Source: a virus
Direction: 5' to 3' (one strand)
DNA length: 64,000 nucleotides
Virus record (IMG/VR): IMGVR_UViG_3300037423_000600
Coordinates: 41,102 to 105,101 of that record
A program made the translations under genes and the position numbers. The first letter of the stretch is position 1, and each line of letters starts with the position of its first letter. Below, in pieces: positions 1 to 64,000 of the stretch. The notes under the pieces were generated by a model. It worked only from the letters and a program-made list of their open reading frames with translations. It made no database searches and had not been told where the DNA came from.

Positions 1-1
1 T

Positions 2-1330
2 CTGCTGGCGAAGATGATTCCGGATATGTACGAATTGAAGATGTATGCTAAAGGGTTCTGGGTGGGGATTTTTGCTCCTTCTAATGAGCAGGCGTATACG
101 GCGTTTACGCGGGTGCGGGAGAAAATACGGCACGGGAATGCGAAGGCGATTATGAATGACCCGGAGATTGATACGGATTTTGAGAATGAGAAAGGGAACC
201 CGATGCTGTTGACGAATGGGTCGTTGTGTCGGATGCAGTCGGCGGCGAAGCAATCCCAGATTGAGTCGAAGTCCTATCACATGGTACTGATTGACGAATG
301 TCAGGATGTCGATAATACGAAAATCAAGAAATCGATTCACCCGATGTTGGCGGCGTATAACGGACTCATTATTAAAATCGGGACCTCGAATACGAAGAAG
401 TCGGACTTCTATGATGCGATACGGCGGAATATCCGGCAGGAGCAGAATTACGGGGCGAAGCAGAATCACTTCCAATATGACTATAAGACGGTGCAGAAAT
501 ACAATCCAAAATATAAGGCTTACATAGAGAAAGAGATTACGCGGCTTGGGTTTGATTCGGACGAATTTCGGATGGCGTATCGGCTCCACTTCATTCTGGA
601 CCGGGGGATGTTTATTACGCAGGAGGATTTTGATGATATCCTAGTCTCTCCGGTGTTGAAGCACAAGACCGAGGAAATGTCGATGCCGTGTGCGGTCGGG
701 ATTGACGTAGCGAAGAGTGGGGACTCAACGGTGGTGACGGTTTTAGGGGTCGATTGGAGCAACAAGTATAAGAATGAGGAAACCGGGGAAGAAATCCCGA
801 TGAAGTATGTGCTGAACTGGCTGGAGTTACAGGATGAGAAGCACGAGGCGCAGTTCTGGCAAATTGTGGATTTCCTTAAAAACTATAACGTCCATACGAT
901 CTTCGTAGATTCGACGGGGATGGGGGACCCGGTGGCGGACCGTTTTGCGCATTACTATTCCGGTCAGTGTCACGTCGAAGGGTACCAGTTTACCCGGCCG
1001 TCGAAATCGACCATGTGGAAGTCGTTGAAACAGGAGATTGACGGGAACCGCCTAAAGGTGCCGGGCCATCCCCGGGCGCAACGGTTACGGCCCTTTATGA
1101 AATTCCGGTCGCAAATGCTCGACTTGGAGAAGGATTACGTGGGGCAATACATGGTCTGTCAGCATCCGGATGTCAAAGGGGCACACGATGACTATTGCGA
1201 CTCTTTAGGGCTGGCGAATTTGGCGGCGATGTCGAACTTTATGCCGGAAGTCGAGGAACATGACAGTCCATTTTATCCGCATAGCCGGACCTCGGTGGAG
1301 GAAAAACTGTTCGGGCGACGGAGGGCGTAG
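2..1330 (+). CDS. terL: Terminase large subunit (5'-truncated)
   Basis: Walker B VLIDECQD; RuvC-like nuclease motifs GIDVAKSGDSTV, VDSTGMGD, HDDYCDSL; frame is open to the window edge; lies upstream of portal. Confidence 0.93.
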   Translation: MLAKMIPDMYELKMYAKGFWVGIFAPSNEQAYTAFTRVREKIRHGNAKAIMNDPEIDTDFENEKGNPMLLTNGSLCRMQSAAKQSQIESKSYHMVLIDECQDVDNTKIKKSIHPMLAAYNGLIIKIGTSNTKKSDFYDAIRRNIRQEQNYGAKQNHFQYDYKTVQKYNPKYKAYIEKEITRLGFDSDEFRMAYRLHFILDRGMFITQEDFDDILVSPVLKHKTEEMSMPCAVGIDVAKSGDSTVVTVLGVDWSNKYKNEETGEEIPMKYVLNWLELQDEKHEAQFWQIVDFLKNYNVHTIFVDSTGMGDPVADRFAHYYSGQCHVEGYQFTRPSKSTMWKSLKQEIDGNRLKVPGHPRAQRLRPFMKFRSQMLDLEKDYVGQYMVCQHPDVKGAHDDYCDSLGLANLAAMSNFMPEVEEHDSPFYPHSRTSVEEKLFGRRRA

Positions 1331-1333
1331 GCT

Positions 1334-1519
1334 ATGGGAATCTGGATAGGGCGGGGATGTCCATTTACGAACTGCATCCATAATACCGGGAAGGATGAAG
1401 GGCTGGCTCCAAGTAAACGGAAGCGGTGCCGGAAGCGGAAACCTCGGATGTTAAATGAGGATGACGATAAGAAACGGTACTGTCTGGATGAAGTGGATTA
1501 CCGGGATTTTAATAAGTAG
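1334..1519 (+). CDS. Small Cys-rich hypothetical protein
   Basis: Starts 3 nt after the terminase stop; C-x4-C plus two further Cys. Confidence 0.5.
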   Translation: MGIWIGRGCPFTNCIHNTGKDEGLAPSKRKRCRKRKPRMLNEDDDKKRYCLDEVDYRDFNK

Positions 1520-1566
1520 GAATCACCCACCCTTAAACGTGGATATAATGGGAAGGAGGAAAGGGG

Positions 1567-1776
1567 ATGTATACGGTGGCTTATATGATTACAGGAATCG
1601 GCGCGTTTGGTATTACGCTTTTGGCTATCCTTCTCGGAATATTAAACTCGGGTACTGCGTTCCTTCTGGTATCGGCGGCGGGGCTTATATTCGGGCTCGG
1701 CGGGGCATTGGCGGCGGCCTCCGGTTCGGCTTTAGCCATATTTATTTTAGCAATTCTTATGGCTGTGTTCGTATAA
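1567..1776 (+). CDS. Small membrane protein
   Basis: RBS GGAGG; 69 aa, almost wholly hydrophobic. Confidence 0.7.
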   Translation: MYTVAYMITGIGAFGITLLAILLGILNSGTAFLLVSAAGLIFGLGGALAAASGSALAIFILAILMAVFV

Positions 1777-1782
1777 GTTTGG

Positions 1783-1864
1783 TTGTGATTTCCATATCCT
1801 CATGTTATATTGTGGACAGGCACAGGTATTCTACTCCCAAGGGTGGATGACTTGTGTCTTTTTA
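1783..1864 (+). promoter_or_regulatory. SigA-like promoter followed directly by a terminator hairpin
   Basis: TTGTGA-17-TATATT with TG extension, then GGCACAGG..CTTGTGTC stem and T tract. Confidence 0.45.
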
Positions 1865-1884
1865 TGTATAAAGGAGGGGTTACT

Positions 1885-2139
1885 ATGCGAAATGCTACAT
1901 TAACCGTGAGCGGTACAGTTGTAGGGTTGACGGGGATTCCGGCCAACGTTTCTAAAGCGTTGATTTCTACGGAGTCCGCAGACATTCGGTATTGGGTGGA
2001 CGGTTCGGACCCGGATACAACACACGGCCATTTGATTTCCGCCGGGAGTGCGTTTGAACTGGAAACCAAAGGCGAGGTTCTTAATTTCCGGGCGATTGCG
2101 GTAAGTGGTTCGGCCACTCTGCAAGTCTCCTATGCGTAA
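1885..2139 (+). CDS. Hypothetical beta-rich protein
   Basis: RBS AAGGAGG before ATG at 1885. Confidence 0.7.
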   Translation: MRNATLTVSGTVVGLTGIPANVSKALISTESADIRYWVDGSDPDTTHGHLISAGSAFELETKGEVLNFRAIAVSGSATLQVSYA

Positions 2140-2151
2140 GGAGGGATTCGG

Positions 2152-2805
2152 ATGCGTATTCTTCGTTCGGGAGGCTCCGGCGGTACGGCTTCTAAACCTT
2201 TAGAGGGTGTGAAGATTTTCTTTTGTGGGGATAGCATCACGGCAGGGACCAATGCCACGAAACCTTATCATCAATGGGTAGCGGAAGAAACCGGGGCTAC
2301 GGTGAAGTTTAATGGCTCCGGCGGCTCCGGCTATTGGACAGGCGACCCTTTGTATAATCGTTATACGGAATTTGTGTGGCAACGAGATTCGGCGGACGCG
2401 GATATCATTATTCTTTTTATGGGTACGAATGATTGGAGGTACCCGGACCCATTTAATCTTGGGGCCCTTGGGGATACGACTGTATCTACCTTTTATGGGG
2501 CGGTGGATGATGCCTTTAGTAAATTGGTTGCGAAGTATCCTTTCAAAAAGGTTGGGGTAATTACGCCGCTCCCTAGTGTAAATGCGTGGAATAACGCCCA
2601 CGGAGAACTAAAGCAAATTTCTGATGCTCTAATAGATGTTTCCGGTAAGTATTCGTTCCCTTCCTTGGACCTTTACCGTTCATCCAATCTCCATGTGTCG
2701 GATACATCCTTTATATCTACCTATATGGAGGACGGTTTACACATTAATGATTTGGGACACAAATTAATTACCCCGCCGATTACATCATTCGTCCTATCTA
2801 TTTAA
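2152..2805 (+). CDS. SGNH/GDSL hydrolase
   Basis: GDSIT, GTND and DGLH blocks. Confidence 0.9.
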   Translation: MRILRSGGSGGTASKPLEGVKIFFCGDSITAGTNATKPYHQWVAEETGATVKFNGSGGSGYWTGDPLYNRYTEFVWQRDSADADIIILFMGTNDWRYPDPFNLGALGDTTVSTFYGAVDDAFSKLVAKYPFKKVGVITPLPSVNAWNNAHGELKQISDALIDVSGKYSFPSLDLYRSSNLHVSDTSFISTYMEDGLHINDLGHKLITPPITSFVLSI

Positions 2806-2823
2806 AAATACTAGGTAAAAGTA

Positions 2824-2958
2824 TTGTATAAAAAGGAAGGACATGTTATTATGGTTATGAAGTACCTTTAACACTTATAACACATAATGCTCTCCTTCCT
2901 ATACACAGATCATACGAGGCACATTGATAACGCATAGTCGCTATCAGTGTGCCTTTTT
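2824..2958 (+). ncRNA. Candidate ~100-nt sRNA with anti-Shine-Dalgarno tract
   Basis: TTGTAT-17-TATTAT promoter; CTCTCCTTCCT tract; AGGCACATTGATA/TATCAGTGTGCCT terminator with T tract; no ORF. Confidence 0.55.
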
Positions 2959-3197
2959 CTGTGTTCGGCGGGCATTAAATAAACTGAAAGGGCGTGTTCT
3001 CCATGGCAGTTAACTCCACTAGCGGCGGTCGCTTGGGCGGCGGTGCTGGAAACAGCATCGGCAAACACTACACAAAGTCGGCTTCTGATGTACCGGGTGC
3101 TATGAAGTCGAACTTCTCCACAGGTCAAGGTATGGCAACCTCTCGCCAGCATCCGACCAACAAAAACCCTGATAACTCCAAGCACACTTCCTAATAA

Positions 3198-3482
3198 ATG
3201 GAAAACTTGGACGGTCAGGGTGGCTTCGTGGGTGGAGGGGTTCTCCCTCCTACTCCCGAAGATTACCGTAGAATGTGGGAACAGCAATCGAGGCAAATGA
3301 AACCGCAAGAATACGAGAGGGAGTCCGAAAAGAACAAGCGGGCGGCCCGGAGACAAGTCTTTCAGGAAGCTGTTCAACAGGCTGTAGCTGTCAAGGACTC
3401 GCGGTTGATTGATGTTTTCCACAATAATATCAATGTTTCCGAACCCAAGAAGGGCACAAAACGCGGAAAGAGAAAGGGGTAA
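3198..3482 (+). CDS. Hypothetical protein
   Basis: Packed directly upstream of portal. Confidence 0.6.
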   Translation: MENLDGQGGFVGGGVLPPTPEDYRRMWEQQSRQMKPQEYERESEKNKRAARRQVFQEAVQQAVAVKDSRLIDVFHNNINVSEPKKGTKRGKRKG

Positions 3483-3488
3483 TGGCTT

Positions 3489-5009
3489 ATGGCAGACCCG
3501 TATGTATCAGGGCTGAATGTCACCGAGACTACGGCTGTTTCAGGAAACCCCTACTCTCTCCAAATGGGTATCTCGTCCGAAGAACTAAAGCGCGTCAATC
3601 GGGAACTTCTTTACTGGAAGTTTTACAAGGGCATTCAATGGTCGTATAAACGGCCGGAGGGTGAACCGCAAAACACCATCAACTATTCCGCCCGCTTTGT
3701 GGACAAGGGTGTGGCTTTCCTTGCGGGGAAAGGCTTCACCATTAATGTTGAGAAAGGCGCGGAGGAAATTGTAAAGAAGCCTTTAGACGAAGTTTGGGAT
3801 GATAACCAGCGCGAATTGCTGTTCCTTGAAGCGGCTCAGGCCGGAGGGGTATCCGGAAATTCGTGGGTGAAGATTGTTGTCGAAGAGTACGATGAGGGTA
3901 AGCAACCTGTGATGGCAGACTTATACCCAAACGGACGAGTTCGGCTTTTACTTCTGCCCGGCCATGCATGTTTCCCAGAGTGGGACCCCCACGATAAGGA
4001 CCGTCTGGTAAAAATGAAAATCATCTATCCGATTGAGGTTAAGGACCTGAACGGCCGGATGGTGACGCATTGGTTCCGAGAAGAAATCGACGCGGATGAG
4101 ATTGTTCAGTTCCTTGATGACGAAGAAGTGGAACGGCGGCCGAATGACCTTAAGGAAATCCCGGTAGTCCGAATCAAGAACTTGGTTCTGGCTAACGAGT
4201 CTTTAGGGAAATCGGACCTTCATGACATCCTTCCTTTGCAGAAGGAGTTTAATGAAAAAACGACTGACGTTTCGGACATCATCAACTACCATGCCGCACC
4301 AATTACGCTGATTTTCGGCGCAAAGTCGAACAATCTGTCGAAAGGCGCGAATAAGGTATGGGGCGGGCTTCCTAAAGACGCGAAGGTCGAAAACTTGGAA
4401 CTGAAATCGGACTTGGCTTCTTCGATGAACTACATTGACCTGATTAAGAAGGCCCTGTTTGAAATCGGTAATATGCCACACGATGCTTTCGGTTCGGAGA
4501 CGAACGTTTCCAATACCTCCGGCGTGGCCCTTCATATTAAGAACCAACCCCTGATGGACATTACGAACATGAAACGTAAGACCTATGGGGAAGGGATTGA
4601 GCAGATTAACCGGATTATCATTCGGTACTTGTATCTGTATGGCCTCAACGGATTCGACAAGGCGAAATTCGATGCCTTAACTCCCCGGCAACGATGGGTG
4701 TACAGCACAGACTTCCCGAACCCGCTTCCGAAAGACGAGCTTATCCAGATGCAACTTATCGCTCAGAAGATTACTCTCCAACTCATGACTCGGATTGATG
4801 CACTCAAGGAATTGGGTGAACATGATGCGGTTACGAAGCTGGACGAGATTAAGAAGGAATTTATCGAGTGGCAGGATATGATGTTCGCTACGGCGGCGAA
4901 GTACGAAACCAACTCGAATGGAAATTCCACGCTTAAGCCGAAGCCTGCGGGTAAAACCAACGTGGGCGGCATAGTCCCGAAGTTTGAACAGGCAAACGGA
5001 GGCGCGTAA
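3489..5009 (+). CDS. Portal protein (SPP1 gp6-like)
   Basis: 506 aa; GKSDL..I..LQ.EFN and SGVAL motifs; position between terminase and head genes. Confidence 0.9.
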   Translation: MADPYVSGLNVTETTAVSGNPYSLQMGISSEELKRVNRELLYWKFYKGIQWSYKRPEGEPQNTINYSARFVDKGVAFLAGKGFTINVEKGAEEIVKKPLDEVWDDNQRELLFLEAAQAGGVSGNSWVKIVVEEYDEGKQPVMADLYPNGRVRLLLLPGHACFPEWDPHDKDRLVKMKIIYPIEVKDLNGRMVTHWFREEIDADEIVQFLDDEEVERRPNDLKEIPVVRIKNLVLANESLGKSDLHDILPLQKEFNEKTTDVSDIINYHAAPITLIFGAKSNNLSKGANKVWGGLPKDAKVENLELKSDLASSMNYIDLIKKALFEIGNMPHDAFGSETNVSNTSGVALHIKNQPLMDITNMKRKTYGEGIEQINRIIIRYLYLYGLNGFDKAKFDALTPRQRWVYSTDFPNPLPKDELIQMQLIAQKITLQLMTRIDALKELGEHDAVTKLDEIKKEFIEWQDMMFATAAKYETNSNGNSTLKPKPAGKTNVGGIVPKFEQANGGA

Positions 5010-5010
5010 G

Positions 5011-5763
5011 ATGGACAACCCTATGGCCCATTACATCCGGCAAGTAGTCTCGGCTTACATGAAGCTTCTTTCACAGTACGGGGACAGGGCGATTTTACCG
5101 CTAAAGAATGTGGAGCGGGTGACGGCCTTTAATACAGGATTCCTCACCGTGCATTACACGAAGTTGGCTAAGGAATTGGGTGACAAAACCCGGTCGTTTA
5201 TCGTTGAGGCGGTGGATGAAGTCATTCAGGCAACCATCAACCACTACAACGAACTCCACCGGAAGGCGGGGTATGAGCCTTTAGACGGAAAAGCCAAGGA
5301 CAAGCTTTGGGGTAGAATCCGAAAAGATTTTCTCCTTGCAAAGTTCAAAAGGCGGACGCTGGATGCGCGGGTGGACAATGCAACTATCCGGTTAATGGCA
5401 AATATCCTTCCCATCATTCAAACCTACGCCACGGCCTCGACAGACCACGACAGGGCTATTGCTACCATGGTGGATTACTTCACAGGAACCCACCCCATCC
5501 CGGGCGGGACGGCGGCAAGGTGGAACGGAAGGCTCTTAACTTCCGAACTCTTTAGGGCCTACCAATTCACGGCCAAACAAGTGCTGATGGAGTTAAAAGT
5601 CCCTAAGGTGAAATGGGTAAATACAGACCGACACACAGAAGAAAACATTACTGATGAATACGCCGCAACTACATACACCCCCAGACAACTCCCGCGTTAC
5701 CCATACCCTTGCAATGATTCATTCTTTGTACCCATTTATAAGGAGGAACTGGACAATGCTTAA
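5011..5763 (+). CDS. Head morphogenesis / minor head protein (MuF-like)
   Basis: Follows portal; RLLTSELFRAY and YPYPCN resemble degenerate MuF motifs. Confidence 0.6.
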   Translation: MDNPMAHYIRQVVSAYMKLLSQYGDRAILPLKNVERVTAFNTGFLTVHYTKLAKELGDKTRSFIVEAVDEVIQATINHYNELHRKAGYEPLDGKAKDKLWGRIRKDFLLAKFKRRTLDARVDNATIRLMANILPIIQTYATASTDHDRAIATMVDYFTGTHPIPGGTAARWNGRLLTSELFRAYQFTAKQVLMELKVPKVKWVNTDRHTEENITDEYAATTYTPRQLPRYPYPCNDSFFVPIYKEELDNA

Positions 5764-6583
5764 GTCTTTCGACACTTACAAACAACCATACAAAGCAAAA
5801 TACCCGTTGCCGCTTAACCTTCAATTATTTGCAGAGGAGACGGACCCTCCTCAGGACCCTCCTGCAGACCCGCCGCAGGACCCTCCGGCTCCGAACCCGG
5901 CTCCGGCCACCATTACGGTAGAGCAAGTCATCGCGTTTCTTGGAAACGCAAAAGCGGACCTCTTGTTCAAGATTCCGTCCGTTAAGTCTTTAGTGGAACA
6001 TGCACGTTCCGAAGAGAAAGACAAGGTTTACAAGCAACTCAATGCTAAAGAGGATAAAATCAAAGACCTCGAAAAGCAACTTAAGGAAGCTCAAGACGCT
6101 CTCGATGCGAGGGCGAACGAGAATCTCGGTGAGCAAGACATCCTGCAACGTCAGGTAAAGGCTCTCCAAGACCAAGTAAAATTACTCACGGATTCAATCG
6201 AAGCGGAGCGGGCGGCGGCGGAGGCCGACAAGCGCAAGGCTACGTTTGAAGCATATAAGGAACGCAAACTCCGTGAACTGGCAGAAGCGAAAACGGAATA
6301 CCTTCCTGACTTGCTTGGCGGCGAAACCGAAGAAGAATTTGACGCATCAGTACAAAAGGCCATTGTCCGGTATGCAGAACTGAAAGCGGCTATGCTGGCT
6401 AATCAACCTGCTCCGGCTCCTGCCAAACCACCTAAACCTAGCACACCTTCTGTGACTAACCCTCCGGGGTCCAGCACCAAGCAACTGACGGCGGCGGAAA
6501 TCCGTAATCTCCCTCCGGCGGAGTATGCAAAACATCGCGAACGCATTTTAGCGGAAGCGAGAACAGGTAATCTCGACAAATAA
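5756..6583 (+). CDS. Capsid scaffolding protein
   Basis: RBS AAGGAGG; LNLQLFAE motif, DPPQDPP repeats, long coiled coil; directly before capsid gene. Confidence 0.85.
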   Translation: MLKSFDTYKQPYKAKYPLPLNLQLFAEETDPPQDPPADPPQDPPAPNPAPATITVEQVIAFLGNAKADLLFKIPSVKSLVEHARSEEKDKVYKQLNAKEDKIKDLEKQLKEAQDALDARANENLGEQDILQRQVKALQDQVKLLTDSIEAERAAAEADKRKATFEAYKERKLRELAEAKTEYLPDLLGGETEEEFDASVQKAIVRYAELKAAMLANQPAPAPAKPPKPSTPSVTNPPGSSTKQLTAAEIRNLPPAEYAKHRERILAEARTGNLDK

Positions 6584-6610
6584 TCTCACCGATAAAGGGA
6601 GGAATTAACG

Positions 6611-7495
6611 ATGGCTACTACAATGACATCTAACCTGACTCAGACTATCTTGGACGTATATTCCAAGGAGATTGAGTTCCATGCTCAACCCGTACTGCGT
6701 TTTGCTCAATTCGCGGTAACAAAAACGGACCTGAATGGTCAAGCGGGCCTTAAGGTCAAAATGACCATTTACAACAACCTGACAATGGGCGGTAAGCTGA
6801 CTGAGGGAACACCTATCAGCACTCAAGCCCTCAGCACAACTCAAAAGGAAATTGAGGTAACTGAATGGGGTAACGCAATCGCCGTTACTGAACTGTTACT
6901 TCAAGCATCCTTTGACGATGTAATGGCTTCCGGTGCTAAACTGCTGGGTATCGACTACGCTAAGACTCTGGATACGGCCCTCCGCGATGTGGCTCTGACT
7001 TGTACTCAAGTGGTTTACGCAGGTTCCCGCACCGCCCGTAACCAACTGGCGGCAGGCGACCTCATCACAGGTAAGGAAATCAAGGACGGTGTAGAAGTTC
7101 TGTCTACCAACAATGTGGGTAAGTACAACAACGACTACTACGTTACTTTCATCCACCCTCACCACGCTCGCGGTATCCGTGACGACAACGAGTTCCAAAA
7201 CGTAACGGCTTACGGCAAGCAGTACGCTGGTGAAATCGGCCGTATCCACGATGTAATCTTCATCGAGACTACACAAATGCCGATTCTGGATGGCGCGGGT
7301 GCTGGCGGAACTGTTGACGTATACCAAGCTCTGATGTTTGGCGAGAACGCCTACGGTTTGGCAATCGCCCTTCCGGTTGAAATGCGTGACGGCGGCATCG
7401 AGGACTTCGGCCGCGTACACAAGCTGGCGTGGTACTCCATCTTCGGAGTAGACATTCTCCAAGATGTGAACTTGGTTCGTATCGAAACTGCCTAA
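6611..7495 (+). CDS. Major capsid protein (N4 gp56-like)
   Basis: LTEG.PI, EWGNAI.VT, IHP, GEIG.I.DV.FIET, DFGR..KLAWY motifs; codon usage of a highly expressed gene. Confidence 0.92.
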   Translation: MATTMTSNLTQTILDVYSKEIEFHAQPVLRFAQFAVTKTDLNGQAGLKVKMTIYNNLTMGGKLTEGTPISTQALSTTQKEIEVTEWGNAIAVTELLLQASFDDVMASGAKLLGIDYAKTLDTALRDVALTCTQVVYAGSRTARNQLAAGDLITGKEIKDGVEVLSTNNVGKYNNDYYVTFIHPHHARGIRDDNEFQNVTAYGKQYAGEIGRIHDVIFIETTQMPILDGAGAGGTVDVYQALMFGENAYGLAIALPVEMRDGGIEDFGRVHKLAWYSIFGVDILQDVNLVRIETA

Positions 7496-7508
7496 TATTG
7501 ACTTCCTT

Positions 7509-7620
7509 TAGACCTACCTTGGACAAGCTTCTGAGGTAGGTCTACTTAAGACTCTTAAGGAGTTCCTACTTAAGAATCTAAAGGAACAAAATAAAGGGTT
7601 AAATAAAACTAAAACATTGT
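7509..7620 (+). repeat. Inverted repeat + two TACTTAAGA..CT.AAGGA repeats + AT-rich tract (copy 1)
   Basis: Closely similar to 36035-36114. Confidence 0.8.
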
Positions 7621-7684
7621 TGATGGCTTGTATCCAAACTACCCATTGCCAATGTTTCATCCTTCTAACGGGGAGTGATTAACC

Positions 7685-7864
7685 ATGATGAACAAATTCA
7701 AGGAGATTGTCGATAAGGTCGCGGCTCTCGTAAATAAGAAAGGCGTAGCAGGAAACATCGCTGTAGCGGCCGGAGCTACTCCAACCAAGGCGGAGTTTGA
7801 CGCGTTGGTGGCGGACTACAACAAATTGGTTGCCGCTCTGAAATCCAAAGACGCTAACGCGTAA
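7685..7864 (+). CDS. 59-aa head fibre/decoration-like protein (absent from ORF track)
   Basis: RBS GGGGAGTG; MMNKFKE...GATPTKAEFDALVADYNKLVAALK. Confidence 0.7.
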   Translation: MMNKFKEIVDKVAALVNKKGVAGNIAVAAGATPTKAEFDALVADYNKLVAALKSKDANA

Positions 7865-7900
7865 TTCGGCTTTAGGCCAAAATTCTAGGAGGTATTCCCT

Positions 7901-8215
7901 ATGTCCGAACAAGATAAAGTAAACACGGAAAACACCCAAGAGCAGACTCAAACCCCTGATGCTTCGGCTCCGGCCCCGGCTCCCGAGGCTTCAACTCCGG
8001 AAGGCGGAAAAGCTAAAGGCAAAGCAAAAGAGGCGGCTGTAGCGGCTCCTCAAGAACCTATCGTTCTGGAAGATAAGTATGTTACGGTTAAGTCCAAAAT
8101 CACAGGCCGACGTTATATTGGTGCAGGGTGGCTGTCTCTTGAAAAAGACAAGGAACTCAAGGTCACCGTGGACCAAAAGCGTTGCTTGCTGGAGGCGGGC
8201 GCAATCTACCTGTAA
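7901..8215 (+). CDS. Hypothetical head-associated protein
   Basis: RBS AGGAGG; position in head module. Confidence 0.7.
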   Translation: MSEQDKVNTENTQEQTQTPDASAPAPAPEASTPEGGKAKGKAKEAAVAAPQEPIVLEDKYVTVKSKITGRRYIGAGWLSLEKDKELKVTVDQKRCLLEAGAIYL

Positions 8216-8229
8216 GGTGGTGAACCCCG

Positions 8230-8649
8230 ATGGCTACTCTCATTGATTTGAGAGGCCAATTAGCCGAGGACGTTCAGCCTTCCAATCCGGCGGCCAAGTT
8301 GTCTGATGGACAACTGGATAGGGCTATTAAGTACGCTTTAGCCAAGTATGATTCTTCTCTGGAGATTGAGGACTTGGATGAAGCACAGCAACTTGCGGTC
8401 CTGACCGGAGCGGCGGCCAAATGCTACTGGCTACTGGCTACGAAGTACGCCGAGGGGATGCAGGTCGAGATTGAGAACGATAAGTTCTTCAATGAGCAAC
8501 CCTTCGAGCATTATATCAAGCTGGCTAAAGAATTGGACGGGGCCTTTGCGGAATCGTGCGGTGGGGCGACGATTGAGGTATCTACCCTTCGTCGGCGGAG
8601 TTTACGGACGGGCCAAATCGTCCCATTACCTCCGGGTGAAACTCAATGA
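8230..8649 (+). CDS. Head-tail adaptor
   Basis: Helical, 139 aa; synteny. Confidence 0.65.
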   Translation: MATLIDLRGQLAEDVQPSNPAAKLSDGQLDRAIKYALAKYDSSLEIEDLDEAQQLAVLTGAAAKCYWLLATKYAEGMQVEIENDKFFNEQPFEHYIKLAKELDGAFAESCGGATIEVSTLRRRSLRTGQIVPLPPGETQ

Positions 8650-9080
8650 TTCCTTTCAATAGGGTGATGATTGAAACCTCCATGGACCGAACCTACAAGG
8701 CCCTCCAATCTACGGTCGGTATTGCGAAGCTTTCCGCCTCTACGGGGCAGGGGAATCTCTACGGAGAAATCAAGTACCCGAAGTTTGACCCTCCTGTAGA
8801 GTTCAATGCCCATACAACCCTTAACCCTTCGGAGGAAAAGCTGTCCGAACTCGGATGGCAGAAAGATGATGTGGAACTGGTTATCCGGGTGCCGCACATT
8901 ATTCTTCGAGGCGTGGGGCTGGCGGAGGAAACCGGGGAACTGAACTTCAATTCAGACGCTCGGGTGGTGGTCGGCGGGCGGTCATATGAGATATGCAAGA
9001 TTCATATGAAGGAGCCCTTCCTGCTAAACATCCCGGCTTTAGTTTGGATAGGAGGGAGGAATCCCAATGGTCATGCTTAA
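8646..9080 (+). CDS. Head closure protein
   Basis: ATGA overlap; beta-rich 'VVVGGRSYEI'; synteny. Confidence 0.6.
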   Translation: MIPFNRVMIETSMDRTYKALQSTVGIAKLSASTGQGNLYGEIKYPKFDPPVEFNAHTTLNPSEEKLSELGWQKDDVELVIRVPHIILRGVGLAEETGELNFNSDARVVVGGRSYEICKIHMKEPFLLNIPALVWIGGRNPNGHA

Positions 9081-9579
9081 GAATTGGAACACGGCAGGTC
9101 ATCTTTTGGAGGCTACGGCCGAGAGGTTTAATAAGCGGGTAGATGCGGTACTGATGAAGAACGCCAAGCTGTACAAGGAGGCCATCCTCCAACTGATTGA
9201 ACAAGGGGACCCTTCGTGGGAACCCAAGAGTGACCGTCAGGAATATGAGTCCGGTACCGATAAGCTGTTTATCGGGGCAACGGGAACGTTCTACTCCAAT
9301 TTGGACCATAAAGGTATCCGCCGGGTACGGGCTGGGGCCGGGGAGAAACGGATATATGTCGGAGCCCGATATGATATCCGCCACGACCCTTCCAATATGA
9401 GTATGGAGCGGATAGCTGAAATCCTTCAAAACACCCCTTATGGTGGTGCCCGTGACCTGTTTGGCCCGGCATGGGAGAGGGTAAAAGGTCAGGTAGCGGC
9501 CAATCTTGCGAAAATGAACGTGGGCTTAAATGATACAGACGGAAGGGGCGGCGGAGACGATGGCGATATGGATTCCTGA
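9067..9579 (+). CDS. Neck / tail completion protein
   Basis: LFIGATG and ARDLFGPAWE resemble HK97 gp10-like motifs. Confidence 0.6.
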   Translation: MVMLKNWNTAGHLLEATAERFNKRVDAVLMKNAKLYKEAILQLIEQGDPSWEPKSDRQEYESGTDKLFIGATGTFYSNLDHKGIRRVRAGAGEKRIYVGARYDIRHDPSNMSMERIAEILQNTPYGGARDLFGPAWERVKGQVAANLAKMNVGLNDTDGRGGGDDGDMDS

Positions 9580-10156
9580 GTTTGAGGCATACCTGCAAAA
9601 CCGTCTTTCAACCATTACCTTACCGGATGAAAATGGTGCCCAAGTACCGATTTCGGCTTCCTACCGGATGTCGGGGACAAAGACAGGAAGTGCGGATGCC
9701 GACTCGAAGCGGCCCGGTATCATCTACCACAACTACGATGGACTTCATGATGTGAGCCGGGAAACTTCTGCGGTGATGCTAAAGGCAAGCTGGACGGCGA
9801 CGGATGTAGACATTAAGGATGCGCCTATCCCTTGGAACCTATACTACGAGTTCAACCTTCTGGCTGACTTTAGGATAGACCTTATTCCGATGGAGGTTCA
9901 ATTCCTTAAGTTGTTTCCGCCCCGAGGGGCCATTCAAGTAATTGACCCCGAGGACAACTCCCTCAATGCCTACGATTTCTTCCTTGTTCAGGTACTCCCC
10001 GGGGACAGTTATCTGGCCCTTAACAACGGCGGGGCAGTTCAAAAACGGATTTTTCGCAAGACATACCGATACGTGATACGCACGGAGACGGACTTCGCTA
10101 CAGCACAGACCTTCAAACGAGTCCTCGACATTCAAATCTCCGGCGACCAAATATAG
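9560..10156 (+). CDS. Tail terminator-like protein
   Basis: Position upstream of the sheath gene. Confidence 0.55.
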   Translation: MAIWIPEFEAYLQNRLSTITLPDENGAQVPISASYRMSGTKTGSADADSKRPGIIYHNYDGLHDVSRETSAVMLKASWTATDVDIKDAPIPWNLYYEFNLLADFRIDLIPMEVQFLKLFPPRGAIQVIDPEDNSLNAYDFFLVQVLPGDSYLALNNGGAVQKRIFRKTYRYVIRTETDFATAQTFKRVLDIQISGDQI

Positions 10157-10168
10157 GGAGGGCTTCTA

Positions 10169-10489
10169 ATGATGCTGTTCTTTTACAATAGGTGCATTAA
10201 CCAGCCTATCGAACTTGACTTTGGGCCGGAGAGTGTTCGTATTGAGCCCCTTCAATCCAAGATAGTGCCCGGGCATCCTGCGATGCTGGAGCACCCATCT
10301 GTGGTGGCTCACGTGAATGCAGGCAACTTGATTGCAAGTATTTACGAGTCTCCTACGGCCCCAAGTGTCGAGCCGGGAGTTATTGACGAGCCCGAAGCGG
10401 TAGTGACTGAGGCGGTTACCGAACCTGCGGCGGCCCCTTTAGAACAACCTGCTCCGGAGATTAAGGTTAAGGCTTCCCGGCGGAGATAA
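10169..10489 (+). CDS. Hypothetical protein
   Basis: RBS GGGAGG. Confidence 0.6.
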   Translation: MMLFFYNRCINQPIELDFGPESVRIEPLQSKIVPGHPAMLEHPSVVAHVNAGNLIASIYESPTAPSVEPGVIDEPEAVVTEAVTEPAAAPLEQPAPEIKVKASRRR

Positions 10490-10515
10490 TTTTATTCTGA
10501 TAAGGAGGGATTCAA

Positions 10516-12006
10516 ATGGCTGATTACTTACGCCCTGATGTTTTCGTAGAGGAGAAGAACTCCGGCCCCCGCCCGATTCAAGGGGTAGGAACCTCTACTG
10601 CGGCTTTTGTCGCACTTTCCCCTCGTGGAAAAATCGGCGTACCTCAACTGGTTACGTCTTGGACTGATTACGTAAATGCGGTTTCCTACGGTTTGGATAC
10701 GCCTTTCTTGGCGAACTCCTACGGAGCGTATGCCGTTTACGGCTTCTTCAATAACGGCGGTACCCGCGCCTATATTGTCCGTCCCGGCGACGGCTCCCAA
10801 GTTAAAGCCCAGTACACCTACACGGACGGCCAAGCAACTCCGGCGGACATCGTGAAGGTGGAAGCCTTGGATGAAGGCATATGGGGTAATAAGCTGTCCT
10901 CGCGTTTTGTAAATGGTCTAGCGGCTGGCAACTACGATTTTATCGTAAAGTTTGACGGTACGACTGTGGCAACGTACAAGGAAGTGTCCTTTGATGCTAC
11001 GCAGGATAACTTCATCGAGACGGCTGTTAATGGAACGGATAAGTTCGTATCCATTGACGTTCTGGGCTCCACCACTCCAACGCTTGTTGCGGGGGACATC
11101 GGGGTGGATAAGAACCTCTCCGGCGGTGCGGACGGTTCCTCCGGCATTGATTCTGACGACCTTCTGGGTACTTCGGGCCTTGCGGCTTTAGATACAGTGG
11201 ACAACATCAACATTGTTGTTATCCCTGAATCCCAAGCGGCCGCTACCATCACCGGAGCTTATGCTTGGTGTGAGAAGCGTAAGGATGCCTTCTTCGTCTG
11301 TGACGGAGCCCTTACCGATACAGTGGCTTCTATCCAAACGCTTCGTGCTTCCCTTGGTTCCAAGGATGCGTCTCTGTACTACCCTTGGATTGAAGTATCT
11401 GACCCTATCGGCAAAGGTACGGCTAAAACCAAGTTCGTTCCGGTGGCAGGTCACGTAGCTGGCGTTTACGCCCGCACGGACGGAACTCGCGGTGTTTACA
11501 AGGCTCCGGCGGGTATCGACGCAACGGTACGCGGAGCTCTTAGCACGAAGGTTACTGTTCAGGATGGGGAACGGGACGTATTGAACCCTAAAGGTATCAA
11601 CGTCATCCGTGTACTCTCCGGTGCAGGTATCGTCGTGTGGGGCGCACGTACTCTGGGTGCAGACCCGAAAGACCGCTACGTCAACGTTCGCCGGGGCCTG
11701 AAGAAAATCATCAAGTCCTTGGCGGAAGGCTCTCAATGGGCGGTGTTCGAGCCAAACAATACCGACACATGGCGGCAAATGCGGGTTCAAGCGAACTCCT
11801 TCCTTTTAGGCGAGTTTAAGGTAGGTGCCTTCAAAGGCGATACCCCGGCACAAGCCTTCTTCGTGAAGTGTGACGCCGAACTCAATACGCAGGAAGAAGT
11901 CGATGCTGGCCGCATCAATGAGGAAGTCGGCGTGGCTTTCAACAAGCCGGGCGAGTTCATCATCATTCGTATCGGCCAATGGGACGGCGGAGTGAGCGTA
12001 AGCTAG
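10516..12006 (+). CDS. Tail sheath protein
   Basis: PDVFVEE, YYPWI.V.DP, RGVYKAPAG, WGARTL, WAVFEPN motifs. Confidence 0.95.
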   Translation: MADYLRPDVFVEEKNSGPRPIQGVGTSTAAFVALSPRGKIGVPQLVTSWTDYVNAVSYGLDTPFLANSYGAYAVYGFFNNGGTRAYIVRPGDGSQVKAQYTYTDGQATPADIVKVEALDEGIWGNKLSSRFVNGLAAGNYDFIVKFDGTTVATYKEVSFDATQDNFIETAVNGTDKFVSIDVLGSTTPTLVAGDIGVDKNLSGGADGSSGIDSDDLLGTSGLAALDTVDNINIVVIPESQAAATITGAYAWCEKRKDAFFVCDGALTDTVASIQTLRASLGSKDASLYYPWIEVSDPIGKGTAKTKFVPVAGHVAGVYARTDGTRGVYKAPAGIDATVRGALSTKVTVQDGERDVLNPKGINVIRVLSGAGIVVWGARTLGADPKDRYVNVRRGLKKIIKSLAEGSQWAVFEPNNTDTWRQMRVQANSFLLGEFKVGAFKGDTPAQAFFVKCDAELNTQEEVDAGRINEEVGVAFNKPGEFIIIRIGQWDGGVSVS

Positions 12007-12063
12007 TCTTACGCTTCTTCCTCTCTTCTTTCTTATTAACTCTACTCTAAGGAGGTATTCACT

Positions 12064-12504
12064 ATGGGCCGTTCTCAAGTTAAAGACCCGTTGCAACAGT
12101 TCCGCTTTAAGGTGGAGGTTCCCGGTCTGGACGCGGCTATTGGCTTCACTGAAGTCGATGGTCTGGACTCCGAAATCGAGGTAACCGAGTACCGCGAAGG
12201 CGGATTCAAGGCTACCCGTAAACTGCCGGGCATCGAGAAAACAGGTGTGGTTACTCTTAAGCGCGGAGCGTTCAAGAATAACGAGACTTACCTGTTGTTC
12301 CGTCAGTCCTTGGATAATGTGGACTTCCGTAAGACGGTCACCGTTATCGAGCAGGACCGTATGGGCAATAACGTTCGCCAATGGACGCTGGAAGAGACTT
12401 GGGCATCCAAGTTCACAGGCCCTTCCCTCAATGCCACTTCTTCGGAAGTCAGCATCGAGTCCATCGAACTGCAAACCGAAGAAATCAACGTCGCAACGGT
12501 TTAA
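12064..12504 (+). CDS. Tail tube protein (T4 gp19 / Afp1-like)
   Basis: DPL..FRF.VE, EYREGG, KLPG, VTLKRG motifs. Confidence 0.93.
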   Translation: MGRSQVKDPLQQFRFKVEVPGLDAAIGFTEVDGLDSEIEVTEYREGGFKATRKLPGIEKTGVVTLKRGAFKNNETYLLFRQSLDNVDFRKTVTVIEQDRMGNNVRQWTLEETWASKFTGPSLNATSSEVSIESIELQTEEINVATV

Positions 12505-12579
12505 TGAAATGGGGTGGGCTCCGCCCGCCCTATTCCTACTTATTCACATTGAAAACATCCACTTTAGGAGGACACGACT

Positions 12580-13377
12580 ATGGCACAGGAAAAGAATCGG
12601 GAATATGAACTTACGGCAGAAGGCAACATCATCTTTACGCTGGAACACGGCGTTGAGTACAATGGGGAAACCCACACGGAAGTAGAAATGCGTGAAATCC
12701 TCGGCGTGGACGAGGAAGCGATTGCTAAACCGGAGGTCAAAAACAACATTGGCCGCCTAATTTCCACCCTTTTATCCGGCACGACCCTTCGTATCGGAAC
12801 CTTAACACCTAAGAGTTTCAAGAAGCCCTCGGAGTGGTTTAACCTGATTCATAAACTCCCGCTGGGCGACCGCGATACCATGATGCTGATGCTCCGCATT
12901 GTCACTAAAGGAAACGCGGAACTTAAAATCGAAACTAAGTGTCCGAACGATGACTGCAAATGTGACATCGAACACATGGTAGACCTCGACACGGACATTG
13001 AGTATAAACCTTTGGAAGTGGACCCGGACGGATTCTCCGTTGAACTTCCGAAGCCGCATAAGGACGAGAAGAACGAAACCATGGTGAAAGAAGCCTTCCT
13101 GCGGCTCCCTAACGGCGATGACCAAGAAACATTGGACACGATTGGCCGTAAAAATGCCGGGCAAGCGAATACGCAACTGTTGGTTCGCTGTTTGAAGAAA
13201 TTCGGGGATATGACGATCAATCCGGCTTTAGCCCGGTCGATGTCTACCACGAACCGAGAGTTCCTGATTCGTCAGCTTTCGGAAAAACAATTTGGCCCTA
13301 AAATGGTTCTGGATATTGAGTGCCCTTCCTGCGGTACAGAAATTAAGCATGGGGTACACCCTGTAAATTTTCTGTAA
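12580..13377 (+). CDS. Tail assembly chaperone (two CxxC-type Zn motifs)
   Basis: Lies between tube and tape measure; CP..C motifs. Confidence 0.8.
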   Translation: MAQEKNREYELTAEGNIIFTLEHGVEYNGETHTEVEMREILGVDEEAIAKPEVKNNIGRLISTLLSGTTLRIGTLTPKSFKKPSEWFNLIHKLPLGDRDTMMLMLRIVTKGNAELKIETKCPNDDCKCDIEHMVDLDTDIEYKPLEVDPDGFSVELPKPHKDEKNETMVKEAFLRLPNGDDQETLDTIGRKNAGQANTQLLVRCLKKFGDMTINPALARSMSTTNREFLIRQLSEKQFGPKMVLDIECPSCGTEIKHGVHPVNFL

Positions 13378-13577
13378 GTGAGTTCATTGGCCGGGAGTTC
13401 GAGGTAGAAATAGACCTCGACCTCACCTTTGACGAGTATCATCTTATCGCCCGGTACTATCATTGGTCCCGGGCGGAAATCAAAGGATTAGCGGTCAGTG
13501 AGCGGAGGAAGTGGGTAGACAAAATCATTGAACACGAAAAGGCCATTAACGGCACAGCCGATGAAACCCCTCAGTAG
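13365..13577 (+). CDS. -1 frameshift extension of tail chaperone (gpE'/DUF6760-like)
   Basis: A-AAT-TTT slippery heptamer; -1 frame reads ...YHLIARYYHWSRAEIKGLAVSERRKWVDKII... Confidence 0.8.
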   Translation, partial: KFSVSEFIGREFEVEIDLDLTFDEYHLIARYYHWSRAEIKGLAVSERRKWVDKIIEHEKAINGTADETPQ

Positions 13578-13588
13578 AAAGTGGGTGA

Positions 13589-16500
13589 ATGGTCATGTTT
13601 GGTTCAATAATTCACGTAGGCATTAACTTCATTACGCAAAATCTTGGGAAGGCTCTCTCTGGACTGAATCAGTTGGCGGGGGCCTTTCAACAAGCCCACC
13701 AACAGGCACAAATCTTTGCCAATGGTGTGAATACCGTTGTTAACCAAACCAATAACGGAATGAGCCGCTTAAGGAAAGCGTTACAGCATAATTGGGCGAA
13801 TGAATACCGTAGTCTTGTGAATGGCTTGAATATGTCGCACGAGGACGCTTTAGAGTCCATTACCAAGAAGTACGATAACCAATGGCGGGAGATTGCGAAC
13901 AAGTACCAATCTCTCGTTATGGGTTCCGTCGCTCTTTCGATGTCCGGTATTGGCTTGAAAAACGTGGGGCTTGGCCTCGGCGGGTTCCTAAAGGAATCGG
14001 TGGACCAAGCGACTCAATACGAACTGGTGATGAAGCAAATCAGTTGGTACGGTAAAGAAACGGTAAAGACGGACCAAGATAGACTCAAGTTAAACAGGGA
14101 AATCTTCCAACTCGGCCGGGACTTGCCTGTAACAACCTCGGAAGTCGCTACTTCCATGCTTACCGCCATGAAAACCGGGTACTCGGACCTGAACGATGCT
14201 ATCGCGATGGGTAAAGAGGCGTCCAAGATTCAATTTATGTCGATGGGTAAGCTGAAAGGCGAGGACTCTCTCAAATTCGTAAACTTGGCGCGGCAGTTGA
14301 TGGGGGTAGACGCTCAGAAAGCTTCCTCGGTAACGGATGCTATCCTTAAGACGGCGGACGTATCCGCGCTGGACCCGGAAGGACTCTTTAGGGCGATGAT
14401 GTCCTCCCGTTCGGCTAAAGAGAACTTGAAGCTGGATAATGCGTCTTTCTTCGCCCTTCTCGGCGGCATGGGTAACGTGCTGAATGAACGGGGCGCAGGT
14501 GAAGCGTTGAACGTATTCTCCCGAGGCCAGCTTCAAGCATTCGGTTCTAAGCCGGACTCGAAGCGGGGAAAGCTCTGGAATATGCTCGGCATTGACCTTG
14601 AAAAAGAAGGCGACGATATGTTGGCCGTCATTGACAAGGTAGTGAACCGAAGCCACGAACTGTGGGGCGACACTTTCACCCGGCGGGAAAAATTGATGGA
14701 TATCTTCGGTAACGATGCCTTGACTCTTCTCTCCGCCTACGAGGTTAACAAACGGAACTCCGGGATGACGCTTACGGAAATGAGAAATCAGATTCAGGCG
14801 GCTACCGGAACTAAAGATGCTCGGGGTAAATCTTACTCGGATAATGCTGTGGACACGTTCACCAATTCGATGTACGGTTTGCAGGAACAGCTTAAGGGTG
14901 TGCGGGAGCAGTTCTACATCCTCTTCGGCTTGGCTATTGGTCCGGGCTTCAATCTAATTGTGAAGCAACTCACCAATATGCTCTCCGGCATCAATCGGTT
15001 CTTGGAGGACCACCCGAAAATCGCTAGGTATACGGGCTACATTCTCGGTATGGCGGCGGCCTTTACGGTGGCGGCTGGGTCCCTGCTTCTGTTCGCGGGC
15101 TTGATTGTAGGTACGTACTCCTCCATCATGGCCTTTACGACGAACATGATTCGGAATACCCGGGTAGCAGAACTTCTCGGAATGCAGATGTCCACGACCG
15201 GAGACTTAATCAACAATAAATTTATCAATCCGGCGAAGAAGGCTCTTATGTTCATGGGTCGGATGGCTTTAGCATCAGGGCTTCTCTATCTGGCTTGGAG
15301 ATACGACTTCCTTGGCCTTCGGACCTATACGGAATCTTTCACGACTCGTTTCCAAATCGCCATGAAGCGGGTAGACGAAACCATGAACCTGTTCCGTAAC
15401 GGCTCGGTAAAGGACTTCGTTAGTTCTTTCCAAGACCTCGGAAATCGAGGATTCTGGGGCGGTCTTACCCGAGGTATTGTCTCCTTCATGGCCTTAATGG
15501 ACGGCGTGTTCCAAGCGTGGTCGGGGAATACCATTTCCAAGGATATGTATGACAAGCTTAAGGGTGCAGGGCTCCTTAAGGCTCTGGAACTTATTCTCGA
15601 CGTAAAACAGGCCGTAACCGACCTTTGGACAGGCTTTGTAGCCGGGGTATCCGAAGGGGCTAAAATCCTTTGGCCTATTCTTAAGCCTCTGTGGGAATTT
15701 GCGAAGTGGGCTTATGAAAAAGTCACGGGAATCCTCGAACACTTCGGTCTTATGAAGAATGTTCAGTCTGGACTTACGTCCGATTGGCAAAAGATGGGCG
15801 GTTCTATCGGCTTAATCGTAGGCGGTCTTATCGCCTTGAAAATCGGCGTTAAGGCATGGTCGGTGGCTTTAGGAACTCCGCTCAAGGCCATGTGGAATAT
15901 CTACAAGGTCATGCGCCTGCTTATCTCCGGAGGGAAGAACTTCGGGAATTGGTTTAAGGGCGGTGGCCCCGGCCGGATGGCGGGCGGCGGGTCGGCTAGG
16001 GCGGCAAATGGAGCCTTTAACGGTCTGATGCGGATTGGTGGTTGGGTATTTGGAACCAAGCAAACCCGGTTAGCCGCAAATGCCTTAAATAATCTTCGGA
16101 ATAAGAATCGGACGTTTATTCCTCAACCGAACCAACTCAATCTACCCGGCCCAACGAACCGGAATGCGGCACAGAACCGTATGGCGTGGCTTGCCGATAA
16201 ATTCGGCGGCGGGGAAATGATTCAGCGAAATGGCCGTGCTAACTCGGTTCGTAGTCGAGGCTTCCTTGGTAGACTTACCGATACGCTCCTTGGTCGGAGG
16301 CTTATGGTAGAACGTGCGGCGAATGGCACTTTAGGGGTTCGTGGCCGGGATGCTCAAGGCAGAGGCACTTACCGCTTTCTGACTCAGGCGGAGAAGCAAG
16401 AGTTCCAACAACGGGGTGCGCTTCGTCGGGGTGGATTGTTCCGGAATATCGGGAACTTCTGGGAAGGCTGGGTGAAGCATTCGAGTAAACAGGGTATCGT

Positions 16501-17596
16501 TTCTGGAGGGACCCGCACTTTATTACGCGGTGGGGGTGGACTCTTAGGCGGCATCGGGAAACTCGGATTGTCCCTCGGAAAAGGCTTGCTAGGCGGGTTA
16601 GGTAAGGTGTTACTCGGCGGGGTTCCTTTCCTATTTAAGGCGGCCTTTAGGCTTATCCCTATCATCGGCTGGGCTCTCTCGGCTTGGGAGATTATCTCGC
16701 TTATCTGGGAGAATTGGGAGCCGATTAAGAAAGGCGCGGCTAAAGCGTGGAACTGGATTAAGACTGAGGGTGTAACCAAGATGCGGCAGGCGTGGGAATG
16801 GGTCAAAACGGATGGGGTGATGTACCTCGGCCAGTTCTCGGATTGGTTCGTGAATACCGGGCTCCCGGTGGCTACTCAAGGTCTGATTGACGGCTTCTCC
16901 GCCGCGTGGAATTGGGCGAAGGATGACGGTGTGAAGTATCTCGGGGAATTTGCGGATTGGTGGTACTTTACTGCGCTTCCGGCCATCGGCAAGGCCCTTG
17001 TTGATGCGATGTCGAGTGCGTGGACCAAGGTAAAGGAGAATTTGTCCGACTCCACATGGCTCCCGGATTGGATGAAGAAGCTTCTTGGCATCGAGGTTAA
17101 GCCTACGGGCGGAACGGCCTCCACCGGAAACACGCTGGCAAGCGAGGCTACCAAAACCTTCGGGCTGGTTCAAAAAGGAGCTACCTTCTTCAATTACGCG
17201 ACTCATCCGGTCGATGCGGCCATTACTGATATCGGCGGTAACCTCATCAAGAAGGCGGCGCAGAAGGCTTTAGGGTACCCGTCCTCTCACGTAGGTTCTA
17301 AAGTCGAGGATGAAGGTCTGGTTAACGTGGCTCCCGGCGAGGTTATCCTCCGGGATAGAACGGTTCGGGACTTCGAGAACTATGTCGCCTCTTCTAAAGC
17401 GGCCAATCGTTCGGCGGCTCCGGCAGGCGGAGGAGATACATCCATCAACTTCGCTCCGGGTGCGGTCACAATCAATCTGGCGAATGCGTCCCAAGGTGAA
17501 ATCCAGCGGGGTGCGCGGCAGTTGTTCGAGGAGTTCAAGCGTATGGTGGAGACAGAAAATATGCGGAATTACCGTTCCGCTCGGGCGAAAGGGTGA
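13589..17596 (+). CDS. Tape measure protein
   Basis: 1335 aa, helical, hydrophobic central segment and W-repeats; position. Confidence 0.92.
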   Translation: MVMFGSIIHVGINFITQNLGKALSGLNQLAGAFQQAHQQAQIFANGVNTVVNQTNNGMSRLRKALQHNWANEYRSLVNGLNMSHEDALESITKKYDNQWREIANKYQSLVMGSVALSMSGIGLKNVGLGLGGFLKESVDQATQYELVMKQISWYGKETVKTDQDRLKLNREIFQLGRDLPVTTSEVATSMLTAMKTGYSDLNDAIAMGKEASKIQFMSMGKLKGEDSLKFVNLARQLMGVDAQKASSVTDAILKTADVSALDPEGLFRAMMSSRSAKENLKLDNASFFALLGGMGNVLNERGAGEALNVFSRGQLQAFGSKPDSKRGKLWNMLGIDLEKEGDDMLAVIDKVVNRSHELWGDTFTRREKLMDIFGNDALTLLSAYEVNKRNSGMTLTEMRNQIQAATGTKDARGKSYSDNAVDTFTNSMYGLQEQLKGVREQFYILFGLAIGPGFNLIVKQLTNMLSGINRFLEDHPKIARYTGYILGMAAAFTVAAGSLLLFAGLIVGTYSSIMAFTTNMIRNTRVAELLGMQMSTTGDLINNKFINPAKKALMFMGRMALASGLLYLAWRYDFLGLRTYTESFTTRFQIAMKRVDETMNLFRNGSVKDFVSSFQDLGNRGFWGGLTRGIVSFMALMDGVFQAWSGNTISKDMYDKLKGAGLLKALELILDVKQAVTDLWTGFVAGVSEGAKILWPILKPLWEFAKWAYEKVTGILEHFGLMKNVQSGLTSDWQKMGGSIGLIVGGLIALKIGVKAWSVALGTPLKAMWNIYKVMRLLISGGKNFGNWFKGGGPGRMAGGGSARAANGAFNGLMRIGGWVFGTKQTRLAANALNNLRNKNRTFIPQPNQLNLPGPTNRNAAQNRMAWLADKFGGGEMIQRNGRANSVRSRGFLGRLTDTLLGRRLMVERAANGTLGVRGRDAQGRGTYRFLTQAEKQEFQQRGALRRGGLFRNIGNFWEGWVKHSSKQGIVSGGTRTLLRGGGGLLGGIGKLGLSLGKGLLGGLGKVLLGGVPFLFKAAFRLIPIIGWALSAWEIISLIWENWEPIKKGAAKAWNWIKTEGVTKMRQAWEWVKTDGVMYLGQFSDWFVNTGLPVATQGLIDGFSAAWNWAKDDGVKYLGEFADWWYFTALPAIGKALVDAMSSAWTKVKENLSDSTWLPDWMKKLLGIEVKPTGGTASTGNTLASEATKTFGLVQKGATFFNYATHPVDAAITDIGGNLIKKAAQKALGYPSSHVGSKVEDEGLVNVAPGEVILRDRTVRDFENYVASSKAANRSAAPAGGGDTSINFAPGAVTINLANASQGEIQRGARQLFEEFKRMVETENMRNYRSARAKG

Positions 17597-17602
17597 TAGG
17601 GT

Positions 17603-18082
17603 ATGGCGCGAGAACAAGTCAAAAAAGCCTACATCCAAAACAACGCCACGAATGACATCATGGAGTTTCAATTTAATCCACCGGAGTTTAATGACAAGCT
17701 GGGGGTTGAGTTCTCTGAACTCTCCTCCCCGGGGATGTCGGCTCCGATGTTTCAATACATCGGCGGGAAGGCTCGTGTGGTGACGTTTGAACTCTACCTT
17801 AATGCGTGGACGGGGTATCGGGGACAGGTTCCTATTGGGCCGTCGCCGGAAGGGGTGGTATCGGACCTGTATGTTAAGGCTCCGATACGATTCCTCCACT
17901 CGTTCCTACCTCCGGCGGACGCAGGCAAAACCTTTAGTCCACCGCCGACTATGACGTTCGCATGGGGATGGTTTGTAAAAACTTGTATCCTTACGGACTT
18001 GGATATCAATTACACCCGGTTCAACGCTCAACTTGACCCGATTGAGGCGAAGGTAAATCTGACGTTGACCATCTTGGAATAG
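17603..18082 (+). CDS. Tail tube initiator (CIS tube-like)
   Basis: FQFNP.E, PPP...F.WG, YT.F motifs. Confidence 0.8.
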   Translation: MAREQVKKAYIQNNATNDIMEFQFNPPEFNDKLGVEFSELSSPGMSAPMFQYIGGKARVVTFELYLNAWTGYRGQVPIGPSPEGVVSDLYVKAPIRFLHSFLPPADAGKTFSPPPTMTFAWGWFVKTCILTDLDINYTRFNAQLDPIEAKVNLTLTILE

Positions 18083-18093
18083 GAGGCGGGCTT

Positions 18094-18399
18094 ATGGCAA
18101 TTTATCGCGGCTCCCGATATGAAAAAGTCATCGTAACCAATCAAATCGTAAAAGGCCGAGTCCGCCCTACTTTCCGGCGGAGGACGCTAAAGCCGATTGT
18201 GGCTCTTAACGGAGTGGTGCATACGTGGATTCAAGGTGATAGGCTGGACACCTTGGCTTACAAGTATTATGGTGACGCTCAGAAATGGTGGGTTATACTC
18301 GACGCAAATCCCCGGTTTATGACTCCTTTTGACATCCGGCCGGGCGATACGCTGTCGATTCCTTCCTACCAAGACGTTCGGAGGTCTTTAGGCTTATGA
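18094..18399 (+). CDS. LysM / tail X baseplate protein
   Basis: GDRLDTLAYKYYGD..KWWVI.DANP. Confidence 0.88.
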   Translation: MAIYRGSRYEKVIVTNQIVKGRVRPTFRRRTLKPIVALNGVVHTWIQGDRLDTLAYKYYGDAQKWWVILDANPRFMTPFDIRPGDTLSIPSYQDVRRSLGL

Positions 18400-19247
18400 G
18401 TGCGGAGTACGATTACAGGTCAATCCTTGCTCCCTATTACGAGGTATGGCTTGGAGGCAGGCAACTGGAGGGGTTGGAGAACCAGCTTATCCGGGATGTG
18501 GTCTACGAGGACACTTCCTCCGGTTCCGACCTTCTCATTATTACCTTCCAAGACCCGGACTTTAACATCATTGACAGCCCATTGGTGATAAAGGCTTCTC
18601 CGGTGAAATTCGTCGGCGGGTGGTTGTTTGATAATAAGGAATTGTTTGATGGGTATATCGCTCAGGCGGAAGTCGATTTCCCTAAAGATGGAGTACCTAC
18701 TCTTACGGTAACCTGCATGGACAAATCCTACGTTATGGACCGGATAGAGAGGTACGAAGTCTACAAGGATATGCGGTATGACCAGATTGCTACAAAGATT
18801 GCTCAACGGAACGGGCTCTCTATTAAGACTCAGCCCGCCCCGTTTGACAAGAAGCCAAGCGGGAAGGACCGGGAAAATGTCACGCAGTCGCAGAAAACAG
18901 ACATTCAATTTCTCACGGATTTAGCCAACGACATTGAATGGTTATGTTGGGTAAAGGGGGACACTCTTTACTTCCTCCCGCCGGATTACAGCGCGGAACC
19001 TGCTAAAACTTACTGGTGGCGGCGGCCGCCGTTTAATCTCCTTTCCTTTAATCCAAAATTGGTTCATGCGGATACTACGGACGGCATTTCTACCGGAAAT
19101 ATCGACCCCGTAACCGGAAAGCCTACCAATGATACGGCTGATTCGGGTACTCAGGTAGACCGCTTGGGCGAAAAGAAAGACAAACCGGGTATGAAATACG
19201 ACCCGTATACAAATAGCTGGCGGGAAGCAGGTGAGGTAGATGGCTGA
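18396..19247 (+). CDS. Baseplate hub (gpD-like), N-terminal part
   Basis: Q...TDIQFL..LA motif; synteny. Confidence 0.8.
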   Translation: MSAEYDYRSILAPYYEVWLGGRQLEGLENQLIRDVVYEDTSSGSDLLIITFQDPDFNIIDSPLVIKASPVKFVGGWLFDNKELFDGYIAQAEVDFPKDGVPTLTVTCMDKSYVMDRIERYEVYKDMRYDQIATKIAQRNGLSIKTQPAPFDKKPSGKDRENVTQSQKTDIQFLTDLANDIEWLCWVKGDTLYFLPPDYSAEPAKTYWWRRPPFNLLSFNPKLVHADTTDGISTGNIDPVTGKPTNDTADSGTQVDRLGEKKDKPGMKYDPYTNSWREAGEVDG

Positions 19248-19833
19248 CCAAACCGGAGTGCAGTATGACTCACACACTCATTCATGGAAAGAGATTTACG
19301 GACCTACGGAGGACACGTCTACCTCCCCGGTCCAGCCTCAGAACTCCCCCTCTACCCCTACGGCTTCCGGCGGTGGTGCGGAAGGAGACTCGGCCAAGAA
19401 GTTCCGAGATAGGGAGTTTAACTTGGAAGGAACGGCGGCCATAATGCCGAGCCCCCACACCGAGGCCCGGACGGTTGTCGAATTTATGGGCTTAGGGGCC
19501 CAATTCTCCGGAAGGTACTATGTCAAGACTGTCCGTAGTACGTGGTCTAAAGATGGCGGATATACGCAAGAACTTGAGGTTAAACGTAATGGTTTTGCCG
19601 GATTTACCACTCCTATTCCTACCCCGGCGGAGACGAGTCCAAACCGTCAACCTAGGGCACAAGTCCCGGTAGAAAATGATGCTACATACTACACAGTCAA
19701 ACAAGGTGATACGTTATGGTCCATTGCAAAACAGTTTTATGGGGATGGCAAGGAATACACAAAAATTTCTACGGCCAATAACCTTGCGAACCCGAGCGAT
19801 ATAGCGGCGGGGCAGGAATTGCTTATTCCATAG
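19240..19833 (+). CDS. Hub C-terminal part fused to LysM
   Basis: GLG.QFSGRYYVK.V...GY.Q; YTVKQGDTLWSIAKQFYG. Confidence 0.8.
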   Translation: MADQTGVQYDSHTHSWKEIYGPTEDTSTSPVQPQNSPSTPTASGGGAEGDSAKKFRDREFNLEGTAAIMPSPHTEARTVVEFMGLGAQFSGRYYVKTVRSTWSKDGGYTQELEVKRNGFAGFTTPIPTPAETSPNRQPRAQVPVENDATYYTVKQGDTLWSIAKQFYGDGKEYTKISTANNLANPSDIAAGQELLIP

Positions 19834-19846
19834 GGAGTGATAACGG

Positions 19847-20296
19847 ATGGCAGATTACGGCTTTGGCTTGGAACGAAAGGACCGAAACTACGGGACAACC
19901 TTCTTTGGGAAATACCGTGGCGAGGTCATTGATATAGAGGACCCGCTTAAGATGGGCCGGATAAAGGGACGATGCCCAAGAGTCCTCGGGCCTTTAGGGG
20001 AAACAAATTGGGCTTTACCCAATCTCCCGCCGGGCTTTAAGTGTCTGCCGCAGGTAGGCGACAAGGTATGGTTCGAGTTTGAGGAAGGGGACCCTGACTA
20101 CCCGATATGGACCGGGGTATGGTTCACGCAGGACGAGTATACGCCAGAAACGACGGAATTGGTCCTCACGGCGGAGACGGTATTTATGAATGACCGGAAG
20201 CCTTTAGAGGAATTGGATACCCAACAGGAAGAACTCGACGCTCACCAAGACACGCTTGATAATCACGAATCACGGATTTCTAGTCTGGGGGGATAA
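19847..20296 (+). CDS. Baseplate spike (gpV / Vgr OB-fold)
   Basis: GKYRGEV...DP..GRI, P.VGD.VW.EFE.GD. Confidence 0.9.
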   Translation: MADYGFGLERKDRNYGTTFFGKYRGEVIDIEDPLKMGRIKGRCPRVLGPLGETNWALPNLPPGFKCLPQVGDKVWFEFEEGDPDYPIWTGVWFTQDEYTPETTELVLTAETVFMNDRKPLEELDTQQEELDAHQDTLDNHESRISSLGG

Positions 20297-20299
20297 TGG

Positions 20300-20713
20300 A
20301 TGGCTGAATTGGGCTACTCTGGACTTTCCTTCCCGCCGCGTATTGGAGCTAAAGGCGGGTGGGTGATGACTTCGACTGACCCTACGGATATTGCTCACAT
20401 TAAAGAGAGTATCCGGCAAATTATTGGGACACGCATCGGAGAACGGGTAATGGAACCGACCTTCGGCGCGGACATCCCGGATGTGGTGTTTCGCAGTATG
20501 GATATCACCACAGCGAACTTGCTCCGGTTTAAAATTACCGAAGCCTTAACCAAATGGGAGCCTCGGATTCAGGTAAAGAATATCTCCGTGACTTGGGTTA
20601 ATGAAACCGGGCATGAGTTTGAAGGGGCTATGATAGCGGTAATTGACTTTACGGTTCTCCGTACCCGGCTGGATAGTTCGGTGACGGTGACTTTCAGAAG
20701 GGAGGCGGCGTAA
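20300..20713 (+). CDS. gp25/GpW baseplate wedge protein
   Basis: IKESIRQII.TR.GERVM.P.FG, WEPRI. Confidence 0.92.
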   Translation: MAELGYSGLSFPPRIGAKGGWVMTSTDPTDIAHIKESIRQIIGTRIGERVMEPTFGADIPDVVFRSMDITTANLLRFKITEALTKWEPRIQVKNISVTWVNETGHEFEGAMIAVIDFTVLRTRLDSSVTVTFRREAA

Positions 20714-20716
20714 CCC

Positions 20717-22483
20717 ATGGCAAATTTACAACCGATTGACTATACCTCGAAGGACTATGAAGCCTTTAGGACAGACCTTATTAATCAGGCTTCCCGTAAG
20801 CTTCCCAACTGGACGGACTTCTCTCAGTCGGACCCGGGCGTTACGATGATTGAATTATTCTCTATGGTAGGAGATATCCTCTCTTACTACCTCGACCGGA
20901 CGGCGAATGAGGTTTACCTTCCTACGGCAACTCAACGCAGTTCGGTTATGGATATCGCTAAAGGCTTAAGCTATACGCTTCGCCCGGCCCTGCCGTCCCA
21001 AACATCCTTAGTATTTGAGATTCAGCCGCAGGCGCAGAACTTCGTTATCCCGAAGGGATATCCGGCCTCCACGGAGCAGACGGCGTATGAGGATGCGATG
21101 TACTTCGAGACGGACACGGACCTCACCATTCCGGCCGGGGCCACCGGGCTAGAGCAGGATGGGAGTGGGAATTACCTTTACACGGTAACGGCAACTCAAG
21201 GCATTACGATTAAAAATGAAATTCTCGGCTCCTCCACCGGAACACCGAATCAGTCGTTTGCGCTCAAATACACTTCGGCCATTAATGCGCCAAGTTTGGG
21301 CTACGGTACGGTGCAAATCTCGGTTAACGAGGGTGCAGGGTACGAGCTTTGGACGGACATTACGGACGCGCCGGAATCGGTACCGGAAACTGGGAAGGGC
21401 TTTACGACCTTCGAGGATGAGAACGGAACTACGTGGATTCAATTTGGTGACGGTATCTCCACCAAGATTCCCTCTTCCGGCGTAAGCAACGTGAGAGCTA
21501 CTTACCGGGTCGGTGGCGGATTCAATACGAATGTTGGCGCGGGGACGGTAAAGGTTCTGCAATCGCCTTTAGTCGGACTAAAGTCGGTGTCCAATATTGT
21601 TTCGGCTACAGGAGGTCTGGATAAGGAAACTATCGCAGAAGCTAAGGTAATGGCCCCTCAACTCCTCCGGTCCTCGGCCCGCGCTGTAACCAAGTCGGAT
21701 TACGAGACATTGGTGAAGAGTGTTCCCGGGGTGGCTAAGGCTTCGGCGGAAGTAGATGCGGCCAACAACAATCAGGTGAATGTTACTATCGCTCCGGTCG
21801 GCGGCGGGCTCCCTACGGAAGAACTCCGGCAGGCGGCGTTTGAGAAGTTGGATGGCGTGAAGCTTATCACGACTCAGCTTGACATCAAGGACCCCTCTTA
21901 CCTTAACGTAAACCTGTCAATTACGATAAAGGTTTTGGACGGCTTTTCTCAATCCGAGGTCCGTACTTATGGCGACGAGGAGATAAATGATATCTTCGCC
22001 TTCGATAACCGGGATTTTGGACAAGGGGAGTATATCTCTCGAATCTATCAACGGCTCAACCCGCTTCAAGGTATTGAGTACGTATCGGTTAATCGTATGA
22101 CTGTTCAGCCTCGGGTGGATTGGATTACGGTATCCGGCAATCCCACATGGAGCCCGGTTACGGTTACCTCAGGGAATGCCCTCGACGGCAAATGGCGGGT
22201 GAAGATGACTTCGGCTACGGCCTTCTCTGTGGATTTCGACTCGGCTGGAGACGGTACGTTTGCTTCACCTAAAGGGGCAGGCACCTTCGGGAGTTTGTTT
22301 ACCTCCAGCGGAGGAGAGCTGTCGTTTACTATCACGGCCGGGAGTATCCCATGTGCGACTAACGACTTCTGGACCTTTAGAACCACGCCGTACTTAGGGA
22401 ACATCATTCCGAACAAGAATGAAATTCTACTGTTGAACGTTTCCGGGTACACGGTAACCATGGAGGGAGGGTACGTTGACTAA
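20717..22483 (+). CDS. Baseplate J-like protein
   Basis: DYT.KDY, WTD...DPG, FGDG, RAVT..DYE motifs. Confidence 0.92.
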   Translation: MANLQPIDYTSKDYEAFRTDLINQASRKLPNWTDFSQSDPGVTMIELFSMVGDILSYYLDRTANEVYLPTATQRSSVMDIAKGLSYTLRPALPSQTSLVFEIQPQAQNFVIPKGYPASTEQTAYEDAMYFETDTDLTIPAGATGLEQDGSGNYLYTVTATQGITIKNEILGSSTGTPNQSFALKYTSAINAPSLGYGTVQISVNEGAGYELWTDITDAPESVPETGKGFTTFEDENGTTWIQFGDGISTKIPSSGVSNVRATYRVGGGFNTNVGAGTVKVLQSPLVGLKSVSNIVSATGGLDKETIAEAKVMAPQLLRSSARAVTKSDYETLVKSVPGVAKASAEVDAANNNQVNVTIAPVGGGLPTEELRQAAFEKLDGVKLITTQLDIKDPSYLNVNLSITIKVLDGFSQSEVRTYGDEEINDIFAFDNRDFGQGEYISRIYQRLNPLQGIEYVSVNRMTVQPRVDWITVSGNPTWSPVTVTSGNALDGKWRVKMTSATAFSVDFDSAGDGTFASPKGAGTFGSLFTSSGGELSFTITAGSIPCATNDFWTFRTTPYLGNIIPNKNEILLLNVSGYTVTMEGGYVD

Positions 22484-23553
22484 TGGCGACGACAATCCTG
22501 AATCTAAAGGGAGAGGCTACGCTTCTCCCCCGTGTTATTAAGCTGTCATGGAAGAATCCGACCGACCCGGCTTTTGTGGAAGTGGCGGTTCATCGTCGGA
22601 TGGATGACTTCCAAGTGGACCCGCTGAACCCTTTTGGGGTGGAGGTTTACCGGGGGACGGCCACGGAAATCTATGACTATCATTTGTCTCTTCCGGCCAA
22701 AACAAAACTAACAGACGTTCCGGATGTCTATGATATAATCAAGTTAGGTAATGGAAACGAATCTCAATTTCTCCAAGGCGAATCTCTTTATTATTACACG
22801 GTGTTTGCCGTCGATAGTGAGGGGAATTATTCGGCCAACCAAGCCACGATGACGGTTGTAAAGCCCATCAAGGAATACTTTATGGGCCAATTTATGTACG
22901 ATAGCCTGCCGGAAATTTACCGGATTGAGGATACCCTCGGAGATACGAAACGGTTTATGGAACTCCTCGGCTATATGGCGGATTATATCTTCTCGCAGAC
23001 ACACATGATAACCGACCTCATTGACGTTGACCGTTGCTCCGCCGACCAGCTTCCTTATATCGCAGAAGGGATTGGGTGGCAACTGGACAAGACCCTCCCG
23101 GTTACACTCCAAAGACAATCCCTTAAATTCGCGGTACGGAGTTATCGGATGGCCGGGACTAAAGGCGGACTCGACAGGCTGGTGAAATACTACTCCGGCT
23201 TTCCACAGTCCTCTGGCGTAATCGAAACCTTTGCCTTTGACTTCTATACGGTCAGCTTCGGCACCCTACCCGAATCCTCCCCGAGATACACAACAAACAC
23301 GACACCAGACTTTGCCGACGAATCGATTGACTTCGACCATCCTAAGTCGGTTGACGACCCTATTCGGTACACTCCGGACTTTAGCTACTTGGCCGGGACA
23401 GGTACCACAGACTCCAAGTTTTTCGTTTATATTCAGCCGACATATACGCTGACGGAGCAGGAAAAAACCCAAATCGAGGCGCGGGTGCGGCGGATTGTGG
23501 ACCAATTCAAGCCTATTCGGGTGGACTATCAAATAGATTTCTATGATGTGTAA
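22483..23553 (+). CDS. Baseplate wedge (gpI-like) protein
   Basis: LPEIYR..D, LPYIA..IGW, GTK.GL motifs. Confidence 0.8.
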   Translation: MATTILNLKGEATLLPRVIKLSWKNPTDPAFVEVAVHRRMDDFQVDPLNPFGVEVYRGTATEIYDYHLSLPAKTKLTDVPDVYDIIKLGNGNESQFLQGESLYYYTVFAVDSEGNYSANQATMTVVKPIKEYFMGQFMYDSLPEIYRIEDTLGDTKRFMELLGYMADYIFSQTHMITDLIDVDRCSADQLPYIAEGIGWQLDKTLPVTLQRQSLKFAVRSYRMAGTKGGLDRLVKYYSGFPQSSGVIETFAFDFYTVSFGTLPESSPRYTTNTTPDFADESIDFDHPKSVDDPIRYTPDFSYLAGTGTTDSKFFVYIQPTYTLTEQEKTQIEARVRRIVDQFKPIRVDYQIDFYDV

Positions 23554-23569
23554 AGGTGGGTGATGGCAC

Positions 23570-24715
23570 ATGGCAAACACTTCTCGTAATACCTTTGATG
23601 AAACAAAGGCGTATGACAAGGTAATTCTTCAACAAGGTGTTCCGGTTACGGACTACGATTGGAATGAAGCGCAGGATATCCAACGGGTAAAGCTCCAACG
23701 GGTGATTCAAGAACTCTTCGGGGACGGTGCTATCGGGGACGGGTACAAGGTTTATAAATCCGGTTCCGCGCTTTACGCTACAGCCGGGACGGTCTACCTA
23801 AAAGGGTACCGGACAAAACTGAATGCGGACACTCTCATTAACGGAGTGCCAACTACGGATGGAAGCTATAAGGCGTACATTAACCTTTCGGAGCAGGAAA
23901 TCGACTCGGTAATGGACCCGAATATCAAGCATCCGAAGCTTTTGGTCGAACCTACCCGGCGGATTAAGGTACTGGCGGACGTTCTTATCGGAGCCTCGGT
24001 CCCGGCGGACACTTCCACCAACAAATACTACTTGCTGGCGGATATCACGGTGTCCGGCGGCGTAGTCACTACCGTAACGGATAGGCGGTCGGTTAAGGTT
24101 ACCTTCGAGGGTGAGGGATTCACCATCAAGGGCGGGGCGACTTTAGGGGATGCCCTTGATGATATTATCGACATTAAAGGGACTATCAAGAACTCCGGTG
24201 GGAATGTAAAAGTGGACGATAACCTCGATGTCACCGGGGCATTAACGGCGGCAAGTATCACAACAACAAACGGGGTTATTCAGACCGGGAAATATTACGA
24301 GGTTGGGCGTGTCCCCCTATTCGGTATTGCAGGCGACATTCAATACCAATCGGATGTTACTGCATTTGAGGACATAACGGCCAACCTGTATGCACTCTTC
24401 AACTTATCGTTGACTTCCAACCCTATCCCTCCAGTGGCTTCGGGTGCAACCCGTAAGTATAAACTGAAAATTGCCTTCTCGGTAACGGGATTTAACGCGA
24501 TTACGGTAAGGCTGGTTGAGACGAGCAGTACGGCAAATGCGAAAGACTTTAATCTTACGATGACCGACCTTGCTATGGACGGTTCCCGCCAATTTTTACT
24601 GACCGACGATTTCACGCAAGCAAGTACCGGAAGCACATGGAAACTGCAAGCTAAAACGACAGGCGGCAATATGGCTATCATGTACGTCGAACTGCTTGCT
24701 TACGATGTTTATTAA
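23570..24715 (+). CDS. Tail fibre proximal / DUF6519-like protein
   Basis: SRNTFD..K.Y..V..QQG.PV.D.DWNE N-terminus. Confidence 0.75.
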   Translation: MANTSRNTFDETKAYDKVILQQGVPVTDYDWNEAQDIQRVKLQRVIQELFGDGAIGDGYKVYKSGSALYATAGTVYLKGYRTKLNADTLINGVPTTDGSYKAYINLSEQEIDSVMDPNIKHPKLLVEPTRRIKVLADVLIGASVPADTSTNKYYLLADITVSGGVVTTVTDRRSVKVTFEGEGFTIKGGATLGDALDDIIDIKGTIKNSGGNVKVDDNLDVTGALTAASITTTNGVIQTGKYYEVGRVPLFGIAGDIQYQSDVTAFEDITANLYALFNLSLTSNPIPPVASGATRKYKLKIAFSVTGFNAITVRLVETSSTANAKDFNLTMTDLAMDGSRQFLLTDDFTQASTGSTWKLQAKTTGGNMAIMYVELLAYDVY

Positions 24716-24735
24716 TTACTAGGGGGTGACTCTAA

Positions 24736-27108
24736 ATGGCTAGGAAATTCGATATAGACACTCCCGCCCGAATCGGCGGATTACTCGAAGCTTTAGCCGG
24801 GATTACGGTAACAGGTAACGGCTCTATTACCGGGACCTTATCCGTAGGCTCTACCATGACCGTTACCGGGAAACTTACCCTTACGGCAGGCATCGCCGGG
24901 GCCCTTATTCTGGATACGCAGGCTTCGGCCACGGGCCATGCGGTTCGAGCTGACCGGACTATCTCCACTGGAGCAGGCTTAACGGGTGGCGGCGACCTTA
25001 CGGCAAACCGTTCGTTGGCTGTCGATTTTACGGGCAGTACGGGAATCTCCAACTCGGTAGCAAGAGTAGACCATAATCACGATGCGGTCTACTTGGCTAT
25101 CGGGGCAACGGCGGCAGATTCCTCTAAACTCGGTGGGGTGGCGGCGGCTTCCTACGTACAAAATACCCGCCAAGTTATCGCCGGGACTGGCTTAACTGGA
25201 GGCGGAACTTTAGCGGCTGACCGTACTATTTCAGTGGACTTCGGTACCGGAAATACGCAGGCGGCCCGAGGCGACCATAACCATGACTCAGTTTACGCAA
25301 AATTATCCGGGGCCAGTTTTACTGGTGCTATTGTTATGTCCTCCAACTCTAGCGCCATTATTGGTTTGACCTTACAAGGGGCTACCTCTGGATGGGCTTC
25401 GGGTATTCAATTCGATAACACAACTGCTACTACAGGAAAAAAGTATGGTATTTACTCGGATAGTACAGGAAACTGGAACTTCACGCTTGAAACAGGTGGA
25501 GTAGGTTCACTTCTCCAATACAACGGCACGGCGTGGTCTACCACGAAGAATTTTACTTCGTCGGGAACCATTAACGGTTCTACTCTCCAAGAGGGAGGTA
25601 CAAACCTATCCTCCAAATATGTACCGCAGACGGTTTCCGTGACGGCGGGCTCCGGCCTTACGGGTGGCGGGGCACTTTCGGCAAGTCGTACCCTTTCCGT
25701 GGATTTTGGTACAGGCGCTACGCAAGTTGCGGCGGGCAACCATAACCACGACTCGGTGTATGCCAAATTATCCGGGGCTACCTTTAGCCGCTCTAACTTT
25801 GGTATCGCTATTGATGGTGGTACCGGATGGGCTTCTCTTCGTCTAGGAGCTAACGGCGCGGATGTCTTGGTAGGTAAAAACCTAAAGACAACGGACGGTA
25901 CTTGGACTACCGACGATACTACCCAACCGTCTCAAGGCATTATCATGAGTTCGGATGGCTCCATTAACTTTTACTATCGGGCGGCCAACACCGCTAATGG
26001 TGTAGGTACTCAACGCTTTAAACAAATGCCTGACGGAACGACTACCATTACGGGAGCCACGACGATTACGGGAACCCTTAACGCCACGACTGTCCAACAA
26101 AACGGGCAAAACATTGATTCGAGATTCGTGCCGCTTGGGAGGAACGTAAGCGCGGGGTCGGGACTTACTGGCGGCGGAACTTTAGCCGGAGATATTACAA
26201 TATCTCATGCAGATACCTCCTCTCAAGGTAATTTCTCTTTAGCACAAGGACAACGGGTTTCCGCTATGACCTTCGATACCTACGGCCACGTTATTTCCGT
26301 GACTACGGGAGACAACAATGTGCTTGATGCTATTGACAATGGCCGGGCGACTAAACCAGTAGACACAGCTGGAGGCGGCCTGTCTTTTGTATTCAATACA
26401 ATAGCGGGTATGACAGGGGCAACTAGCGGTACTCAGTTTGCGGATGTTCTTGTTCTTAACTCTTACGTGGATGCCTCTGGCGGTCAGGTGAATGCATTGG
26501 CATTTGACAAGAACGCTATGCAGATTTTCCACTATCAAGCGGGGCAGGCGGCAACCTCTTGGGGAACTGCCAAAACATTGTCTTATACGGACCATAACCA
26601 CAACGGGGTTTATGTTCCGGTTGGTCGTTCCATCTCGGCCGGGGCGGGACTCACCGGAGGCGGAGACTTATCGGCAGACCGCTCTTTAGCCGTAAACTTC
26701 ACGGCTTCCGGCGGAAATAACGGTACGGGGACTACGGTAGCGAGAGGGGACCATAACCATGATTCTCGGTACGCGTTAGGAACAGGTAACATCGCTCCAG
26801 CCAACCTGAATACTGCCACAACATCAGGATTCTATCGCCTTAACAATGCTGCGGCTCATACCAACTTCCCAACCGGGGTAGATTGGGGACAACTCATTGT
26901 TGCTCATGGAAACGGCGACACGATTGCACAAATCGCTATGGACTATGGGAGTGGGTATATTTACTACCGGAGTGGTAATCCGACTGATGTTGGCGGAACT
27001 GGTGCATGGAGTGCTTGGAGGAGGCTTTACCATACAGGTAATATTACCTCTGGAACAGCGACCCCTTCCGGCGGAATTGATGGAGATATTTACTTGCAGT
27101 ACGTCTAA
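24736..27108 (+). CDS. Tail fibre / receptor-binding protein
   Basis: Five GxGLTGGG repeats, HNHD/HNHN motifs, C-terminal knob-like SGFY..W.AWRR region. Confidence 0.88.
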   Translation: MARKFDIDTPARIGGLLEALAGITVTGNGSITGTLSVGSTMTVTGKLTLTAGIAGALILDTQASATGHAVRADRTISTGAGLTGGGDLTANRSLAVDFTGSTGISNSVARVDHNHDAVYLAIGATAADSSKLGGVAAASYVQNTRQVIAGTGLTGGGTLAADRTISVDFGTGNTQAARGDHNHDSVYAKLSGASFTGAIVMSSNSSAIIGLTLQGATSGWASGIQFDNTTATTGKKYGIYSDSTGNWNFTLETGGVGSLLQYNGTAWSTTKNFTSSGTINGSTLQEGGTNLSSKYVPQTVSVTAGSGLTGGGALSASRTLSVDFGTGATQVAAGNHNHDSVYAKLSGATFSRSNFGIAIDGGTGWASLRLGANGADVLVGKNLKTTDGTWTTDDTTQPSQGIIMSSDGSINFYYRAANTANGVGTQRFKQMPDGTTTITGATTITGTLNATTVQQNGQNIDSRFVPLGRNVSAGSGLTGGGTLAGDITISHADTSSQGNFSLAQGQRVSAMTFDTYGHVISVTTGDNNVLDAIDNGRATKPVDTAGGGLSFVFNTIAGMTGATSGTQFADVLVLNSYVDASGGQVNALAFDKNAMQIFHYQAGQAATSWGTAKTLSYTDHNHNGVYVPVGRSISAGAGLTGGGDLSADRSLAVNFTASGGNNGTGTTVARGDHNHDSRYALGTGNIAPANLNTATTSGFYRLNNAAAHTNFPTGVDWGQLIVAHGNGDTIAQIAMDYGSGYIYYRSGNPTDVGGTGAWSAWRRLYHTGNITSGTATPSGGIDGDIYLQYV

Positions 27109-27178
27109 TAAAACAAAGCTATGAGGGTGTTGGTCTAAAGGCGGCACCCTCCCGGCTTTAGAAAGGAGTGGATTATAG

Positions 27179-30100
27179 ATGCCAAGTAATACGTTATACC
27201 CAACTAGGAATGCGCGGGTATCTAAACCTGAATTTGGCACGTCTGCCTCTATTATGTATACCGCAAATAGTAGCGGTGGACGACTCCGCATGGGTCAATC
27301 TTACGATGATGAGGGCGGTTCTTGGAGTTTTGGCTATGTGGTACTTGATTTTGATTGGTCATCGATTCCCTCAAATGCTGTAATTGATTCCGTAAATCTA
27401 TATCACGTTAGTGACGGGATATTTCTTTCTGGATTGACATTCTTCGCAAGCCGCTATACGGGTACATGGCCTGCCTTAACCAGTAACGTATCACAGGCTT
27501 GTACTTTCGGTAAGGACGAGACATACAAAACAAATTTTACAACAGGCTCATCACAGTCGTATTTCGGTTCCCCCATTCCGGCCGCATTAGCACAACAAAT
27601 TCGCAGTTCTGGCGGCTGGTTGATGATGTACCGGGATGATAAGGCGAATCAGTGGGAATACGAGATTTACCCTTATGACAATGCAAGCTATAAACCATAC
27701 CTACAAGTGGATTGGCATTATCCAAATACAGCACCTAACGCCCCATCAGTATCCATGAGCAATGGGGCATATTGGCAGACAACTTTACAGCCTACGATTA
27801 ACTGGACCTTTAGCGACCCAGACGGTAACCCGCAGGGAGGGTATTCGGTCGAATTAATCAATGGAGCTTACTCCGCCTCTTTATGGAGTTCAGGGGCAAT
27901 AGCGGATGCTAACGCTAGAAGCTATACGCTTCCCGCCGGAGTTATAACAGGGGATGGGACTTTTTGGCTCAGGATGAGGGTTTACGACTCCAATGGAGCG
28001 TGGAACCAATCAAACGGAAATTCCCCCGACCCTGCCTTTGGAAACGTCTCATTCGGCGTGGACAGGACTGCACCAACGACAAGCAATTATAATGTTGGGG
28101 TAACGCCTGCGAATATCGCCTCTGGAGGGACAAAGAATGTTTCCATAGACATTGGGGATGGACTGTCCGGAGCCTATTTATCAGATGCCTATTATTGTAA
28201 ACCGGATGGCACATGGGTTCAGTGTTTATCCCTTGCGACAAGTTCAGGGGCAACACGGACAATTCCCGTTCCAATAACTACTGAGGGAACTTATCTTGTT
28301 GATTTCTATGTGCGGGATAATGCGGGTAACAATGCGGCGAGTTATCCAGTTCGATTATCTTTCATTGTAGACCGAACAGCCCCGGCCATGAACAGTGTAA
28401 CCGGACAAATCAAGACGAACTCTTCCGCCACCCAACGGTTTACGGTTAACACTTCAGATGCAAACGGCATCCAGCGTGTCGATGCGTATATCCTAAACTT
28501 CGCCGGAACTGCGTGGAGTGGTCCTTTCGCCGCTACGAATGCGGGAAGTGGCAACTGGTACTATGACTTCAACCCGGCGTATGAGGCAGGGAATGGTACC
28601 CATACAGTCCGCTTCTGGTCTTACGACCCGGCGGGGAATGGAAACTTCATCGACTCCTCCTTGGTATACGATACTACGGCACCTTCGGCACCGACCATTA
28701 CGCCAAGCCGGGCGGCCGGGTCTTGGGGAGCGACGGATGTCACCTTCACTTTAGGCGGCAGTACGGATTCCCTGACGGGAGTAAACCGCTACGAGTATAA
28801 CCTAAACGGTGGAGCATGGACGACTTACACGGGGACGGTTACTCTCTCTACGACCGGAGCAACTACCGTAAATGCCCGAGCCGTGGATAATGTCGGTAAT
28901 GTCAGCGGTACAACCTCCGCCACATTTTATATCGACAAGGTGGCCCCTACCGCCCCAACGATTAACCGGAGTAATACAAATTGGAGTAATGTGAATGTTA
29001 CCTTTACCATTACAAATGGTACGGATGCAAACTCCGGCGTAGCCCGAAGCGAATACAACCTAAACGGCGGGGCATGGACGACCTATACCGGGACAGTAAC
29101 GGTTTCGGCGGCGGGGCAGACCACAGTTAACGCGAGAACCGTCGATAATGCAGGTAACGTGAGCAGTACAACAACTACAACTATTTATATTGATAAGGTT
29201 GCACCTACAGCTACAAACCAAACTTTTACGGTTAATACGAACTCGACTTCCGCCCGCCTTTGGATTTATGGTGTTGCGGATGACTATTCGGGTGTAAATC
29301 GCATTGAAGTTTGGCGCACCCCTCCCGGTGGTGCGGAGGCGTATTTAGGCAACATGACTAAAAACGGAGCTACGAATGATTACTACATTGACGTAACCCT
29401 CTCAACTCAAGGTACCTACGCGTATCGGTTGGTTCCATTTGATAACGCGGGCAACTACATTAATGCAGGTACGGCTAATGTAACCTACGACACCACGGCC
29501 CCGACAATCGGAAGTGTAGATGCTTATGGGTATACCTCGGCCACCACAGGGACCCGCCGGGTCTTTGCAAACAATGTAGCGGATAGCGGCTCAGGCATCA
29601 ATACCGTTAATGCCTCTTATATCCGGCCGGGGGATGGAGGGAGGACCACACTCACCGCTGTCCAATCAGGTTCTAACTGGTATGTGGACGTTCCCCTGAG
29701 CGCGGTTCAAGGGGAGTGGAACGTTCAATTCCAAGCGGTAGACCGGGCGGGGAATACCTCAAGTGTGTCGACGGCTTACTTCTTTGTCGATAACGTAGCA
29801 CCTGCTGATGGTAACGAACAATATAGCATTACGGAGAGCTCGGTTACCGTTACTTGGACAGGCTTTAGTGACACCGCACCTTCTTCTGGATATTCAAGGA
29901 CTGAGTTTTACTTCCAAAAGGCGGACGGTACTCCTATTGATATCGATAGTAACGGCTCTACCGAGTCCCTTCTCACTTTTACGGATAACCGTACAAGTTA
30001 TACCGTGAACAACTTGGTTCCCGGCACTCAGTACCGTTGCACAGTGGTTCTTACGGATAAATCCGGGAACTCAAACGCATGGAGTTACGATACGTTCTAT

Positions 30101-30232
30101 ACCAACCATCTGCTTCAACCAAATATCGGCGGCGTATGGAAAACACCTAAAGGCAATTACGTCAATGTCGGCGGTACGTGGCGGCGGGTAGTTGCGGCGT
30201 GGACCAAAGTCAACGGTACTTGGAAAAAATAA
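27179..30232 (+). CDS. Large Ig-like / FN3 repeat virion protein
   Basis: Repeated D.AGN...D..AP modules; C-terminal V.VGG.W repeats. Confidence 0.8.
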   Translation: MPSNTLYPTRNARVSKPEFGTSASIMYTANSSGGRLRMGQSYDDEGGSWSFGYVVLDFDWSSIPSNAVIDSVNLYHVSDGIFLSGLTFFASRYTGTWPALTSNVSQACTFGKDETYKTNFTTGSSQSYFGSPIPAALAQQIRSSGGWLMMYRDDKANQWEYEIYPYDNASYKPYLQVDWHYPNTAPNAPSVSMSNGAYWQTTLQPTINWTFSDPDGNPQGGYSVELINGAYSASLWSSGAIADANARSYTLPAGVITGDGTFWLRMRVYDSNGAWNQSNGNSPDPAFGNVSFGVDRTAPTTSNYNVGVTPANIASGGTKNVSIDIGDGLSGAYLSDAYYCKPDGTWVQCLSLATSSGATRTIPVPITTEGTYLVDFYVRDNAGNNAASYPVRLSFIVDRTAPAMNSVTGQIKTNSSATQRFTVNTSDANGIQRVDAYILNFAGTAWSGPFAATNAGSGNWYYDFNPAYEAGNGTHTVRFWSYDPAGNGNFIDSSLVYDTTAPSAPTITPSRAAGSWGATDVTFTLGGSTDSLTGVNRYEYNLNGGAWTTYTGTVTLSTTGATTVNARAVDNVGNVSGTTSATFYIDKVAPTAPTINRSNTNWSNVNVTFTITNGTDANSGVARSEYNLNGGAWTTYTGTVTVSAAGQTTVNARTVDNAGNVSSTTTTTIYIDKVAPTATNQTFTVNTNSTSARLWIYGVADDYSGVNRIEVWRTPPGGAEAYLGNMTKNGATNDYYIDVTLSTQGTYAYRLVPFDNAGNYINAGTANVTYDTTAPTIGSVDAYGYTSATTGTRRVFANNVADSGSGINTVNASYIRPGDGGRTTLTAVQSGSNWYVDVPLSAVQGEWNVQFQAVDRAGNTSSVSTAYFFVDNVAPADGNEQYSITESSVTVTWTGFSDTAPSSGYSRTEFYFQKADGTPIDIDSNGSTESLLTFTDNRTSYTVNNLVPGTQYRCTVVLTDKSGNSNAWSYDTFYTNHLLQPNIGGVWKTPKGNYVNVGGTWRRVVAAWTKVNGTWKK

Positions 30233-30247
30233 AAGGAGTGATTCTCT

Positions 30248-31204
30248 ATGGAAAGAAAGTACCTTGTTAAAAAGGACCCTCATGACCATCGGGACTTTGT
30301 ATACGCGGCTCCGCGCCTTAAGGCTCTGCCGCCTTATGTTGACCTCCGGGGATTAATGTCCCCGGTTTTCAACCAGTTGAATATTGGGGCGTGTCTCCCC
30401 TCTTCGATTGCTCGGGGCCTTAGGGAACACTACATGATTGCCAACGGCCAGAAGTACGTTCCTCTTGCTACCATGTATCTTTACTACAAAATTCGTGAAT
30501 TGGAAGGTACAATTAACGAGGATGCAGGTGGATACATCCGGGATGGCATGAAGGCGGCGACCACCATTGGCATCTGTCCGGAAGCCCTTTGGCCGTATAT
30601 AACCAGCAAGTTCACACAAAAACCTCCGGCGGAGGCAGACGCAGCGGCGGTAGCGTACAAGCTGGATTCCTACTACCGGGTGTATGGCCTGACGAACATC
30701 AAGACGGTCTTGGCGGAAGGAAAGCCAGTAGTTATGGGCATCGCCATTTACACATCGTTCGAGTCGCAAGCGGTGGCAGATACCGGGGTTGTACCTCTTC
30801 CGGATAAGGCTAAAGAGGAGTTCCTTGGCGGCCACGCTGTTTTAGCTGTCGGCTACGACGATACCAAGAAGCGGCTGATTGTCCGGAACTCGTGGGGCCC
30901 GGAATGGGGAGACAAAGGGTACTTCTACCTCTCCTACGATTTTGTCGAGGACTCCAACCTCGTGTGGGATACATGGGTCGGGGAGTATACGGCTCCTGTG
31001 CCAACGAATCCGTGGGATGGTATCACCGTGTCGGAGGCCATTGATTACCTTACGGGGCTCTCCTTCTCGGACGGACAACCTGTATCCGACTCCCCGGACT
31101 TTTGGAAGAACCTTGTGGCGAAATACCCGGAGGAGGGCGACTCGGACTTCCGTTACTTCGGCCTCTTCCTCCGTAAGCTGGCGGCGAAAATGCAGGGCAA
31201 ATAA
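30248..31204 (+). CDS. Papain-like (C1) cysteine peptidase
   Basis: LPPYVDLR, Q..IGAC, GHAV..VGY, RNSWG..WG..GY. Confidence 0.9.
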   Translation: MERKYLVKKDPHDHRDFVYAAPRLKALPPYVDLRGLMSPVFNQLNIGACLPSSIARGLREHYMIANGQKYVPLATMYLYYKIRELEGTINEDAGGYIRDGMKAATTIGICPEALWPYITSKFTQKPPAEADAAAVAYKLDSYYRVYGLTNIKTVLAEGKPVVMGIAIYTSFESQAVADTGVVPLPDKAKEEFLGGHAVLAVGYDDTKKRLIVRNSWGPEWGDKGYFYLSYDFVEDSNLVWDTWVGEYTAPVPTNPWDGITVSEAIDYLTGLSFSDGQPVSDSPDFWKNLVAKYPEEGDSDFRYFGLFLRKLAAKMQGK

Positions 31205-31231
31205 CATCACGACTACTAGGAGGCGTACATC

Positions 31232-31873
31232 ATGAGTGACATCACAATCACAGTCAACCCGGACAGTCCTCTTTACAACTTGGCCTTGTATGTTCAGAAG
31301 TTGGAGCAGGAACAGGAAGCCAGTAAAGGGACGGAGAGCCTTCTCCGTTCCCAACTGGCGGCCACGATTGAACAGGTGGAGAACTTGAATGCTTTACTGG
31401 CCGATGCCAACGCGAAACTTTACGACCTTACTACTCCGGCGTGGAAGAAAGCGGCGGACCGGGTTATCCGGATGGCTTTAGCCCTCGTAGATGAGAATGC
31501 GGCTTCCGGCTACACGAAGTACCCTTACGACTTCGGCGGGAATCCTAAATTGGATTCGGCCGGGAATCTCATTGGAGGGACGTTTGACTGTTCTTCCTTT
31601 ACGAAGTATCTCTTTGGGAAGGAAGGCATCATCCTACCCCGGACATCCCTTTCTCAATCCTCGACAGGGACTTTGGTGGCCTATTCGGACCTCCGGCCTT
31701 TGGATAGGATTCACTTCGATACGGATAAGGACGGCAAGGTAAACCACGTAGGTATCTACATGGGGAATGGGCAAATGGTCCACTCGAATCCTTCCGGCAA
31801 GGGTCCAAATGTCGTTGCTTTAGCCGGATATTGGGAGTCGCGTTTTGTAAATGCCCGCCGGGATATTGGATAA
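31232..31873 (+). CDS. NlpC/P60 peptidase with N-terminal coiled coil
   Basis: PY.FGG, FDCSSF, LPRTS..Q, HVGIY.G. Confidence 0.92.
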   Translation: MSDITITVNPDSPLYNLALYVQKLEQEQEASKGTESLLRSQLAATIEQVENLNALLADANAKLYDLTTPAWKKAADRVIRMALALVDENAASGYTKYPYDFGGNPKLDSAGNLIGGTFDCSSFTKYLFGKEGIILPRTSLSQSSTGTLVAYSDLRPLDRIHFDTDKDGKVNHVGIYMGNGQMVHSNPSGKGPNVVALAGYWESRFVNARRDIG

Positions 31874-31902
31874 AACTGATGTCTATTACATCTTTTATGT
31901 GG

Positions 31903-31972
31903 TAGAATAGAGTCAAAGAATGCTCACACCAAGGCCCGAGACATCGATTTCTAAAGCTGTCTCGGGCTTTTA
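31903..31972 (+). ncRNA. Candidate ~60-nt sRNA / attenuator
   Basis: TG-N-TAGAAT, short linker, then GCCCGAGACA/TGTCTCGGGC terminator with T tract. Confidence 0.4.
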
Positions 31973-32068
31973 TGTAGATATAGATGCTCAAGCATACCCG
32001 GCCGTGATATTGAATTTATCTTGAACTATATTTGTGAGGAGGATTCGTTATGTGAGGGAGTGATTGTC

Positions 32069-32497
32069 GTGCAGAAAACGGACTCTATTTATCAAATCAT
32101 CTTAGGTTCAGTATGGGCGTTATTTATTTATCTTGTTGGTGGAATCGACAAATTATTTATCGCCTGCACCATCTTGATTGTTCTGGACTACGTAACCGGG
32201 TTTCTCTCGGCATGGTACAGGAAAGAACTCATCAGCCGTACGGCATGGTTTGGCCTTTTGCGGAAAGGTCTGATGTTGGTTCCTATGATTGTGGCTAATC
32301 AGGTGGACCTTATCTCTGGCATAGAGAACAGCCATTATGCCCGGAACGCCATGATGTTCTTTATTATCGCCACGGAAGGGACGAGCATATTTGAACACCT
32401 TGGAAAATTGGGGCTCAAGTATCCAAAATTCATTATTGAGTCTCTTACAAAACTCCGAGGCGATACGGGCCAGCGGCGGCGGAAAACTGACAGATAG
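32069..32497 (+). CDS. Holin (phage holin 4 / TcdE-like)
   Basis: LDYVTG, S...GL.RK, E..SI.E.L..LG..P motifs. Confidence 0.88.
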   Translation: MQKTDSIYQIILGSVWALFIYLVGGIDKLFIACTILIVLDYVTGFLSAWYRKELISRTAWFGLLRKGLMLVPMIVANQVDLISGIENSHYARNAMMFFIIATEGTSIFEHLGKLGLKYPKFIIESLTKLRGDTGQRRRKTDR

Positions 32498-32509
32498 GAG
32501 GGCTCTTTG

Positions 32510-33367
32510 ATGCCTACAGCAATAAGACTCGGGATTGATTGCGGGACCGCACTTACGGCAATTACAGCACGAGCGTTTAAATCCCAAGGCTCTCAATTCG
32601 TTGGGAGGTATGTGAAGCCGAACTCTTGGAAGTCCTTAAAAGCGTCTGAGGTTCCGAATATTTTAGCGGAGGGGTTATGGATTCTTCCGGTATATGAACG
32701 GACGGCAGACCGGACTAAAGGCGGGGCGGGCGCGGGAAAGGTAGACGGTAAAGAGGCATTTGATTACTGTGTCGCTTTAGGTATCCCTCAAGGCATAGCC
32801 GTTTACTTTGCGGTGGATTATGACGCGCCTACCTCGGAGTTTAATAACATCGAGGCTTATCTCCGGGCGGCGGCCGCCCAAATGACCGGGTACAAAATTG
32901 GAGTGTACGGCTCTTACTCGGTAGTTGAGGAAATGGCGGCCCGGGGCGCGGCGGAGTTCTTTTGGCAGACTCTCGCGTGGAGTAAAGGTAAAATCTCGGA
33001 ACATGCGAATGTCTACCAAAAGCAAATCGACGTTACAGTAAATGGCATCGGCGTGGATTGGAACGACCAATTCAGCTATGCCGGGATGTGGGGCGAACCT
33101 ATTCCCGCTCCAACTATCATCGTAGAAGAAAGGGATGACGACAATATGCCGATTCAAGCACCGGATTGGGTATGGGGACAAATGTACAATATCATTGGGG
33201 ACGCGTATAACAAGGACCTTGTGGGTTGGGAGTGGTGTCAGAAGGTCCTCGACCGTACCATGACCTCTTGGGAGTATGCTCACATTTTGGCGGTGATTGA
33301 GTCCAAGAAAGCCGGACTTAACGTGGATGCAAAGAATGACGCTTGGAAAAAACCCGAGGAAAGGTAG
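32510..33367 (+). CDS. Endolysin, DUF1906/GH25-like
   Basis: GIDC, FVGRY, IYFAVDYD-like, GVYGSY; C-terminal wall-binding-like segment. Confidence 0.85.
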   Translation: MPTAIRLGIDCGTALTAITARAFKSQGSQFVGRYVKPNSWKSLKASEVPNILAEGLWILPVYERTADRTKGGAGAGKVDGKEAFDYCVALGIPQGIAVYFAVDYDAPTSEFNNIEAYLRAAAAQMTGYKIGVYGSYSVVEEMAARGAAEFFWQTLAWSKGKISEHANVYQKQIDVTVNGIGVDWNDQFSYAGMWGEPIPAPTIIVEERDDDNMPIQAPDWVWGQMYNIIGDAYNKDLVGWEWCQKVLDRTMTSWEYAHILAVIESKKAGLNVDAKNDAWKKPEER

Positions 33368-33376
33368 GAATCAACT

Positions 33377-33607
33377 ATGGATACTGGAAGCGTAGTACGG
33401 ACCCTTCTTCTCGTCGTTACCTTGGTCAATCAGGTCTTAACGGTTTCCGGCCACACGCCTATCCCTTTAGGGGAGGCGGAGGCAAACGCCCTTAGTGTGT
33501 CGGCTACCGTCATTGTGTCCTTATGGACGTGGTGGAAGAACAACTACATCAGCAAAAAGGGCTTGTTACAGAAGGAAGTTCTAAAGGACCATGGCCTTAC
33601 AAAATGA
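33377..33607 (+). CDS. Holin (SPP1 family)
   Basis: MD.GSVVRT.LL...LVNQ.L; WWKNN.I. Confidence 0.9.
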   Translation: MDTGSVVRTLLLVVTLVNQVLTVSGHTPIPLGEAEANALSVSATVIVSLWTWWKNNYISKKGLLQKEVLKDHGLTK

Positions 33608-33637
33608 TTGACAAGCCTATCAAATACGTAATATAAT
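33608..33637 (+). promoter_or_regulatory. SigA promoter
   Basis: TTGACA-18-TATAAT. Confidence 0.75.
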
Positions 33638-33644
33638 AGGTATA

Positions 33645-33790
33645 AGTTGGTAGGGAAGGAACTAGGCCCGGAACTATCAAGCCTTGAGGTACTTCCTGTA
33701 GGAGGGGCGCACCTTGGGGTTAGCCCCCGACCCCATGCGGAGGAAATAGCATGTGTGTGGCCCCGAGCAAATTCGGGGCTCCATTTATTT
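33645..33790 (+). ncRNA. Structured leader RNA (riboswitch/attenuator candidate)
   Basis: Four hairpins and alternative pairing of GGCCCC; no ORF with an RBS. Confidence 0.5.
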
Positions 33791-33804
33791 AAGGGGAGGA
33801 CATC

Positions 33805-33897
33805 ATGAACCACTTCTTTGCTATCTCCTTGGCGGCGGCCGTGTTCATAGCTGTACTTCTTTGTGCCACCGTTTTTATGATGTGGTATCACGTATAA
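33805..33897 (+). CDS. 30-aa hydrophobic peptide
   Basis: RBS AAGGGGAGG; MNHFFAISLAAAVFIAVLLCATVFMMWYHV. Confidence 0.6.
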   Translation: MNHFFAISLAAAVFIAVLLCATVFMMWYHV

Positions 33898-33918
33898 ATT
33901 TCACTAGGAGGACTCGAA

Positions 33919-34395
33919 ATGCCGGACTTCGACTTTAGGATTGTAGACCGATTGCAGGAGTATGACAAGGACATCAAGTTTGAACAATTACGTTATCATC
34001 GTAAACGGGTAATGGTGTCTAAAGAGTTTACTTTCGACTCCGCCCACCATTTACACGCTTATGAAGGGAAGTGTAAAAACCTCCACGGTCACACCTATAA
34101 GGTGGTCTTTGGGATATCCGCTACCACGGATTCTATCGGTTTGGCGGTGGATTTTGGGGATATTAAGGAACTATGGAAATCCCAAATCGAACCCTATTTG
34201 GACCATCGTTACCTGAACGAAACCCTTCCGCCGATGAATACCACAGCGGAAAACATGGTCTACTGGATTTTCGAGCAGATGGAAAACGCCCTTAAGACCT
34301 CCAATATCAACGGTACTCGTCAACCCCGTGTGGAGTTCGTTCGGTTGTTTGAAACCCCAACATCTTACGCCGAATTTCGGCGGGAATGGTTATAA
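33919..34395 (+). CDS. queD: 6-carboxy-5,6,7,8-tetrahydropterin synthase
   Basis: FDSAHHL, C.NLHGHTY, DFG.IK, LDHRYLN, TAEN, ETPTSYAE. Confidence 0.95.
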   Translation: MPDFDFRIVDRLQEYDKDIKFEQLRYHRKRVMVSKEFTFDSAHHLHAYEGKCKNLHGHTYKVVFGISATTDSIGLAVDFGDIKELWKSQIEPYLDHRYLNETLPPMNTTAENMVYWIFEQMENALKTSNINGTRQPRVEFVRLFETPTSYAEFRREWL

Positions 34396-34407
34396 GGAGG
34401 ACTACTC

Positions 34408-35088
34408 TTGAAGCAAATAGCAAAAGACATTCTAAAAGAAATGGCAGTTGAACCCCGGATTGCGTCTATGGTAAAGGTATCGAAGCATTATGATGGCCCG
34501 CCGGAGTCCTATATAAAATCAGACCTCGCACATAAAATGGCAGAACACATCAAGGATAAAATGAGATACACCGTGGAGGAAAGAGGAGAGTTTCAGGAGC
34601 CCGGCTTACTTCGATTCCAAGACGACACATACACCCACCGGGCGGAACTTATCGTCTTTAGCCCGGAGGAATTTAATCGCTTCGTGGCCCGGCTTTGGGC
34701 ATCGGCTACCGGAACGGCTGTCGTGGACTTGGATGATGAAGAAGGCGTAGAGCCTAAAGACGTAACTCAGCACGTAGGCCATGCGCTTTGTGCTTGTTCT
34801 TCCTGTCGTTATGCTAAAGGCGGGAACATGATTCAGATTCCCTTCCTCCCGCCGATGGAGTTCCACCGTCTTATTCTGGATGGCGACGAAGCTCCGGGGC
34901 CGGAGGAAATGGTATCCTATGAAACGTACCGCTTTGAACTCAATAGGGTAGCCACAGGATTCAAACATGAATACGTTTATCGATACACGCTTGTCCCCGG
35001 ACAGAAGCTTTCGGTGGCGGCCCGGATGAAGTTTATCAAGGAGTTTGGAGCCATCCACCTTGAGCCTGTAAAGTACCAATGGAGGTAA
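34408..35088 (+). CDS. Hypothetical protein
   Basis: RBS AAGGAGG, TTG start. Confidence 0.7.
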   Translation: MKQIAKDILKEMAVEPRIASMVKVSKHYDGPPESYIKSDLAHKMAEHIKDKMRYTVEERGEFQEPGLLRFQDDTYTHRAELIVFSPEEFNRFVARLWASATGTAVVDLDDEEGVEPKDVTQHVGHALCACSSCRYAKGGNMIQIPFLPPMEFHRLILDGDEAPGPEEMVSYETYRFELNRVATGFKHEYVYRYTLVPGQKLSVAARMKFIKEFGAIHLEPVKYQWR

Positions 35089-35092
35089 TCTG

Positions 35093-35461
35093 ATGGATAG
35101 AATCAGCGTATGGGACTTGGCAAAGAGTTTTGAATCGGAAGCCATCATCAAGAGTACCTTTGATTCTGTCCCCAAGGTTCCCGGCGAAACGGCCCGATAT
35201 ATTTTCACGGAGCCCGCCTTTAGGTCCTTTGATTATGCAATCAACTTCGCCTTTGTGATTAAGGTTGGGACTACGGAGTATGTATCCCATAAAGCAATCG
35301 CTTTTGACCGGGTGGTTCATCTGAACAAATGGGAGCACGTTCATGAGAAGATGGACGAACTCTATGAAGATATGAAGTCACAACTAAAGGCAGACGGCCT
35401 CTTATATTATGAGAAGCGGACGGAGCCTGAGAAGCTACCGGATTGGTTGGTGAGGCCATGA
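35093..35461 (+). CDS. Hypothetical protein
   Basis: RBS GGAGG. Confidence 0.7.
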   Translation: MDRISVWDLAKSFESEAIIKSTFDSVPKVPGETARYIFTEPAFRSFDYAINFAFVIKVGTTEYVSHKAIAFDRVVHLNKWEHVHEKMDELYEDMKSQLKADGLLYYEKRTEPEKLPDWLVRP

Positions 35462-35613
35462 TTGGAGTCCTTCGTCAATTCGCAGAAGGTGTCGGCTATG
35501 TAACGATAGGAACGTACCTTTGGATTATCTTATTCGGCGGCCGGGTAAGAGTGCAGTATTACAACCCACTTCGTTTCTTTAAGAAGGGATATTCGCCCGA
35601 TAAGGAAGAATAG
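35458..35613 (+). CDS. Small membrane protein
   Basis: ATGA overlap; one hydrophobic segment. Confidence 0.55.
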   Translation: MIGVLRQFAEGVGYVTIGTYLWIILFGGRVRVQYYNPLRFFKKGYSPDKEE

Positions 35614-35632
35614 GTATCTGGAGGGATGTAAA

Positions 35633-35932
35633 ATGAGTGAACCATTTGATTACGGCAAGAAGCTTCCGGACGGACAGCACGAACGACATCCGGTAAACAC
35701 GGAAGGCGAATACGTCGCCCCTATCCGCCGCACGTATTTACATAAGTGCGGGGCCTCTACTAAAGTCGGAACGGCTATTGCGGAAACCTATGGAAAGAAT
35801 CCTCAGATGTATGGCCGGACCTTTTGTTGTGGCTGTCGGGATTATTTCCCGCTGTGGGAGTTTAAATGGGAGATTGATGGCGTAACGGTGGGCGAACTCG
35901 GCGGAGAGCCGGGAAAGAGATTGGAAGGTTAA
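35633..35932 (+). CDS. Zn-binding hypothetical protein
   Basis: H.CG and FCCGC motifs; followed by terminator. Confidence 0.7.
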   Translation: MSEPFDYGKKLPDGQHERHPVNTEGEYVAPIRRTYLHKCGASTKVGTAIAETYGKNPQMYGRTFCCGCRDYFPLWEFKWEIDGVTVGELGGEPGKRLEG

Positions 35933-35958
35933 AGGCACCCGAAAGGGTGTCTTTTCTT
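35933..35958 (+). terminator. Intrinsic terminator
   Basis: GGCACCC-GAAA-GGGTGTC with T tract. Confidence 0.85.
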
Positions 35959-36000
35959 TGGTATATATACCTACTACATAGCCAGTTATTCAAAGTAGTG

Positions 36001-36114
36001 GTTTATACGGTATATATACCGTATAAACTGGCACCTACTTAAGATTCTAAAGGAGCGGGTACTTAAGAAACTTAAGGAACAAAATACATATATTAAATAA
36101 AATAAAAACATTGT
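36001..36114 (+). repeat. 28-bp perfect palindrome + two repeats + AT-rich tract (copy 2)
   Basis: GTTTATACGGTATATATACCGTATAAAC followed by sequence closely similar to 7542-7620. Confidence 0.8.
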
Positions 36115-36131
36115 GGAAGGACGTGCTAAAG

Positions 36132-36545
36132 GTGAATTATCGACAGCATATGACGTTCGGCTTGGCTTTAGGGGCGGGGATTCAGTACATAGGACATATC
36201 GGTTCTACGAACCTTTTCTCTATACCGTCATACTATGCAGGAGTGGCTTTAGGTTCTCTACTCCCGGATATCGACCATCCTCAATCGTTTCTCGGCCGCC
36301 GGATACCCATAATCCCGCAACTCATCTACGACGTATGGGGCCACAGGTCAATTACTCATTCCTTACTGGCCTTAACCACGCTAGGTATCGCTACGGCTTC
36401 GACACTACACTTTTCTCCTTACCTTCTCCTCGGGAATTTTATCGGGTATCTCTCACATTTACTCGGGGATATGCTGACCAAATCGGGCATCCCTTTATTT
36501 TGGCCGATAGAAAAGAAAAGGTACCGAATCGTCGCCATATTCTAA
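36132..36545 (+). CDS. Membrane metal-dependent hydrolase (YdjM-like)
   Basis: LLPDIDHP, HRSITHSL, SHLLGD.LT..G. Confidence 0.9.
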   Translation: MNYRQHMTFGLALGAGIQYIGHIGSTNLFSIPSYYAGVALGSLLPDIDHPQSFLGRRIPIIPQLIYDVWGHRSITHSLLALTTLGIATASTLHFSPYLLLGNFIGYLSHLLGDMLTKSGIPLFWPIEKKRYRIVAIF

Positions 36546-36728
36546 TTCCGGGAATACTGTAACCTAAGAGGCATACCATACCCAACCGCAGTTCGGCTGT
36601 TCCTCCGGGCCGATGCCGGAGTAGGTTGGGTATGCTTCTTCTATTTTGTAGGAAAGGAGGCATATGCGGGAATGGATGGACATAGTAATGGTAATAATGG
36701 TAGGACAATGAACGGGAGGGAAGATAAG

Positions 36729-36908
36729 ATGCAATTCCATATCTTTTCGGAGTACCAAAGTATTCATGATGAGGTATATACGTTTGACTCCAAGTATTAT
36801 GAGGAATTAAGGAGAGAAGCGGCTAAACTTGGGGCCAAATCCCGCCCGTCCGGAAACAATTTCCAAGGGCTCCGGTTGGTCGTTGACAATACGAAGAAAA
36901 AGCAGTAA
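36729..36908 (+). CDS. Small hypothetical protein
   Basis: RBS GGGAGG; ends in LRLVVDN. Confidence 0.55.
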   Translation: MQFHIFSEYQSIHDEVYTFDSKYYEELRREAAKLGAKSRPSGNNFQGLRLVVDNTKKKQ

Positions 36909-36917
36909 TCTTTACTT

Positions 36918-37061
36918 GTGCGAGAAACCACCCAAGGCGGCAAACTTTAACAGGTGAGTTACTTCCGTTTATCGATGTGCCGAGAGTGCGCTAACACTAC
37001 GAAGCAGATAGGACCTACTGGCTATGCCCTAGGGCGTACGGCGGTAGGTTCTTTTCTTTTT
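36918..37061 (+). ncRNA. Tandem sRNA cassette 1
   Basis: TTGACA-17-TAATCT at 36883-36911; terminator at 37011-37061. Confidence 0.6.
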
Positions 37062-37085
37062 CCGCCGGGTATGGTATTATTTACA

Positions 37086-37209
37086 TTGTCTCGTCATTGT
37101 TGGCGAGGAGAAATGAGATAGTATTGGCGTACTTCTAATTTTTCCTTGTCACGTTCCCGGAAAGCCTTTGACTGTATTGCCTAAACAGTCAAGGGGTTTT
37201 TGCTTTTTT
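37086..37209 (+). ncRNA. Tandem sRNA cassette 2
   Basis: TG-N-TATTAT at 37072-37080; TTGGCG-loop hairpin; terminator at 37161-37209. Confidence 0.6.
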
Positions 37210-37234
37210 CCGGCGGCTATGGTAAGATGGTTTT

Positions 37235-37418
37235 ACCTTAGTTCGTTGGCCGCCGGGATTGAAGAGTTCCGGCCGTATCCATCGAATACGTGTAGCTGGT
37301 GGGCTCTACGTGGTTATAAAGGTCAAAGGTTGTGCGCCTTGTTAAAACCATTGCCAATGGAACAGCCTTTATAAAGAAAACCCCTTTTCGCGTTCCACGC
37401 GGGGAGGGGTTTTTCTTT
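37235..37418 (+). ncRNA. Tandem sRNA cassette 3
   Basis: TTGCTT-17-TAAGAT; multibranch stem; terminator at 37373-37418. Confidence 0.6.
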
Positions 37419-37524
37419 GCCTTTCGAGGGAGTAACCCCATAGTGTTATTCTTCGCCTGCCGGGTTATACTATAGATGTCGGGTTAGGAGCCCGGCAAAT
37501 CCTTTAGCGAAGGGCGGGAGACGG

Positions 37525-37644
37525 ATGAACTTGGATAACGTAAATATGGTGGACTATATGAGAGCCGAGCGGGAAGCAATTAAGCAGTTGGATAAATTCC
37601 ACAGAGTCTTAGCTGAACTTTACCGTAGGGGTTGCCTCAAATGA
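37525..37644 (+). CDS. 39-aa hypothetical protein
   Basis: RBS GGGAG; ATGA overlap with next gene. Confidence 0.5.
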   Translation: MNLDNVNMVDYMRAEREAIKQLDKFHRVLAELYRRGCLK

Positions 37645-37868
37645 CCATCATCGACGTTATCGTGCAGGGCACCGTCTGGACCTTTGTTATTCTTGCCGGG
37701 TTATTCTCTAAACCCATTTGCTACGCTATCCGGGTTACCGCCCGCCATGAGCGGAAGAAAAAGAAAGCCCAAATCCGGGCGGCTTTAGCGGAACAACGGA
37801 AGGCGGAAAAAGCCGAACTCAAGGCACAAAAACAATACCAAAAACAACTACGAAAAGGGGCGTGTTAA
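37641..37868 (+). CDS. Membrane-anchored basic coiled-coil protein
   Basis: N-terminal TM segment, K/R-rich tail. Confidence 0.65.
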   Translation: MTIIDVIVQGTVWTFVILAGLFSKPICYAIRVTARHERKKKKAQIRAALAEQRKAEKAELKAQKQYQKQLRKGAC

Positions 37869-37870
37869 TT

Positions 37871-38065
37871 ATGGCGAAAAACCAAAAAGCAGTTCCTACT
37901 CAACAGGTGAATCAGGTATTGGACCAAATGAAATATGAAATTGCCAGTGAACTTGGCATCCAAACAGGGGCAGACCAAACGGCCCGTAATAACGGTCGTG
38001 TCGGCGGGCAGATGACAAAAAGGCTGATTCAAATTGCTGAATCTACTATCGCTGGCGGCCGATAA
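37871..38065 (+). CDS. Alpha/beta-type small acid-soluble spore protein (SASP)
   Basis: LDQMKYEIASELG, G.VGGQMTKRLIQIAE. Confidence 0.95.
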   Translation: MAKNQKAVPTQQVNQVLDQMKYEIASELGIQTGADQTARNNGRVGGQMTKRLIQIAESTIAGGR

Positions 38066-38154
38066 TGGATGGAGAAAGTCTTTTGATGACAGGTATTTCC
38101 GTAATGTATGGGTTGTTTTTACTCGGAGCTATTTTCTTTATAGGTCGAACTTAA
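38065..38154 (+). CDS. 29-aa membrane peptide
   Basis: TAATG coupling to SASP; hydrophobic. Confidence 0.5.
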   Translation: MDGESLLMTGISVMYGLFLLGAIFFIGRT

Positions 38155-38271
38155 ATGGTTAAATCCTTTCAAGATTATAGAAAAGAAAAATACCGTGGAT
38201 TCTGGCAATCATTTTGGGTCATTGTACTCCTTATTCTTTCCTTCCTCTTCTTTGCTTCTGAGGCCCCGTAA
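38155..38271 (+). CDS. 38-aa membrane peptide
   Basis: Abuts previous ORF; TM segment; terminator at 38260-38290. Confidence 0.5.
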   Translation: MVKSFQDYRKEKYRGFWQSFWVIVLLILSFLFFASEAP

Positions 38272-38309
38272 AAGGGGTCTTTTTCTTTTTAAAAATTTTC
38301 GGCGGGGAC

Positions 38310-38341
38310 ACGCACCAAAATAGGCTCCGGCCCATACCTTA
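38310..38341 (+). promoter_or_regulatory. SigK-type promoter (copy 1)
   Basis: ACGCAC-N17-CATACCTTA. Confidence 0.6.
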
Positions 38342-38371
38342 TTTACATAACGTTAACGGGGAGTGAAATCC

Positions 38372-38497
38372 ATGACGATTGGTGACGCTTTGCTGTGGAT
38401 AGCCAGCGCGTATATTTCGTGGAAATTCATCAAGGGAACGTGCAACATCGTTTCCACTATGGCGGAAGTCGGGCTCGAAAAGCTACGGCGGCTGTAA
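38372..38497 (+). CDS. 41-aa membrane peptide
   Basis: RBS GGGGAGTG. Confidence 0.55.
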   Translation: MTIGDALLWIASAYISWKFIKGTCNIVSTMAEVGLEKLRRL

Positions 38498-38519
38498 CGG
38501 GCGGGAGGAGGAAAGAACG

Positions 38520-38714
38520 ATGACGGAAACCCAAAAAGCAACACTGGAGAAAAGCTTAGAGACAGCTACCAAGGCGGTGAAGAAAATCCAAGATGAACTC
38601 AAGGCTTTAGAAATTCCCTTAACTCAACTCACGGTAAGAAAGACCGCTTTATGCATTGACCTCTTGGAGGCGGAAGTTCTGGAACTCAAAGAAGCATTTA
38701 ACGCACGGCGATAA
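38520..38714 (+). CDS. Coiled-coil hypothetical protein
   Basis: RBS GGAGGAGG. Confidence 0.7.
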   Translation: MTETQKATLEKSLETATKAVKKIQDELKALEIPLTQLTVRKTALCIDLLEAEVLELKEAFNARR

Positions 38715-38732
38715 CAATGGGAGCATACCCTA
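38701..38732 (+). promoter_or_regulatory. SigK-type promoter (copy 2)
   Basis: ACGCAC-N17-CATACCCTA. Confidence 0.6.
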
Positions 38733-38804
38733 TTATCATCAGCGGCCCCAAGCCGCACTTAGTCACCGGGATGATAATAGGGTATGGGACAGGGAGGTAG
38801 GAAG

Positions 38805-39020
38805 ATGATAACTGCATCAATAGGAACGGCTTTTTATATCGGCGGCGTGGGTATCATTGGGGCCTTAATTAGTTTGGTGGTTAAGGCTATGGGAAATCCG
38901 GCATTAGCTACTCTCATCGACACGGTGGCTTTGATTGCTATTTTATTCGCGGCCGGGTCCGTATTTATGGAGTTCTTTGATTATCTTCGACATATCGGTT
39001 ACGAGTATAATGTACTCTGA
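38805..39020 (+). CDS. SpoIIIAC/AD-like two-helix membrane protein
   Basis: AFYIGGVGIIGALISLVVKAMG...ATLI resembles recalled SpoIIIAC pattern IF.IAGVGI..A.L..IL..MG...A. Confidence 0.6.
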   Translation: MITASIGTAFYIGGVGIIGALISLVVKAMGNPALATLIDTVALIAILFAAGSVFMEFFDYLRHIGYEYNVL

Positions 39021-39052
39021 TTTTTGTTCCCCACAATAGGGAGGGTTGTATC

Positions 39053-40453
39053 ATGGTTCTAGGGGCTACCGCTATCGCGGCGGTTGCAGGCAAGTTGATT
39101 CTAAAAGGTGCGCTCGATATGGCGGGTATGTCGTTGATGGCTGGAGCGGGTGCAGGTATATGGAAGATGTCCCGCCGCCCGCCGGAGGTTGTTCAAGTGT
39201 TGATGCATGGTGGAGTGTATCCGGTGGGATTGAAGAAGTCCCCGGTGACGTTCTATGAGCGGGATACGGTGACGGATACAGATGGAAAGCAACACGAAAT
39301 CTTTACTTACAAGATGGAGATTCCTTTAGGGAAATCGCTGGCGGATTTTAAGACCCGGCTCCCGGCCCTTGAGGATAAGTTTAATTGCGAAGTCAAGATG
39401 TGGCTGGAGAACGGGTTGGCCTGCATGAAGATGATTATGAAACCCCTCCCGGACAGATTGGAGTTTAATGAATCGATGTACGAAGCCCTCCGGAAACACG
39501 AGTGCGGGGTTATCCTTGGGGACAGCCGGAACGGGCTCCGTATCATCGACCTTGCCAAACCTTCCACCTTTAGTATGCTTATCGGCGGGGTGGCGGGCGG
39601 AGGAAAAAGTAATCTCCTGAATGTAATCATATGTGGGACGGCGTGTGCTTATGCGCCGTGGGATGTTCAATTTTACCTTGTGGATATGAAGGATGGTGTT
39701 GAATTTGCTCCTTACGAAAATCTACCCCATGTTCAGTCAATCATTGACGACCGAGGGAATCGTAAACGTATTATCGACAACGTGGACGATTGTTCAAGTA
39801 TGCTCCGAAGTCTTGCTGATGCCATCCGCATCCGAAACCAGCTTTTTAAGAGTGCCGGAGTACGAAACATTAGCGAGTATCGGGGCCTTGGCTATGAACT
39901 CCCGCATATCATTGTCATCGCAGACGAATTTGCAGACTTCGGAACCCTTGACACCCAGAAACGAAATAAGCTGTTTACCGAGTGGGGATTCCTTACACGT
40001 AAAGGCCGGAGCGCGGGGATACACTGTATCATTTGTACCCAAATCGCTGATGCCGATTCGGTCCCTCGCCAGCTAAAGGGGAACCTGCCTGTAAAGGTCG
40101 GCTTTAGGATGACCAAGCGGGAGAACTCCGAAACCATTTTTGATTCGGATGTCGCTATCCACATCCCGCCGATTCCCGGCCGGGCCGTTCTTAAAATTGG
40201 CGACTACGAAAATATTCAAGTACCTCTACTGGAAACCCAGACGATTGAGGAAAAGATTATTCCTCAACTGGAACCCTATAACGAGATTATGGAAGAGAGG
40301 GAGGCGGAATTACTTGCGGAAGAATCGGACGATGAACAACTACCGGAGGATGCCTTTATCGAATCTCAACAGGTGGAGCCCGAGCCGGAACCGGAACCCG
40401 CACCCAAAAAACGGGGCCGGAGCAAAGCCAACCCGGATATAATCGCTACTTAA
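39053..40453 (+). CDS. FtsK/SpoIIIE-family ATPase
   Basis: GVAGGGKS, VDMK.GVEF, IADEFAD, GRSAGIH....TQ, IPGRA; N-terminal hydrophobic anchor. Confidence 0.93.
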   Translation: MVLGATAIAAVAGKLILKGALDMAGMSLMAGAGAGIWKMSRRPPEVVQVLMHGGVYPVGLKKSPVTFYERDTVTDTDGKQHEIFTYKMEIPLGKSLADFKTRLPALEDKFNCEVKMWLENGLACMKMIMKPLPDRLEFNESMYEALRKHECGVILGDSRNGLRIIDLAKPSTFSMLIGGVAGGGKSNLLNVIICGTACAYAPWDVQFYLVDMKDGVEFAPYENLPHVQSIIDDRGNRKRIIDNVDDCSSMLRSLADAIRIRNQLFKSAGVRNISEYRGLGYELPHIIVIADEFADFGTLDTQKRNKLFTEWGFLTRKGRSAGIHCIICTQIADADSVPRQLKGNLPVKVGFRMTKRENSETIFDSDVAIHIPPIPGRAVLKIGDYENIQVPLLETQTIEEKIIPQLEPYNEIMEEREAELLAEESDDEQLPEDAFIESQQVEPEPEPEPAPKKRGRSKANPDIIAT

Positions 40454-40485
40454 TCCCCGCGCTTCCTTAATATATAAGGGACGGC

Positions 40486-40601
40486 AAAACAAAAACCCCG
40501 CCGGATGGCGGGGCCAATTAAGAATCTCTGGGGAGAATCAAGAAGTTCATTGGGCTTCAAAGAAAATATTGGAACTCATGTTAAAAGTATATACAAGAGT
40601 T
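40486..40601 (-). ncRNA. Candidate minus-strand sRNA
   Basis: Minus-strand TGGTATAATACTTATA promoter (40601-40616); pyrimidine-rich body; CCCCGCC/GGCGGGG terminator with T tract. Confidence 0.55.
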
Positions 40602-40676
40602 ATAAGTATTATACCACTTGTCTAAAATTATTTGAACCTTCTTATTAAATTCTAATAAATCAGGGAGGAATTACCT

Positions 40677-40934
40677 GTGGCTAAAGCGATTGCGCTCCGG
40701 CATATGGAGAAGTATTGGGAGAAGGAAGTACCTCAAGAAGTAAAATTGGGGAAGAATGTGTTGAAGATATTCACCAAGGCCGGGAAGATTCAAGTCTTTC
40801 CCCGGGTCCCCGGTTCCCCGAATGGCGTAGGGCGGGGGACTTCCCTTGACCTTGAGAAAATGACGAAGGATGAAAGGTCAGCCTTGGTCAAGGTATTAAC
40901 CGAAGCCATCACTTCCTACAAAGATTCAAAATAA
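40677..40934 (+). CDS. Hypothetical protein
   Basis: RBS GGGAGG; terminator follows. Confidence 0.7.
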   Translation: MAKAIALRHMEKYWEKEVPQEVKLGKNVLKIFTKAGKIQVFPRVPGSPNGVGRGTSLDLEKMTKDERSALVKVLTEAITSYKDSK

Positions 40935-41113
40935 ACCTCACTCGTTACCCCGGGTGGGGTATTCTTTTTATATCAGGGCCGGGAGGCCGGAAAGGAGGTC
41001 CCCATGAAGCTTTCACAGGATAATGCTTCTTTCTTGCTATAGGTATCCTGAGTGGGTGTTTATTTATGGTTCTCTTTTACAAAGTGCTTTAGGCCCATCA
41101 AAAAGCACTTATC

Positions 41114-41151
41114 ATCGACCCTTGTCCCGGGTTATACTACTTATATCAGGT
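41114..41151 (+). promoter_or_regulatory. Conserved phage promoter
   Basis: ATCG-N15-TATACT-ACTTATATCAGGT. Confidence 0.8.
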
Positions 41152-41168
41152 GGAAGGGAGGCGGCAAG

Positions 41169-41345
41169 GTGGATATCGAAGCTGTTAAAACAAAAGTAAT
41201 CGCTGATTTAAAGCAGGCTATAGCTACAAGGGATGAAGAAGTCGCGCATCACATAGCGGATTCGGCTTTATGTGAACTGCTAGAGGCTTTAGGCTATGGC
41301 GATGTCGTTAAGCTTTTTGATGAAGTCGATAAATGGTACGCCTAA
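41169..41345 (+). CDS. Small hypothetical protein
   Basis: RBS GGGAGG, GTG start; D.E.AH..AD..LC..L motif. Confidence 0.7.
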   Translation: MDIEAVKTKVIADLKQAIATRDEEVAHHIADSALCELLEALGYGDVVKLFDEVDKWYA

Positions 41346-41665
41346 AGGGCAGGGAGGTTTGGAAATTGACGAATGGAAAGTCTCTTTTTAAGAAGGAAAG
41401 TCATCCTGTGCTTCGGTCGCTGGGAATCCCGATTTACAACTCAACCTTACATGGCGAAGGGTTTTACGTTAGCTATAACAACAGCCGTAGAGATTATGGT
41501 TGTGTGACTACGGCTCTCGTTACCGGGCAGATGGAGAAGTTCTACATCCTCAAGGGCGACCACCGAGAGCAGTATGCAGAACTCGTAGGTAAAGGCTTAG
41601 ATGAATGCCTCGCGTATTTCAAGGCTCACCTTGACGAGGCACATGACTATAGCGACAGTCTTTAG
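41333..41665 (+). CDS. Hypothetical protein
   Basis: ORF packing; start uncertain. Confidence 0.65.
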   Translation: MVRLKGREVWKLTNGKSLFKKESHPVLRSLGIPIYNSTLHGEGFYVSYNNSRRDYGCVTTALVTGQMEKFYILKGDHREQYAELVGKGLDECLAYFKAHLDEAHDYSDSL

Positions 41666-41680
41666 GGAGGAGGCGGCAAC

Positions 41681-41863
41681 GTGAAAGATTGGTACAAGAA
41701 GAGTGGAGCAACTGTGGTATATCAAACCCCGGACGGTACGCTAAAGGCTCAAGTTTGTAAAGACGATGGCGTAGCTTGGGAGTTATATGACCAATTCCAA
41801 AAGGCAGGCTGTAACCCAGTCATTTTCCTAAATGAAAATGGATTACACGAAAGGAGAAAATAA
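41681..41863 (+). CDS. Hypothetical protein
   Basis: RBS GGAGGAGG. Confidence 0.65.
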   Translation: MKDWYKKSGATVVYQTPDGTLKAQVCKDDGVAWELYDQFQKAGCNPVIFLNENGLHERRK

Positions 41864-41864
41864 G

Positions 41865-43700
41865 ATGATGCAAACAGTTGAAGTAAAAAGTAACATTGGC
41901 GGCAGGCTTAAGAAAATCCGCGAAGGCGTGGTGTTCAATTCGGTTACATCTGTCATTGGGGAACTCGGGCAGAACGCCCAACGCGCTCTCAATGCGGCGG
42001 TGGCGGCCGGGAAGAATCCGGATGAAGCTTCTATCTTCCTTGAGTTTTCTCCCGATAAGAAAACCTTTATGGTATCGGATAACGGAATTGGTTGCTCCAA
42101 TCCTCAGGACATTTTGGAACTCGACGTGTCGGGTTTTGGGGTGGGTTTCGGGGAGGGCTTTAGTTCGGTATTCCTTATCGCAGACCGGATTATCATTAAC
42201 TCGAACGATTGGTATATGGATATTGACGTTATCAAGATGATGGAAAATGCGGACTACGAGGTTCAGGTTCACAAGTCGGATGTGGTTAAAGATGGAGGGT
42301 TTACTGTTATCCTTTCCGGTCAGAAGATTGAAGAACATCACGATGAATTACTTCGATTTACGGAAGAAATGGCTTCCCTGCTTCCCTACCCGACTCTTCT
42401 GAACGGTGCTTATGTGAAGAAGAAAGACCTCTCCGACCTTGGCCGCCGGGTCCCGTATAAAATGGATGTCGATAACGAGTTCTTCTCCGGGACTTTAGGA
42501 GCCAACAATAGCTGGGACGATGTTCAGGTGTACTATGAGAACCGCTATGTGTGTGCAATCTGGAAATCTGGCCTGTGCGGAAACATCATGCTAAAGCCTG
42601 GCGCTGTCAATCTCAAAGCCCCGGACCGCCGGGAAATCATTTACGATGCCAAGCGCACCGCTCTTATGGAGAAGCTTCAGGAATGCGGTAAAGTCTTATA
42701 CCAAGGCTTCCTCGAACATGATTCCGATAAGGCCCTCACCGAGTACGCCGAGAAGGTCGAAGCTTTCCTCTCGGTGGATGAGTATATTCCCTTTCTTGAA
42801 ATGGATGTAGCCGGACTCGACTTTGCTAAAATGATGGAGGAGAAACATAAGCCGCATACCGACGAGCAACTTCTCGAAGCGGCCGGACTAGATACTCCGC
42901 ATCAGGAACACTTCGGAGGCAGTTCTCGCACAGTTGGCGGCTCCAAACTCAAGATTGACGGCGGGGATGCCGCAGAAATTGGAACGGCGGAGCCTCGTTT
43001 TGAGAAATCTCGTAAGGAATCCGAGAAGCTTACTAAGGCCAAGACCAAGAAACGCCAGAAGAACTACGGCAAGTTCATTGAGAAGCTGAACAAGATGAAG
43101 GCTCAATTTAAAGTAGTCTGGGCGACCCTGAATGAAATTGATACTTACGAGCCTCAACTCAAAGAACTCAAGGGCTACGGGTTTACGGTACTTACCGCGA
43201 AGAGTAAACTGTACGAATCGGCCTTTAGGCATTTGGATATCCTGCACTTCCAAGAAGTCGAATCCAATGTACAAATTAAGTATTCGTTTAACAACATCGG
43301 CGCGGCGGACGGTAAAGAATCTCGCGTCCTGTGGCTTCTTGAGCGTATTGAAGAAATCCTCAAGACCCCCAACCTTTTTCGGATATGTGATATCGAATGC
43401 CAAGTAGAACATTTCCGGAATAACCAGCTTGTGGCTACGGAAACCCGCGTCTGTCGCTATCGTTATGACAAAGCTTCCGACCGGATTTACATTGACCGCA
43501 AGCATCTGGAACTCCCGTCCTATCGAGTGGAGAAATGGAATGACGGCAAGATTAACTTGAATGACCTCCGGCTGATGCTTAAGAATTTGGAATTTATCGC
43601 GCAGGAGGTCACGAAGTTCAAGAAGAAATCGCATGAAGTCGCTGAGGGCTTCTGGGAATCTAAAGATGCCGTCCTCCGGGAATTGGCGGAGTTATTCTGA
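41865..43700 (+). CDS. GHKL (HATPase_c) ATPase domain protein
   Basis: ELGQNA, VSDNGIG, GFGEGFSS, G.TV motifs. Confidence 0.85.
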   Translation: MMQTVEVKSNIGGRLKKIREGVVFNSVTSVIGELGQNAQRALNAAVAAGKNPDEASIFLEFSPDKKTFMVSDNGIGCSNPQDILELDVSGFGVGFGEGFSSVFLIADRIIINSNDWYMDIDVIKMMENADYEVQVHKSDVVKDGGFTVILSGQKIEEHHDELLRFTEEMASLLPYPTLLNGAYVKKKDLSDLGRRVPYKMDVDNEFFSGTLGANNSWDDVQVYYENRYVCAIWKSGLCGNIMLKPGAVNLKAPDRREIIYDAKRTALMEKLQECGKVLYQGFLEHDSDKALTEYAEKVEAFLSVDEYIPFLEMDVAGLDFAKMMEEKHKPHTDEQLLEAAGLDTPHQEHFGGSSRTVGGSKLKIDGGDAAEIGTAEPRFEKSRKESEKLTKAKTKKRQKNYGKFIEKLNKMKAQFKVVWATLNEIDTYEPQLKELKGYGFTVLTAKSKLYESAFRHLDILHFQEVESNVQIKYSFNNIGAADGKESRVLWLLERIEEILKTPNLFRICDIECQVEHFRNNQLVATETRVCRYRYDKASDRIYIDRKHLELPSYRVEKWNDGKINLNDLRLMLKNLEFIAQEVTKFKKKSHEVAEGFWESKDAVLRELAELF

Positions 43701-43864
43701 TGCGGCCGAAGATTAAAGGCAATCACTGTAAATGGACATTTCTCTGGATGGAAGTGAAGTTCCCCAAGTCCTCCCCGAACCTCCGGGACTTGGGGCGTTC
43801 CCTTGAATATTACCGTAGCTGGATAGGAGTTCAAAAATTACGTGAATTGAGAGGTAGAAAATGA

Positions 43865-44050
43865 ATGGATACTAAAGTGATGAAGCTTATTGCTACTTGG
43901 AACCAAGCCATTGAGGTTGGTCAGGAATTTGATATTCATACTGATGATGGGGATTATGTTGAAACCGTGAGTATCCTTGCTATTTATTCCGTAACTTCAC
44001 ACCCCGAGGTTATTTGTTTGGTGGCGAAAGGCCGGATATCTCGTATTTAA
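43865..44050 (+). CDS. Hypothetical protein
   Basis: RBS GAGG. Confidence 0.5.
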   Translation: MDTKVMKLIATWNQAIEVGQEFDIHTDDGDYVETVSILAIYSVTSHPEVICLVAKGRISRI

Positions 44051-44081
44051 AAGTTTTTCATCCCACCCCTTCCCGGGTTTA

Positions 44082-44119
44082 CTCGATACCCGGAAGGGGT
44101 TATAATACTTATAACAGGT
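44082..44119 (+). promoter_or_regulatory. Conserved phage promoter
   Basis: CTCG-N15-TATAAT-ACTTATAACAGGT. Confidence 0.8.
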
Positions 44120-44174
44120 CAAACGGTCCCGGCCGGGCGGCCAGTTACATAAAATCAAAGGAGAAGTGATAAGA

Positions 44175-45254
44175 ATGAGTAACATCGTATTCGGCCGATT
44201 CGGTCAAGGAAGCACAGCGGCGGCAGTCAGCCCCAAGAACGGTCCTAAATTGGGAGATATTTTCGCGGAACTCCTCAAGGATTCCGAGAACAAGAAAGAC
44301 CATATCATCGACCCCTACCAAGTCAAGATGGGCGGCAACGGCCGTATTTATCTTCCCGGTATGGATAACTCTAACTCGCTCGGTTTTGAACTTAACGATT
44401 GGTCTTTAGGCCAGCTTGCAGGTAAGACAGAAATCCCCGTCAGATATCTTCGCAAGAGCCCGCCGGAACTTCAAGCGGTCAACGTGAACTACTGGCTCCG
44501 GAATATGACCGATGAGAGTAAGGCGGACTGGATGTTCCGCGTACGTCAGGCAGACATTCAGGATATCCGCAAAGGCGGGCTGGTTCGCGGCATCATGACC
44601 GAGAAATACTCCCCGTTCGATGACCATGAGATTATGGAAATCATCAATAAGATTCTTGGGGTCAAAGATGATTCGTATACGGTCAACTGGTTCTACCGTG
44701 ACGAAACCGGGTTCCATCTTCGTGTCACCTTCGAGGATTTGACCCGGCAGATTGGTCTTACCCGCGACGGCCGCCCAGACTTCCACAAAATCGGCCTTCA
44801 TATCACGAACTCCGAAGTTGGGAAACGGTCCATCCGTATCGTGCCGATGGTATGGCGGCTCGTATGCACGAACGGCCTGATGGGATGGCGGACGGAAGAT
44901 GCCTTTAGCCAACGGCACGTAGGACTTCGCCCGCAGGAAATGTATACCCGTGTGGCGGAGGCCATCGGCAACGGCTTGAAGCTGGGGAAGGAAATGGTGG
45001 ATACACTGGTGGCGGCTAAAGAGTTCGAGATTCCGGACCCGTTCGCAGTCATCGACCAACTCTCCAAGGATTTGAAATATTCCGAAGCTTTGACGGAGAA
45101 GATTAAAGAATCTTGGTTGGAAGATGCACAATCTTCCGTGTTCGGAGTGGTTCAATCTCTTACCCGGGCCGCCCAGCATTTCGAGGCTGACCGCCGCGTA
45201 GAGATTGAGGAAGATGCCGGGAAGTACCTTCGGAAGATGATTACTGCGGTATAA
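44175..45254 (+). CDS. DUF932-like protein
   Basis: ITNSEVG..S, RLVCTNG, H motifs. Confidence 0.8.
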   Translation: MSNIVFGRFGQGSTAAAVSPKNGPKLGDIFAELLKDSENKKDHIIDPYQVKMGGNGRIYLPGMDNSNSLGFELNDWSLGQLAGKTEIPVRYLRKSPPELQAVNVNYWLRNMTDESKADWMFRVRQADIQDIRKGGLVRGIMTEKYSPFDDHEIMEIINKILGVKDDSYTVNWFYRDETGFHLRVTFEDLTRQIGLTRDGRPDFHKIGLHITNSEVGKRSIRIVPMVWRLVCTNGLMGWRTEDAFSQRHVGLRPQEMYTRVAEAIGNGLKLGKEMVDTLVAAKEFEIPDPFAVIDQLSKDLKYSEALTEKIKESWLEDAQSSVFGVVQSLTRAAQHFEADRRVEIEEDAGKYLRKMITAV

Positions 45255-45316
45255 TAAGAAGCGGGCGGGGAGGGGTGTAAGTCCTCTCCCCGTACATACA
45301 TTTAAGGAGGCTATCC

Positions 45317-45727
45317 ATGAGTTATCAAAGTATGCTTACTCTTATCGACAAAAAAGAAACGGAATTACTGGCTCAACTGCATACCGTTCGGGAAATGCGT
45401 AAGCTTGTTCTTCAAGAAAGTACGTCCGATTTGAAAGAACACTTTTTTCAGTTGTACCTTACTAATATCGAGGCTTATTGTAATTGGACCAAGGTTAAAG
45501 ACCCTATTTCCGGCGAGGAATCGGCTCCCGATGAAACCTTGATGCGCGGTATCGAAACCTTGGCGGCTATTTCCGATGTCGCAAAGAAAGCTTTCCGGGA
45601 GGAAATTCTTATCCGGATTAGTTCCTACACCCGGAAGCAAAAACAATTTACCTCCGAAAGTCACGAACGGTTGAGTGAGGCTTTAGATAAATACGTCAAA
45701 AAGCACATAGAAAATACCTTACCTTAA
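45317..45727 (+). CDS. Stand-alone PrkA (YeaG-family) C-terminal fragment
   Basis: YL.NIEAYCN..KVKDPISGEE..PDE.LMR.IE....S..AKKAFREEILIRIS.Y.RK...F...SHERL.EA matches the recalled Bacillus PrkA C-terminus. Confidence 0.85.
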   Translation: MSYQSMLTLIDKKETELLAQLHTVREMRKLVLQESTSDLKEHFFQLYLTNIEAYCNWTKVKDPISGEESAPDETLMRGIETLAAISDVAKKAFREEILIRISSYTRKQKQFTSESHERLSEALDKYVKKHIENTLP

Positions 45728-45740
45728 AGGAGACATCGCT

Positions 45741-46553
45741 ATGACACGTAGAACACGGACCAAAAGTATGAAGTATGGCATTTACGCTCAACCACCCAAA
45801 CATCTAAGGGACCTCGAACCTGATGATGAAGGTTGGAAAGAGGCGTGGGGTGAGGAGTACACCGAATCGTATAAGCTAACAGAGGTCTACTTGGAGCAAA
45901 TCGAATGCAACCGGGAAAGCTATGGCGGCCAACCTATTGAACGGGCTCACTTTCGTCCGGACCCGCGCCGTATGGTCGGCGGCGGAGCGTGGATTATGGT
46001 TACGAATCCGCCCCCTACGAACCCCACTCCCGTAGCCTTTGGTATGTATTGGGCGGTACCCTGTAAAGAAAGTTTGAACTATGATGGATACGATAAGTAC
46101 GGCCGCTATAAGGTGGAAATCCTGATGAAGGACCCGGAGGCGGAAGGTCAGTTTCATGCGGTAGGGTTATTCGTAACCGAATACATGGTGGTCCATGAGG
46201 GGATGTTCCGCGAGTTCATGGAGGAAGGCTACTTTGACCTCCAGCAGTTATCCCTCACTACCGAGGACTCAATGAACGTAGAACTCATTGAACGCGGAAG
46301 GGCTTTAGTCGAAGAGGAACGGGAGTCCATCTGGGCCTTGATGCTAGACGGCTTAACGGAAAGTAAAGCTTGTGAGGAATACTTCTTGGGCCGTCACGTT
46401 GAACGGGATAATGCCCAAATCTGGTACCGCCCTATTCCCGAGTTTGCCGAGTATATGGAGGATACCTTTGGTCGTTTGATTCGTAATCAGGGCAGAGGCT
46501 TTACCGAAGAAAATCATCAGCGCAGAGCGCAAAGAAGGGCGGAGCGGGCATGA
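45741..46553 (+). CDS. Hypothetical protein
   Basis: RBS AAAGGAG. Confidence 0.75.
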   Translation: MTRRTRTKSMKYGIYAQPPKHLRDLEPDDEGWKEAWGEEYTESYKLTEVYLEQIECNRESYGGQPIERAHFRPDPRRMVGGGAWIMVTNPPPTNPTPVAFGMYWAVPCKESLNYDGYDKYGRYKVEILMKDPEAEGQFHAVGLFVTEYMVVHEGMFREFMEEGYFDLQQLSLTTEDSMNVELIERGRALVEEERESIWALMLDGLTESKACEEYFLGRHVERDNAQIWYRPIPEFAEYMEDTFGRLIRNQGRGFTEENHQRRAQRRAERA

Positions 46554-47359
46554 CCAGTATCAACAAGATTGACGAAGAACAATTATTGAAAGCGGTTCGC
46601 CAAATCGCCGGGAACAAGTCCTTTAAGGTGGGGGATGAAGTCACTGGACTCGTCACCGGGATTGAGGACTACGGGGTATTCTTGGAGAACTACGAAACTC
46701 GAATGAACGGTCTTATCCACAAGCGCAATGTATCCAAGACCCGGTTTTACCACGGTATCGAGGACCTTGAGTCCAGCTTTAAAATCGGGGATACCGTGAC
46801 GGCTAAAGTCGTTGAGATTCGGGACGGCAAACTTTCCCTTTGTACTTTCGATTATGAACTTCCGTCTTACGGCATCAACTCGTTAGGTTCGCTTATCAAG
46901 AAGGAAGATATCAAAGTCACCGAGAAGCCTTCGGAATTAGATGAAATTTATGAAGAAATGCGCGGCAAGGTCGGCGGGGTGAGTGCGGTGGCAAAGCCCC
47001 GGGTGGCGGAACTTGTTGGCAAGTACGGATTGGTGAAGTTCTCCATGGCTTTAGCCAAGGCATTAGAAACTTATACCCCCATAGACCAAAGCGTATTGCT
47101 TGTAGAAGAGATTGAAAAACACGCCGGAGTCAACTCACCGAAGCGTACTTTTATCATTGGCTCTCACGTCCGCCAGCGGTGGCAGGAACGCGGAGACGGC
47201 GGGGACCTGCTGGATAGACTCGTTAAGGCCCGCTTGATGTTCGAGGACCTGCATTTGAAACGCCGCCTGTATGGTGACGATGAATACACCTACCCGTGTG
47301 CTATCGGGGAAACCGGGGAAAATCACGTTAAAACCGTAGAACCTTGGGGCCAATACTAA
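46550..47359 (+). CDS. S1 RNA-binding domain protein
   Basis: FKVGDEVTG.VTGIEDYGVF...GLIH...FKIGD.V.AKVVEI. Confidence 0.85.
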   Translation: MTSINKIDEEQLLKAVRQIAGNKSFKVGDEVTGLVTGIEDYGVFLENYETRMNGLIHKRNVSKTRFYHGIEDLESSFKIGDTVTAKVVEIRDGKLSLCTFDYELPSYGINSLGSLIKKEDIKVTEKPSELDEIYEEMRGKVGGVSAVAKPRVAELVGKYGLVKFSMALAKALETYTPIDQSVLLVEEIEKHAGVNSPKRTFIIGSHVRQRWQERGDGGDLLDRLVKARLMFEDLHLKRRLYGDDEYTYPCAIGETGENHVKTVEPWGQY

Positions 47360-47400
47360 AGCGTCAAAAGGAGGGCCAAAAGCCTTCCTTTTCTTCTTAT

Positions 47401-47438
47401 ATCGTCTCCCCGCAGGTGGTATAATACTTATATCAGGT
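47401..47438 (+). promoter_or_regulatory. Conserved phage promoter
   Basis: ATCG-N15-TATAAT-ACTTATATCAGGT directly after a terminator. Confidence 0.85.
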
Positions 47439-47456
47439 AAAGGAGGGCGGGACCCT

Positions 47457-47912
47457 ATGGGCGATATGGCCGATTATTATTTGGAATTGGATATGAAGAA
47501 GCGAGTCGAGGATAATCCCTTCGAGACACTCGTCGGCTTTAGCAATATCCTTAATCACGATTATTGGGTAACCAAGGAGGGCGTGAAGAAGTATCCGAAG
47601 AAAAACATGACGTATTCCCATATCCTCAACGTCCAACGGATGCTTAAGCAGGAGTCATTCCTGTCCAATCATCAAAAGGCCAACGTGCTGTTTTATCTTA
47701 TGGTTCCGGGGCCGAGCGGGGAGTTTGCCCAAGATTGCTTCGATATGGAGTTCAATCATGCGCTGGAAGTATCGAACTACCCCTTGGATAGGTACTTCGC
47801 GGAAATCGTAGAACCGTCAACGCTATGGCAGGCTTTAGAGGCCGGGAAAGCCAAGCACCAAAAGAAACAGGCCAAGGTGGAACCGAATTTCCCTTGGATT
47901 GTATCGAACTAA
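47457..47912 (+). CDS. Hypothetical protein
   Basis: RBS AAGGAGG; MGDMADYY N-terminus common in phages. Confidence 0.75.
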   Translation: MGDMADYYLELDMKKRVEDNPFETLVGFSNILNHDYWVTKEGVKKYPKKNMTYSHILNVQRMLKQESFLSNHQKANVLFYLMVPGPSGEFAQDCFDMEFNHALEVSNYPLDRYFAEIVEPSTLWQALEAGKAKHQKKQAKVEPNFPWIVSN

Positions 47913-47926
47913 AGGAGGCAAGTCAG

Positions 47927-48370
47927 ATGAACGATATGATTATCCGCGTGAAGTGGAAACCGGAAGATGTTAGCAGTAAACGGGATGTGGCTTGGCAAAG
48001 GAAGTATGTTGCCGATCATATCCGGTCGGCTTTAGAGGCCTACGGTTCCCGCATTGAGATTGACAAAGGCTTTATTGAAGATGCGGTAGTATTCAGCTAT
48101 GAGGACTTGGGTGATTACCCCGAGGAAGCCCACGGTGATATTCTTGAATTAATTGAGGATGTGAAATCTCAAATCGTTGAAGGGGCGGCCGGGGATGTAC
48201 CGACATTCCCTTGCGGCTACTGTAAGCATAGGTTCTATGCGGGAGAATTGGCGGCCAACGATGGGTACTGTCATTCGTGCGCAGAAGCCCGGCCACTTAC
48301 GGCGGAAGAGATTGAGGACGAGAAAGCTGATATTGAATACCACAGAAAACGGGAGGAAGATATGCTATGA
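47927..48370 (+). CDS. Zn-ribbon hypothetical protein
   Basis: CGYC...CHSC; RBS AAGGAGG. Confidence 0.7.
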   Translation: MNDMIIRVKWKPEDVSSKRDVAWQRKYVADHIRSALEAYGSRIEIDKGFIEDAVVFSYEDLGDYPEEAHGDILELIEDVKSQIVEGAAGDVPTFPCGYCKHRFYAGELAANDGYCHSCAEARPLTAEEIEDEKADIEYHRKREEDML

Positions 48371-49056
48371 GTAAAATTGACTTGGGAGTTCACTATGCTA
48401 TAACCACGTTGCGTAAGACCGTTGACACCTTATGGGTGGACAAAGAACAAGTTCGTTCCAACCCCGCCGCCAACTTCGAGTATGTGAGGGAGAAACATAA
48501 CATTATTGCTCAGGACCCGGTGAGTCTCGATACGGTTTTAGGCCAGCGTATTAAGGAGTTGGAAAAAGCACTCAACCTATTTTCCATCTTCGGCGGCTAC
48601 GTAGTAGAGGGTGCGGGCCCGGGGGAACAGATATTTACTACCAAGGAGGACCTCGACAAATATTTTGAGTCTTTAGAGGACCTTAGTGATATTGGCGAGT
48701 ATACGGTTTACCCGCTATTCAACGCCCGGTATGGTATCGAAGTGGAACGGGAATACGGGCGGGACGATATCACAATCAGTAGTCGTCATTCCTCCACGGA
48801 GGAGGAAAAGTACGACCTCTTTTGGACTAGAGAAGGCCGGGACACCCAAGAAAACCGCGACCTATCCGAGCGTGAGCTCCAAGATGAAATCGCGGAACTC
48901 CTTTCGGACGGCATCTGTCACGAAGATATTTGGGTGGAAAAGAAGATTACGCAATCCATCGGCTTTAGGATTGATGGGGAACCTGTGGTTCGCGTAACTT
49001 ATACGGAAATTCCGGCGGAGCCTAAAACCGCAACCGAGGAGGTAGACAAGTTTTGA
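48367..49056 (+). CDS. Acidic hypothetical protein
   Basis: ATGA overlap. Confidence 0.7.
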   Translation: MSKIDLGVHYAITTLRKTVDTLWVDKEQVRSNPAANFEYVREKHNIIAQDPVSLDTVLGQRIKELEKALNLFSIFGGYVVEGAGPGEQIFTTKEDLDKYFESLEDLSDIGEYTVYPLFNARYGIEVEREYGRDDITISSRHSSTEEEKYDLFWTREGRDTQENRDLSERELQDEIAELLSDGICHEDIWVEKKITQSIGFRIDGEPVVRVTYTEIPAEPKTATEEVDKF

Positions 49057-49454
49057 ATCGGCCTTTAGCAGTAGGAGACAAAATCTTCGTTAAGCCTGTA
49101 GGAAACAACGCCCGCGGAGGAAATTCAAAAGTTGAAGAATGGGAAGTGAAAGTTGTCGGCCGTAAGTATATTACGGCCGGACGGCCGGAGGAAACCGTTA
49201 GGTGGAGCGTTAAATTCTACCGCTGGGATGCTCCCGACTTTCCACTTCGTCAAGTAACCGAGTATTCACCTGACTGGCAAGTTTATTACGACCTTCAGCA
49301 CATCATGGATGAGCAGGAATACGCTACACTCCTCCGCGAAATTCGTTCCGCCATTTCCCCGGGCGGCGGGTACAGTAAACCTAGCCTTACTCTCAAGCAA
49401 CTTCGGTGCATAAAGCACATTATTGATGTAGGCGACAGCTTCTATCTTTCATAA
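49053..49454 (+). CDS. SH3-like beta-barrel hypothetical protein
   Basis: VGDKIFV...VKVVGRKYI. Confidence 0.65.
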   Translation: MNRPLAVGDKIFVKPVGNNARGGNSKVEEWEVKVVGRKYITAGRPEETVRWSVKFYRWDAPDFPLRQVTEYSPDWQVYYDLQHIMDEQEYATLLREIRSAISPGGGYSKPSLTLKQLRCIKHIIDVGDSFYLS

Positions 49455-49553
49455 CCATTATTTGAGGGAGGACAAAAAGTTCTCCCTCGTTTTCTTTTAT
49501 GGTATATAATAGGTATAGGAAGGGAGGGAACCCAACCGGAGGAGGAACCGCCT

Positions 49554-49817
49554 ATGGCCTATAATCCATACGCAACTATCAGCACCAAGCATATCGACAA
49601 ATTGTTGGACCAGAAAACGAAAATGGCGGCACAGCTTGAGAAGGAAATTGCTATGCTCAAGGAACGGAAAGCAGAAATCGAACGCTTCAAGGCATCCGGC
49701 GGAACCCGGGATACCGAGTTTTCCGTCAGTATAGGCGAGAGGTTAGGTGAATTATTGCATGTTCGAGGGCTTCGCACCACGGCCAAACATGACGGGCTTT
49801 ACGTCCATCCCGAATGA
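49554..49817 (+). CDS. Hypothetical protein
   Basis: RBS GGAGGAGG; upstream CTCG-N15-TATAAT promoter. Confidence 0.65.
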   Translation: MAYNPYATISTKHIDKLLDQKTKMAAQLEKEIAMLKERKAEIERFKASGGTRDTEFSVSIGERLGELLHVRGLRTTAKHDGLYVHPE

Positions 49818-50640
49818 ATTTTTCCGGGCGGATGTGTTGTCGGAACTAAAGGAGGCCGAGCTTAAAATCCTGCTGGCTACCTTTAGAAAAACCTACGGGT
49901 GGATTGACCGTATCGAAAACGGTCAGGTGGTTTACAAGCTGGAAGATGACATTTCCTATTCGCAGTACCGGGAAATGACGGGGTTATCCGATGCGTCAAT
50001 AGCCTCCGCCCTTAAGAAGCTGATTCAAAAGGGCTACATGACGCGGGTTAAGCTTGGAAATCAGAGCGGCCAATCATCCCGGTATAAAATACGTATAAAG
50101 GGAGAATCACCGGATGAATGGAACGAATTGGACTCCGACGAAAGTACAGGAATTAGCGAAACGATTGGGAGTGAACATCCAACGGTATCAGGCGGAGATG
50201 CTTTCACTCCTGATGAACTCTTCGGAAGAAAAAAGACGGGGGCTCCGGAGCCCCGTAAAGGTAAAGGCTCCTACACCGCAAGAATCGCTTCTGTATGGAA
50301 AGATTCTTGCCGCCGCAAAGGATTCGGGTCGTACGCCCAAGCGTTAACCAACCGGGACCTCAAGCATGTGAAGGATTTGGTGGCGGCGTACGACGAAGAA
50401 ACGGTTCTTAAGGCGACGGAATTTTTCGTAATGAATTTCAAGGCTATCGCAGAAAACCTTGGTATTACGTCCGGCGAACCAACCCTTCCCGTCTTGTGGG
50501 GCTTTAGGGCCTCCATCTTCCCAATGGCTAAAACGGGAGTCATCGGCTTTCAGCGTCCGGCGGCCACCAAGAATAAACAGACCCGCGAGTTCAACGAGAA
50601 TAAATTTGGCGGAGGAGGCGGAGACTTTTGGCAGACATAA
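49759..50640 (+). CDS. Replication initiator (O-like winged helix)
   Basis: FT.IPN, RKTYGW, IS.SQ..EMTGLS...I..ALK.L...G; upstream of DnaC. Confidence 0.8.
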   Translation: MFEGFAPRPNMTGFTSIPNEFFRADVLSELKEAELKILLATFRKTYGWIDRIENGQVVYKLEDDISYSQYREMTGLSDASIASALKKLIQKGYMTRVKLGNQSGQSSRYKIRIKGESPDEWNELDSDESTGISETIGSEHPTVSGGDAFTPDELFGRKKTGAPEPRKGKGSYTARIASVWKDSCRRKGFGSYAQALTNRDLKHVKDLVAAYDEETVLKATEFFVMNFKAIAENLGITSGEPTLPVLWGFRASIFPMAKTGVIGFQRPAATKNKQTREFNENKFGGGGGDFWQT

Positions 50641-51338
50641 TCCTCGACCCCCGAACCCTTCTCAAGTGCGGCATCATGGAGGAATACCACGACAAGGACT
50701 TCAACGATTACTACGGGTATATCGGGAAGTGGCGTGAGTTGGTTTCGATGATTAACGCATGGAATGAGGCCCACCCGAACGATGCAATTTATCTGGACTA
50801 CGAGGCGGCGGCGGAAATCCTCAAGAAGGTTGCACAGTACGCGGCGGAAATTGAACGGGCGAAGCGGAAGGGCCTCTCCATTATCCTCGCGGGGAGTAAC
50901 GGCACCGGGAAAACTTTACTCGCGGTGTCCATTCTAAAGCGGGCGATTCGGAAAGGATTCACCGCGCAGATGGCCTCTTTAGGCGGCATCATTCAAATGT
51001 ATACGGATGGCTGGAGTGACTCGCATAAGCGGGTCCTCTTTGATGAGCGGGTGAAAAACGTAGACTTCCTGATGATTGATGATGTCGGGAAGGAATATCA
51101 GGCCAAGAACTCGGACCTCACGGAGGTTATGTTCGATAACCTGATTCGGTACCGGGTGGGGCGGCGGAAGCCCTTCATATTGACCACCAACACTTCGGCC
51201 TCGGATATGAAGAACCGTTACGGCAATTCCCTGATGTCTCTTCTCTCCGGGAAGTGCCTCGCGGTGCAGATGGTCGGAGAGGATTACCGCAAGGCGATTC
51301 AAAATAAAAATCTATGGGATGAATTATCCCGCGACTAA
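50628..51338 (+). CDS. DnaC/IstB-like helicase loader
   Basis: GSNGTGKT, LMIDDVGKE, ILTTN. Confidence 0.9.
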   Translation: MADIILDPRTLLKCGIMEEYHDKDFNDYYGYIGKWRELVSMINAWNEAHPNDAIYLDYEAAAEILKKVAQYAAEIERAKRKGLSIILAGSNGTGKTLLAVSILKRAIRKGFTAQMASLGGIIQMYTDGWSDSHKRVLFDERVKNVDFLMIDDVGKEYQAKNSDLTEVMFDNLIRYRVGRRKPFILTTNTSASDMKNRYGNSLMSLLSGKCLAVQMVGEDYRKAIQNKNLWDELSRD

Positions 51339-51356
51339 TAAAGGAGACTTGAACCC

Positions 51357-51827
51357 ATGAGACAAACGGATAATGAGCAAGTCATGAACGCAGGGAAAAC
51401 CTATATTTTGATTATCGACCGTCAAGGTTCTGTCCTTCCGGCCGGGGCGGAACGGTTTACCTTCAAGCATTTCAGCCACCCTTCGGATGTCATACCCTAT
51501 GTGGCCGATATGAGTCGAGGAGGAGGTAAGGTACACAAAATCGTCCAGATGGACGCGATGGCGACCGACCCGGTGCCTATGGAAATCCGCTTCGAGGGCG
51601 GAAAGCTGGTTCTAGTCGAAGTTCCGGTGGTCGGGGAATACAGACGTAAGCTTGAGGAGTACGAGAGTCGTGAACTCATCATCGAACTCTCCCGCCGTAA
51701 ATCGGTTGACCTATTTGAACTCGGGATGCCCGGCCTTTCGGATGACTCTGAAATGGTTATCGCGGTTCCGGGCGGGGAGAAGAAGATTGAAGGCCCCGCC
51801 AATGTACTCGTCTGTTATCAATATTAG
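51357..51827 (+). CDS. Hypothetical protein
   Basis: RBS AAGGAG; terminator follows. Confidence 0.7.
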   Translation: MRQTDNEQVMNAGKTYILIIDRQGSVLPAGAERFTFKHFSHPSDVIPYVADMSRGGGKVHKIVQMDAMATDPVPMEIRFEGGKLVLVEVPVVGEYRRKLEEYESRELIIELSRRKSVDLFELGMPGLSDDSEMVIAVPGGEKKIEGPANVLVCYQY

Positions 51828-51869
51828 GAAAGGGGGATTCGTCCTCCTTTTCTTTTATTTTGGACTACT

Positions 51870-51907
51870 ATCGTTCTTCGATTCCGGTTATAATACTTAT
51901 ATCAGGT
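51870..51907 (+). promoter_or_regulatory. Conserved phage promoter
   Basis: ATCG-N15-TATAAT-ACTTATATCAGGT. Confidence 0.85.
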
Positions 51908-51923
51908 CAAAGGAGGGGTTACG

Positions 51924-52232
51924 GTGGCAATCAAAAGTAAGAAGTGTGTCGCCTCGGCTTTAGGTATCTATGGAAAGACAGTTAACGCTACTTTGGAAGT
52001 TACCTCGAACCGTACAACAGTAGACTTTCCCGGCAAGCTCATTCCTCAAGTATCGGATACTCCGGTGAAGGAAGAAATTGATGGGCTTCGGATTTTCCAG
52101 CCCGCGATGCACTATGAAGATAGTTCTTTCCCCGAGCGAGAGGTATCTCTATCTAAAGCAGAGGCTCGGGAATTGTATGAGTTCTTGCATAATATCTACG
52201 CCAAGGAGGATAACCAAGATGCCGCGAAATAA
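51924..52232 (+). CDS. Hypothetical protein
   Basis: RBS AAGGAGG, GTG start. Confidence 0.7.
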   Translation: MAIKSKKCVASALGIYGKTVNATLEVTSNRTTVDFPGKLIPQVSDTPVKEEIDGLRIFQPAMHYEDSSFPEREVSLSKAEARELYEFLHNIYAKEDNQDAAK

Positions 52233-52530
52233 GGATACCCATAACGTAGTGGAGCCGTTCGTCAATCAATTCATGGATACGCACCGGACGGAAATCATTT
52301 CGATTCTGAAAACTTGGAAGAGAACCAGCATCCTTGCTAAAACCGCCCCGGCGGAGGTTTTAGAGGTTATGTACGCCACGGAGTCGTTCTCCGGCATGTA
52401 TATGAATGGCGGCCTCCAAGCGTTTCTCCCGCGTATGCTCGGGAAGCATGTGGCTAAAGCCATTTATGATCGCATTGAAGAGGAAATCGGAAAACTCCTT
52501 GATGAAGTAGACGGGATGGTGACCGTATGA
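52219..52530 (+). CDS. Hypothetical protein
   Basis: RBS AAGGAGG. Confidence 0.7.
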   Translation: MPRNKDTHNVVEPFVNQFMDTHRTEIISILKTWKRTSILAKTAPAEVLEVMYATESFSGMYMNGGLQAFLPRMLGKHVAKAIYDRIEEEIGKLLDEVDGMVTV

Positions 52531-52712
52531 ATAACTTAACTCGGAAGTTCGTTCTATCTAACGGCTCCACGTTGATTCAAGGGGTAGGCGGCTTTTGGTT
52601 CCTGCAAGAAGGCCCTGCCCGCCCTATTCAAATCTCCGCGTGGGAGGCGGCCAACATGCTGGCGGACTTGGTGGAGGCGGCGACGAAGCTTCATGAAGAA
52701 CATCAACTATGA
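52527..52712 (+). CDS. Hypothetical protein
   Basis: ATGA overlap. Confidence 0.6.
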   Translation: MNNLTRKFVLSNGSTLIQGVGGFWFLQEGPARPIQISAWEAANMLADLVEAATKLHEEHQL

Positions 52713-53226
52713 CTCCATCTCCGTTGACGTAGGGTGTCGCGGCGGCAACCCCGGACTCATTGAGTACCGGGGTGTCGATACCTATACCGGGGAAACCATT
52801 TTCCAGCGGGAACCTATCGGCCACGGGACGAACAATCTGGGCGAGTTCTTGGCTATCGTTCACGGCCTCGCCTTTCTGAAAAAGCAGAGGAGTAACCGGG
52901 CCCTGTACAGCGATTCATTAAATGCGATTCGGTGGGTTGAAGAAAAGAGGGTAACCTCCAACCTCCGGCGGAACGCGGACACGGCAAAGATTTGGTCTTT
53001 AGTCGATACCGCGTTACTCTGGCTGGAAACCAATACGTACAATACCGAAGTCCTCTATTGGGAAACCGAGCTATGGGGAGAAATTAAAGCCGATTACGGG
53101 CGGAAGGGGAAGAAGAAACGTGGAAGTAGTACAAAACATGGAGAAGCTTTGGGGGACGCTGATTCCCCGGGAAACGAGTTATACGGGGCTCCGGCAACCG
53201 AAGTTTCTGGACCAAGTGAGGGTTAA
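52693..53226 (+). CDS. rnhA: Ribonuclease HI (Bacillus halodurans-type catalytic domain)
   Basis: SVDVG...GNPG..EYRGVD, GTNN.GEFLAIVHGL, YSDS, EIKADYGRK. Confidence 0.92.
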   Translation: MKNINYDSISVDVGCRGGNPGLIEYRGVDTYTGETIFQREPIGHGTNNLGEFLAIVHGLAFLKKQRSNRALYSDSLNAIRWVEEKRVTSNLRRNADTAKIWSLVDTALLWLETNTYNTEVLYWETELWGEIKADYGRKGKKKRGSSTKHGEALGDADSPGNELYGAPATEVSGPSEG

Positions 53227-53584
53227 GGCATTCGTTACATCTTTCCCGCTGAACTTGGCCTATAGGCAACGGCCCGGATTGCATTGGGATGAAGAGGCTA
53301 TCGAGTACGCAAGACAATCCTTTGATATGAAGCAACTTCCGAATGCGGTCCGGCTTATGGTGCGGGAGGAAAATAAGAAACCTGATAAGGTCTACCACGT
53401 TATCAGTTTCGTAACCAAATGCGAAGGTGAGATATGGAAAGGCGGCGGGCGGGGAGAAGATTACGAGCCGACTACTTTCACCCAACGCCGCCAGCATAAG
53501 GTGGCTATCGTCGCTAGTGAACTTGGGGAAGAACGAATGGTGTTGCTCACAGATGTAGAATACCTCCACTCGGAAGGAGAATAG
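53120..53584 (+). CDS. Hypothetical protein
   Basis: Fills gap; start uncertain. Confidence 0.6.
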   Translation: MEVVQNMEKLWGTLIPRETSYTGLRQPKFLDQVRVKAFVTSFPLNLAYRQRPGLHWDEEAIEYARQSFDMKQLPNAVRLMVREENKKPDKVYHVISFVTKCEGEIWKGGGRGEDYEPTTFTQRRQHKVAIVASELGEERMVLLTDVEYLHSEGE

Positions 53585-53586
53585 CC

Positions 53587-53889
53587 ATGGAAAAGACGAG
53601 CCACATGTTGAAACTGGAGGCGGCCGGGATTAAGATTTACAAAATCCGCTTTAGGATGGTCCATACGTACCGTGGAAAGGTTCGGTTTGAGGATACCTTC
53701 GAGAAGGTAATTATCGACAATGAAGAATCGGCCCGGACAGAATTTCACGATGCGACCCAACGGCTCAAGAACCACGAATGTATGCGCGGATACTCCGGTT
53801 TCGCAGAACTGATTCACCCGCATATCTTTGAATCCGGCGGGTTGGCCTATTGGGGCGAAACCTTGGACCGATACGACATAAAGGAGTAA
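53587..53889 (+). CDS. Hypothetical protein
   Basis: RBS AAGGAG. Confidence 0.7.
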   Translation: MEKTSHMLKLEAAGIKIYKIRFRMVHTYRGKVRFEDTFEKVIIDNEESARTEFHDATQRLKNHECMRGYSGFAELIHPHIFESGGLAYWGETLDRYDIKE

Positions 53890-53892
53890 TGT

Positions 53893-54321
53893 ATGAAACA
53901 CGGTGATATCTCCAACCAACCTGCACCAGTTATCTTAATCGACGTTCGGCTTATATTGGAGAAGAGGCGGGAGGGGCTAAAGGGGTTGTTTAAAAAGAAA
54001 CTGTTCCTTCTCCCCGGGGCCCGAAATTGCCTGTATTACATCTTTAGGGAAGGCATTGAAGTTTGGCTTGTCATTCCACCTAACTCCGGCCTTTCTTATC
54101 AAGAGGTACGCGATTTTTTGGAAGGGGATGCCCATATCCAGTATAACGAGCTTGTGGAACTGGACTCTACCGGACTCAACGTGGATATGTATCTTCGTCT
54201 TGACTACTTTCATGGGTTCTATCATACTTACGAGGGCGTTCCGACAACTCAGTACGCGCCGAAGTCCAAACATAAAGCCATTAGCAAAATTAACGACATC
54301 TTCTATTTTCTTAAGGGGTGA
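53893..54321 (+). CDS. Hypothetical replication-region protein
   Basis: MKHGDISN N-terminus; RBS AAGGAG. Confidence 0.65.
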   Translation: MKHGDISNQPAPVILIDVRLILEKRREGLKGLFKKKLFLLPGARNCLYYIFREGIEVWLVIPPNSGLSYQEVRDFLEGDAHIQYNELVELDSTGLNVDMYLRLDYFHGFYHTYEGVPTTQYAPKSKHKAISKINDIFYFLKG

Positions 54322-54533
54322 TTCTAATGCAACCACTACCAGATGGTCTTTATCCGGTATATTTAAAGGACGGGAGGATTTACCCGGTGGGACTCACCGC
54401 CGAACAGTATGAGATTTGGAAAATCTCTACGCGCCTACTCCCCGGCAAAATTCATGTATTTTTCGACAAGCCTATGGGTGAAGCAGTAAATCTAGTGGAG
54501 GCGAATAAGAATGGCGGAGCAGGCAAATCTTGA
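54318..54533 (+). CDS. Hypothetical protein
   Basis: Overlap-coupled to neighbours. Confidence 0.6.
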   Translation: MILMQPLPDGLYPVYLKDGRIYPVGLTAEQYEIWKISTRLLPGKIHVFFDKPMGEAVNLVEANKNGGAGKS

Positions 54534-55818
54534 TATCGAGTTAGGGTTAATCTCGGCGGTACTCGATGACGGCAACATGAAGGTTCCGGTGCAGAAGAAA
54601 ATCCGGGACCAGTTCTTCATGAAGCAGGAAAACAAAGACGTGTGGAACTTCATCTGGGACCACAACTTGCAGTACAAGAAGCCTCCGGAATTGGCGGCGG
54701 TCCAGCGGAAATTCCCCGACTTTAGGCCCATCATCACAGGAGAGCCGATAGAGTACTTCATCAGCGAACTCCAAACCCGGCAGAAGTACAACATGATTCT
54801 CCGAGGCATTCAGCAGGTCGGGCAGGAACTTGAAGGGCGGAACGTGCTGTCGGCGGAGAAGCTTCTGACTCAAATCGTCAGCCGGATTAATACGGAGGTC
54901 AACGTCACGGAGGATACGCTGTGGAATGAGGATGTCGAAGCCCGGAAAGAACGGCTCCTCCTTAAGATGCAGTTCCAAGGGGTAGACGGTATATCCTACG
55001 GTATCGACGAAATGGATAACGTGACAGGCGGTATGCACCCCGGGGAACTCATTACCGTGGTCGCTAAATCCGGTGTCGGTAAAACGTATTTTGAAATCGC
55101 TAATATTGTCCGGCCGTGTCTGGAAGCGGGGTCCGATGTTCTCTTCATTTCCCGTGAAATGATGGGCTGGCAAATCGAACAACGGATGGACGCGATTATG
55201 GCGGAAATCCCTTCGGATAACTTGAAGCTGGGGCGGGTGACGGAGGACGAGAAGAACCGCTACTTCGAGTGGCTGGATTCCTTGAAGGACCAACCTTTAG
55301 GCCGACTCATTGTTTCGTCGGATGATGAAAACGGCTTCGGCCTCGCCGCCCTGCAAGCGAAAATCCAACAGCACCTACCGGAAGGCGGGGTTGTTATCGT
55401 AGACGGTTCCTACCTCTTGGATGATGACGATGCCGGGAAGGGACAACGGAGCGATTGGCAGAAGATTGTCGCCATTACCCGGGGCCTCAAACGGATGGCC
55501 CGCCGGATGAAGGTCACCATCGTCCAATCCTCGCAGATGGGCCGGGGGCAGAAACGGGGAAGCTACGGAAATGCCGATGCGGTATCCTTCTCCTCGTCCT
55601 TCGAGCAGGACTCGGACGTGATGTGGGAATTGTTTCAGACGGAGGAAATGGTTGCGTCCGGGAAGATGGGGGTCCATGGTTTAAAGATTCGGGAAGGCGA
55701 TAAGCCGACGCTGATTCTCCACTGGAACTTCGACACCATGCGTGACTTCGGTAAACTGGCGGCCAACGCGACGGACTTCCCGCCGGAAGGTGAAGAAGAT
55801 GAAATCATCATCGCGTAA
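54511..55818 (+). CDS. dnaB: DnaB-like replicative helicase
   Basis: AKSGVGKT, FISREM, IVDG.YL, SQ, EQDSD motifs. Confidence 0.92.
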   Translation: MAEQANLDIELGLISAVLDDGNMKVPVQKKIRDQFFMKQENKDVWNFIWDHNLQYKKPPELAAVQRKFPDFRPIITGEPIEYFISELQTRQKYNMILRGIQQVGQELEGRNVLSAEKLLTQIVSRINTEVNVTEDTLWNEDVEARKERLLLKMQFQGVDGISYGIDEMDNVTGGMHPGELITVVAKSGVGKTYFEIANIVRPCLEAGSDVLFISREMMGWQIEQRMDAIMAEIPSDNLKLGRVTEDEKNRYFEWLDSLKDQPLGRLIVSSDDENGFGLAALQAKIQQHLPEGGVVIVDGSYLLDDDDAGKGQRSDWQKIVAITRGLKRMARRMKVTIVQSSQMGRGQKRGSYGNADAVSFSSSFEQDSDVMWELFQTEEMVASGKMGVHGLKIREGDKPTLILHWNFDTMRDFGKLAANATDFPPEGEEDEIIIA

Positions 55819-55867
55819 TGCGTTTCTCCAAAACGACGAACGGCTTGGGAAGGTCCACCAGTACAAT

Positions 55868-56029
55868 ATGCACGACTTCCTTGACCTTAAGGAGATTACT
55901 ACTCGGAAGGACCATGAGTGCTTTTACTGCGACACTCCCCTTCCGGCGGGGACCCGATGCCGGGCGGCAAACGGCCGATACAACGGGAAGTATTACAGCT
56001 ATCACGAATGCCTGAAATGTCCGGAATAA
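55868..56029 (+). CDS. Small Zn-ribbon protein
   Basis: RK.HEC.YC...G....C..C; start uncertain. Confidence 0.5.
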   Translation: MHDFLDLKEITTRKDHECFYCDTPLPAGTRCRAANGRYNGKYYSYHECLKCPE

Positions 56030-56178
56030 AACAAAGAACCCGTTGGGGCACTACGCCAACGGGTTCTGTGCTATCTAAAACCGATTACTGGTTCAAGGTG
56101 TCCACCGACCCTCCATCACTAAGGTATCTATGTGAACGTTCCTTCCCGGCTATGGGCTTTAGTTAGCTTGTCCTGTGA
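56028..56178 (-). ncRNA. Candidate minus-strand sRNA
   Basis: Minus-strand TG-N-TATAGT at 56183-56191; AGAACCCGTTGG/CCAACGGGTTCT terminator with T tract. Confidence 0.55.
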
Positions 56179-56224
56179 TTTAACTATACCACAAAGTTCC
56201 ATCAAACCACAAATTTATTATTTT

Positions 56225-56262
56225 ATCGTTTCTCGGTTCGGGTTATAATACTTATATCAGGT
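56225..56262 (+). promoter_or_regulatory. Conserved phage promoter
   Basis: ATCG-N15-TATAAT-ACTTATATCAGGT. Confidence 0.85.
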
Positions 56263-56278
56263 ATAGGGAGGTATTCAA

Positions 56279-56491
56279 ATGGGGACGAAGATGGCAGTAA
56301 GCTTTCGGTTGTCGAATGATGAAGAAAGGGAATGGAATCTTGCCCGCACCGCGTTTTATCAAGCTCAACACAACTTCGATAACGCCGACCCGGAACATAT
56401 CGAAGCGGCGGTTTATCAGTTGAAGGCGGCGGAACTCCGGATGGATAACGCGTACCGAGCCCTTAAAAAGGCGCGAGGTGAACTGGCATGA
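56279..56491 (+). CDS. YaaL/DUF2508-like protein
   Basis: A...F..ADPEHIEAAVY.L.AAE.R pattern. Confidence 0.55.
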   Translation: MGTKMAVSFRLSNDEEREWNLARTAFYQAQHNFDNADPEHIEAAVYQLKAAELRMDNAYRALKKARGELA

Positions 56492-56949
56492 CGGTAGCGG
56501 AACTGGCTTATAAGTTAGAGAAACCTTTTGCGGTTGTCGTAAAGGTGAACGACCAAACCATGAAGCGGGAGTTCGATACGGAGGAAGAGGCCGCCGCTTT
56601 CCAGCAGGCCATACTCCTCAAGCTCCCCACCGCCGCCCCGGAAATCATCCGGCGGAAGGAAAAGGTACGCGGGCGGGACGGTCAAAAGGACTCGATAGCC
56701 TTTAGGCCCGTACTCGACCCGAAAACAGGCCAGCAGATGATAGGCGGCAACGGGAAGCCGATATTCAAGTGTATCCCGGTCCCTCCGAAGCGAGGGCATT
56801 TATTCTGCACTAATTGTCACGAGTATAAGGTTTTCTCTACCATTCGTACGCGGTATGATGATACATACCACGGATGTTCTGATTGCGGAATGTCGGTCAA
56901 TGACTTCGATATTAAAACGGCCAACGGGCTATGGGAAAGGATGAAGTAA
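56488..56949 (+). CDS. Zn-ribbon hypothetical protein
   Basis: CTNC...CSDCG.S..DF. Confidence 0.7.
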   Translation: MTVAELAYKLEKPFAVVVKVNDQTMKREFDTEEEAAAFQQAILLKLPTAAPEIIRRKEKVRGRDGQKDSIAFRPVLDPKTGQQMIGGNGKPIFKCIPVPPKRGHLFCTNCHEYKVFSTIRTRYDDTYHGCSDCGMSVNDFDIKTANGLWERMK

Positions 56950-56950
56950 G

Positions 56951-57184
56951 ATGGAAAACGACGGCTTTAGTTTAGAGGACTTCTTGGGTGAAGTTCAGAA
57001 ATTAGCTTCTTCCCGGCATTACGATAAACCTTGCTTGCGTGAATGGTTTGAGAATCACGGGCCGGATGGCGGAGGGTTTTGGGCTTGTATGAACGATCAT
57101 ACTGGATGCCTTTACAACGATGGGCATAACGAATGTATGGCAGGAGGGCACTCGAACAGCCCTTTGGATTCTAACGATGAATGA
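56951..57184 (+). CDS. Cys-rich hypothetical protein
   Basis: ORF packing. Confidence 0.55.
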   Translation: MENDGFSLEDFLGEVQKLASSRHYDKPCLREWFENHGPDGGGFWACMNDHTGCLYNDGHNECMAGGHSNSPLDSNDE

Positions 57185-57431
57185 CTTTCACCCGGAGCAT
57201 CTTCTCCTGATGGACGAGTGGCGGTACCTTTATACCAAGACCACTCAGAAGCCTGCCCCTCAAGTCACTTGGGATTATGGATGGTTCACGATTCATAATC
57301 ACAATTTACAGAAGCACCGCAAGCGGGACTTTATCAAGACGATTAAAGAACTTAGACGAAGGTGGTTTGAGATTCAAAATGCAAACGACGCGGCGCGAGA
57401 CGTTAACAATGGCGGTTCTGATTCTCATTAA
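57177..57431 (+). CDS. Hypothetical protein
   Basis: Overlap-coupled; start approximate. Confidence 0.5.
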   Translation: MNDFHPEHLLLMDEWRYLYTKTTQKPAPQVTWDYGWFTIHNHNLQKHRKRDFIKTIKELRRRWFEIQNANDAARDVNNGGSDSH

Positions 57432-57446
57432 TATCGGGGTGGTGTT

Positions 57447-57689
57447 ATGGTTCAGATAAAGGGCCGGGACATTCTCGTGGGGGATATCCGGCGGATAGAC
57501 TTTCTGGATACCTCGAAGCTAAAGGTCGAGTTCAAGGAGTATGAGCCTTTAGAGCCTTTCGTGACCTTCCTCGACCCGGCCGCCGGGCGGGAGGTCATGG
57601 TACGGGTAGATAAACCAACAGTAGCGGCGTTAGCCGGGCTCGGAATGAACGTTCATTTCCCGGGCGGAAAGGTGGCAGGCAAGAAATGA
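57447..57689 (+). CDS. Hypothetical protein
   Basis: RBS GGGGTGG. Confidence 0.6.
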   Translation: MVQIKGRDILVGDIRRIDFLDTSKLKVEFKEYEPLEPFVTFLDPAAGREVMVRVDKPTVAALAGLGMNVHFPGGKVAGKK

Positions 57690-57716
57690 AGAAACTAGGG
57701 TGGGTGCTTGTAGAAA

Positions 57717-58016
57717 ATGTTTGACCTAAAGAAAACGTGTAAGGATTGCCCCTTTGTTCTGGGCAGTAACACAAACATCACGTTGATTCCGGCCCGGATT
57801 CATCAGATCAAGACGGACCTCTTGCGCGGTAAGTCTTTCTCCTGTCACAAAACGGTCAATTACAGTGAAGGAGATAATAAAAGAGAACAGCATTGTGTTG
57901 GGGCTATGATGTGGCTTTATAATCAAGGTAGCCCAAATCAGATGATGCGTATAGCCGAAAGGCTCGGGGAGCTACGCGAAGAAAATCTATCTACGGACGG
58001 CGAAATTATTGATTGA
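57717..58016 (+). CDS. Zn-binding protein (DUF6283-like)
   Basis: C.DCPF, FSCHKT, HCVGA. Confidence 0.7.
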   Translation: MFDLKKTCKDCPFVLGSNTNITLIPARIHQIKTDLLRGKSFSCHKTVNYSEGDNKREQHCVGAMMWLYNQGSPNQMMRIAERLGELREENLSTDGEIID

Positions 58017-58028
58017 GGGTGATGCACT

Positions 58029-59141
58029 ATGGCGTTTGATGCACAGGAATACCTAGAATATTTCGGCTTTCAACGTATCAAGGACCATGATGAAGAAAAC
58101 ATCATGGCCTCTTGTTACAATTCCGGCAACCACTCCAACGATGACAAGAAGCGGTCCTTCGGGATGTTGAAGAAAGGGGCATGGCGGGACGGCAAGTTCG
58201 TTCCCGCCGGAACCTGTAACTGCTATGTCTGTGGCGGGTGGACTTTAGAAAACCTCACCGCCGAACTTCTCACCGAGCGGGAACGGCTGGCGGGCGGGAG
58301 CCACAAATTTAATGAGTACGAAGCTTTCCAGTTCCTCCAGCAAAAAGGCTGGCTCCCCGATGAAGAGGAGCTTGACGCGGCAAAGGTTCTGGAAAACATC
58401 AAGAAAGTGGATGAACCCAAAGTTGTTCAATCCCGAATCTTTCCGGAGGATATCCTACTCCCTTACTCCAATTCGCTCCACAAATTGGCACTCAAACGGG
58501 GCTTAAATCCTAATGCTATCTCGGTGGCTATGGCACGGGCTTGGGGCTTGGGGTATGACTCCTACACCCGGCGGATTATCATTCCGGTCCGTAACGAGAA
58601 GGGGGAACTCGTCGGGGTGACGAGCCGGGCGGTGGCGGAGGACGGATTTATCCGTTACGGTATCGGTACGGTACACCCCGATTGGTGGACGGCAATGGTG
58701 CAAAACACCCGGTACGATGGGGAGAAGATGCTCTACGTATTCGACAAAGGGCAGTACGTCTTTGGGGAACACTTATGGAACCCCGAGTTGGAAACGGTCT
58801 TGGTCATCGAGTCCCCTTTAGACGTTATCTACGCCCATGAAGTCGGACTCCACGAGCATATGAACATCGGGGCGGTATTCGGTTCTAAAGTCACCCGCGC
58901 CCAACTCCAAAAGCTGTGTCGCCATAAGTACGTGGTCGAAGGGCTGGACAACGACAAAGGCGGGGAGGAAGGCCGGGAGAAGTTTCATAAGGACATCATG
59001 GGCCGGGCGACCGCCTACAAGTTTGATTCCTACGGGAAAAAGGACTTGGGGGATTGTACTCCGGAGGAAGTCGCCGCCGCACCTACCCGGTTCGTGGCTA
59101 CCACCAAGACGATGTTTAATCATATCAAGGAGATGACGTAG
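58029..59141 (+). CDS. DNA primase (Zn finger + TOPRIM)
   Basis: C..H...CYVC, IIIPVRN..G.LVG, IESPLD, LDND.GG, KDLGD. Confidence 0.9.
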   Translation: MAFDAQEYLEYFGFQRIKDHDEENIMASCYNSGNHSNDDKKRSFGMLKKGAWRDGKFVPAGTCNCYVCGGWTLENLTAELLTERERLAGGSHKFNEYEAFQFLQQKGWLPDEEELDAAKVLENIKKVDEPKVVQSRIFPEDILLPYSNSLHKLALKRGLNPNAISVAMARAWGLGYDSYTRRIIIPVRNEKGELVGVTSRAVAEDGFIRYGIGTVHPDWWTAMVQNTRYDGEKMLYVFDKGQYVFGEHLWNPELETVLVIESPLDVIYAHEVGLHEHMNIGAVFGSKVTRAQLQKLCRHKYVVEGLDNDKGGEEGREKFHKDIMGRATAYKFDSYGKKDLGDCTPEEVAAAPTRFVATTKTMFNHIKEMT

Positions 59142-59142
59142 C

Positions 59143-59556
59143 ATGGCAAGTGATATGCTGATTATTTGCCCGAATGAGAACTGCGGCTTCCATAACGATA
59201 CCTTGGAGGCGTGGAGTGCCGAACACTCTACCTTCTTCGAGGTTTACGTCTGTGTCGCCTGCGGCCACGCCTTTAAGGATGACGAAGCAATATATGTCCG
59301 GCGGGACGGGAAAATCGAAGTCGAGTTCAACTGCCACAATGTCGGCGGGACAATCGGCTGGAAACACTTAACCGAGAAGCAACTGTACCAAATGGCTTTA
59401 GGGGACCGGGTGATGTTTGAAGGCATCGGGTACATGTTCACCATTACCCAATGCGTATACAATTCCCCGCATCCTAAAGGGATGGTGGAATTGGAACTCT
59501 TATTCAACCCGCCTCCGAAGCCGAAGTTTCTTATTACTCTGGATAGAAAGAAGTGA
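59143..59556 (+). CDS. Zn-ribbon hypothetical protein
   Basis: CP..NCG...CVACG. Confidence 0.65.
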   Translation: MASDMLIICPNENCGFHNDTLEAWSAEHSTFFEVYVCVACGHAFKDDEAIYVRRDGKIEVEFNCHNVGGTIGWKHLTEKQLYQMALGDRVMFEGIGYMFTITQCVYNSPHPKGMVELELLFNPPPKPKFLITLDRKK

Positions 59557-59562
59557 GTCCCA

Positions 59563-59835
59563 ATGGCTGATAAATTTGGAAATGAACAGTGTAGCTACAA
59601 TATTCTGATACCCGATGTCTCTTTAGTGGAGTTTAATAAGTTTCGAGATTGGCTGGACTGTCAGTCGTTTCATGGCGGTATCGGATGGGTCCTTTACCCG
59701 CAGGACCGGAAGAATGGAAAGTTCATTCTTACCGTGGACCACGGCTCATTCGGCGGAACATGGTGGCGCGAAGCCCTACCCGGCATTATCGAACTCTTCG
59801 GAGAGGAACGACTTATTTACGCAGTAGAGGAATGA
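59563..59835 (+). CDS. Hypothetical protein
   Basis: ORF packing. Confidence 0.6.
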   Translation: MADKFGNEQCSYNILIPDVSLVEFNKFRDWLDCQSFHGGIGWVLYPQDRKNGKFILTVDHGSFGGTWWREALPGIIELFGEERLIYAVEE

Positions 59836-59841
59836 TGCCCA

Positions 59842-60051
59842 ATGCTTAAGGCGAGGAAATCGCAAGGTAAGTGTGAAGTTTGCTGGCAATACTTCAAAAA
59901 GGACGCGGAGGAGATTGGTACAGATGCCGATCATCCTCGCGCCCGGATTCAATGGCACGGTAAGCAGTATCATAAAGGTTGTTGGGAAGGCCGCTATAAA
60001 GGGCGGAAGCTGGCCCAAACTAAGACTGCAAAAGGCAAGAAATCATTTTAA
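59842..60051 (+). CDS. Small basic Zn-binding protein
   Basis: CEVC...H..C. Confidence 0.55.
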   Translation: MLKARKSQGKCEVCWQYFKKDAEEIGTDADHPRARIQWHGKQYHKGCWEGRYKGRKLAQTKTAKGKKSF

Positions 60052-60062
60052 GGAGGAAACAA

Positions 60063-60356
60063 ATGGGCTACGATGAAATGATGGAGTACCTTAATTCAGA
60101 CCGTTACAGAAACAAAATTCCGTTTCCTAAGAGAACGGAACATTCGCCGGAGGAATTTAAGCGGCTGTATAAAGAGTATCAGACGGAAGGTGGTCGGCTG
60201 GAAGCCTTGTTTAGGCAGGACTTATTCGATACTTACGGTGTAAATGATAACCCGAAGAAAGACCTGTGCTTCACGAAGGCATGGAGCCGTGGTCATTCTT
60301 CCGGATACTATGAAGTCTTGACCATATGGGATGACTTGGTGGAGTTGATTCTATGA
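60063..60356 (+). CDS. Hypothetical protein
   Basis: RBS AAGGAGG; AW..GHSSGY.EV motif. Confidence 0.75.
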   Translation: MGYDEMMEYLNSDRYRNKIPFPKRTEHSPEEFKRLYKEYQTEGGRLEALFRQDLFDTYGVNDNPKKDLCFTKAWSRGHSSGYYEVLTIWDDLVELIL

Positions 60357-60787
60357 CGGCTAAAATTGTGAGTGTTAAAATATTTCCGCCCAAGAAGGCT
60401 ACGGTGGTAAAGGTACAGGATAAGCATATCGGGTGGGTCTGGAATAAAACGTTCATCGCCTTTAGGACTGAAGCCAAGCATATGTACCGGAATGGGATTG
60501 GGAAATACCAAGAAGCCCTCCGCCGGGAGGAAACCTATTGGGCTATTGACGCGGCGGCGGTGGAGCAGATGAATAAACTTGGAGTCCTTCACGTTATGAT
60601 TATCGGAAAGGACGAAGTTTATACAACGGCCTTAGTGAATTTCCTTACTCACGTCGATGCTAAAGTGCTGGACTTTCCGGACCAACGGAAGCAGTATGCT
60701 CTCCATTTCCGAGCCTTTGATAAAGAGGACCGGGGTTATGTGGATTGGCCCGGCTTAGAGGCGGCGGGAATTAAACCAACGAGATAG
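60353..60787 (+). CDS. Hypothetical protein
   Basis: ATGA overlap. Confidence 0.7.
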   Translation: MTAKIVSVKIFPPKKATVVKVQDKHIGWVWNKTFIAFRTEAKHMYRNGIGKYQEALRREETYWAIDAAAVEQMNKLGVLHVMIIGKDEVYTTALVNFLTHVDAKVLDFPDQRKQYALHFRAFDKEDRGYVDWPGLEAAGIKPTR

Positions 60788-60916
60788 GTGGTGTACATGA
60801 GTGGACGTTTATAAATTCGTTATCGGCTTTATAGCGGGTATATGTTTGACTGTCGTGTTTATCAAATTAACGGGATATAACTTTTTGTAACTAAATGAAT
60901 TGGCGGTGTACATGAA

Positions 60917-61105
60917 ATGAATCCATATAAGGACGCTACATTCAGCATGAATCATTACGACAAAGACGGCGACTTGGTAGAAGATTGCATAATGATTCAC
61001 ATTGGAAAAACGATTTTGCAATTCTCCACGTTGACAGAATTAGACGGTTTTATTAAGCGATTAGAAGTTATCTCTAAAGAAGTCAAACAAAATTACTGTA
61101 ACTAA
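60917..61105 (+). CDS. Hypothetical protein
   Basis: AT-rich segment; RBS GGCGGTG. Confidence 0.55.
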   Translation: MNPYKDATFSMNHYDKDGDLVEDCIMIHIGKTILQFSTLTELDGFIKRLEVISKEVKQNYCN

Positions 61106-61264
61106 ATGAATAGGTGGTGTACCTCATGCTGAGGATGTGGGGAACCAACGAGGACGGAACGCCGTGGCAGCTTTCGGTTAGATGCTGGCCCGACATGATC
61201 GATTTGTATTTGTTGGAATACTACTGGAAATATGACAAATGGGAGTACACATATTGAATAGGCG

Positions 61265-61447
61265 GTGTACATGGTGAAGTCGAAGGGCAACACGAAGATT
61301 ATTCTTCAGAAGGTTGAAGAAGTCCAAAACAGCATAGGGGCTGCTACGAGTTACATTGACACCAAAGATCAGCATAAAATACGTGCCGAACTGGAACGGG
61401 CGTTAAGGCTCTGCATCGAGATTCGTGATATGTACGATCCGATTTAA
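61265..61447 (+). CDS. Hypothetical protein
   Basis: RBS AGGCGGTG. Confidence 0.55.
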   Translation: MYMVKSKGNTKIILQKVEEVQNSIGAATSYIDTKDQHKIRAELERALRLCIEIRDMYDPI

Positions 61448-61561
61448 CATATTGAATAATAAGTTTCAAAACGTTTCTACAGGGAGGGACACTCGTTCCC
61501 TCCTTTTTGGTATCCTTCAATTAGGGCGGAAATTGGATTCATACTTCCGGCCAATGTGTGT

Positions 61562-61580
61562 TATAATACTTATATCAGGT
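61562..61580 (+). promoter_or_regulatory. Conserved phage promoter (lacks TCG element)
   Basis: TG-N-TATAAT-ACTTATATCAGGT. Confidence 0.8.
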
Positions 61581-61596
61581 CAAAGGCGGTGAGAGT

Positions 61597-61800
61597 GTGA
61601 AAAGAAAATGGGTGTGTGCCAAGATTCATGATGATGGACAGTTAGGTTTCCTCTCGGAGGCCAACGAATCCAGCAGTACTCCTTCCTTAGATAAAGCGAA
61701 GGTGTATGATTCCAGTTATCAAACGGCAGGAAAGAAAGACGGGTATAAAGCATTGGAAATTATTGTTGACGCAAATGGTAACAGATACATCCCATACTAA
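61597..61800 (+). CDS. Hypothetical protein
   Basis: RBS AAGGCGGTG. Confidence 0.6.
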   Translation: MKRKWVCAKIHDDGQLGFLSEANESSSTPSLDKAKVYDSSYQTAGKKDGYKALEIIVDANGNRYIPY

Positions 61801-61813
61801 AGGAGCGGAACAA

Positions 61814-62860
61814 ATGACATTGATTATTCCCGAAGTCCTTGAGCCGATGAAGGCCAAGGCAGATGACAAAGCGATTGAGGCGGCGTTTCTGGACCCCAAC
61901 TATATCGCGCAACGCAAGCTGGACGGCTGGCGGTACCGCCTGCAAAAGGACCACGAAGGCAAGGTATCGGTGCTGTCTTACGGGACGGCGGTGGTCAACA
62001 AAGTCGATACCGGAAAGCCTGTTGATAAGACGGAGCATGTTCCTCATTTGGTCCGCTGGGCTTTAGACAATCTCCCGAACTCTTCGTTGTTAGATGGGGA
62101 GATTATCACTCACCTGAACTGCGAGTCCCACGATGTCACTCGGTTCCTCGGCGGCTACCCAGAGCTTGCGATTTCCCGACAAAATGCGGAAGGTTGGCTA
62201 AAATTCGCTATCATCGACATTCCCTTTTTTGACGGCCAAGACCTGACGAACGTGAAATGGTACAAACGGCAGGCCCTTATTGAAAGGCTGTATGTTGAAG
62301 TTTTCTCCCGCGATGAGTTCATCCTATTCATCCCGCATGTAAGTTGCGGTCCGGATGAAGCGGCCATCCGGTACTATGAGGAAATCGTAGAATCCGGCGG
62401 CGAGGGTGTGATGTTGAAACACCGTGAGTCCACCTACATATGGGGCGGGCGGCCGAAGGAATGGCAGAAGGTCAAGAAGTATAAGACCTTCGACGTGGTG
62501 GTTTTAGGCTTCGAGCCTCCGGAAGTTGAATACAAAGGGAAGAACCCTGAGACTCACCCTTACAAGCAAATCATCGACGGCAAAGAAACCCTTGTTACCA
62601 AACGTCATTATCATGGGTGGCCGGGAAGTGTGATTTACGGACAGATGGTAGAGGGTGAACTCAAGAAGCTTGGAACTTTCTCCGGCATGAATGACCCTAC
62701 TCTTGAGGATATGAAGGTCAACCCGGGTAAGTACGTACTCAACGTAATTGAAGTCGGGTCCATGCGGCAGAACAAGAAGTCCGGGTCTTTAGTCCTCCCG
62801 CGCTTCAAGCAACTCCGGCCGGACAAGAAACCAGAACAATGCATATTAGGAGAGTGCTAA
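61814..62860 (+). CDS. ATP-dependent DNA ligase
   Basis: KLDGWR, LDGEI, EGVMLK, W.KVK, PRF...RPDK. Confidence 0.93.
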   Translation: MTLIIPEVLEPMKAKADDKAIEAAFLDPNYIAQRKLDGWRYRLQKDHEGKVSVLSYGTAVVNKVDTGKPVDKTEHVPHLVRWALDNLPNSSLLDGEIITHLNCESHDVTRFLGGYPELAISRQNAEGWLKFAIIDIPFFDGQDLTNVKWYKRQALIERLYVEVFSRDEFILFIPHVSCGPDEAAIRYYEEIVESGGEGVMLKHRESTYIWGGRPKEWQKVKKYKTFDVVVLGFEPPEVEYKGKNPETHPYKQIIDGKETLVTKRHYHGWPGSVIYGQMVEGELKKLGTFSGMNDPTLEDMKVNPGKYVLNVIEVGSMRQNKKSGSLVLPRFKQLRPDKKPEQCILGEC

Positions 62861-62863
62861 TCG

Positions 62864-63277
62864 ATGAAACCAGTATCCGAAATGACAATCTCAGAATTGG
62901 CCGCTGAACTGAAATCACTGGACCGGATTCACGGGGCTAAAGACCCGAACGGCCGGAAGAAAGAAATCCGGAAGGAACTAATTAAGCGGAGGGCTTTGGA
63001 GCAAGTAACCGGGCAATCCCGCGCCACCCTTCACCGGAACCCGGAAATTCGCCGGGAGTATCAAGAGTGCTGTGACGAAGGCTTCGACGTTGGGCCCATC
63101 ATCCTGACGGCCTTTGTTGACTTTAATTCGGACCCGGCTCCTAGTGCATCGGATGACGATTCCTACCGCCGCTCGGAACCTTCTCCATCTTACGAACCCT
63201 CCGGCGGCGGGGACAGCGGATGGGGAGGCAGTAACGACTCCGGTTCTTCTGACACAGGCTCCGGCTTTAGCGAGTAA
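62864..63277 (+). CDS. Hypothetical protein with S/G/D-rich tail
   Basis: RBS AGGAG. Confidence 0.65.
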   Translation: MKPVSEMTISELAAELKSLDRIHGAKDPNGRKKEIRKELIKRRALEQVTGQSRATLHRNPEIRREYQECCDEGFDVGPIILTAFVDFNSDPAPSASDDDSYRRSEPSPSYEPSGGGDSGWGGSNDSGSSDTGSGFSE

Positions 63278-63370
63278 TAAACGCGGGAGGACGTTTCAAA
63301 CTCCTCCCCCTCTCGTTCCATCGTCTCGGCTATACTTATAAGGTAACCCACTAAAGGAGGGCACCACATC

Positions 63371-63658
63371 ATGAATGAAGAACCACTTCCGGGTTTTACG
63401 CCCGGTATGCAAATGCTGGGTTCGGTGGAACTCAACGAGATTCAAGCAAGGCTTATCAACAAACACGCGCACACCATCCTCACAAATTCGCTGGCCCAAG
63501 CCGTCCACACGTTCAAGGTCATCTTCGACCGGGAACCGGACGAGCAGGATATGTTGGTCTTTAGCGGCTTGTGTGAATACGTGGTGGCCGGGAACAAGTT
63601 GGAAGGCAGGCCCGCGAATTGGAATGATGTTCTCCCTCAATTCCGGCCGAAGCAGTAA
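63371..63658 (+). CDS. Hypothetical protein
   Basis: RBS AAGGAGG; upstream CTCG-N15-TATACT promoter. Confidence 0.7.
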   Translation: MNEEPLPGFTPGMQMLGSVELNEIQARLINKHAHTILTNSLAQAVHTFKVIFDREPDEQDMLVFSGLCEYVVAGNKLEGRPANWNDVLPQFRPKQ

Positions 63659-63667
63659 GGAGGCATC

Positions 63668-64000
63668 ATGAAGATATCCACGCACTTAATTCTAGGTCCG
63701 GGCGAATGGGACAATACGCTTCTGGAGCAATACACCATTCCTAACCCGACCTATGTAAGTAATGAGCGGCGGGGATTCTCCAATCGGGGAGTTCCCCCGA
63801 CCATTAGACTGTACTCCATTCGGGGACAGGAATTATACCTCCCGCGTAATATGATGCCGGAAGAGTGGGGCCTTTATACGCCATATACTGACGGGCGGGC
63901 AGAAGGTCACAAGGTTAAGTTCCCGGACAACATCAAGTTGAAAGAGGACCAAATCCCGGCGGTGGCCGCGCTGACGGCGGTTAACGACGGAGTGCTTAAT
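63668..64000 (+). CDS. SF2 (DEAD/DEAH-like) helicase N-terminus (3'-truncated)
   Basis: RBS AAGGAGG; ...LPR...KLKEDQIPAVAAL...GVL resembles the Q-motif region; Walker A is outside the window. Confidence 0.6.
   Translation, partial: MKISTHLILGPGEWDNTLLEQYTIPNPTYVSNERRGFSNRGVPPTIRLYSIRGQELYLPRNMMPEEWGLYTPYTDGRAEGHKVKFPDNIKLKEDQIPAVAALTAVNDGVLN

Follow-up and report, generated by a model that had tools for sequence, protein, structure and literature searches.

A likely sporulation-linked island with a SpoIIIAC-like protein and an FtsK-type ATPase in a 105-kb phage

Results

Genes and regulatory elements of the island

The stretch of DNA analysed here (the window) comprises 64,000 nucleotides of a virus record, IMGVR_UViG_3300037423_000600, which represents a complete phage genome of 105 kb bearing terminal repeats. 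Between positions 37525 and 40453 it carries a likely sporulation-linked island whose three core proteins, a SASP, a SpoIIIAC/AD-family protein and an FtsK_SpoIIIE ATPase, all score above the curated Pfam cut-offs. The following elements lie in and around it.

37376-37414, + strand: strong intrinsic terminator (18-pair stem, then a T run) that closes the upstream non-coding region and after which the island starts; hairpin conserved in the related phage L003
37463-37472, + strand: -10 region GGTTATACTA of the operon 1 promoter, general phage promoter class; 10/10 bases are the same in L003, the flanks having diverged
37525-37644, + strand: 39-aa helical protein, first gene of operon 1; a 56% identical ORF lies at the same place in L003
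37641-37868, + strand: 75-aa membrane protein with one N-terminal TM helix (hydropathy) and a Lys/Arg/Glu-rich tail; 59% identical in L003
37871-38065, + strand: alpha/beta-type SASP, 64 aa (PF00269, E 8.9e-19; phrog_10367; alignment to SspC, PDB 2z3x)
38065-38154, + strand: 29-aa single-TM ORF (hydropathy), uncertain gene, its start overlapping the SASP stop
38155-38271, + strand: 38-aa single-TM ORF (hydropathy), uncertain gene; no counterpart found in L003
38260-38281, + strand: terminator-like hairpin ending operon 1 (8-pair GC-rich stem, then a T run)
38314-38341, + strand: sigmaK-type motif P1, AC-N17-CATACCTTA
38363-38497, + strand: 44-aa entry of the ORF list, doubtful gene; no counterpart in L003
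38520-38714, + strand: 64-aa coiled-coil protein; 49% identical in L003
38705-38732, + strand: sigmaK-type motif P2, AC-N17-CATACCCTA, immediately 5' of the SpoIIIAC-like gene
38724-38786, + strand: conserved hairpin with a 17-bp perfect stem (window against L003), its 5' arm starting with the P2 -10 box
38805-39020, + strand: 71-aa protein with two TM helices, a divergent phage member of the SpoIIIAC/AD family (PF06686)
39053-40453, + strand: membrane-anchored FtsK/SpoIIIE-family P-loop ATPase, 466 aa, with an acidic, Pro-rich tail (PF01580, phrog_1358)
40494-40515, no strand assigned: GC-rich hairpin 3' of the ATPase gene (hairpin search), likely terminator and end of the island

Three likely starts were revised, to 37871 for the SASP, 37641 for the 75-aa membrane protein (the L003 counterpart of which starts at MTIID) and 38805 for the SpoIIIAC-like protein, where a GGAGG ribosome-binding site is found and the relative P0115 begins. 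Tentatively, the island is divided into two regulatory parts, operon 1 (37525-38271) and a second part (38314-40453).

An earlier note on this DNA had proposed a search for synteny across Bacillota phages, and synteny with related phages was found. L003, a phage ~60% identical, retains the full island with the same gene order and reading frames at 41-73% protein identity, and the arrangement is thus beyond chance. The SpoIIIAC-like/ATPase pair is also retained in L023, an AT-rich relative, despite an ATPase identity of 34% to that of the window. It probably also occurs on a Logan contig of 88,384 bp with P0115 and P0003, an assignment made from the equal length of the contigs of these two. Over these three or four lineages, open frames and family signatures of the core genes are maintained at 34-73% identity. 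A helical ORF similar to the coiled-coil protein precedes the SpoIIIAC-like gene in L023. Among the small membrane ORFs, only the 75-aa protein is conserved in L003, which at the place of the 29-aa ORF has a hydrophobic frame without a canonical start codon. Of the ‘four short TM proteins’ described in the earlier note, a hydrophobic helix is clear in three (37641-37868, 38065-38154 and 38155-38271), whereas 38363-38497 is below threshold. The 39-aa, 75-aa and coiled-coil proteins had no Pfam or PHROG match, and all protein-atlas scores of the latter two were <0.9. PADLOC gave only domain-level matches, to the FtsK-like end of SspH, and Rfam had no family for the hairpins.

Protein families

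The earlier note had named the core proteins as a SASP with an EIASE site, a SpoIIIAC/AD-like two-helix protein and a membrane-anchored FtsK/SpoIIIE ATPase, and all three identifications held. The SASP scored 67.7 bits against PF00269 (cut-off 22; 67.8 bits for the L003 orthologue), and its alignment to SspC extended over the two conserved blocks, with YEIASELG and NGRVGGQMTKRL among the aligned segments. It has the germination-protease site E-I-A-S-E and the block G-x-V-G-G-x-x-T-K-R-L; the GPR-type site is intact, and the L003 SASP reads EVAQE there. Identity was 73% to the L003 copy and 48-58% to the SASP genes in 52 Bacillus phage records, and within the phage collection such genes occurred only in phages of spore-forming Bacillus. 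Judged by its sequence, the protein is a genuine member of the spore DNA-coating family, and non-specific binding and protection of dsDNA are predicted.

Similarity of 38805-39020 to SpoIIIAC was present: the protein scored 35.2 bits against PF06686 (cut-off 24), and its phage orthologues 28.0 and 29.8 bits. In the reverse search, a profile of the phage copies retrieved genuine SpoIIIAC/AD among 1.84 billion proteins, and hhalign matched the protein to genuine SpoIIIAC with 96% probability and 30% identity over 60 residues. Against the NCBIfam equivalog TIGR02848 it reached 25.9 bits, below the cut-off of 56.65. Hydropathy indicated two transmembrane helices within about 65 residues. The gene is not in a spoIIIA operon, its neighbours being those for the coiled-coil protein and the FtsK-type ATPase, and a genome search for Spore_III_AB, Spore_III_AE and SpoIIIAH found none in the phage. 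A tblastn search of phage records gave no match, pattern scans of IMG/VR with the phage and canonical forms returned only L003 or nothing, and a word-indexed protein search returned only the query itself. The SpoIIIAC family was not found in PHROGs, among 50,697 phage records or on a published list of phage sporulation genes. A complex prediction with residues 1-80 of the ATPase scored 0.00, which counts neither for nor against binding.

The ATPase matched PF01580 (FtsK_SpoIIIE) with 90.2 bits (E 1.7e-25) and phrog_1358 with E 3e-65 over residues 79-430, the motor and the preceding subdomain. A single hydrophobic stretch of ~40 residues, rich in Gly and Ala, serves as its anchor, and the Walker A motif GGGKS is invariant across its relatives. 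By Pfam it has a single motor domain, without the 4TM (PF13491), alpha (PF17854) and gamma (PF09397) domains, whereas close cellular matches carry FtsK_4TM, FtsK_alpha and FtsK_gamma. It scored 58.5 bits against the NCBIfam FtsK model NF007615 (cut-off 1566) and 101.5 and 91.3 bits against the T7SS EssC/EccC models (cut-offs 509 and 778). Matches in the PDB were EssC (4nh0), EccC5, the coupling protein 6o1w (residues 84-384) and FtsK, the last over residues 283-366 only. By these sequence criteria the protein is not a SpoIIIE orthologue. FtsK-like genes were present in 373 phage records, including those of the non-sporulating hosts Mycobacterium, Listeria and Staphylococcus.

Promoter motifs and a conserved hairpin

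The SASP operon is preceded by an ordinary phage -10 box; the box, GGTTATA(A/C)TA, also precedes at least six further phage operons. No clear sigmaF/G promoter was seen, consensus patterns of that type giving no match near the island; GTATA stands 15 nt upstream in L003 only. Comparison of the SASP promoter with C. difficile promoter tables gave no decision either way. The second part has a different signature. The strict sigmaK-type motif, defined as a -35 AC, a spacer of 16 or 17 nt and a -10 CATAnnnTA upstream of a gene, matched the + strand of the 105-kb genome only twice, at P1 and P2, both of them within the island; in architecture they equal the sigmaK promoters mapped in C. difficile. 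L003 has a near-identical element where P1 would be expected (position 7178), and equivalents of P2 precede the orthologous SpoIIIAC-like genes in L003 (7625) and L023 (197). L003 had three matches against 0.4 expected, a count reached in 0/300 simulations, and L023 one against 0.003 expected (per 120 nt). P1 and P2 are candidate sigmaK-dependent promoters, which would imply late expression in the mother cell, after septal DNA pumping has ended. In the hairpin that begins at the P2 -10 box, the window and L003 have four differences, each matched by a compensating change in the opposite arm; L023 has a 15-bp analogue. Since the -10 box is within this conserved hairpin, P2 may be a structural element instead of a promoter.

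The phage and its host

Elsewhere the phage encodes homologues of SpoVS and YyaC/DUF1256, a C-terminal fragment of PrkA and a stand-alone FtsK gamma domain, the last ~50 kb from the ATPase gene, which brings the sporulation-family homologues to seven, four of them outside the island. A search limited to the tyrosine type found no integrase, which is compatible with persistence solely via trapping in spores. No prophage relatives of the locus were found in 185,579 species genomes, no phage DNA resembling this genome in a DNA-level search, and no close relatives in a single-sequence pattern search for related loci. The phage looks virulent, and its host may be an endospore-forming member of the Bacillota, judged not to be Bacillus from composition and the lack of any DNA match. 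The YyaC homologue was tried as a pointer to a single host and rejected: in the phylum that includes a Lachnoclostridium MAG, 298 of 401 sampled genomes match at ~46-60% identity, and none stands out.

Discussion

The earlier note had held that FtsK-like genes are known in Bacillus phages and that the combination is unusual. SASP and FtsK-like genes are already known from Bacillus phages; the SpoIIIAC-like gene, its pairing with the ATPase and its promoters appear to be new. Phage SASP genes such as SPO1 gp34.25, the SPbeta-like sspC and those of Tsamsavirus encode proteins of the same family and size (48-58% identity) in phages of spore-formers; sspC is located in SPbeta of B. subtilis 168. 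Here the SASP gene is within an operon with small membrane proteins, beside the SpoIIIAC-like/ATPase pair, whereas the SASP gene of Chewbecca stands alone and is read from the opposite strand. SPO1, in which the phage-record search found a SASP gene, is a virulent phage that forms virospores (PMC12991052).

The closest cultured relative of the ATPase is SP15_161 of phage SP-15 (phrog_1358, 32% identity), and phage proteins of phrog_1358 likewise have a single FtsK-type motor and an N-terminal anchor, without a gamma domain. The FtsK-like genes of SP-15 and of LIS04, a Listeria phage, are each directly preceded by an unrelated two-TM gene of 87 aa. The SP-15 protein was considered as a hidden SpoIIIAC relative and rejected, showing no similarity to SpoIIIAC or to the phage protein described here, and a two-TM gene before the motor was likewise rejected as a general phage feature, being seen only in this family and Thornevirus. 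In small temperate phages of Bacillus and Geobacillus, the partner of the motor is a replication-relaxation protein.

SpoIIIAC and SpoIIIAD of the SpoIIIA-SpoIIQ channel share the Pfam family, the length class and the two-helix hairpin with the phage protein. The latter is encoded next to an FtsK-type ATPase, whereas the spoIIIA operon has the secretion-type ATPase SpoIIIAA, and the motif before the phage gene is of sigmaK type, unlike the B. subtilis spoIIIA operon, which is sigmaE-dependent. SpoIIIAD belongs to a membrane complex around the forespore (PMC2703783). SpoIIIE and FtsK have the Pfam ATPase domain and the Walker motifs in common with the phage ATPase, but combine the 4TM, alpha and gamma domains in one protein, whereas the phage has its gamma domain in a separate gene. 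The best solved-structure and NCBIfam matches of the ATPase are T7SS EssC/EccC and the conjugative ‘DNA translocase coupling protein’ 6o1w, the latter match spanning 300 residues and including the subdomain before the P-loop. EssC and EccC have three ATPase domains and the phage protein one, all scores being far below the equivalog cut-offs, and no relaxase, VirB4 or WXG100-type genes were found among the neighbours scanned.

The spore entrapment of the virulent Bacillus phages phi29 and SPO1 has the same outcome as is proposed here, a non-integrated genome in the spore. Known cases, including phi29, use host Spo0A, Spo0J and SpoIIIE together with binding sites in the phage DNA, and we know of no dedicated phage membrane machine for this purpose.

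Our preferred explanation, to which we give a probability of roughly 0.45 jointly with the two-part layout and the endospore-forming host, is that this is a sporulation-linked accessory island whose pair and SASP act in the sporulating host, with the phage genome entrapped in the spore. Operon 1 would be read from its ordinary phage promoter and supply the SASP and the conserved small membrane protein, and the part behind the two sigmaK-type motifs would supply the coiled-coil protein and the SpoIIIAC-like/ATPase pair. When an infected cell sporulates, the mother-cell RNA polymerase would turn on the pair, the SpoIIIAC-like protein could position the motor in the forespore-facing membrane of the mother cell, and the SASP would coat DNA and thereby silence and protect the phage genome inside the spore (a ‘virospore’). 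The analysis itself demonstrates the protein families, the conservation of gene order, motifs and hairpin, and the further sporulation homologues; we infer the sigma factor used, the cell compartment, the cargo of the motor and the effect on spores. The earlier note had envisaged phage machinery for entering the spore and protecting the genome there, or for interfering with sporulation. The link to sporulation has been strengthened by the sigmaK-type motifs, the synteny, the four further homologues and the lack of a tyrosine integrase; a septal pump of the SpoIIIE kind is not supported, because the ATPase is without the domains that define SpoIIIE/FtsK and matches protein-exporting EssC/EccC and a conjugative coupling protein no worse, sigmaK timing is late and the SASP promoter is ordinary. 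A bolder version, which we consider quite improbable, has the SpoIIIAC/AD mimic docking the FtsK-type motor onto the SpoIIIA-SpoIIQ ‘feeding tube’, or replacing part of it, with phage DNA or protein driven through late in sporulation, the gamma-domain protein as DNA reader and the SASP packing the genome inside. If so, the virus would possess a machine dedicated to spore entry.

The same proteins could have been captured from a host and put to work in contexts other than sporulation, the ATPase with the two-helix protein as a general membrane translocase for DNA or protein (in superinfection exclusion, genome segregation or T7SS-like export) and the SASP as a general DNA coat in vegetative infection (in host shut-off or nuclease protection). 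The wide occurrence of FtsK-like genes in phages of non-sporulating hosts, the two-TM genes, albeit unrelated, before those of SP-15 and LIS04, the top scores to EssC/EccC and a conjugative coupling protein, and the standard phage promoter type before the SASP operon all fit such reuse. It is nevertheless somewhat unlikely, given that the sigmaK-type motifs are confined to the island and conserved over diverged relatives, that a single phage would hardly have seven sporulation-family homologues without some link to sporulation, and that SASP genes in the phage collection are limited to phages of spore-forming Bacillus.

Sabotage of sporulation, in which a SpoIIIAC-like decoy poisons the SpoIIIA-SpoIIQ channel, the SASP stops DNA transactions, the spore fails and the mother cell stays a phage factory, would agree with the presence of an AC/AD-like piece alone, the other SpoIIIA parts being absent as a decoy would have it, and with motifs that indicate the mother cell. 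Forespores collapse when SpoIIIA function is lost (PMC2703783), and spore yield is lowered by phage sigma factors (PMC10294663). An ATPase would be superfluous for a decoy, however, and the pair persists even where the ATPases are only 34% identical; one made at the sigmaK stage would come too late, the early work of the channel being done; and the SASP, canonical and intact at its GPR-type site, appears made for use in spores. We therefore regard sabotage as unlikely. Barely plausible is a set of passenger genes without selected function, or of mis-called small ORFs: 38065-38154, 38155-38271 and 38363-38497 are indeed without comparative support, but the core genes keep their frames and signatures across diverged lineages and compensatory changes maintain the P2 hairpin.

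The island suggests an action of the phage on the spores of its host, or carriage within them. Survival within spores is known for virulent phages of spore-forming bacteria, by routes that use host factors; machinery encoded by the phage itself is not known for it, and the island supplies viral candidates in the form of a SpoIIIAC-family gene, its fixed pairing with a membrane motor and mother-cell-type motifs. If the link to sporulation holds, these genes could help to explain how the genomes of phages reach the forespore or alter it, and what SpoIIIAC/AD does within the channel; should it fail, they would be an example of sporulation proteins recruited to other viral uses.

Identity and conservation of the island

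The island at ~37525-40453 is real and conserved. Its genes are listed below with the identity of each protein to its counterpart in L003, a related phage contig from IMG/VR.

Island genes (window coordinates) and identity of the L003 protein to the window copy
37525-37644, + strand, 39-aa protein, 56%
37641-37868, + strand, membrane protein, 59%
37871-38065, + strand, SASP, 73%
38520-38714, + strand, coiled-coil protein, 49%
38805-39020, + strand, SpoIIIAC-like protein, 41%
39053-40453, + strand, FtsK-type ATPase, 59%

The three proteins that the earlier note had named as a SASP, a SpoIIIAC-like protein and an FtsK/SpoIIIE ATPase all exceed the curated Pfam cut-offs, scoring 67.7 bits (cut-off 22), 35.2 bits (cut-off 24) and 90.2 bits (cut-off 24), respectively. 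The protease-site motif proposed for the SASP is likewise borne out, the protein aligning with SspC of PDB 2z3x over both conserved blocks, including YEIASELG. Three rather than the proposed four short transmembrane proteins were recovered, with a clear hydrophobic helix in the ORFs at 37641-37868, 38065-38154 and 38155-38271; comparative support was not found for the three smallest ORFs. In L003, a second frame (6823-7134) is open for 103 codons spanning the entire SASP gene; it has a hydrophobic tail at the position of the window's 29-aa ORF and lacks a canonical start there.

In the suggested synteny check, L003 (one IMG/VR contig) keeps the island in identical order and the flanking genes are common too. 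L023 is a short metagenome contig, rich in AT, on which a coiled-coil ORF is followed by the genes for a SpoIIIAC-like protein and an ATPase; this ATPase is just 34% identical to the window copy. The SpoIIIAC-like relative P0115 and the ATPase relative P0003 (59% identical) were each found on a single contig, in both cases 88,384 bp long. Similar DNA was absent from 50,697 phage records, and no prophage relative was found among one genome per prokaryote species.

The SpoIIIAC-like protein has two clear hydrophobic helices, and its gene likely starts at 38805. Two orthologues clear the Pfam cut-off independently (28.0 and 29.8 bits), and hhalign gave 96% probability over 60 residues. When a profile built from the phage copies was run against 1.84 billion proteins, its only matches apart from itself were one orthologue and three true SpoIIIAC/AD proteins. 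Because the protein falls short of the NCBIfam equivalog cut-off, it counts as a divergent member of the family rather than an orthologue. No match was found in PHROG families or phage records, and the phage genome contains none of the other SpoIIIA components.

The ATPase consists of a hydrophobic N-terminus, one motor domain and an acidic tail. Cellular FtsK/SpoIIIE matches carry 4TM, alpha and gamma domains, whereas the phage protein lacks all three, and its best fit is the phage family phrog_1358. Among solved structures it matched EssC, EccC and, over residues 84-384, a conjugative coupling protein, while the match to the solved FtsK structure is limited to residues 283-366. The cargo of the motor may be DNA or protein.

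Genomic surroundings

The virus record has 105,101 bp, of which the window covers bases 41102-105101. It is rated complete, with direct terminal repeats of 127 bp, and almost every gene is on the + strand. No credible ORF was found in the ~600 bp ahead of the island, where the stretch 36908-37376 (~470 bp) ends in a strong terminator.

Features around the island (window coordinates)
32021-32497, holin, upstream of the island, with tail genes
32507-33367, endolysin, upstream of the island, with tail genes
33919-34395, QueD/PTPS gene, directly after the lysis genes and followed by unknown genes
36111-36545, YdjM-type membrane hydrolase, between the unknown genes and the island
36672-36908, conserved 78-aa ORF, upstream of the island
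37376-37414, strong terminator ahead of the island
Downstream of 38271 and of 40453, hairpins, after operon 1 and the ATPase gene respectively

A 622-aa protein at 41832-43700 carries a weak GHKL/HSP90-like ATPase signature and is 64% identical to its L003 copy; no PHROG or PADLOC family was found for it. Searches of the phage genome for integrases of the tyrosine type, sigma-70 region 2, Spo0A and GPR found none.

Promoter motifs and hairpins

The first operon is preceded by the box GGTTATACTA, which is fully kept in L003 and belongs to a promoter class also found ahead of many other phage operons; the sigmaF and sigmaG consensus patterns gave nothing convincing for this operon. Many operons are preceded by a recurring promoter-like sequence, GGTTATAATACTTATATCAGGT, with an RBS after it and TATCG ~30 nt upstream (window 41130, 44098, 47418, 51886, 56241 and 61560, with looser copies in the genome before the window). 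It is probably the main promoter class of the phage.

The sigmaK-type pattern AC-N16/17-CATAnnnTA has two + strand matches in the whole genome, approximately the number expected by chance, and both fall inside the island.

SigmaK-type motifs (window coordinates)
38314, + strand, P1, ahead of a 44-aa ORF and the coiled-coil gene
38705, + strand, P2, ahead of the SpoIIIAC-like gene

In L003 the pattern recurs at the two corresponding positions and once ahead of its YdjM gene, three matches against 0.4 expected, a number reached in 0 of 300 simulations, and L023 has one ahead of its SpoIIIAC-like gene (0.003 expected). The layout of the island motifs equals that of mapped C. difficile sigmaK promoters; sigmaE and sigmaK have a common -10 box, with a -35 of ATA for sigmaE and AC for sigmaK. 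CATAnnnTA itself is rarer on the + strand of the 105-kb genome (11 occurrences) than in mononucleotide shuffles (24), and 5 of the 11 lie in 36087-38724 (2.6 kb), including one directly ahead of the YdjM-type gene.

As a complication, a 17-bp perfect hairpin begins with the -10 box of P2. Its sequence differs between the window and L003 at four positions, all of them compensated in the opposite arm; L023 has a similar stem. Since an RNA starting at P2 would miss the 5' arm, the hairpin would have to act in longer transcripts or as part of the DNA itself. Another CATACC...GGTATG hairpin (window 36577-36634, L003 5829-5885) precedes the RBS of the 78-aa ORF that starts at 36672, and it, too, is maintained through compensatory substitutions between these phages.

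A possible role in sporulation

The phage encodes further sporulation-family homologues, seven in total with the three island genes.

Homologues outside the island
Genome 16295-16594 (before the window), SpoVS, E 4e-21
Genome 27984-28487 (before the window), YyaC/DUF1256, E 7e-43
Genome 28991-29593 (before the window), stand-alone FtsK gamma domain, E 3e-24
Window 45317-45727, PrkA C-terminal fragment, E 1e-24

Neither a SASP alone nor an FtsK-like gene alone is new, as the earlier note had said of the latter. SASP annotations occur in 52 Bacillus phage records, including that of SPO1, a phage that forms virospores (PMC12991052), and phage G also has a SASP gene. In a survey of sporulation genes carried by phages, spoIIIE is included, and SASP and spoIIIA genes are absent. 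What stands out in the combination is the pairing of the SpoIIIAC-like protein with the motor, which, together with its promoter motifs, appears to be new. In phages SP-15 and LIS04 the motor gene is likewise preceded by a two-TM gene, of 87 aa, whose product shows no sequence relationship to the SpoIIIAC-like protein. In the small temperate Bacillus and Geobacillus phages L020, L021 and L022, an FtsK-like gene lies downstream of the endolysin region, with a replication-relaxation protein encoded next, a plasmid-like pairing unlike that of the island.

A link between the island and host sporulation is the most likely reading. FtsK-like genes were found in 373 phage records, some of them from phages whose hosts do not sporulate. 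A use of the island outside sporulation is less probable but plausible, and sabotage of host sporulation has a slightly lower probability still. Tentatively, at a probability of about 0.45, we favor the reading that the island serves entrapment or protection of the phage in spores.

What the first reader, a model, noticed from the sequence alone, without database searches (positions are those of the whole stretch)
45317..45727. Phage-encoded stand-alone fragment of the host sporulation protein PrkA
Seen: 136-aa ORF with its own RBS, an unrelated helical N-terminus, then about 85 aa (NIEAYCN...PDETLMRGIE...AKKAFREEILIRISSY...SHERLSEAL). Known (from recall): this closely matches the C-terminal part of Bacillus PrkA (YeaG-family AAA+ protein, about 630 aa, SigE-controlled, needed for normal sporulation and functionally linked to YhbH/SpoVR). 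The ATPase domain is absent. Inference: a captured domain acting as a dominant-negative subunit or partner decoy. It lies in an operon behind an early-type promoter, consistent with blocking or retiming sporulation.
Basis: partly seen in the sequence, partly recalled or inferred. Interest (0 to 1): 0.85.

Follow-up and report, generated by a model that had tools for sequence, protein, structure and literature searches.

The report
Phage-borne mini-PrkA: excised host sub-domain
A soil phage of a spore-forming bacterium carries a small, selection-maintained gene made only of one helical sub-domain of the host starvation and sporulation protein PrkA, most likely a molecular mimic that interferes with that host pathway, though binding has not been shown.

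Summary
ORF 45317-45727 (136 aa, AAGGAGG ribosome-binding site) matches the Pfam PrkA C-terminal domain (E=1.4e-24). It is 67-69% identical to Paenibacillus PrkA over 83 aa.

Two corrections apply. The N-terminal helix is not unrelated. It is the diverged counterpart of PrkA helix 451-480. The piece is also internal: PrkA 451-577 of 631, five consecutive secondary-structure elements. The AAA+ ATPase and the last three helices are absent.

The gene sits in a complete 105-kb myovirus from soil. That phage also encodes an alpha/beta SASP, a SpoIIIAC-like protein and a SpoIIIE-like ATPase.

The protein belongs to a small family of about ten members (127-160 aa) with shared boundaries, found in otherwise unrelated Paenibacillaceae phages and prophages. 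Synonymous sites are saturated, yet 11 of 16 superfamily-conserved residues are kept, so it is not a decaying remnant.

Two related phages also carry a truncated YhbH, the partner of PrkA.

The decoy or dominant-negative reading is plausible but untested. The single complex prediction gave no verdict.

The scan noted the same kind of gene once before on other DNA (e1-5686120). I found no published description.

It is a new variant of phage-borne sporulation genes. Interest 0.6.

The parts
45317..45727 (+). mini-PrkA coding sequence (136 aa). It corresponds to PrkA helix 451-480, helix 484-503, a beta-hairpin, helix 521-531, helix 535-554 and helix 565-577.
   Evidence: ORF list. Pfam PF06798 E=1.4e-24. 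BLASTP to Paenibacillus PrkA. AF2 model with pLDDT 89.9, compared with the full-length PrkA model.
45304..45310 (+). Ribosome-binding site AAGGAGG, 6 nt upstream of the ATG
   Evidence: Read directly from the sequence.
45267..45291 (+). GC-rich hairpin between the DUF932 gene and mini-PrkA (GGGGAGGGG, 7-nt loop, CCTCTCCCC). It has 9 pairs including one G-T and no T-run after it. Possibly an RNA processing or stability element rather than a terminator.
   Evidence: Read directly from the sequence. It was not listed among the terminator-like sites and was not folded.
44078..44106 (+). Best sigma-70-like promoter match of the region (TTTACT, 17 nt, TATAAT; 10 of 12). It lies 60 nt upstream of the DUF932 gene and is the candidate start of the transcription unit.
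   Evidence: A consensus match only; the number of sites in the region is not above the shuffles.
44166..45254 (+). Upstream co-oriented gene, DUF932 / phrog_1362 (362 aa)
45741..46553 (+). Downstream gene, 13 nt after the mini-PrkA stop (270 aa). No family match.
   Evidence: No similarity to YhbH or SpoVR.
46550..47359 (+). S1 RNA-binding-domain protein (269 aa). Its start overlaps the previous stop.
   Evidence: PF00575, E=2.4e-9.
47366..47392 (+). Terminator-like hairpin that would close the four-gene unit

Best explanation
The gene encodes a cleanly excised, autonomously folding helical sub-domain of a Paenibacillaceae-type PrkA, corresponding to residues ~451-577 of 631. PrkA is the AAA+ protein that works with YhbH and SpoVR in sporulation and, as YeaG/SpdA in E. 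coli, drives starvation-induced bulk proteolysis. The phage copy has no ATPase domain. It keeps the charged, superfamily-invariant motifs of this sub-domain (Y..EAY, PDE.LMR.IE, KKAFREE). The helix that in PrkA packs against the rest of the protein has drifted. Most likely (inferred, not shown) it is made during infection of a starving or sporulating Paenibacillaceae host and acts as a molecular mimic of that PrkA surface. It would titrate whatever normally binds there: a neighbouring PrkA protomer, YhbH/SpoVR, or a substrate or regulator. This would blunt the PrkA-dependent sporulation and starvation-proteolysis programme, keeping the cell productive for the phage. Shown here: identity, boundaries, phage location, family and selection. 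Inferred: binding, and the direction of the effect.
For: Identity and anatomy. The mini protein's H3-34, H36-55, hairpin, H73-82, H87-106 and H117-134 equal PrkA H451-480, H484-503, hairpin 508-517, H521-531, H535-554 and H565-577. Selection: about 10 homologues of 127-160 aa share the same start and, except the 160-aa P0174 with its unrelated tail, the same end. They are only 36-48% identical to the window protein. dS is saturated in nearly all pairs, dN/dS is 0.10-0.14 where defined, and core dN is 0.19-0.43. Of the 16 positions conserved at >=85% across the PrkA/YeaG superfamily in this segment, 11 are >=90% conserved in the mini family. Paenibacillus-specific residues (C503, W505, K539, A540, E543, L546, I547) are also invariant in the mini family. 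Independent mobility: the mini gene is the only gene shared between the window region and the three other loci. The window's capsid protein was not found in the other carriers. Host copy coexists: P. vulneris has a full 632-aa-frame PrkA as well as the prophage mini copy. Pathway focus: two mini-PrkA carriers also encode a truncated YhbH of 263-283 aa, aligning with host YhbH 217-384 at 46% identity. Sporulation theme in this phage: SASP, SpoIIIAC-like and FtsK/SpoIIIE genes lie 5-8 kb upstream. Literature: PrkA ATPase activity is needed for sporulation (PMC9512850; PMC13001217). YeaG drives starvation proteolysis (PMC13684143). YeaG, YeaH and YcgB are tightly cofit (10.1101/072470).
Against: No experiment or computation here shows binding to PrkA, YhbH or SpoVR. 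The role of this sub-domain in PrkA is unknown, and no paper on the solved structure 9xip could be found. The window protein is a divergent member, falling outside the core clade of eight. It has replaced the otherwise invariant IGISEN stretch with AAISDV, so its specificity may differ. The window phage lacks the mini-YhbH seen in two other carriers. Loss of prkA only lowers sporulation efficiency (PMC9512850), so the gain to a phage from blocking it is not obvious. Retention of conserved residues could reflect fold stability alone.
Confidence: 0.45

Rival explanations
1. Adaptor or activator rather than inhibitor. The mini protein docks on the host PrkA-YhbH-SpoVR machinery and switches it on or redirects it. 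One example would be triggering bulk proteolysis to supply amino acids for phage synthesis. Another would be directing it at a host factor through the fast-evolving N-terminal helix.
For: YeaG-dependent proteolysis recycles amino acids for new protein synthesis during starvation (PMC13684143), which a phage could exploit. The N-terminal helix evolves quickly (dN 0.4-1.2), as target-binding regions of adaptors often do. Other phages carry complete PrkA genes or the whole PrkA-DUF444-SpoVR trio, which suggests that having the activity can be useful to a phage.
Against: A fragment without the ATPase cannot supply the activity itself. The N-terminal helix is the structural counterpart of a PrkA helix, not an added module. 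No target is known.
Confidence: 0.2
2. The sub-domain has an intrinsic activity of its own, such as binding a small ligand, polyphosphate or nucleic acid. The phage would use that activity independently of the host PrkA pathway.
For: The conserved motifs are strongly charged (PDE.LMR.IE, KKAFREE). The gene sits beside RNA- and DNA-handling genes: an S1 protein here, and RNA ligase, nucleases and RNR in the other phages. The model is a compact, confident stand-alone fold.
Against: No fold or family match to any ligand- or nucleic-acid-binding domain was found. Retention of host-lineage-specific residues and co-carriage of a truncated YhbH point to the host pathway. No neighbour is conserved with it.
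Confidence: 0.15
3. In the lineage that has both, the mini-PrkA and mini-YhbH of the phage bind each other and form a minimal phage-owned complex. The window's gene would be an orphan of that system.
For: The two genes co-occur on the same contig in G016 and in the P. vulneris prophage.
Against: Those two carriers are related to each other, so this counts as one lineage. The window phage and the 30%-complete G017 show no mini-YhbH. The two genes lie about 20 kb or more apart, not in one operon.
Confidence: 0.1
4. A non-functional remnant of a captured host gene.
For: It is short and lacks the catalytic domain. Only about ten members are known.
Against: The frame is intact and has a strong RBS. 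Boundaries are conserved in homologues below 50% identity, synonymous sites are saturated, and dN/dS is about 0.1. Invariant functional motifs are retained. The gene is present in unrelated phages.
Confidence: 0.03

Closest known systems
Bacterial PrkA / YeaG (SpdA): AAA+ ATPase with a PrkA C-terminal domain, partner of YhbH/YeaH and SpoVR/YcgB
   Same: The phage protein is homologous to PrkA residues ~451-577, at 67-69% identity to Paenibacillus PrkA over the core. It has the same secondary-structure elements and the same superfamily-invariant residues.
   Different: It has no AAA_PrkA ATPase domain. It lacks the first ~76 and the last ~40 profile positions of PF06798. It is 136 aa instead of 631 and evolves several-fold faster.
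Full-length PrkA genes of phages: Thermus phages phiYS40, TMA and MN1 ('serine kinase', PHROG 22605), and the PrkA-DUF444-SpoVR trio of the 595-kb uncultured phage LR756511.1
   Same: These are phage-borne members of the same protein family.
   Different: They are complete enzymes of 619-694 aa with the AAA+ domain, so they presumably supply the activity. The window gene is a sub-domain only and cannot do so.
Phage-encoded homologues of sporulation genes: sigma factors, spo0A, SASP and spoIIIE in phages of endospore formers (Schwartz et al., PMC9429907 and PMC10294663)
   Same: A phage of a spore former carries a gene derived from a host sporulation gene. The same genome also has SASP, SpoIIIAC-like and SpoIIIE-like genes.
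   Different: prkA is not named in the main text or the held supplements of PMC10294663. Here the captured unit is one sub-domain trimmed at secondary-structure boundaries, not a whole gene.
MicroProteins, meaning dominant-negative single-domain derivatives of multidomain proteins, and phage mimic or decoy proteins (from general knowledge, not tested here)
   Same: It is a small protein made of one interaction-type domain of a larger target and lacks the catalytic part.
   Different: Binding to the parent protein or its partners has not been demonstrated for mini-PrkA.

Membership tests
PrkA C-terminal domain (Pfam PF06798) | HMM match above the curated gathering score | tested here: met
   87.6 bits against a cut-off of 25, E=1.4e-24. 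88.7 bits in the genome search.
PrkA C-terminal domain (Pfam PF06798) | Coverage of the whole 255-position domain | tested here: not met
   Only profile positions 113-214 match in the window protein. The homologues cover 77-206.
PrkA/YeaG family protein (functional enzyme) | N-terminal AAA_PrkA ATPase domain (PF08298) with a Walker A motif, needed for function in sporulation (PMC9512850) | tested here: not met
   The 136-aa protein has no such domain. No second PrkA-like match exists anywhere in the 105-kb genome.
PrkA/YeaG family protein (functional enzyme) | Superfamily-conserved residues of the segment 455-585 | tested here: met
   11 of 16 positions conserved at >=85% in 34 diverse PrkAs are >=90% conserved in the 10 mini proteins.
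Phage-encoded sporulation-gene homologue (auxiliary / host-takeover gene) | Encoded in a bona fide phage genome | tested here: met
   The virus record is 100% complete with direct terminal repeats. Terminase, portal, major head, sheath and tape measure are present.
Phage-encoded sporulation-gene homologue (auxiliary / host-takeover gene) | Host is an endospore former that has the full gene | tested here: inconclusive
   The host is not known, since the phage comes from a soil metagenome. The nearest PrkAs are from Paenibacillus and Cohnella. The phage carries SASP and SpoIIIAC-like genes. A prophage carrier, P. vulneris, has both copies.
Phage-encoded sporulation-gene homologue (auxiliary / host-takeover gene) | Expression alters sporulation or dormancy | not testable with these tools
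   Needs an experiment.
Dominant-negative microprotein / decoy | Derived from one domain of a multidomain target and lacking its catalytic domain | tested here: met
Dominant-negative microprotein / decoy | Binds the parent protein or its partner | not testable with these tools
   The only computational attempt gave no verdict (see Tried and rejected). This needs pull-down, two-hybrid, or mapping on the solved structure.
Dominant-negative microprotein / decoy | Inhibits the parent's function when expressed | not testable with these tools
   Needs an experiment.

The most novel reading that the evidence does not exclude
Phages of Paenibacillaceae disarm the conserved PrkA-YhbH-SpoVR starvation and sporulation system with trimmed copies of its own components: mini-PrkA, and in one lineage also mini-YhbH. 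The conserved face of mini-PrkA would then mark the so far unknown partner-binding surface of PrkA/YeaG. This would be a new anti-dormancy strategy and a natural probe for a protein whose mechanism (kinase, protease or other) is still disputed.
Probability: 0.35. Interest if true: 0.8.

Novelty: new variant of a known kind. Interest (0 to 1): 0.6.

Why it matters
PrkA/YeaG is widespread and highly expressed in starvation and sporulation. Its mechanism is unresolved: it has been called a kinase, a Lon-like protease, an ATPase without either activity, and most recently the driver of starvation-induced bulk proteolysis. A phage has cut out one 127-residue sub-domain and kept its invariant charged motifs under selection. 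That tells experimenters which part of the C-terminal domain carries a transferable function. It also provides a ready-made reagent to test what binds there. Together with the truncated YhbH in related phages, and the SASP, SpoIIIAC and SpoIIIE genes in this one, it extends the list of ways phages may manipulate host dormancy.

Tried and rejected
1. Complex prediction of mini-PrkA (alignment A4) with full-length Paenibacillus PrkA (alignment A3) gave no verdict. The score was 0.00 in both runs and the controls were not run. It counts neither for nor against binding.

2. Fold searches of the mini model found nothing. Foldseek against PDB gave no hit at E<=0.001. VIA-align wide gave a best Z of 4.6, all generic helical matches. 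Those libraries appear not to hold 9xip, which the sequence search finds. No paper describing 9xip was found.

Context therefore came from the search for related loci, the genome search and the fetch from genomes.

4. For sequencing runs, the only holder is one soil-metagenome DNA run, which may be the source. No RNA holder is listed.

5. Metagenome scans: P0174 returned nothing. P0001 returned only host full-length PrkAs. The genome-contig scan was likewise dominated by host PrkAs, apart from L011.

6. NCBIfam, PADLOC and the ESM Atlas gave nothing for the mini protein.

7. P0169 and P0225 were considered as independent captures from other PrkA lineages. I rejected them because they lie on contigs of 958 and 663 bp and are probably gene fragments. 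P0002, P0003 and P0008 are C-terminal fragments of true PrkAs, and P0009 is probably a pseudogene piece.

8. Viral-contig hits L002-L007 and L010 match only query residues 43-125 (56-100 in L010) at 61-67% identity, near contig ends. They look like host PrkA genes at provirus borders. Only L002 was inspected.

9. The 270-aa downstream neighbour was tested as a hidden YhbH or SpoVR piece. It shows no similarity.

10. A family-wide genome survey was not run. Only the 15 genomes of the GTDB genus of P. vulneris were searched, and 1 has the mini copy.

Full report
**1. Observation**

The window is bases 41102-105101 of a 105,101-bp virus record with direct terminal repeats, rated 100% complete. 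ORF 45317..45727 on the + strand encodes 136 aa. It is preceded by AAGGAGG at 45304-45310.

Pfam PF06798 (PrkA C-terminal domain) matches residues 34-135 to profile positions 113-214 of 255. The match scores E=1.4e-24 and 87.6 bits against a cut-off of 25. PHROG 22605, a 619-position full-length PrkA family, matches residues 29-128 to positions 464-563. This is the only PrkA-like sequence in the genome. The overlapping minus-strand ORF (45365..45664) has no support.

**2. What part of PrkA it is**

The nearest full-length proteins are 631-aa PrkAs of Paenibacillus and allies, at 64-69% identity over 83 aa.

- BLASTP places phage residues 43-125 on PrkA 491-573.
- With another Paenibacillus PrkA the alignment extends to residues 10-125 on 463-573.
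- I folded the phage protein (pLDDT 89.9, pTM 0.71) and a full-length Paenibacillus PrkA (pLDDT 89.4, pTM 0.85).
- With an offset of 448 the elements coincide one for one:

| Mini protein | Full-length PrkA |
|---|---|
| H3-34 | H451-480 |
| H36-55 | H484-503 |
| beta-hairpin | hairpin 508-517 |
| H73-82 | H521-531 |
| H87-106 | H535-554 |
| H117-134 | H565-577 |

The protein begins where a PrkA helix begins and ends where another ends. The AAA+ domain, the first part of the C-terminal domain, and the last three helices (580-630) are absent. The module is a cleanly excised sub-domain.

The only solved relative is 9xip/9xiq/9xir ('serine protein kinase', 692 aa), matched at chain residues 545-632. 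No paper on it was found. The fold-search libraries do not seem to contain it.

**3. The phage**

The window encodes terminase, portal, major head protein, tail sheath and tape measure, so the phage is a myovirus. It also encodes replication initiator O-like, DnaC-like, DnaB-like, primase and ligase proteins. The closest cultured relative by capsid protein is Bacillus phage BCD7 at 47% identity. The only sequencing run that holds the region is a soil metagenome.

Three further relatives of host sporulation genes lie 5-8 kb upstream of the mini-PrkA gene.

- An alpha/beta SASP at 37862-38065 (PF00269, E=9e-19).
- A SpoIIIAC/AD-family protein at 38784-39020 (E=1.4e-8).
- An FtsK/SpoIIIE ATPase at 39053-40453 (E=1.7e-25).

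SASP genes are already known in many Bacillus phages.

**4. The transcription unit**

The gene lies between four co-oriented, closely spaced genes:

- DUF932/phrog_1362 at 44166-45254.
- Mini-PrkA.
- A 270-aa protein with no family match at 45741-46553.
- An S1-domain protein at 46550-47359.

The best sigma-A-like match of the region (44078-44106) precedes the first gene. A terminator-like hairpin (47366-47392) follows the last. The number of such sites is not above that of shuffled sequence. The operon is plausible, but the 'early promoter' is not established.

**5. A family**

Searches of 5.8 billion proteins and of 1.84 billion cluster representatives found a small set of short proteins. 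They are P0004, P0005, P0006/P0284, P0010, P0011, P0137, P0138 and P0140, at 127-136 aa. A 160-aa variant, P0174, has an unrelated tail. Apart from that tail, all share the same start and end as the window protein.

They lie on contigs of 2-169 kb and in P. cremeus and P. vulneris assemblies. I inspected three loci.

- L008 is on a 164-kb, ~90%-complete phage record.
- L009 is on a provirus fragment.
- L011 is a prophage-like region of P. vulneris.

In each locus the gene is a free-standing ORF among same-strand phage DNA-metabolism genes: RNA ligase, PD-(D/E)XK nuclease, RecJ, ribonucleotide reductase and NrdI.

P. vulneris also has a normal PrkA in a 632-aa frame. Only 1 of the 15 genomes of its GTDB genus has the mini copy.

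An all-against-all comparison shows the mini gene is the only gene shared between the window region (37-53 kb) and the other three loci. Those three loci share several genes with one another. The window's capsid protein was not found in the other carriers. The gene therefore moves as a single-gene module between unrelated phages.

No cultured phage in the 50,697-record collection has it. Thermus phages have full-length PrkA. A 595-kb uncultured phage has the complete PrkA-DUF444-SpoVR trio.

**6. Evolution**

In a maximum-likelihood tree of the segment, the ten short forms fall on one side of one branch. Support is 63% bootstrap and 98% SH-aLRT, and one origin appears in 59% of bootstrap trees. 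They sit next to the almost invariant Paenibacillus PrkAs.

A single capture from a Paenibacillaceae-type PrkA is compatible with the data but not proven. The window protein and P0174 lie outside a core clade of eight (86/88). Terminal branches of the mini forms are 0.2-1.8 substitutions per site, against 0-0.1 for Paenibacillus PrkA.

Four genes have DNA in hand. For these, synonymous sites are saturated in almost all pairs. Where dS is defined, dN/dS is 0.10-0.14. The core has dN of 0.19-0.43 and the N-terminal helix 0.4-1.2.

I compared 34 diverse PrkAs with the 10 mini proteins. Of the 16 positions in PrkA 455-585 conserved at >=85% across the superfamily, 11 are >=90% conserved in the mini family. 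These are Y495, A501, P519, E521, M524, I527, E528, F541, R542, L567 and A570. The four positions clearly not kept lie in the N-terminal helix, the hairpin loop and the C-terminal end. D520 is kept in 80% of the mini proteins.

Residues typical only of the Paenibacillus lineage (C503, W505, K539, A540, E543, L546, I547) are also invariant in the mini family. This is the pattern expected of a module that keeps the ancestral surface while losing contacts to the rest of PrkA. It rules out neutral decay.

**7. A second truncated pathway component**

The 164-kb carrier G016 encodes a 283-aa protein. Its residues 106-276 match the C-terminal part of DUF444/YhbH (profile 239-413 of 418, E=2.5e-41), including a DSSGSM motif.

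The P. vulneris prophage contig has a 263-aa homologue that is 64% identical, about 22 kb from its mini-PrkA. It aligns with host YhbH residues 217-384 at 46% identity. The host yhbH and spoVR genes are adjacent.

A family of such 251-288-aa proteins exists, several on contigs of 165-175 kb. The window phage has no DUF444 or SpoVR match. The two carriers with both genes are related to each other, so this counts as one lineage. It still shows that phages in this group collect trimmed parts of the PrkA-YhbH-SpoVR module.

**8. Mechanism**

From the literature:

- PrkA is needed for efficient sporulation, and this depends on its Walker A motif. Protease activity was reported for the B. subtilis protein (PMC9512850) but not found for the B. 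anthracis one (PMC13001217).
- E. coli YeaG (renamed SpdA) is required for starvation-induced bulk proteolysis (PMC13684143).
- yeaG, yeaH and ycgB are each other's best cofitness partners in six bacteria (10.1101/072470).

A fragment without the ATPase cannot perform the reaction. What it can do is occupy whatever binds this surface.

My best reading (0.45) is a mimic or decoy that blunts the host programme during infection of starving or sporulating cells. An adaptor or activator role (0.2), an intrinsic ligand-binding role (0.15), a phage-owned mini complex with mini-YhbH (0.1) and a dead remnant (0.03) are the alternatives.

Nothing here demonstrates binding. The function of this sub-domain inside PrkA is unknown.

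**9. Novelty**

Phage-borne sporulation genes are known (PMC9429907, PMC10294663), and full-length phage PrkAs are annotated. prkA is not mentioned in the main text or held supplements of the gut-phage survey. My searches found no paper describing a phage PrkA fragment.

The scan itself noted a homologue on other DNA, e1-5686120, which ends KEAIENSL like P0004.

I class it as a new variant of a known kind. Interest is 0.6, because it offers a direct experimental handle on a conserved protein of disputed mechanism.

Noticed in passing
L186:3107-3955 (-) in the 164-kb phage record G016; L187:1501-2289 (-) in P. vulneris contig C55: Both encode a truncated YhbH ('mini-YhbH', 263-283 aa). It consists of the C-terminal DUF444 part, with a DSSGSM motif, behind an unrelated N-terminus. 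Both phages also carry mini-PrkA. A family of 251-288-aa homologues exists, several on contigs of 165-175 kb.
   Followed up: partly
window 37862-38065, 38784-39020, 39053-40453: The phage encodes an alpha/beta-type SASP (PF00269, E=9e-19), a SpoIIIAC/AD-family two-helix membrane protein (E=1.4e-8) and an FtsK/SpoIIIE ATPase (E=1.7e-25). They lie in one co-oriented cluster 5-8 kb upstream of mini-PrkA.
   Followed up: partly
L104 (LR756511.1, 595-kb uncultured phage) 1007-3091, 3658-4875, 4875-5378: A megaphage encodes a complete PrkA (694 aa, AAA_PrkA plus the PrkA C-terminal domain). It is followed by a DUF444/YhbH protein (405 aa) and a SpoVR-like gene. This is the whole three-gene host module in a phage.
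   Followed up: partly
window 41832-43700: A 622-aa protein has only a weak HATPase_c-like N-terminal match (E=0.06). It has no PHROG or PADLOC family. It sits between the sporulation-like cluster and the DUF932 gene.
   Followed up: no
window 45741-46553: A 270-aa protein starts 13 nt after the mini-PrkA stop. It has no match in Pfam, PHROGs or PADLOC and no similarity to YhbH or SpoVR.
   Followed up: partly
window 45267-45291: A strong GC-rich hairpin (9 pairs) without a T-run lies between the DUF932 stop and the mini-PrkA ribosome-binding site. It may be an RNA processing or stability element (read; not folded).
   Followed up: no
window 49053-49454: A phage ProQ C-terminal-like domain protein (PF24203, E=4e-13) lies just upstream of the replication initiator.
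   Followed up: no
P0174 (160 aa, 10-kb JGI contig): A second architecture of short PrkA-derived protein. It has the same core with the host-like KVKDP loop, as in the window protein, but a shorter N-terminus and an unrelated ~50-aa helical tail. Its context could not be fetched.
   Followed up: partly
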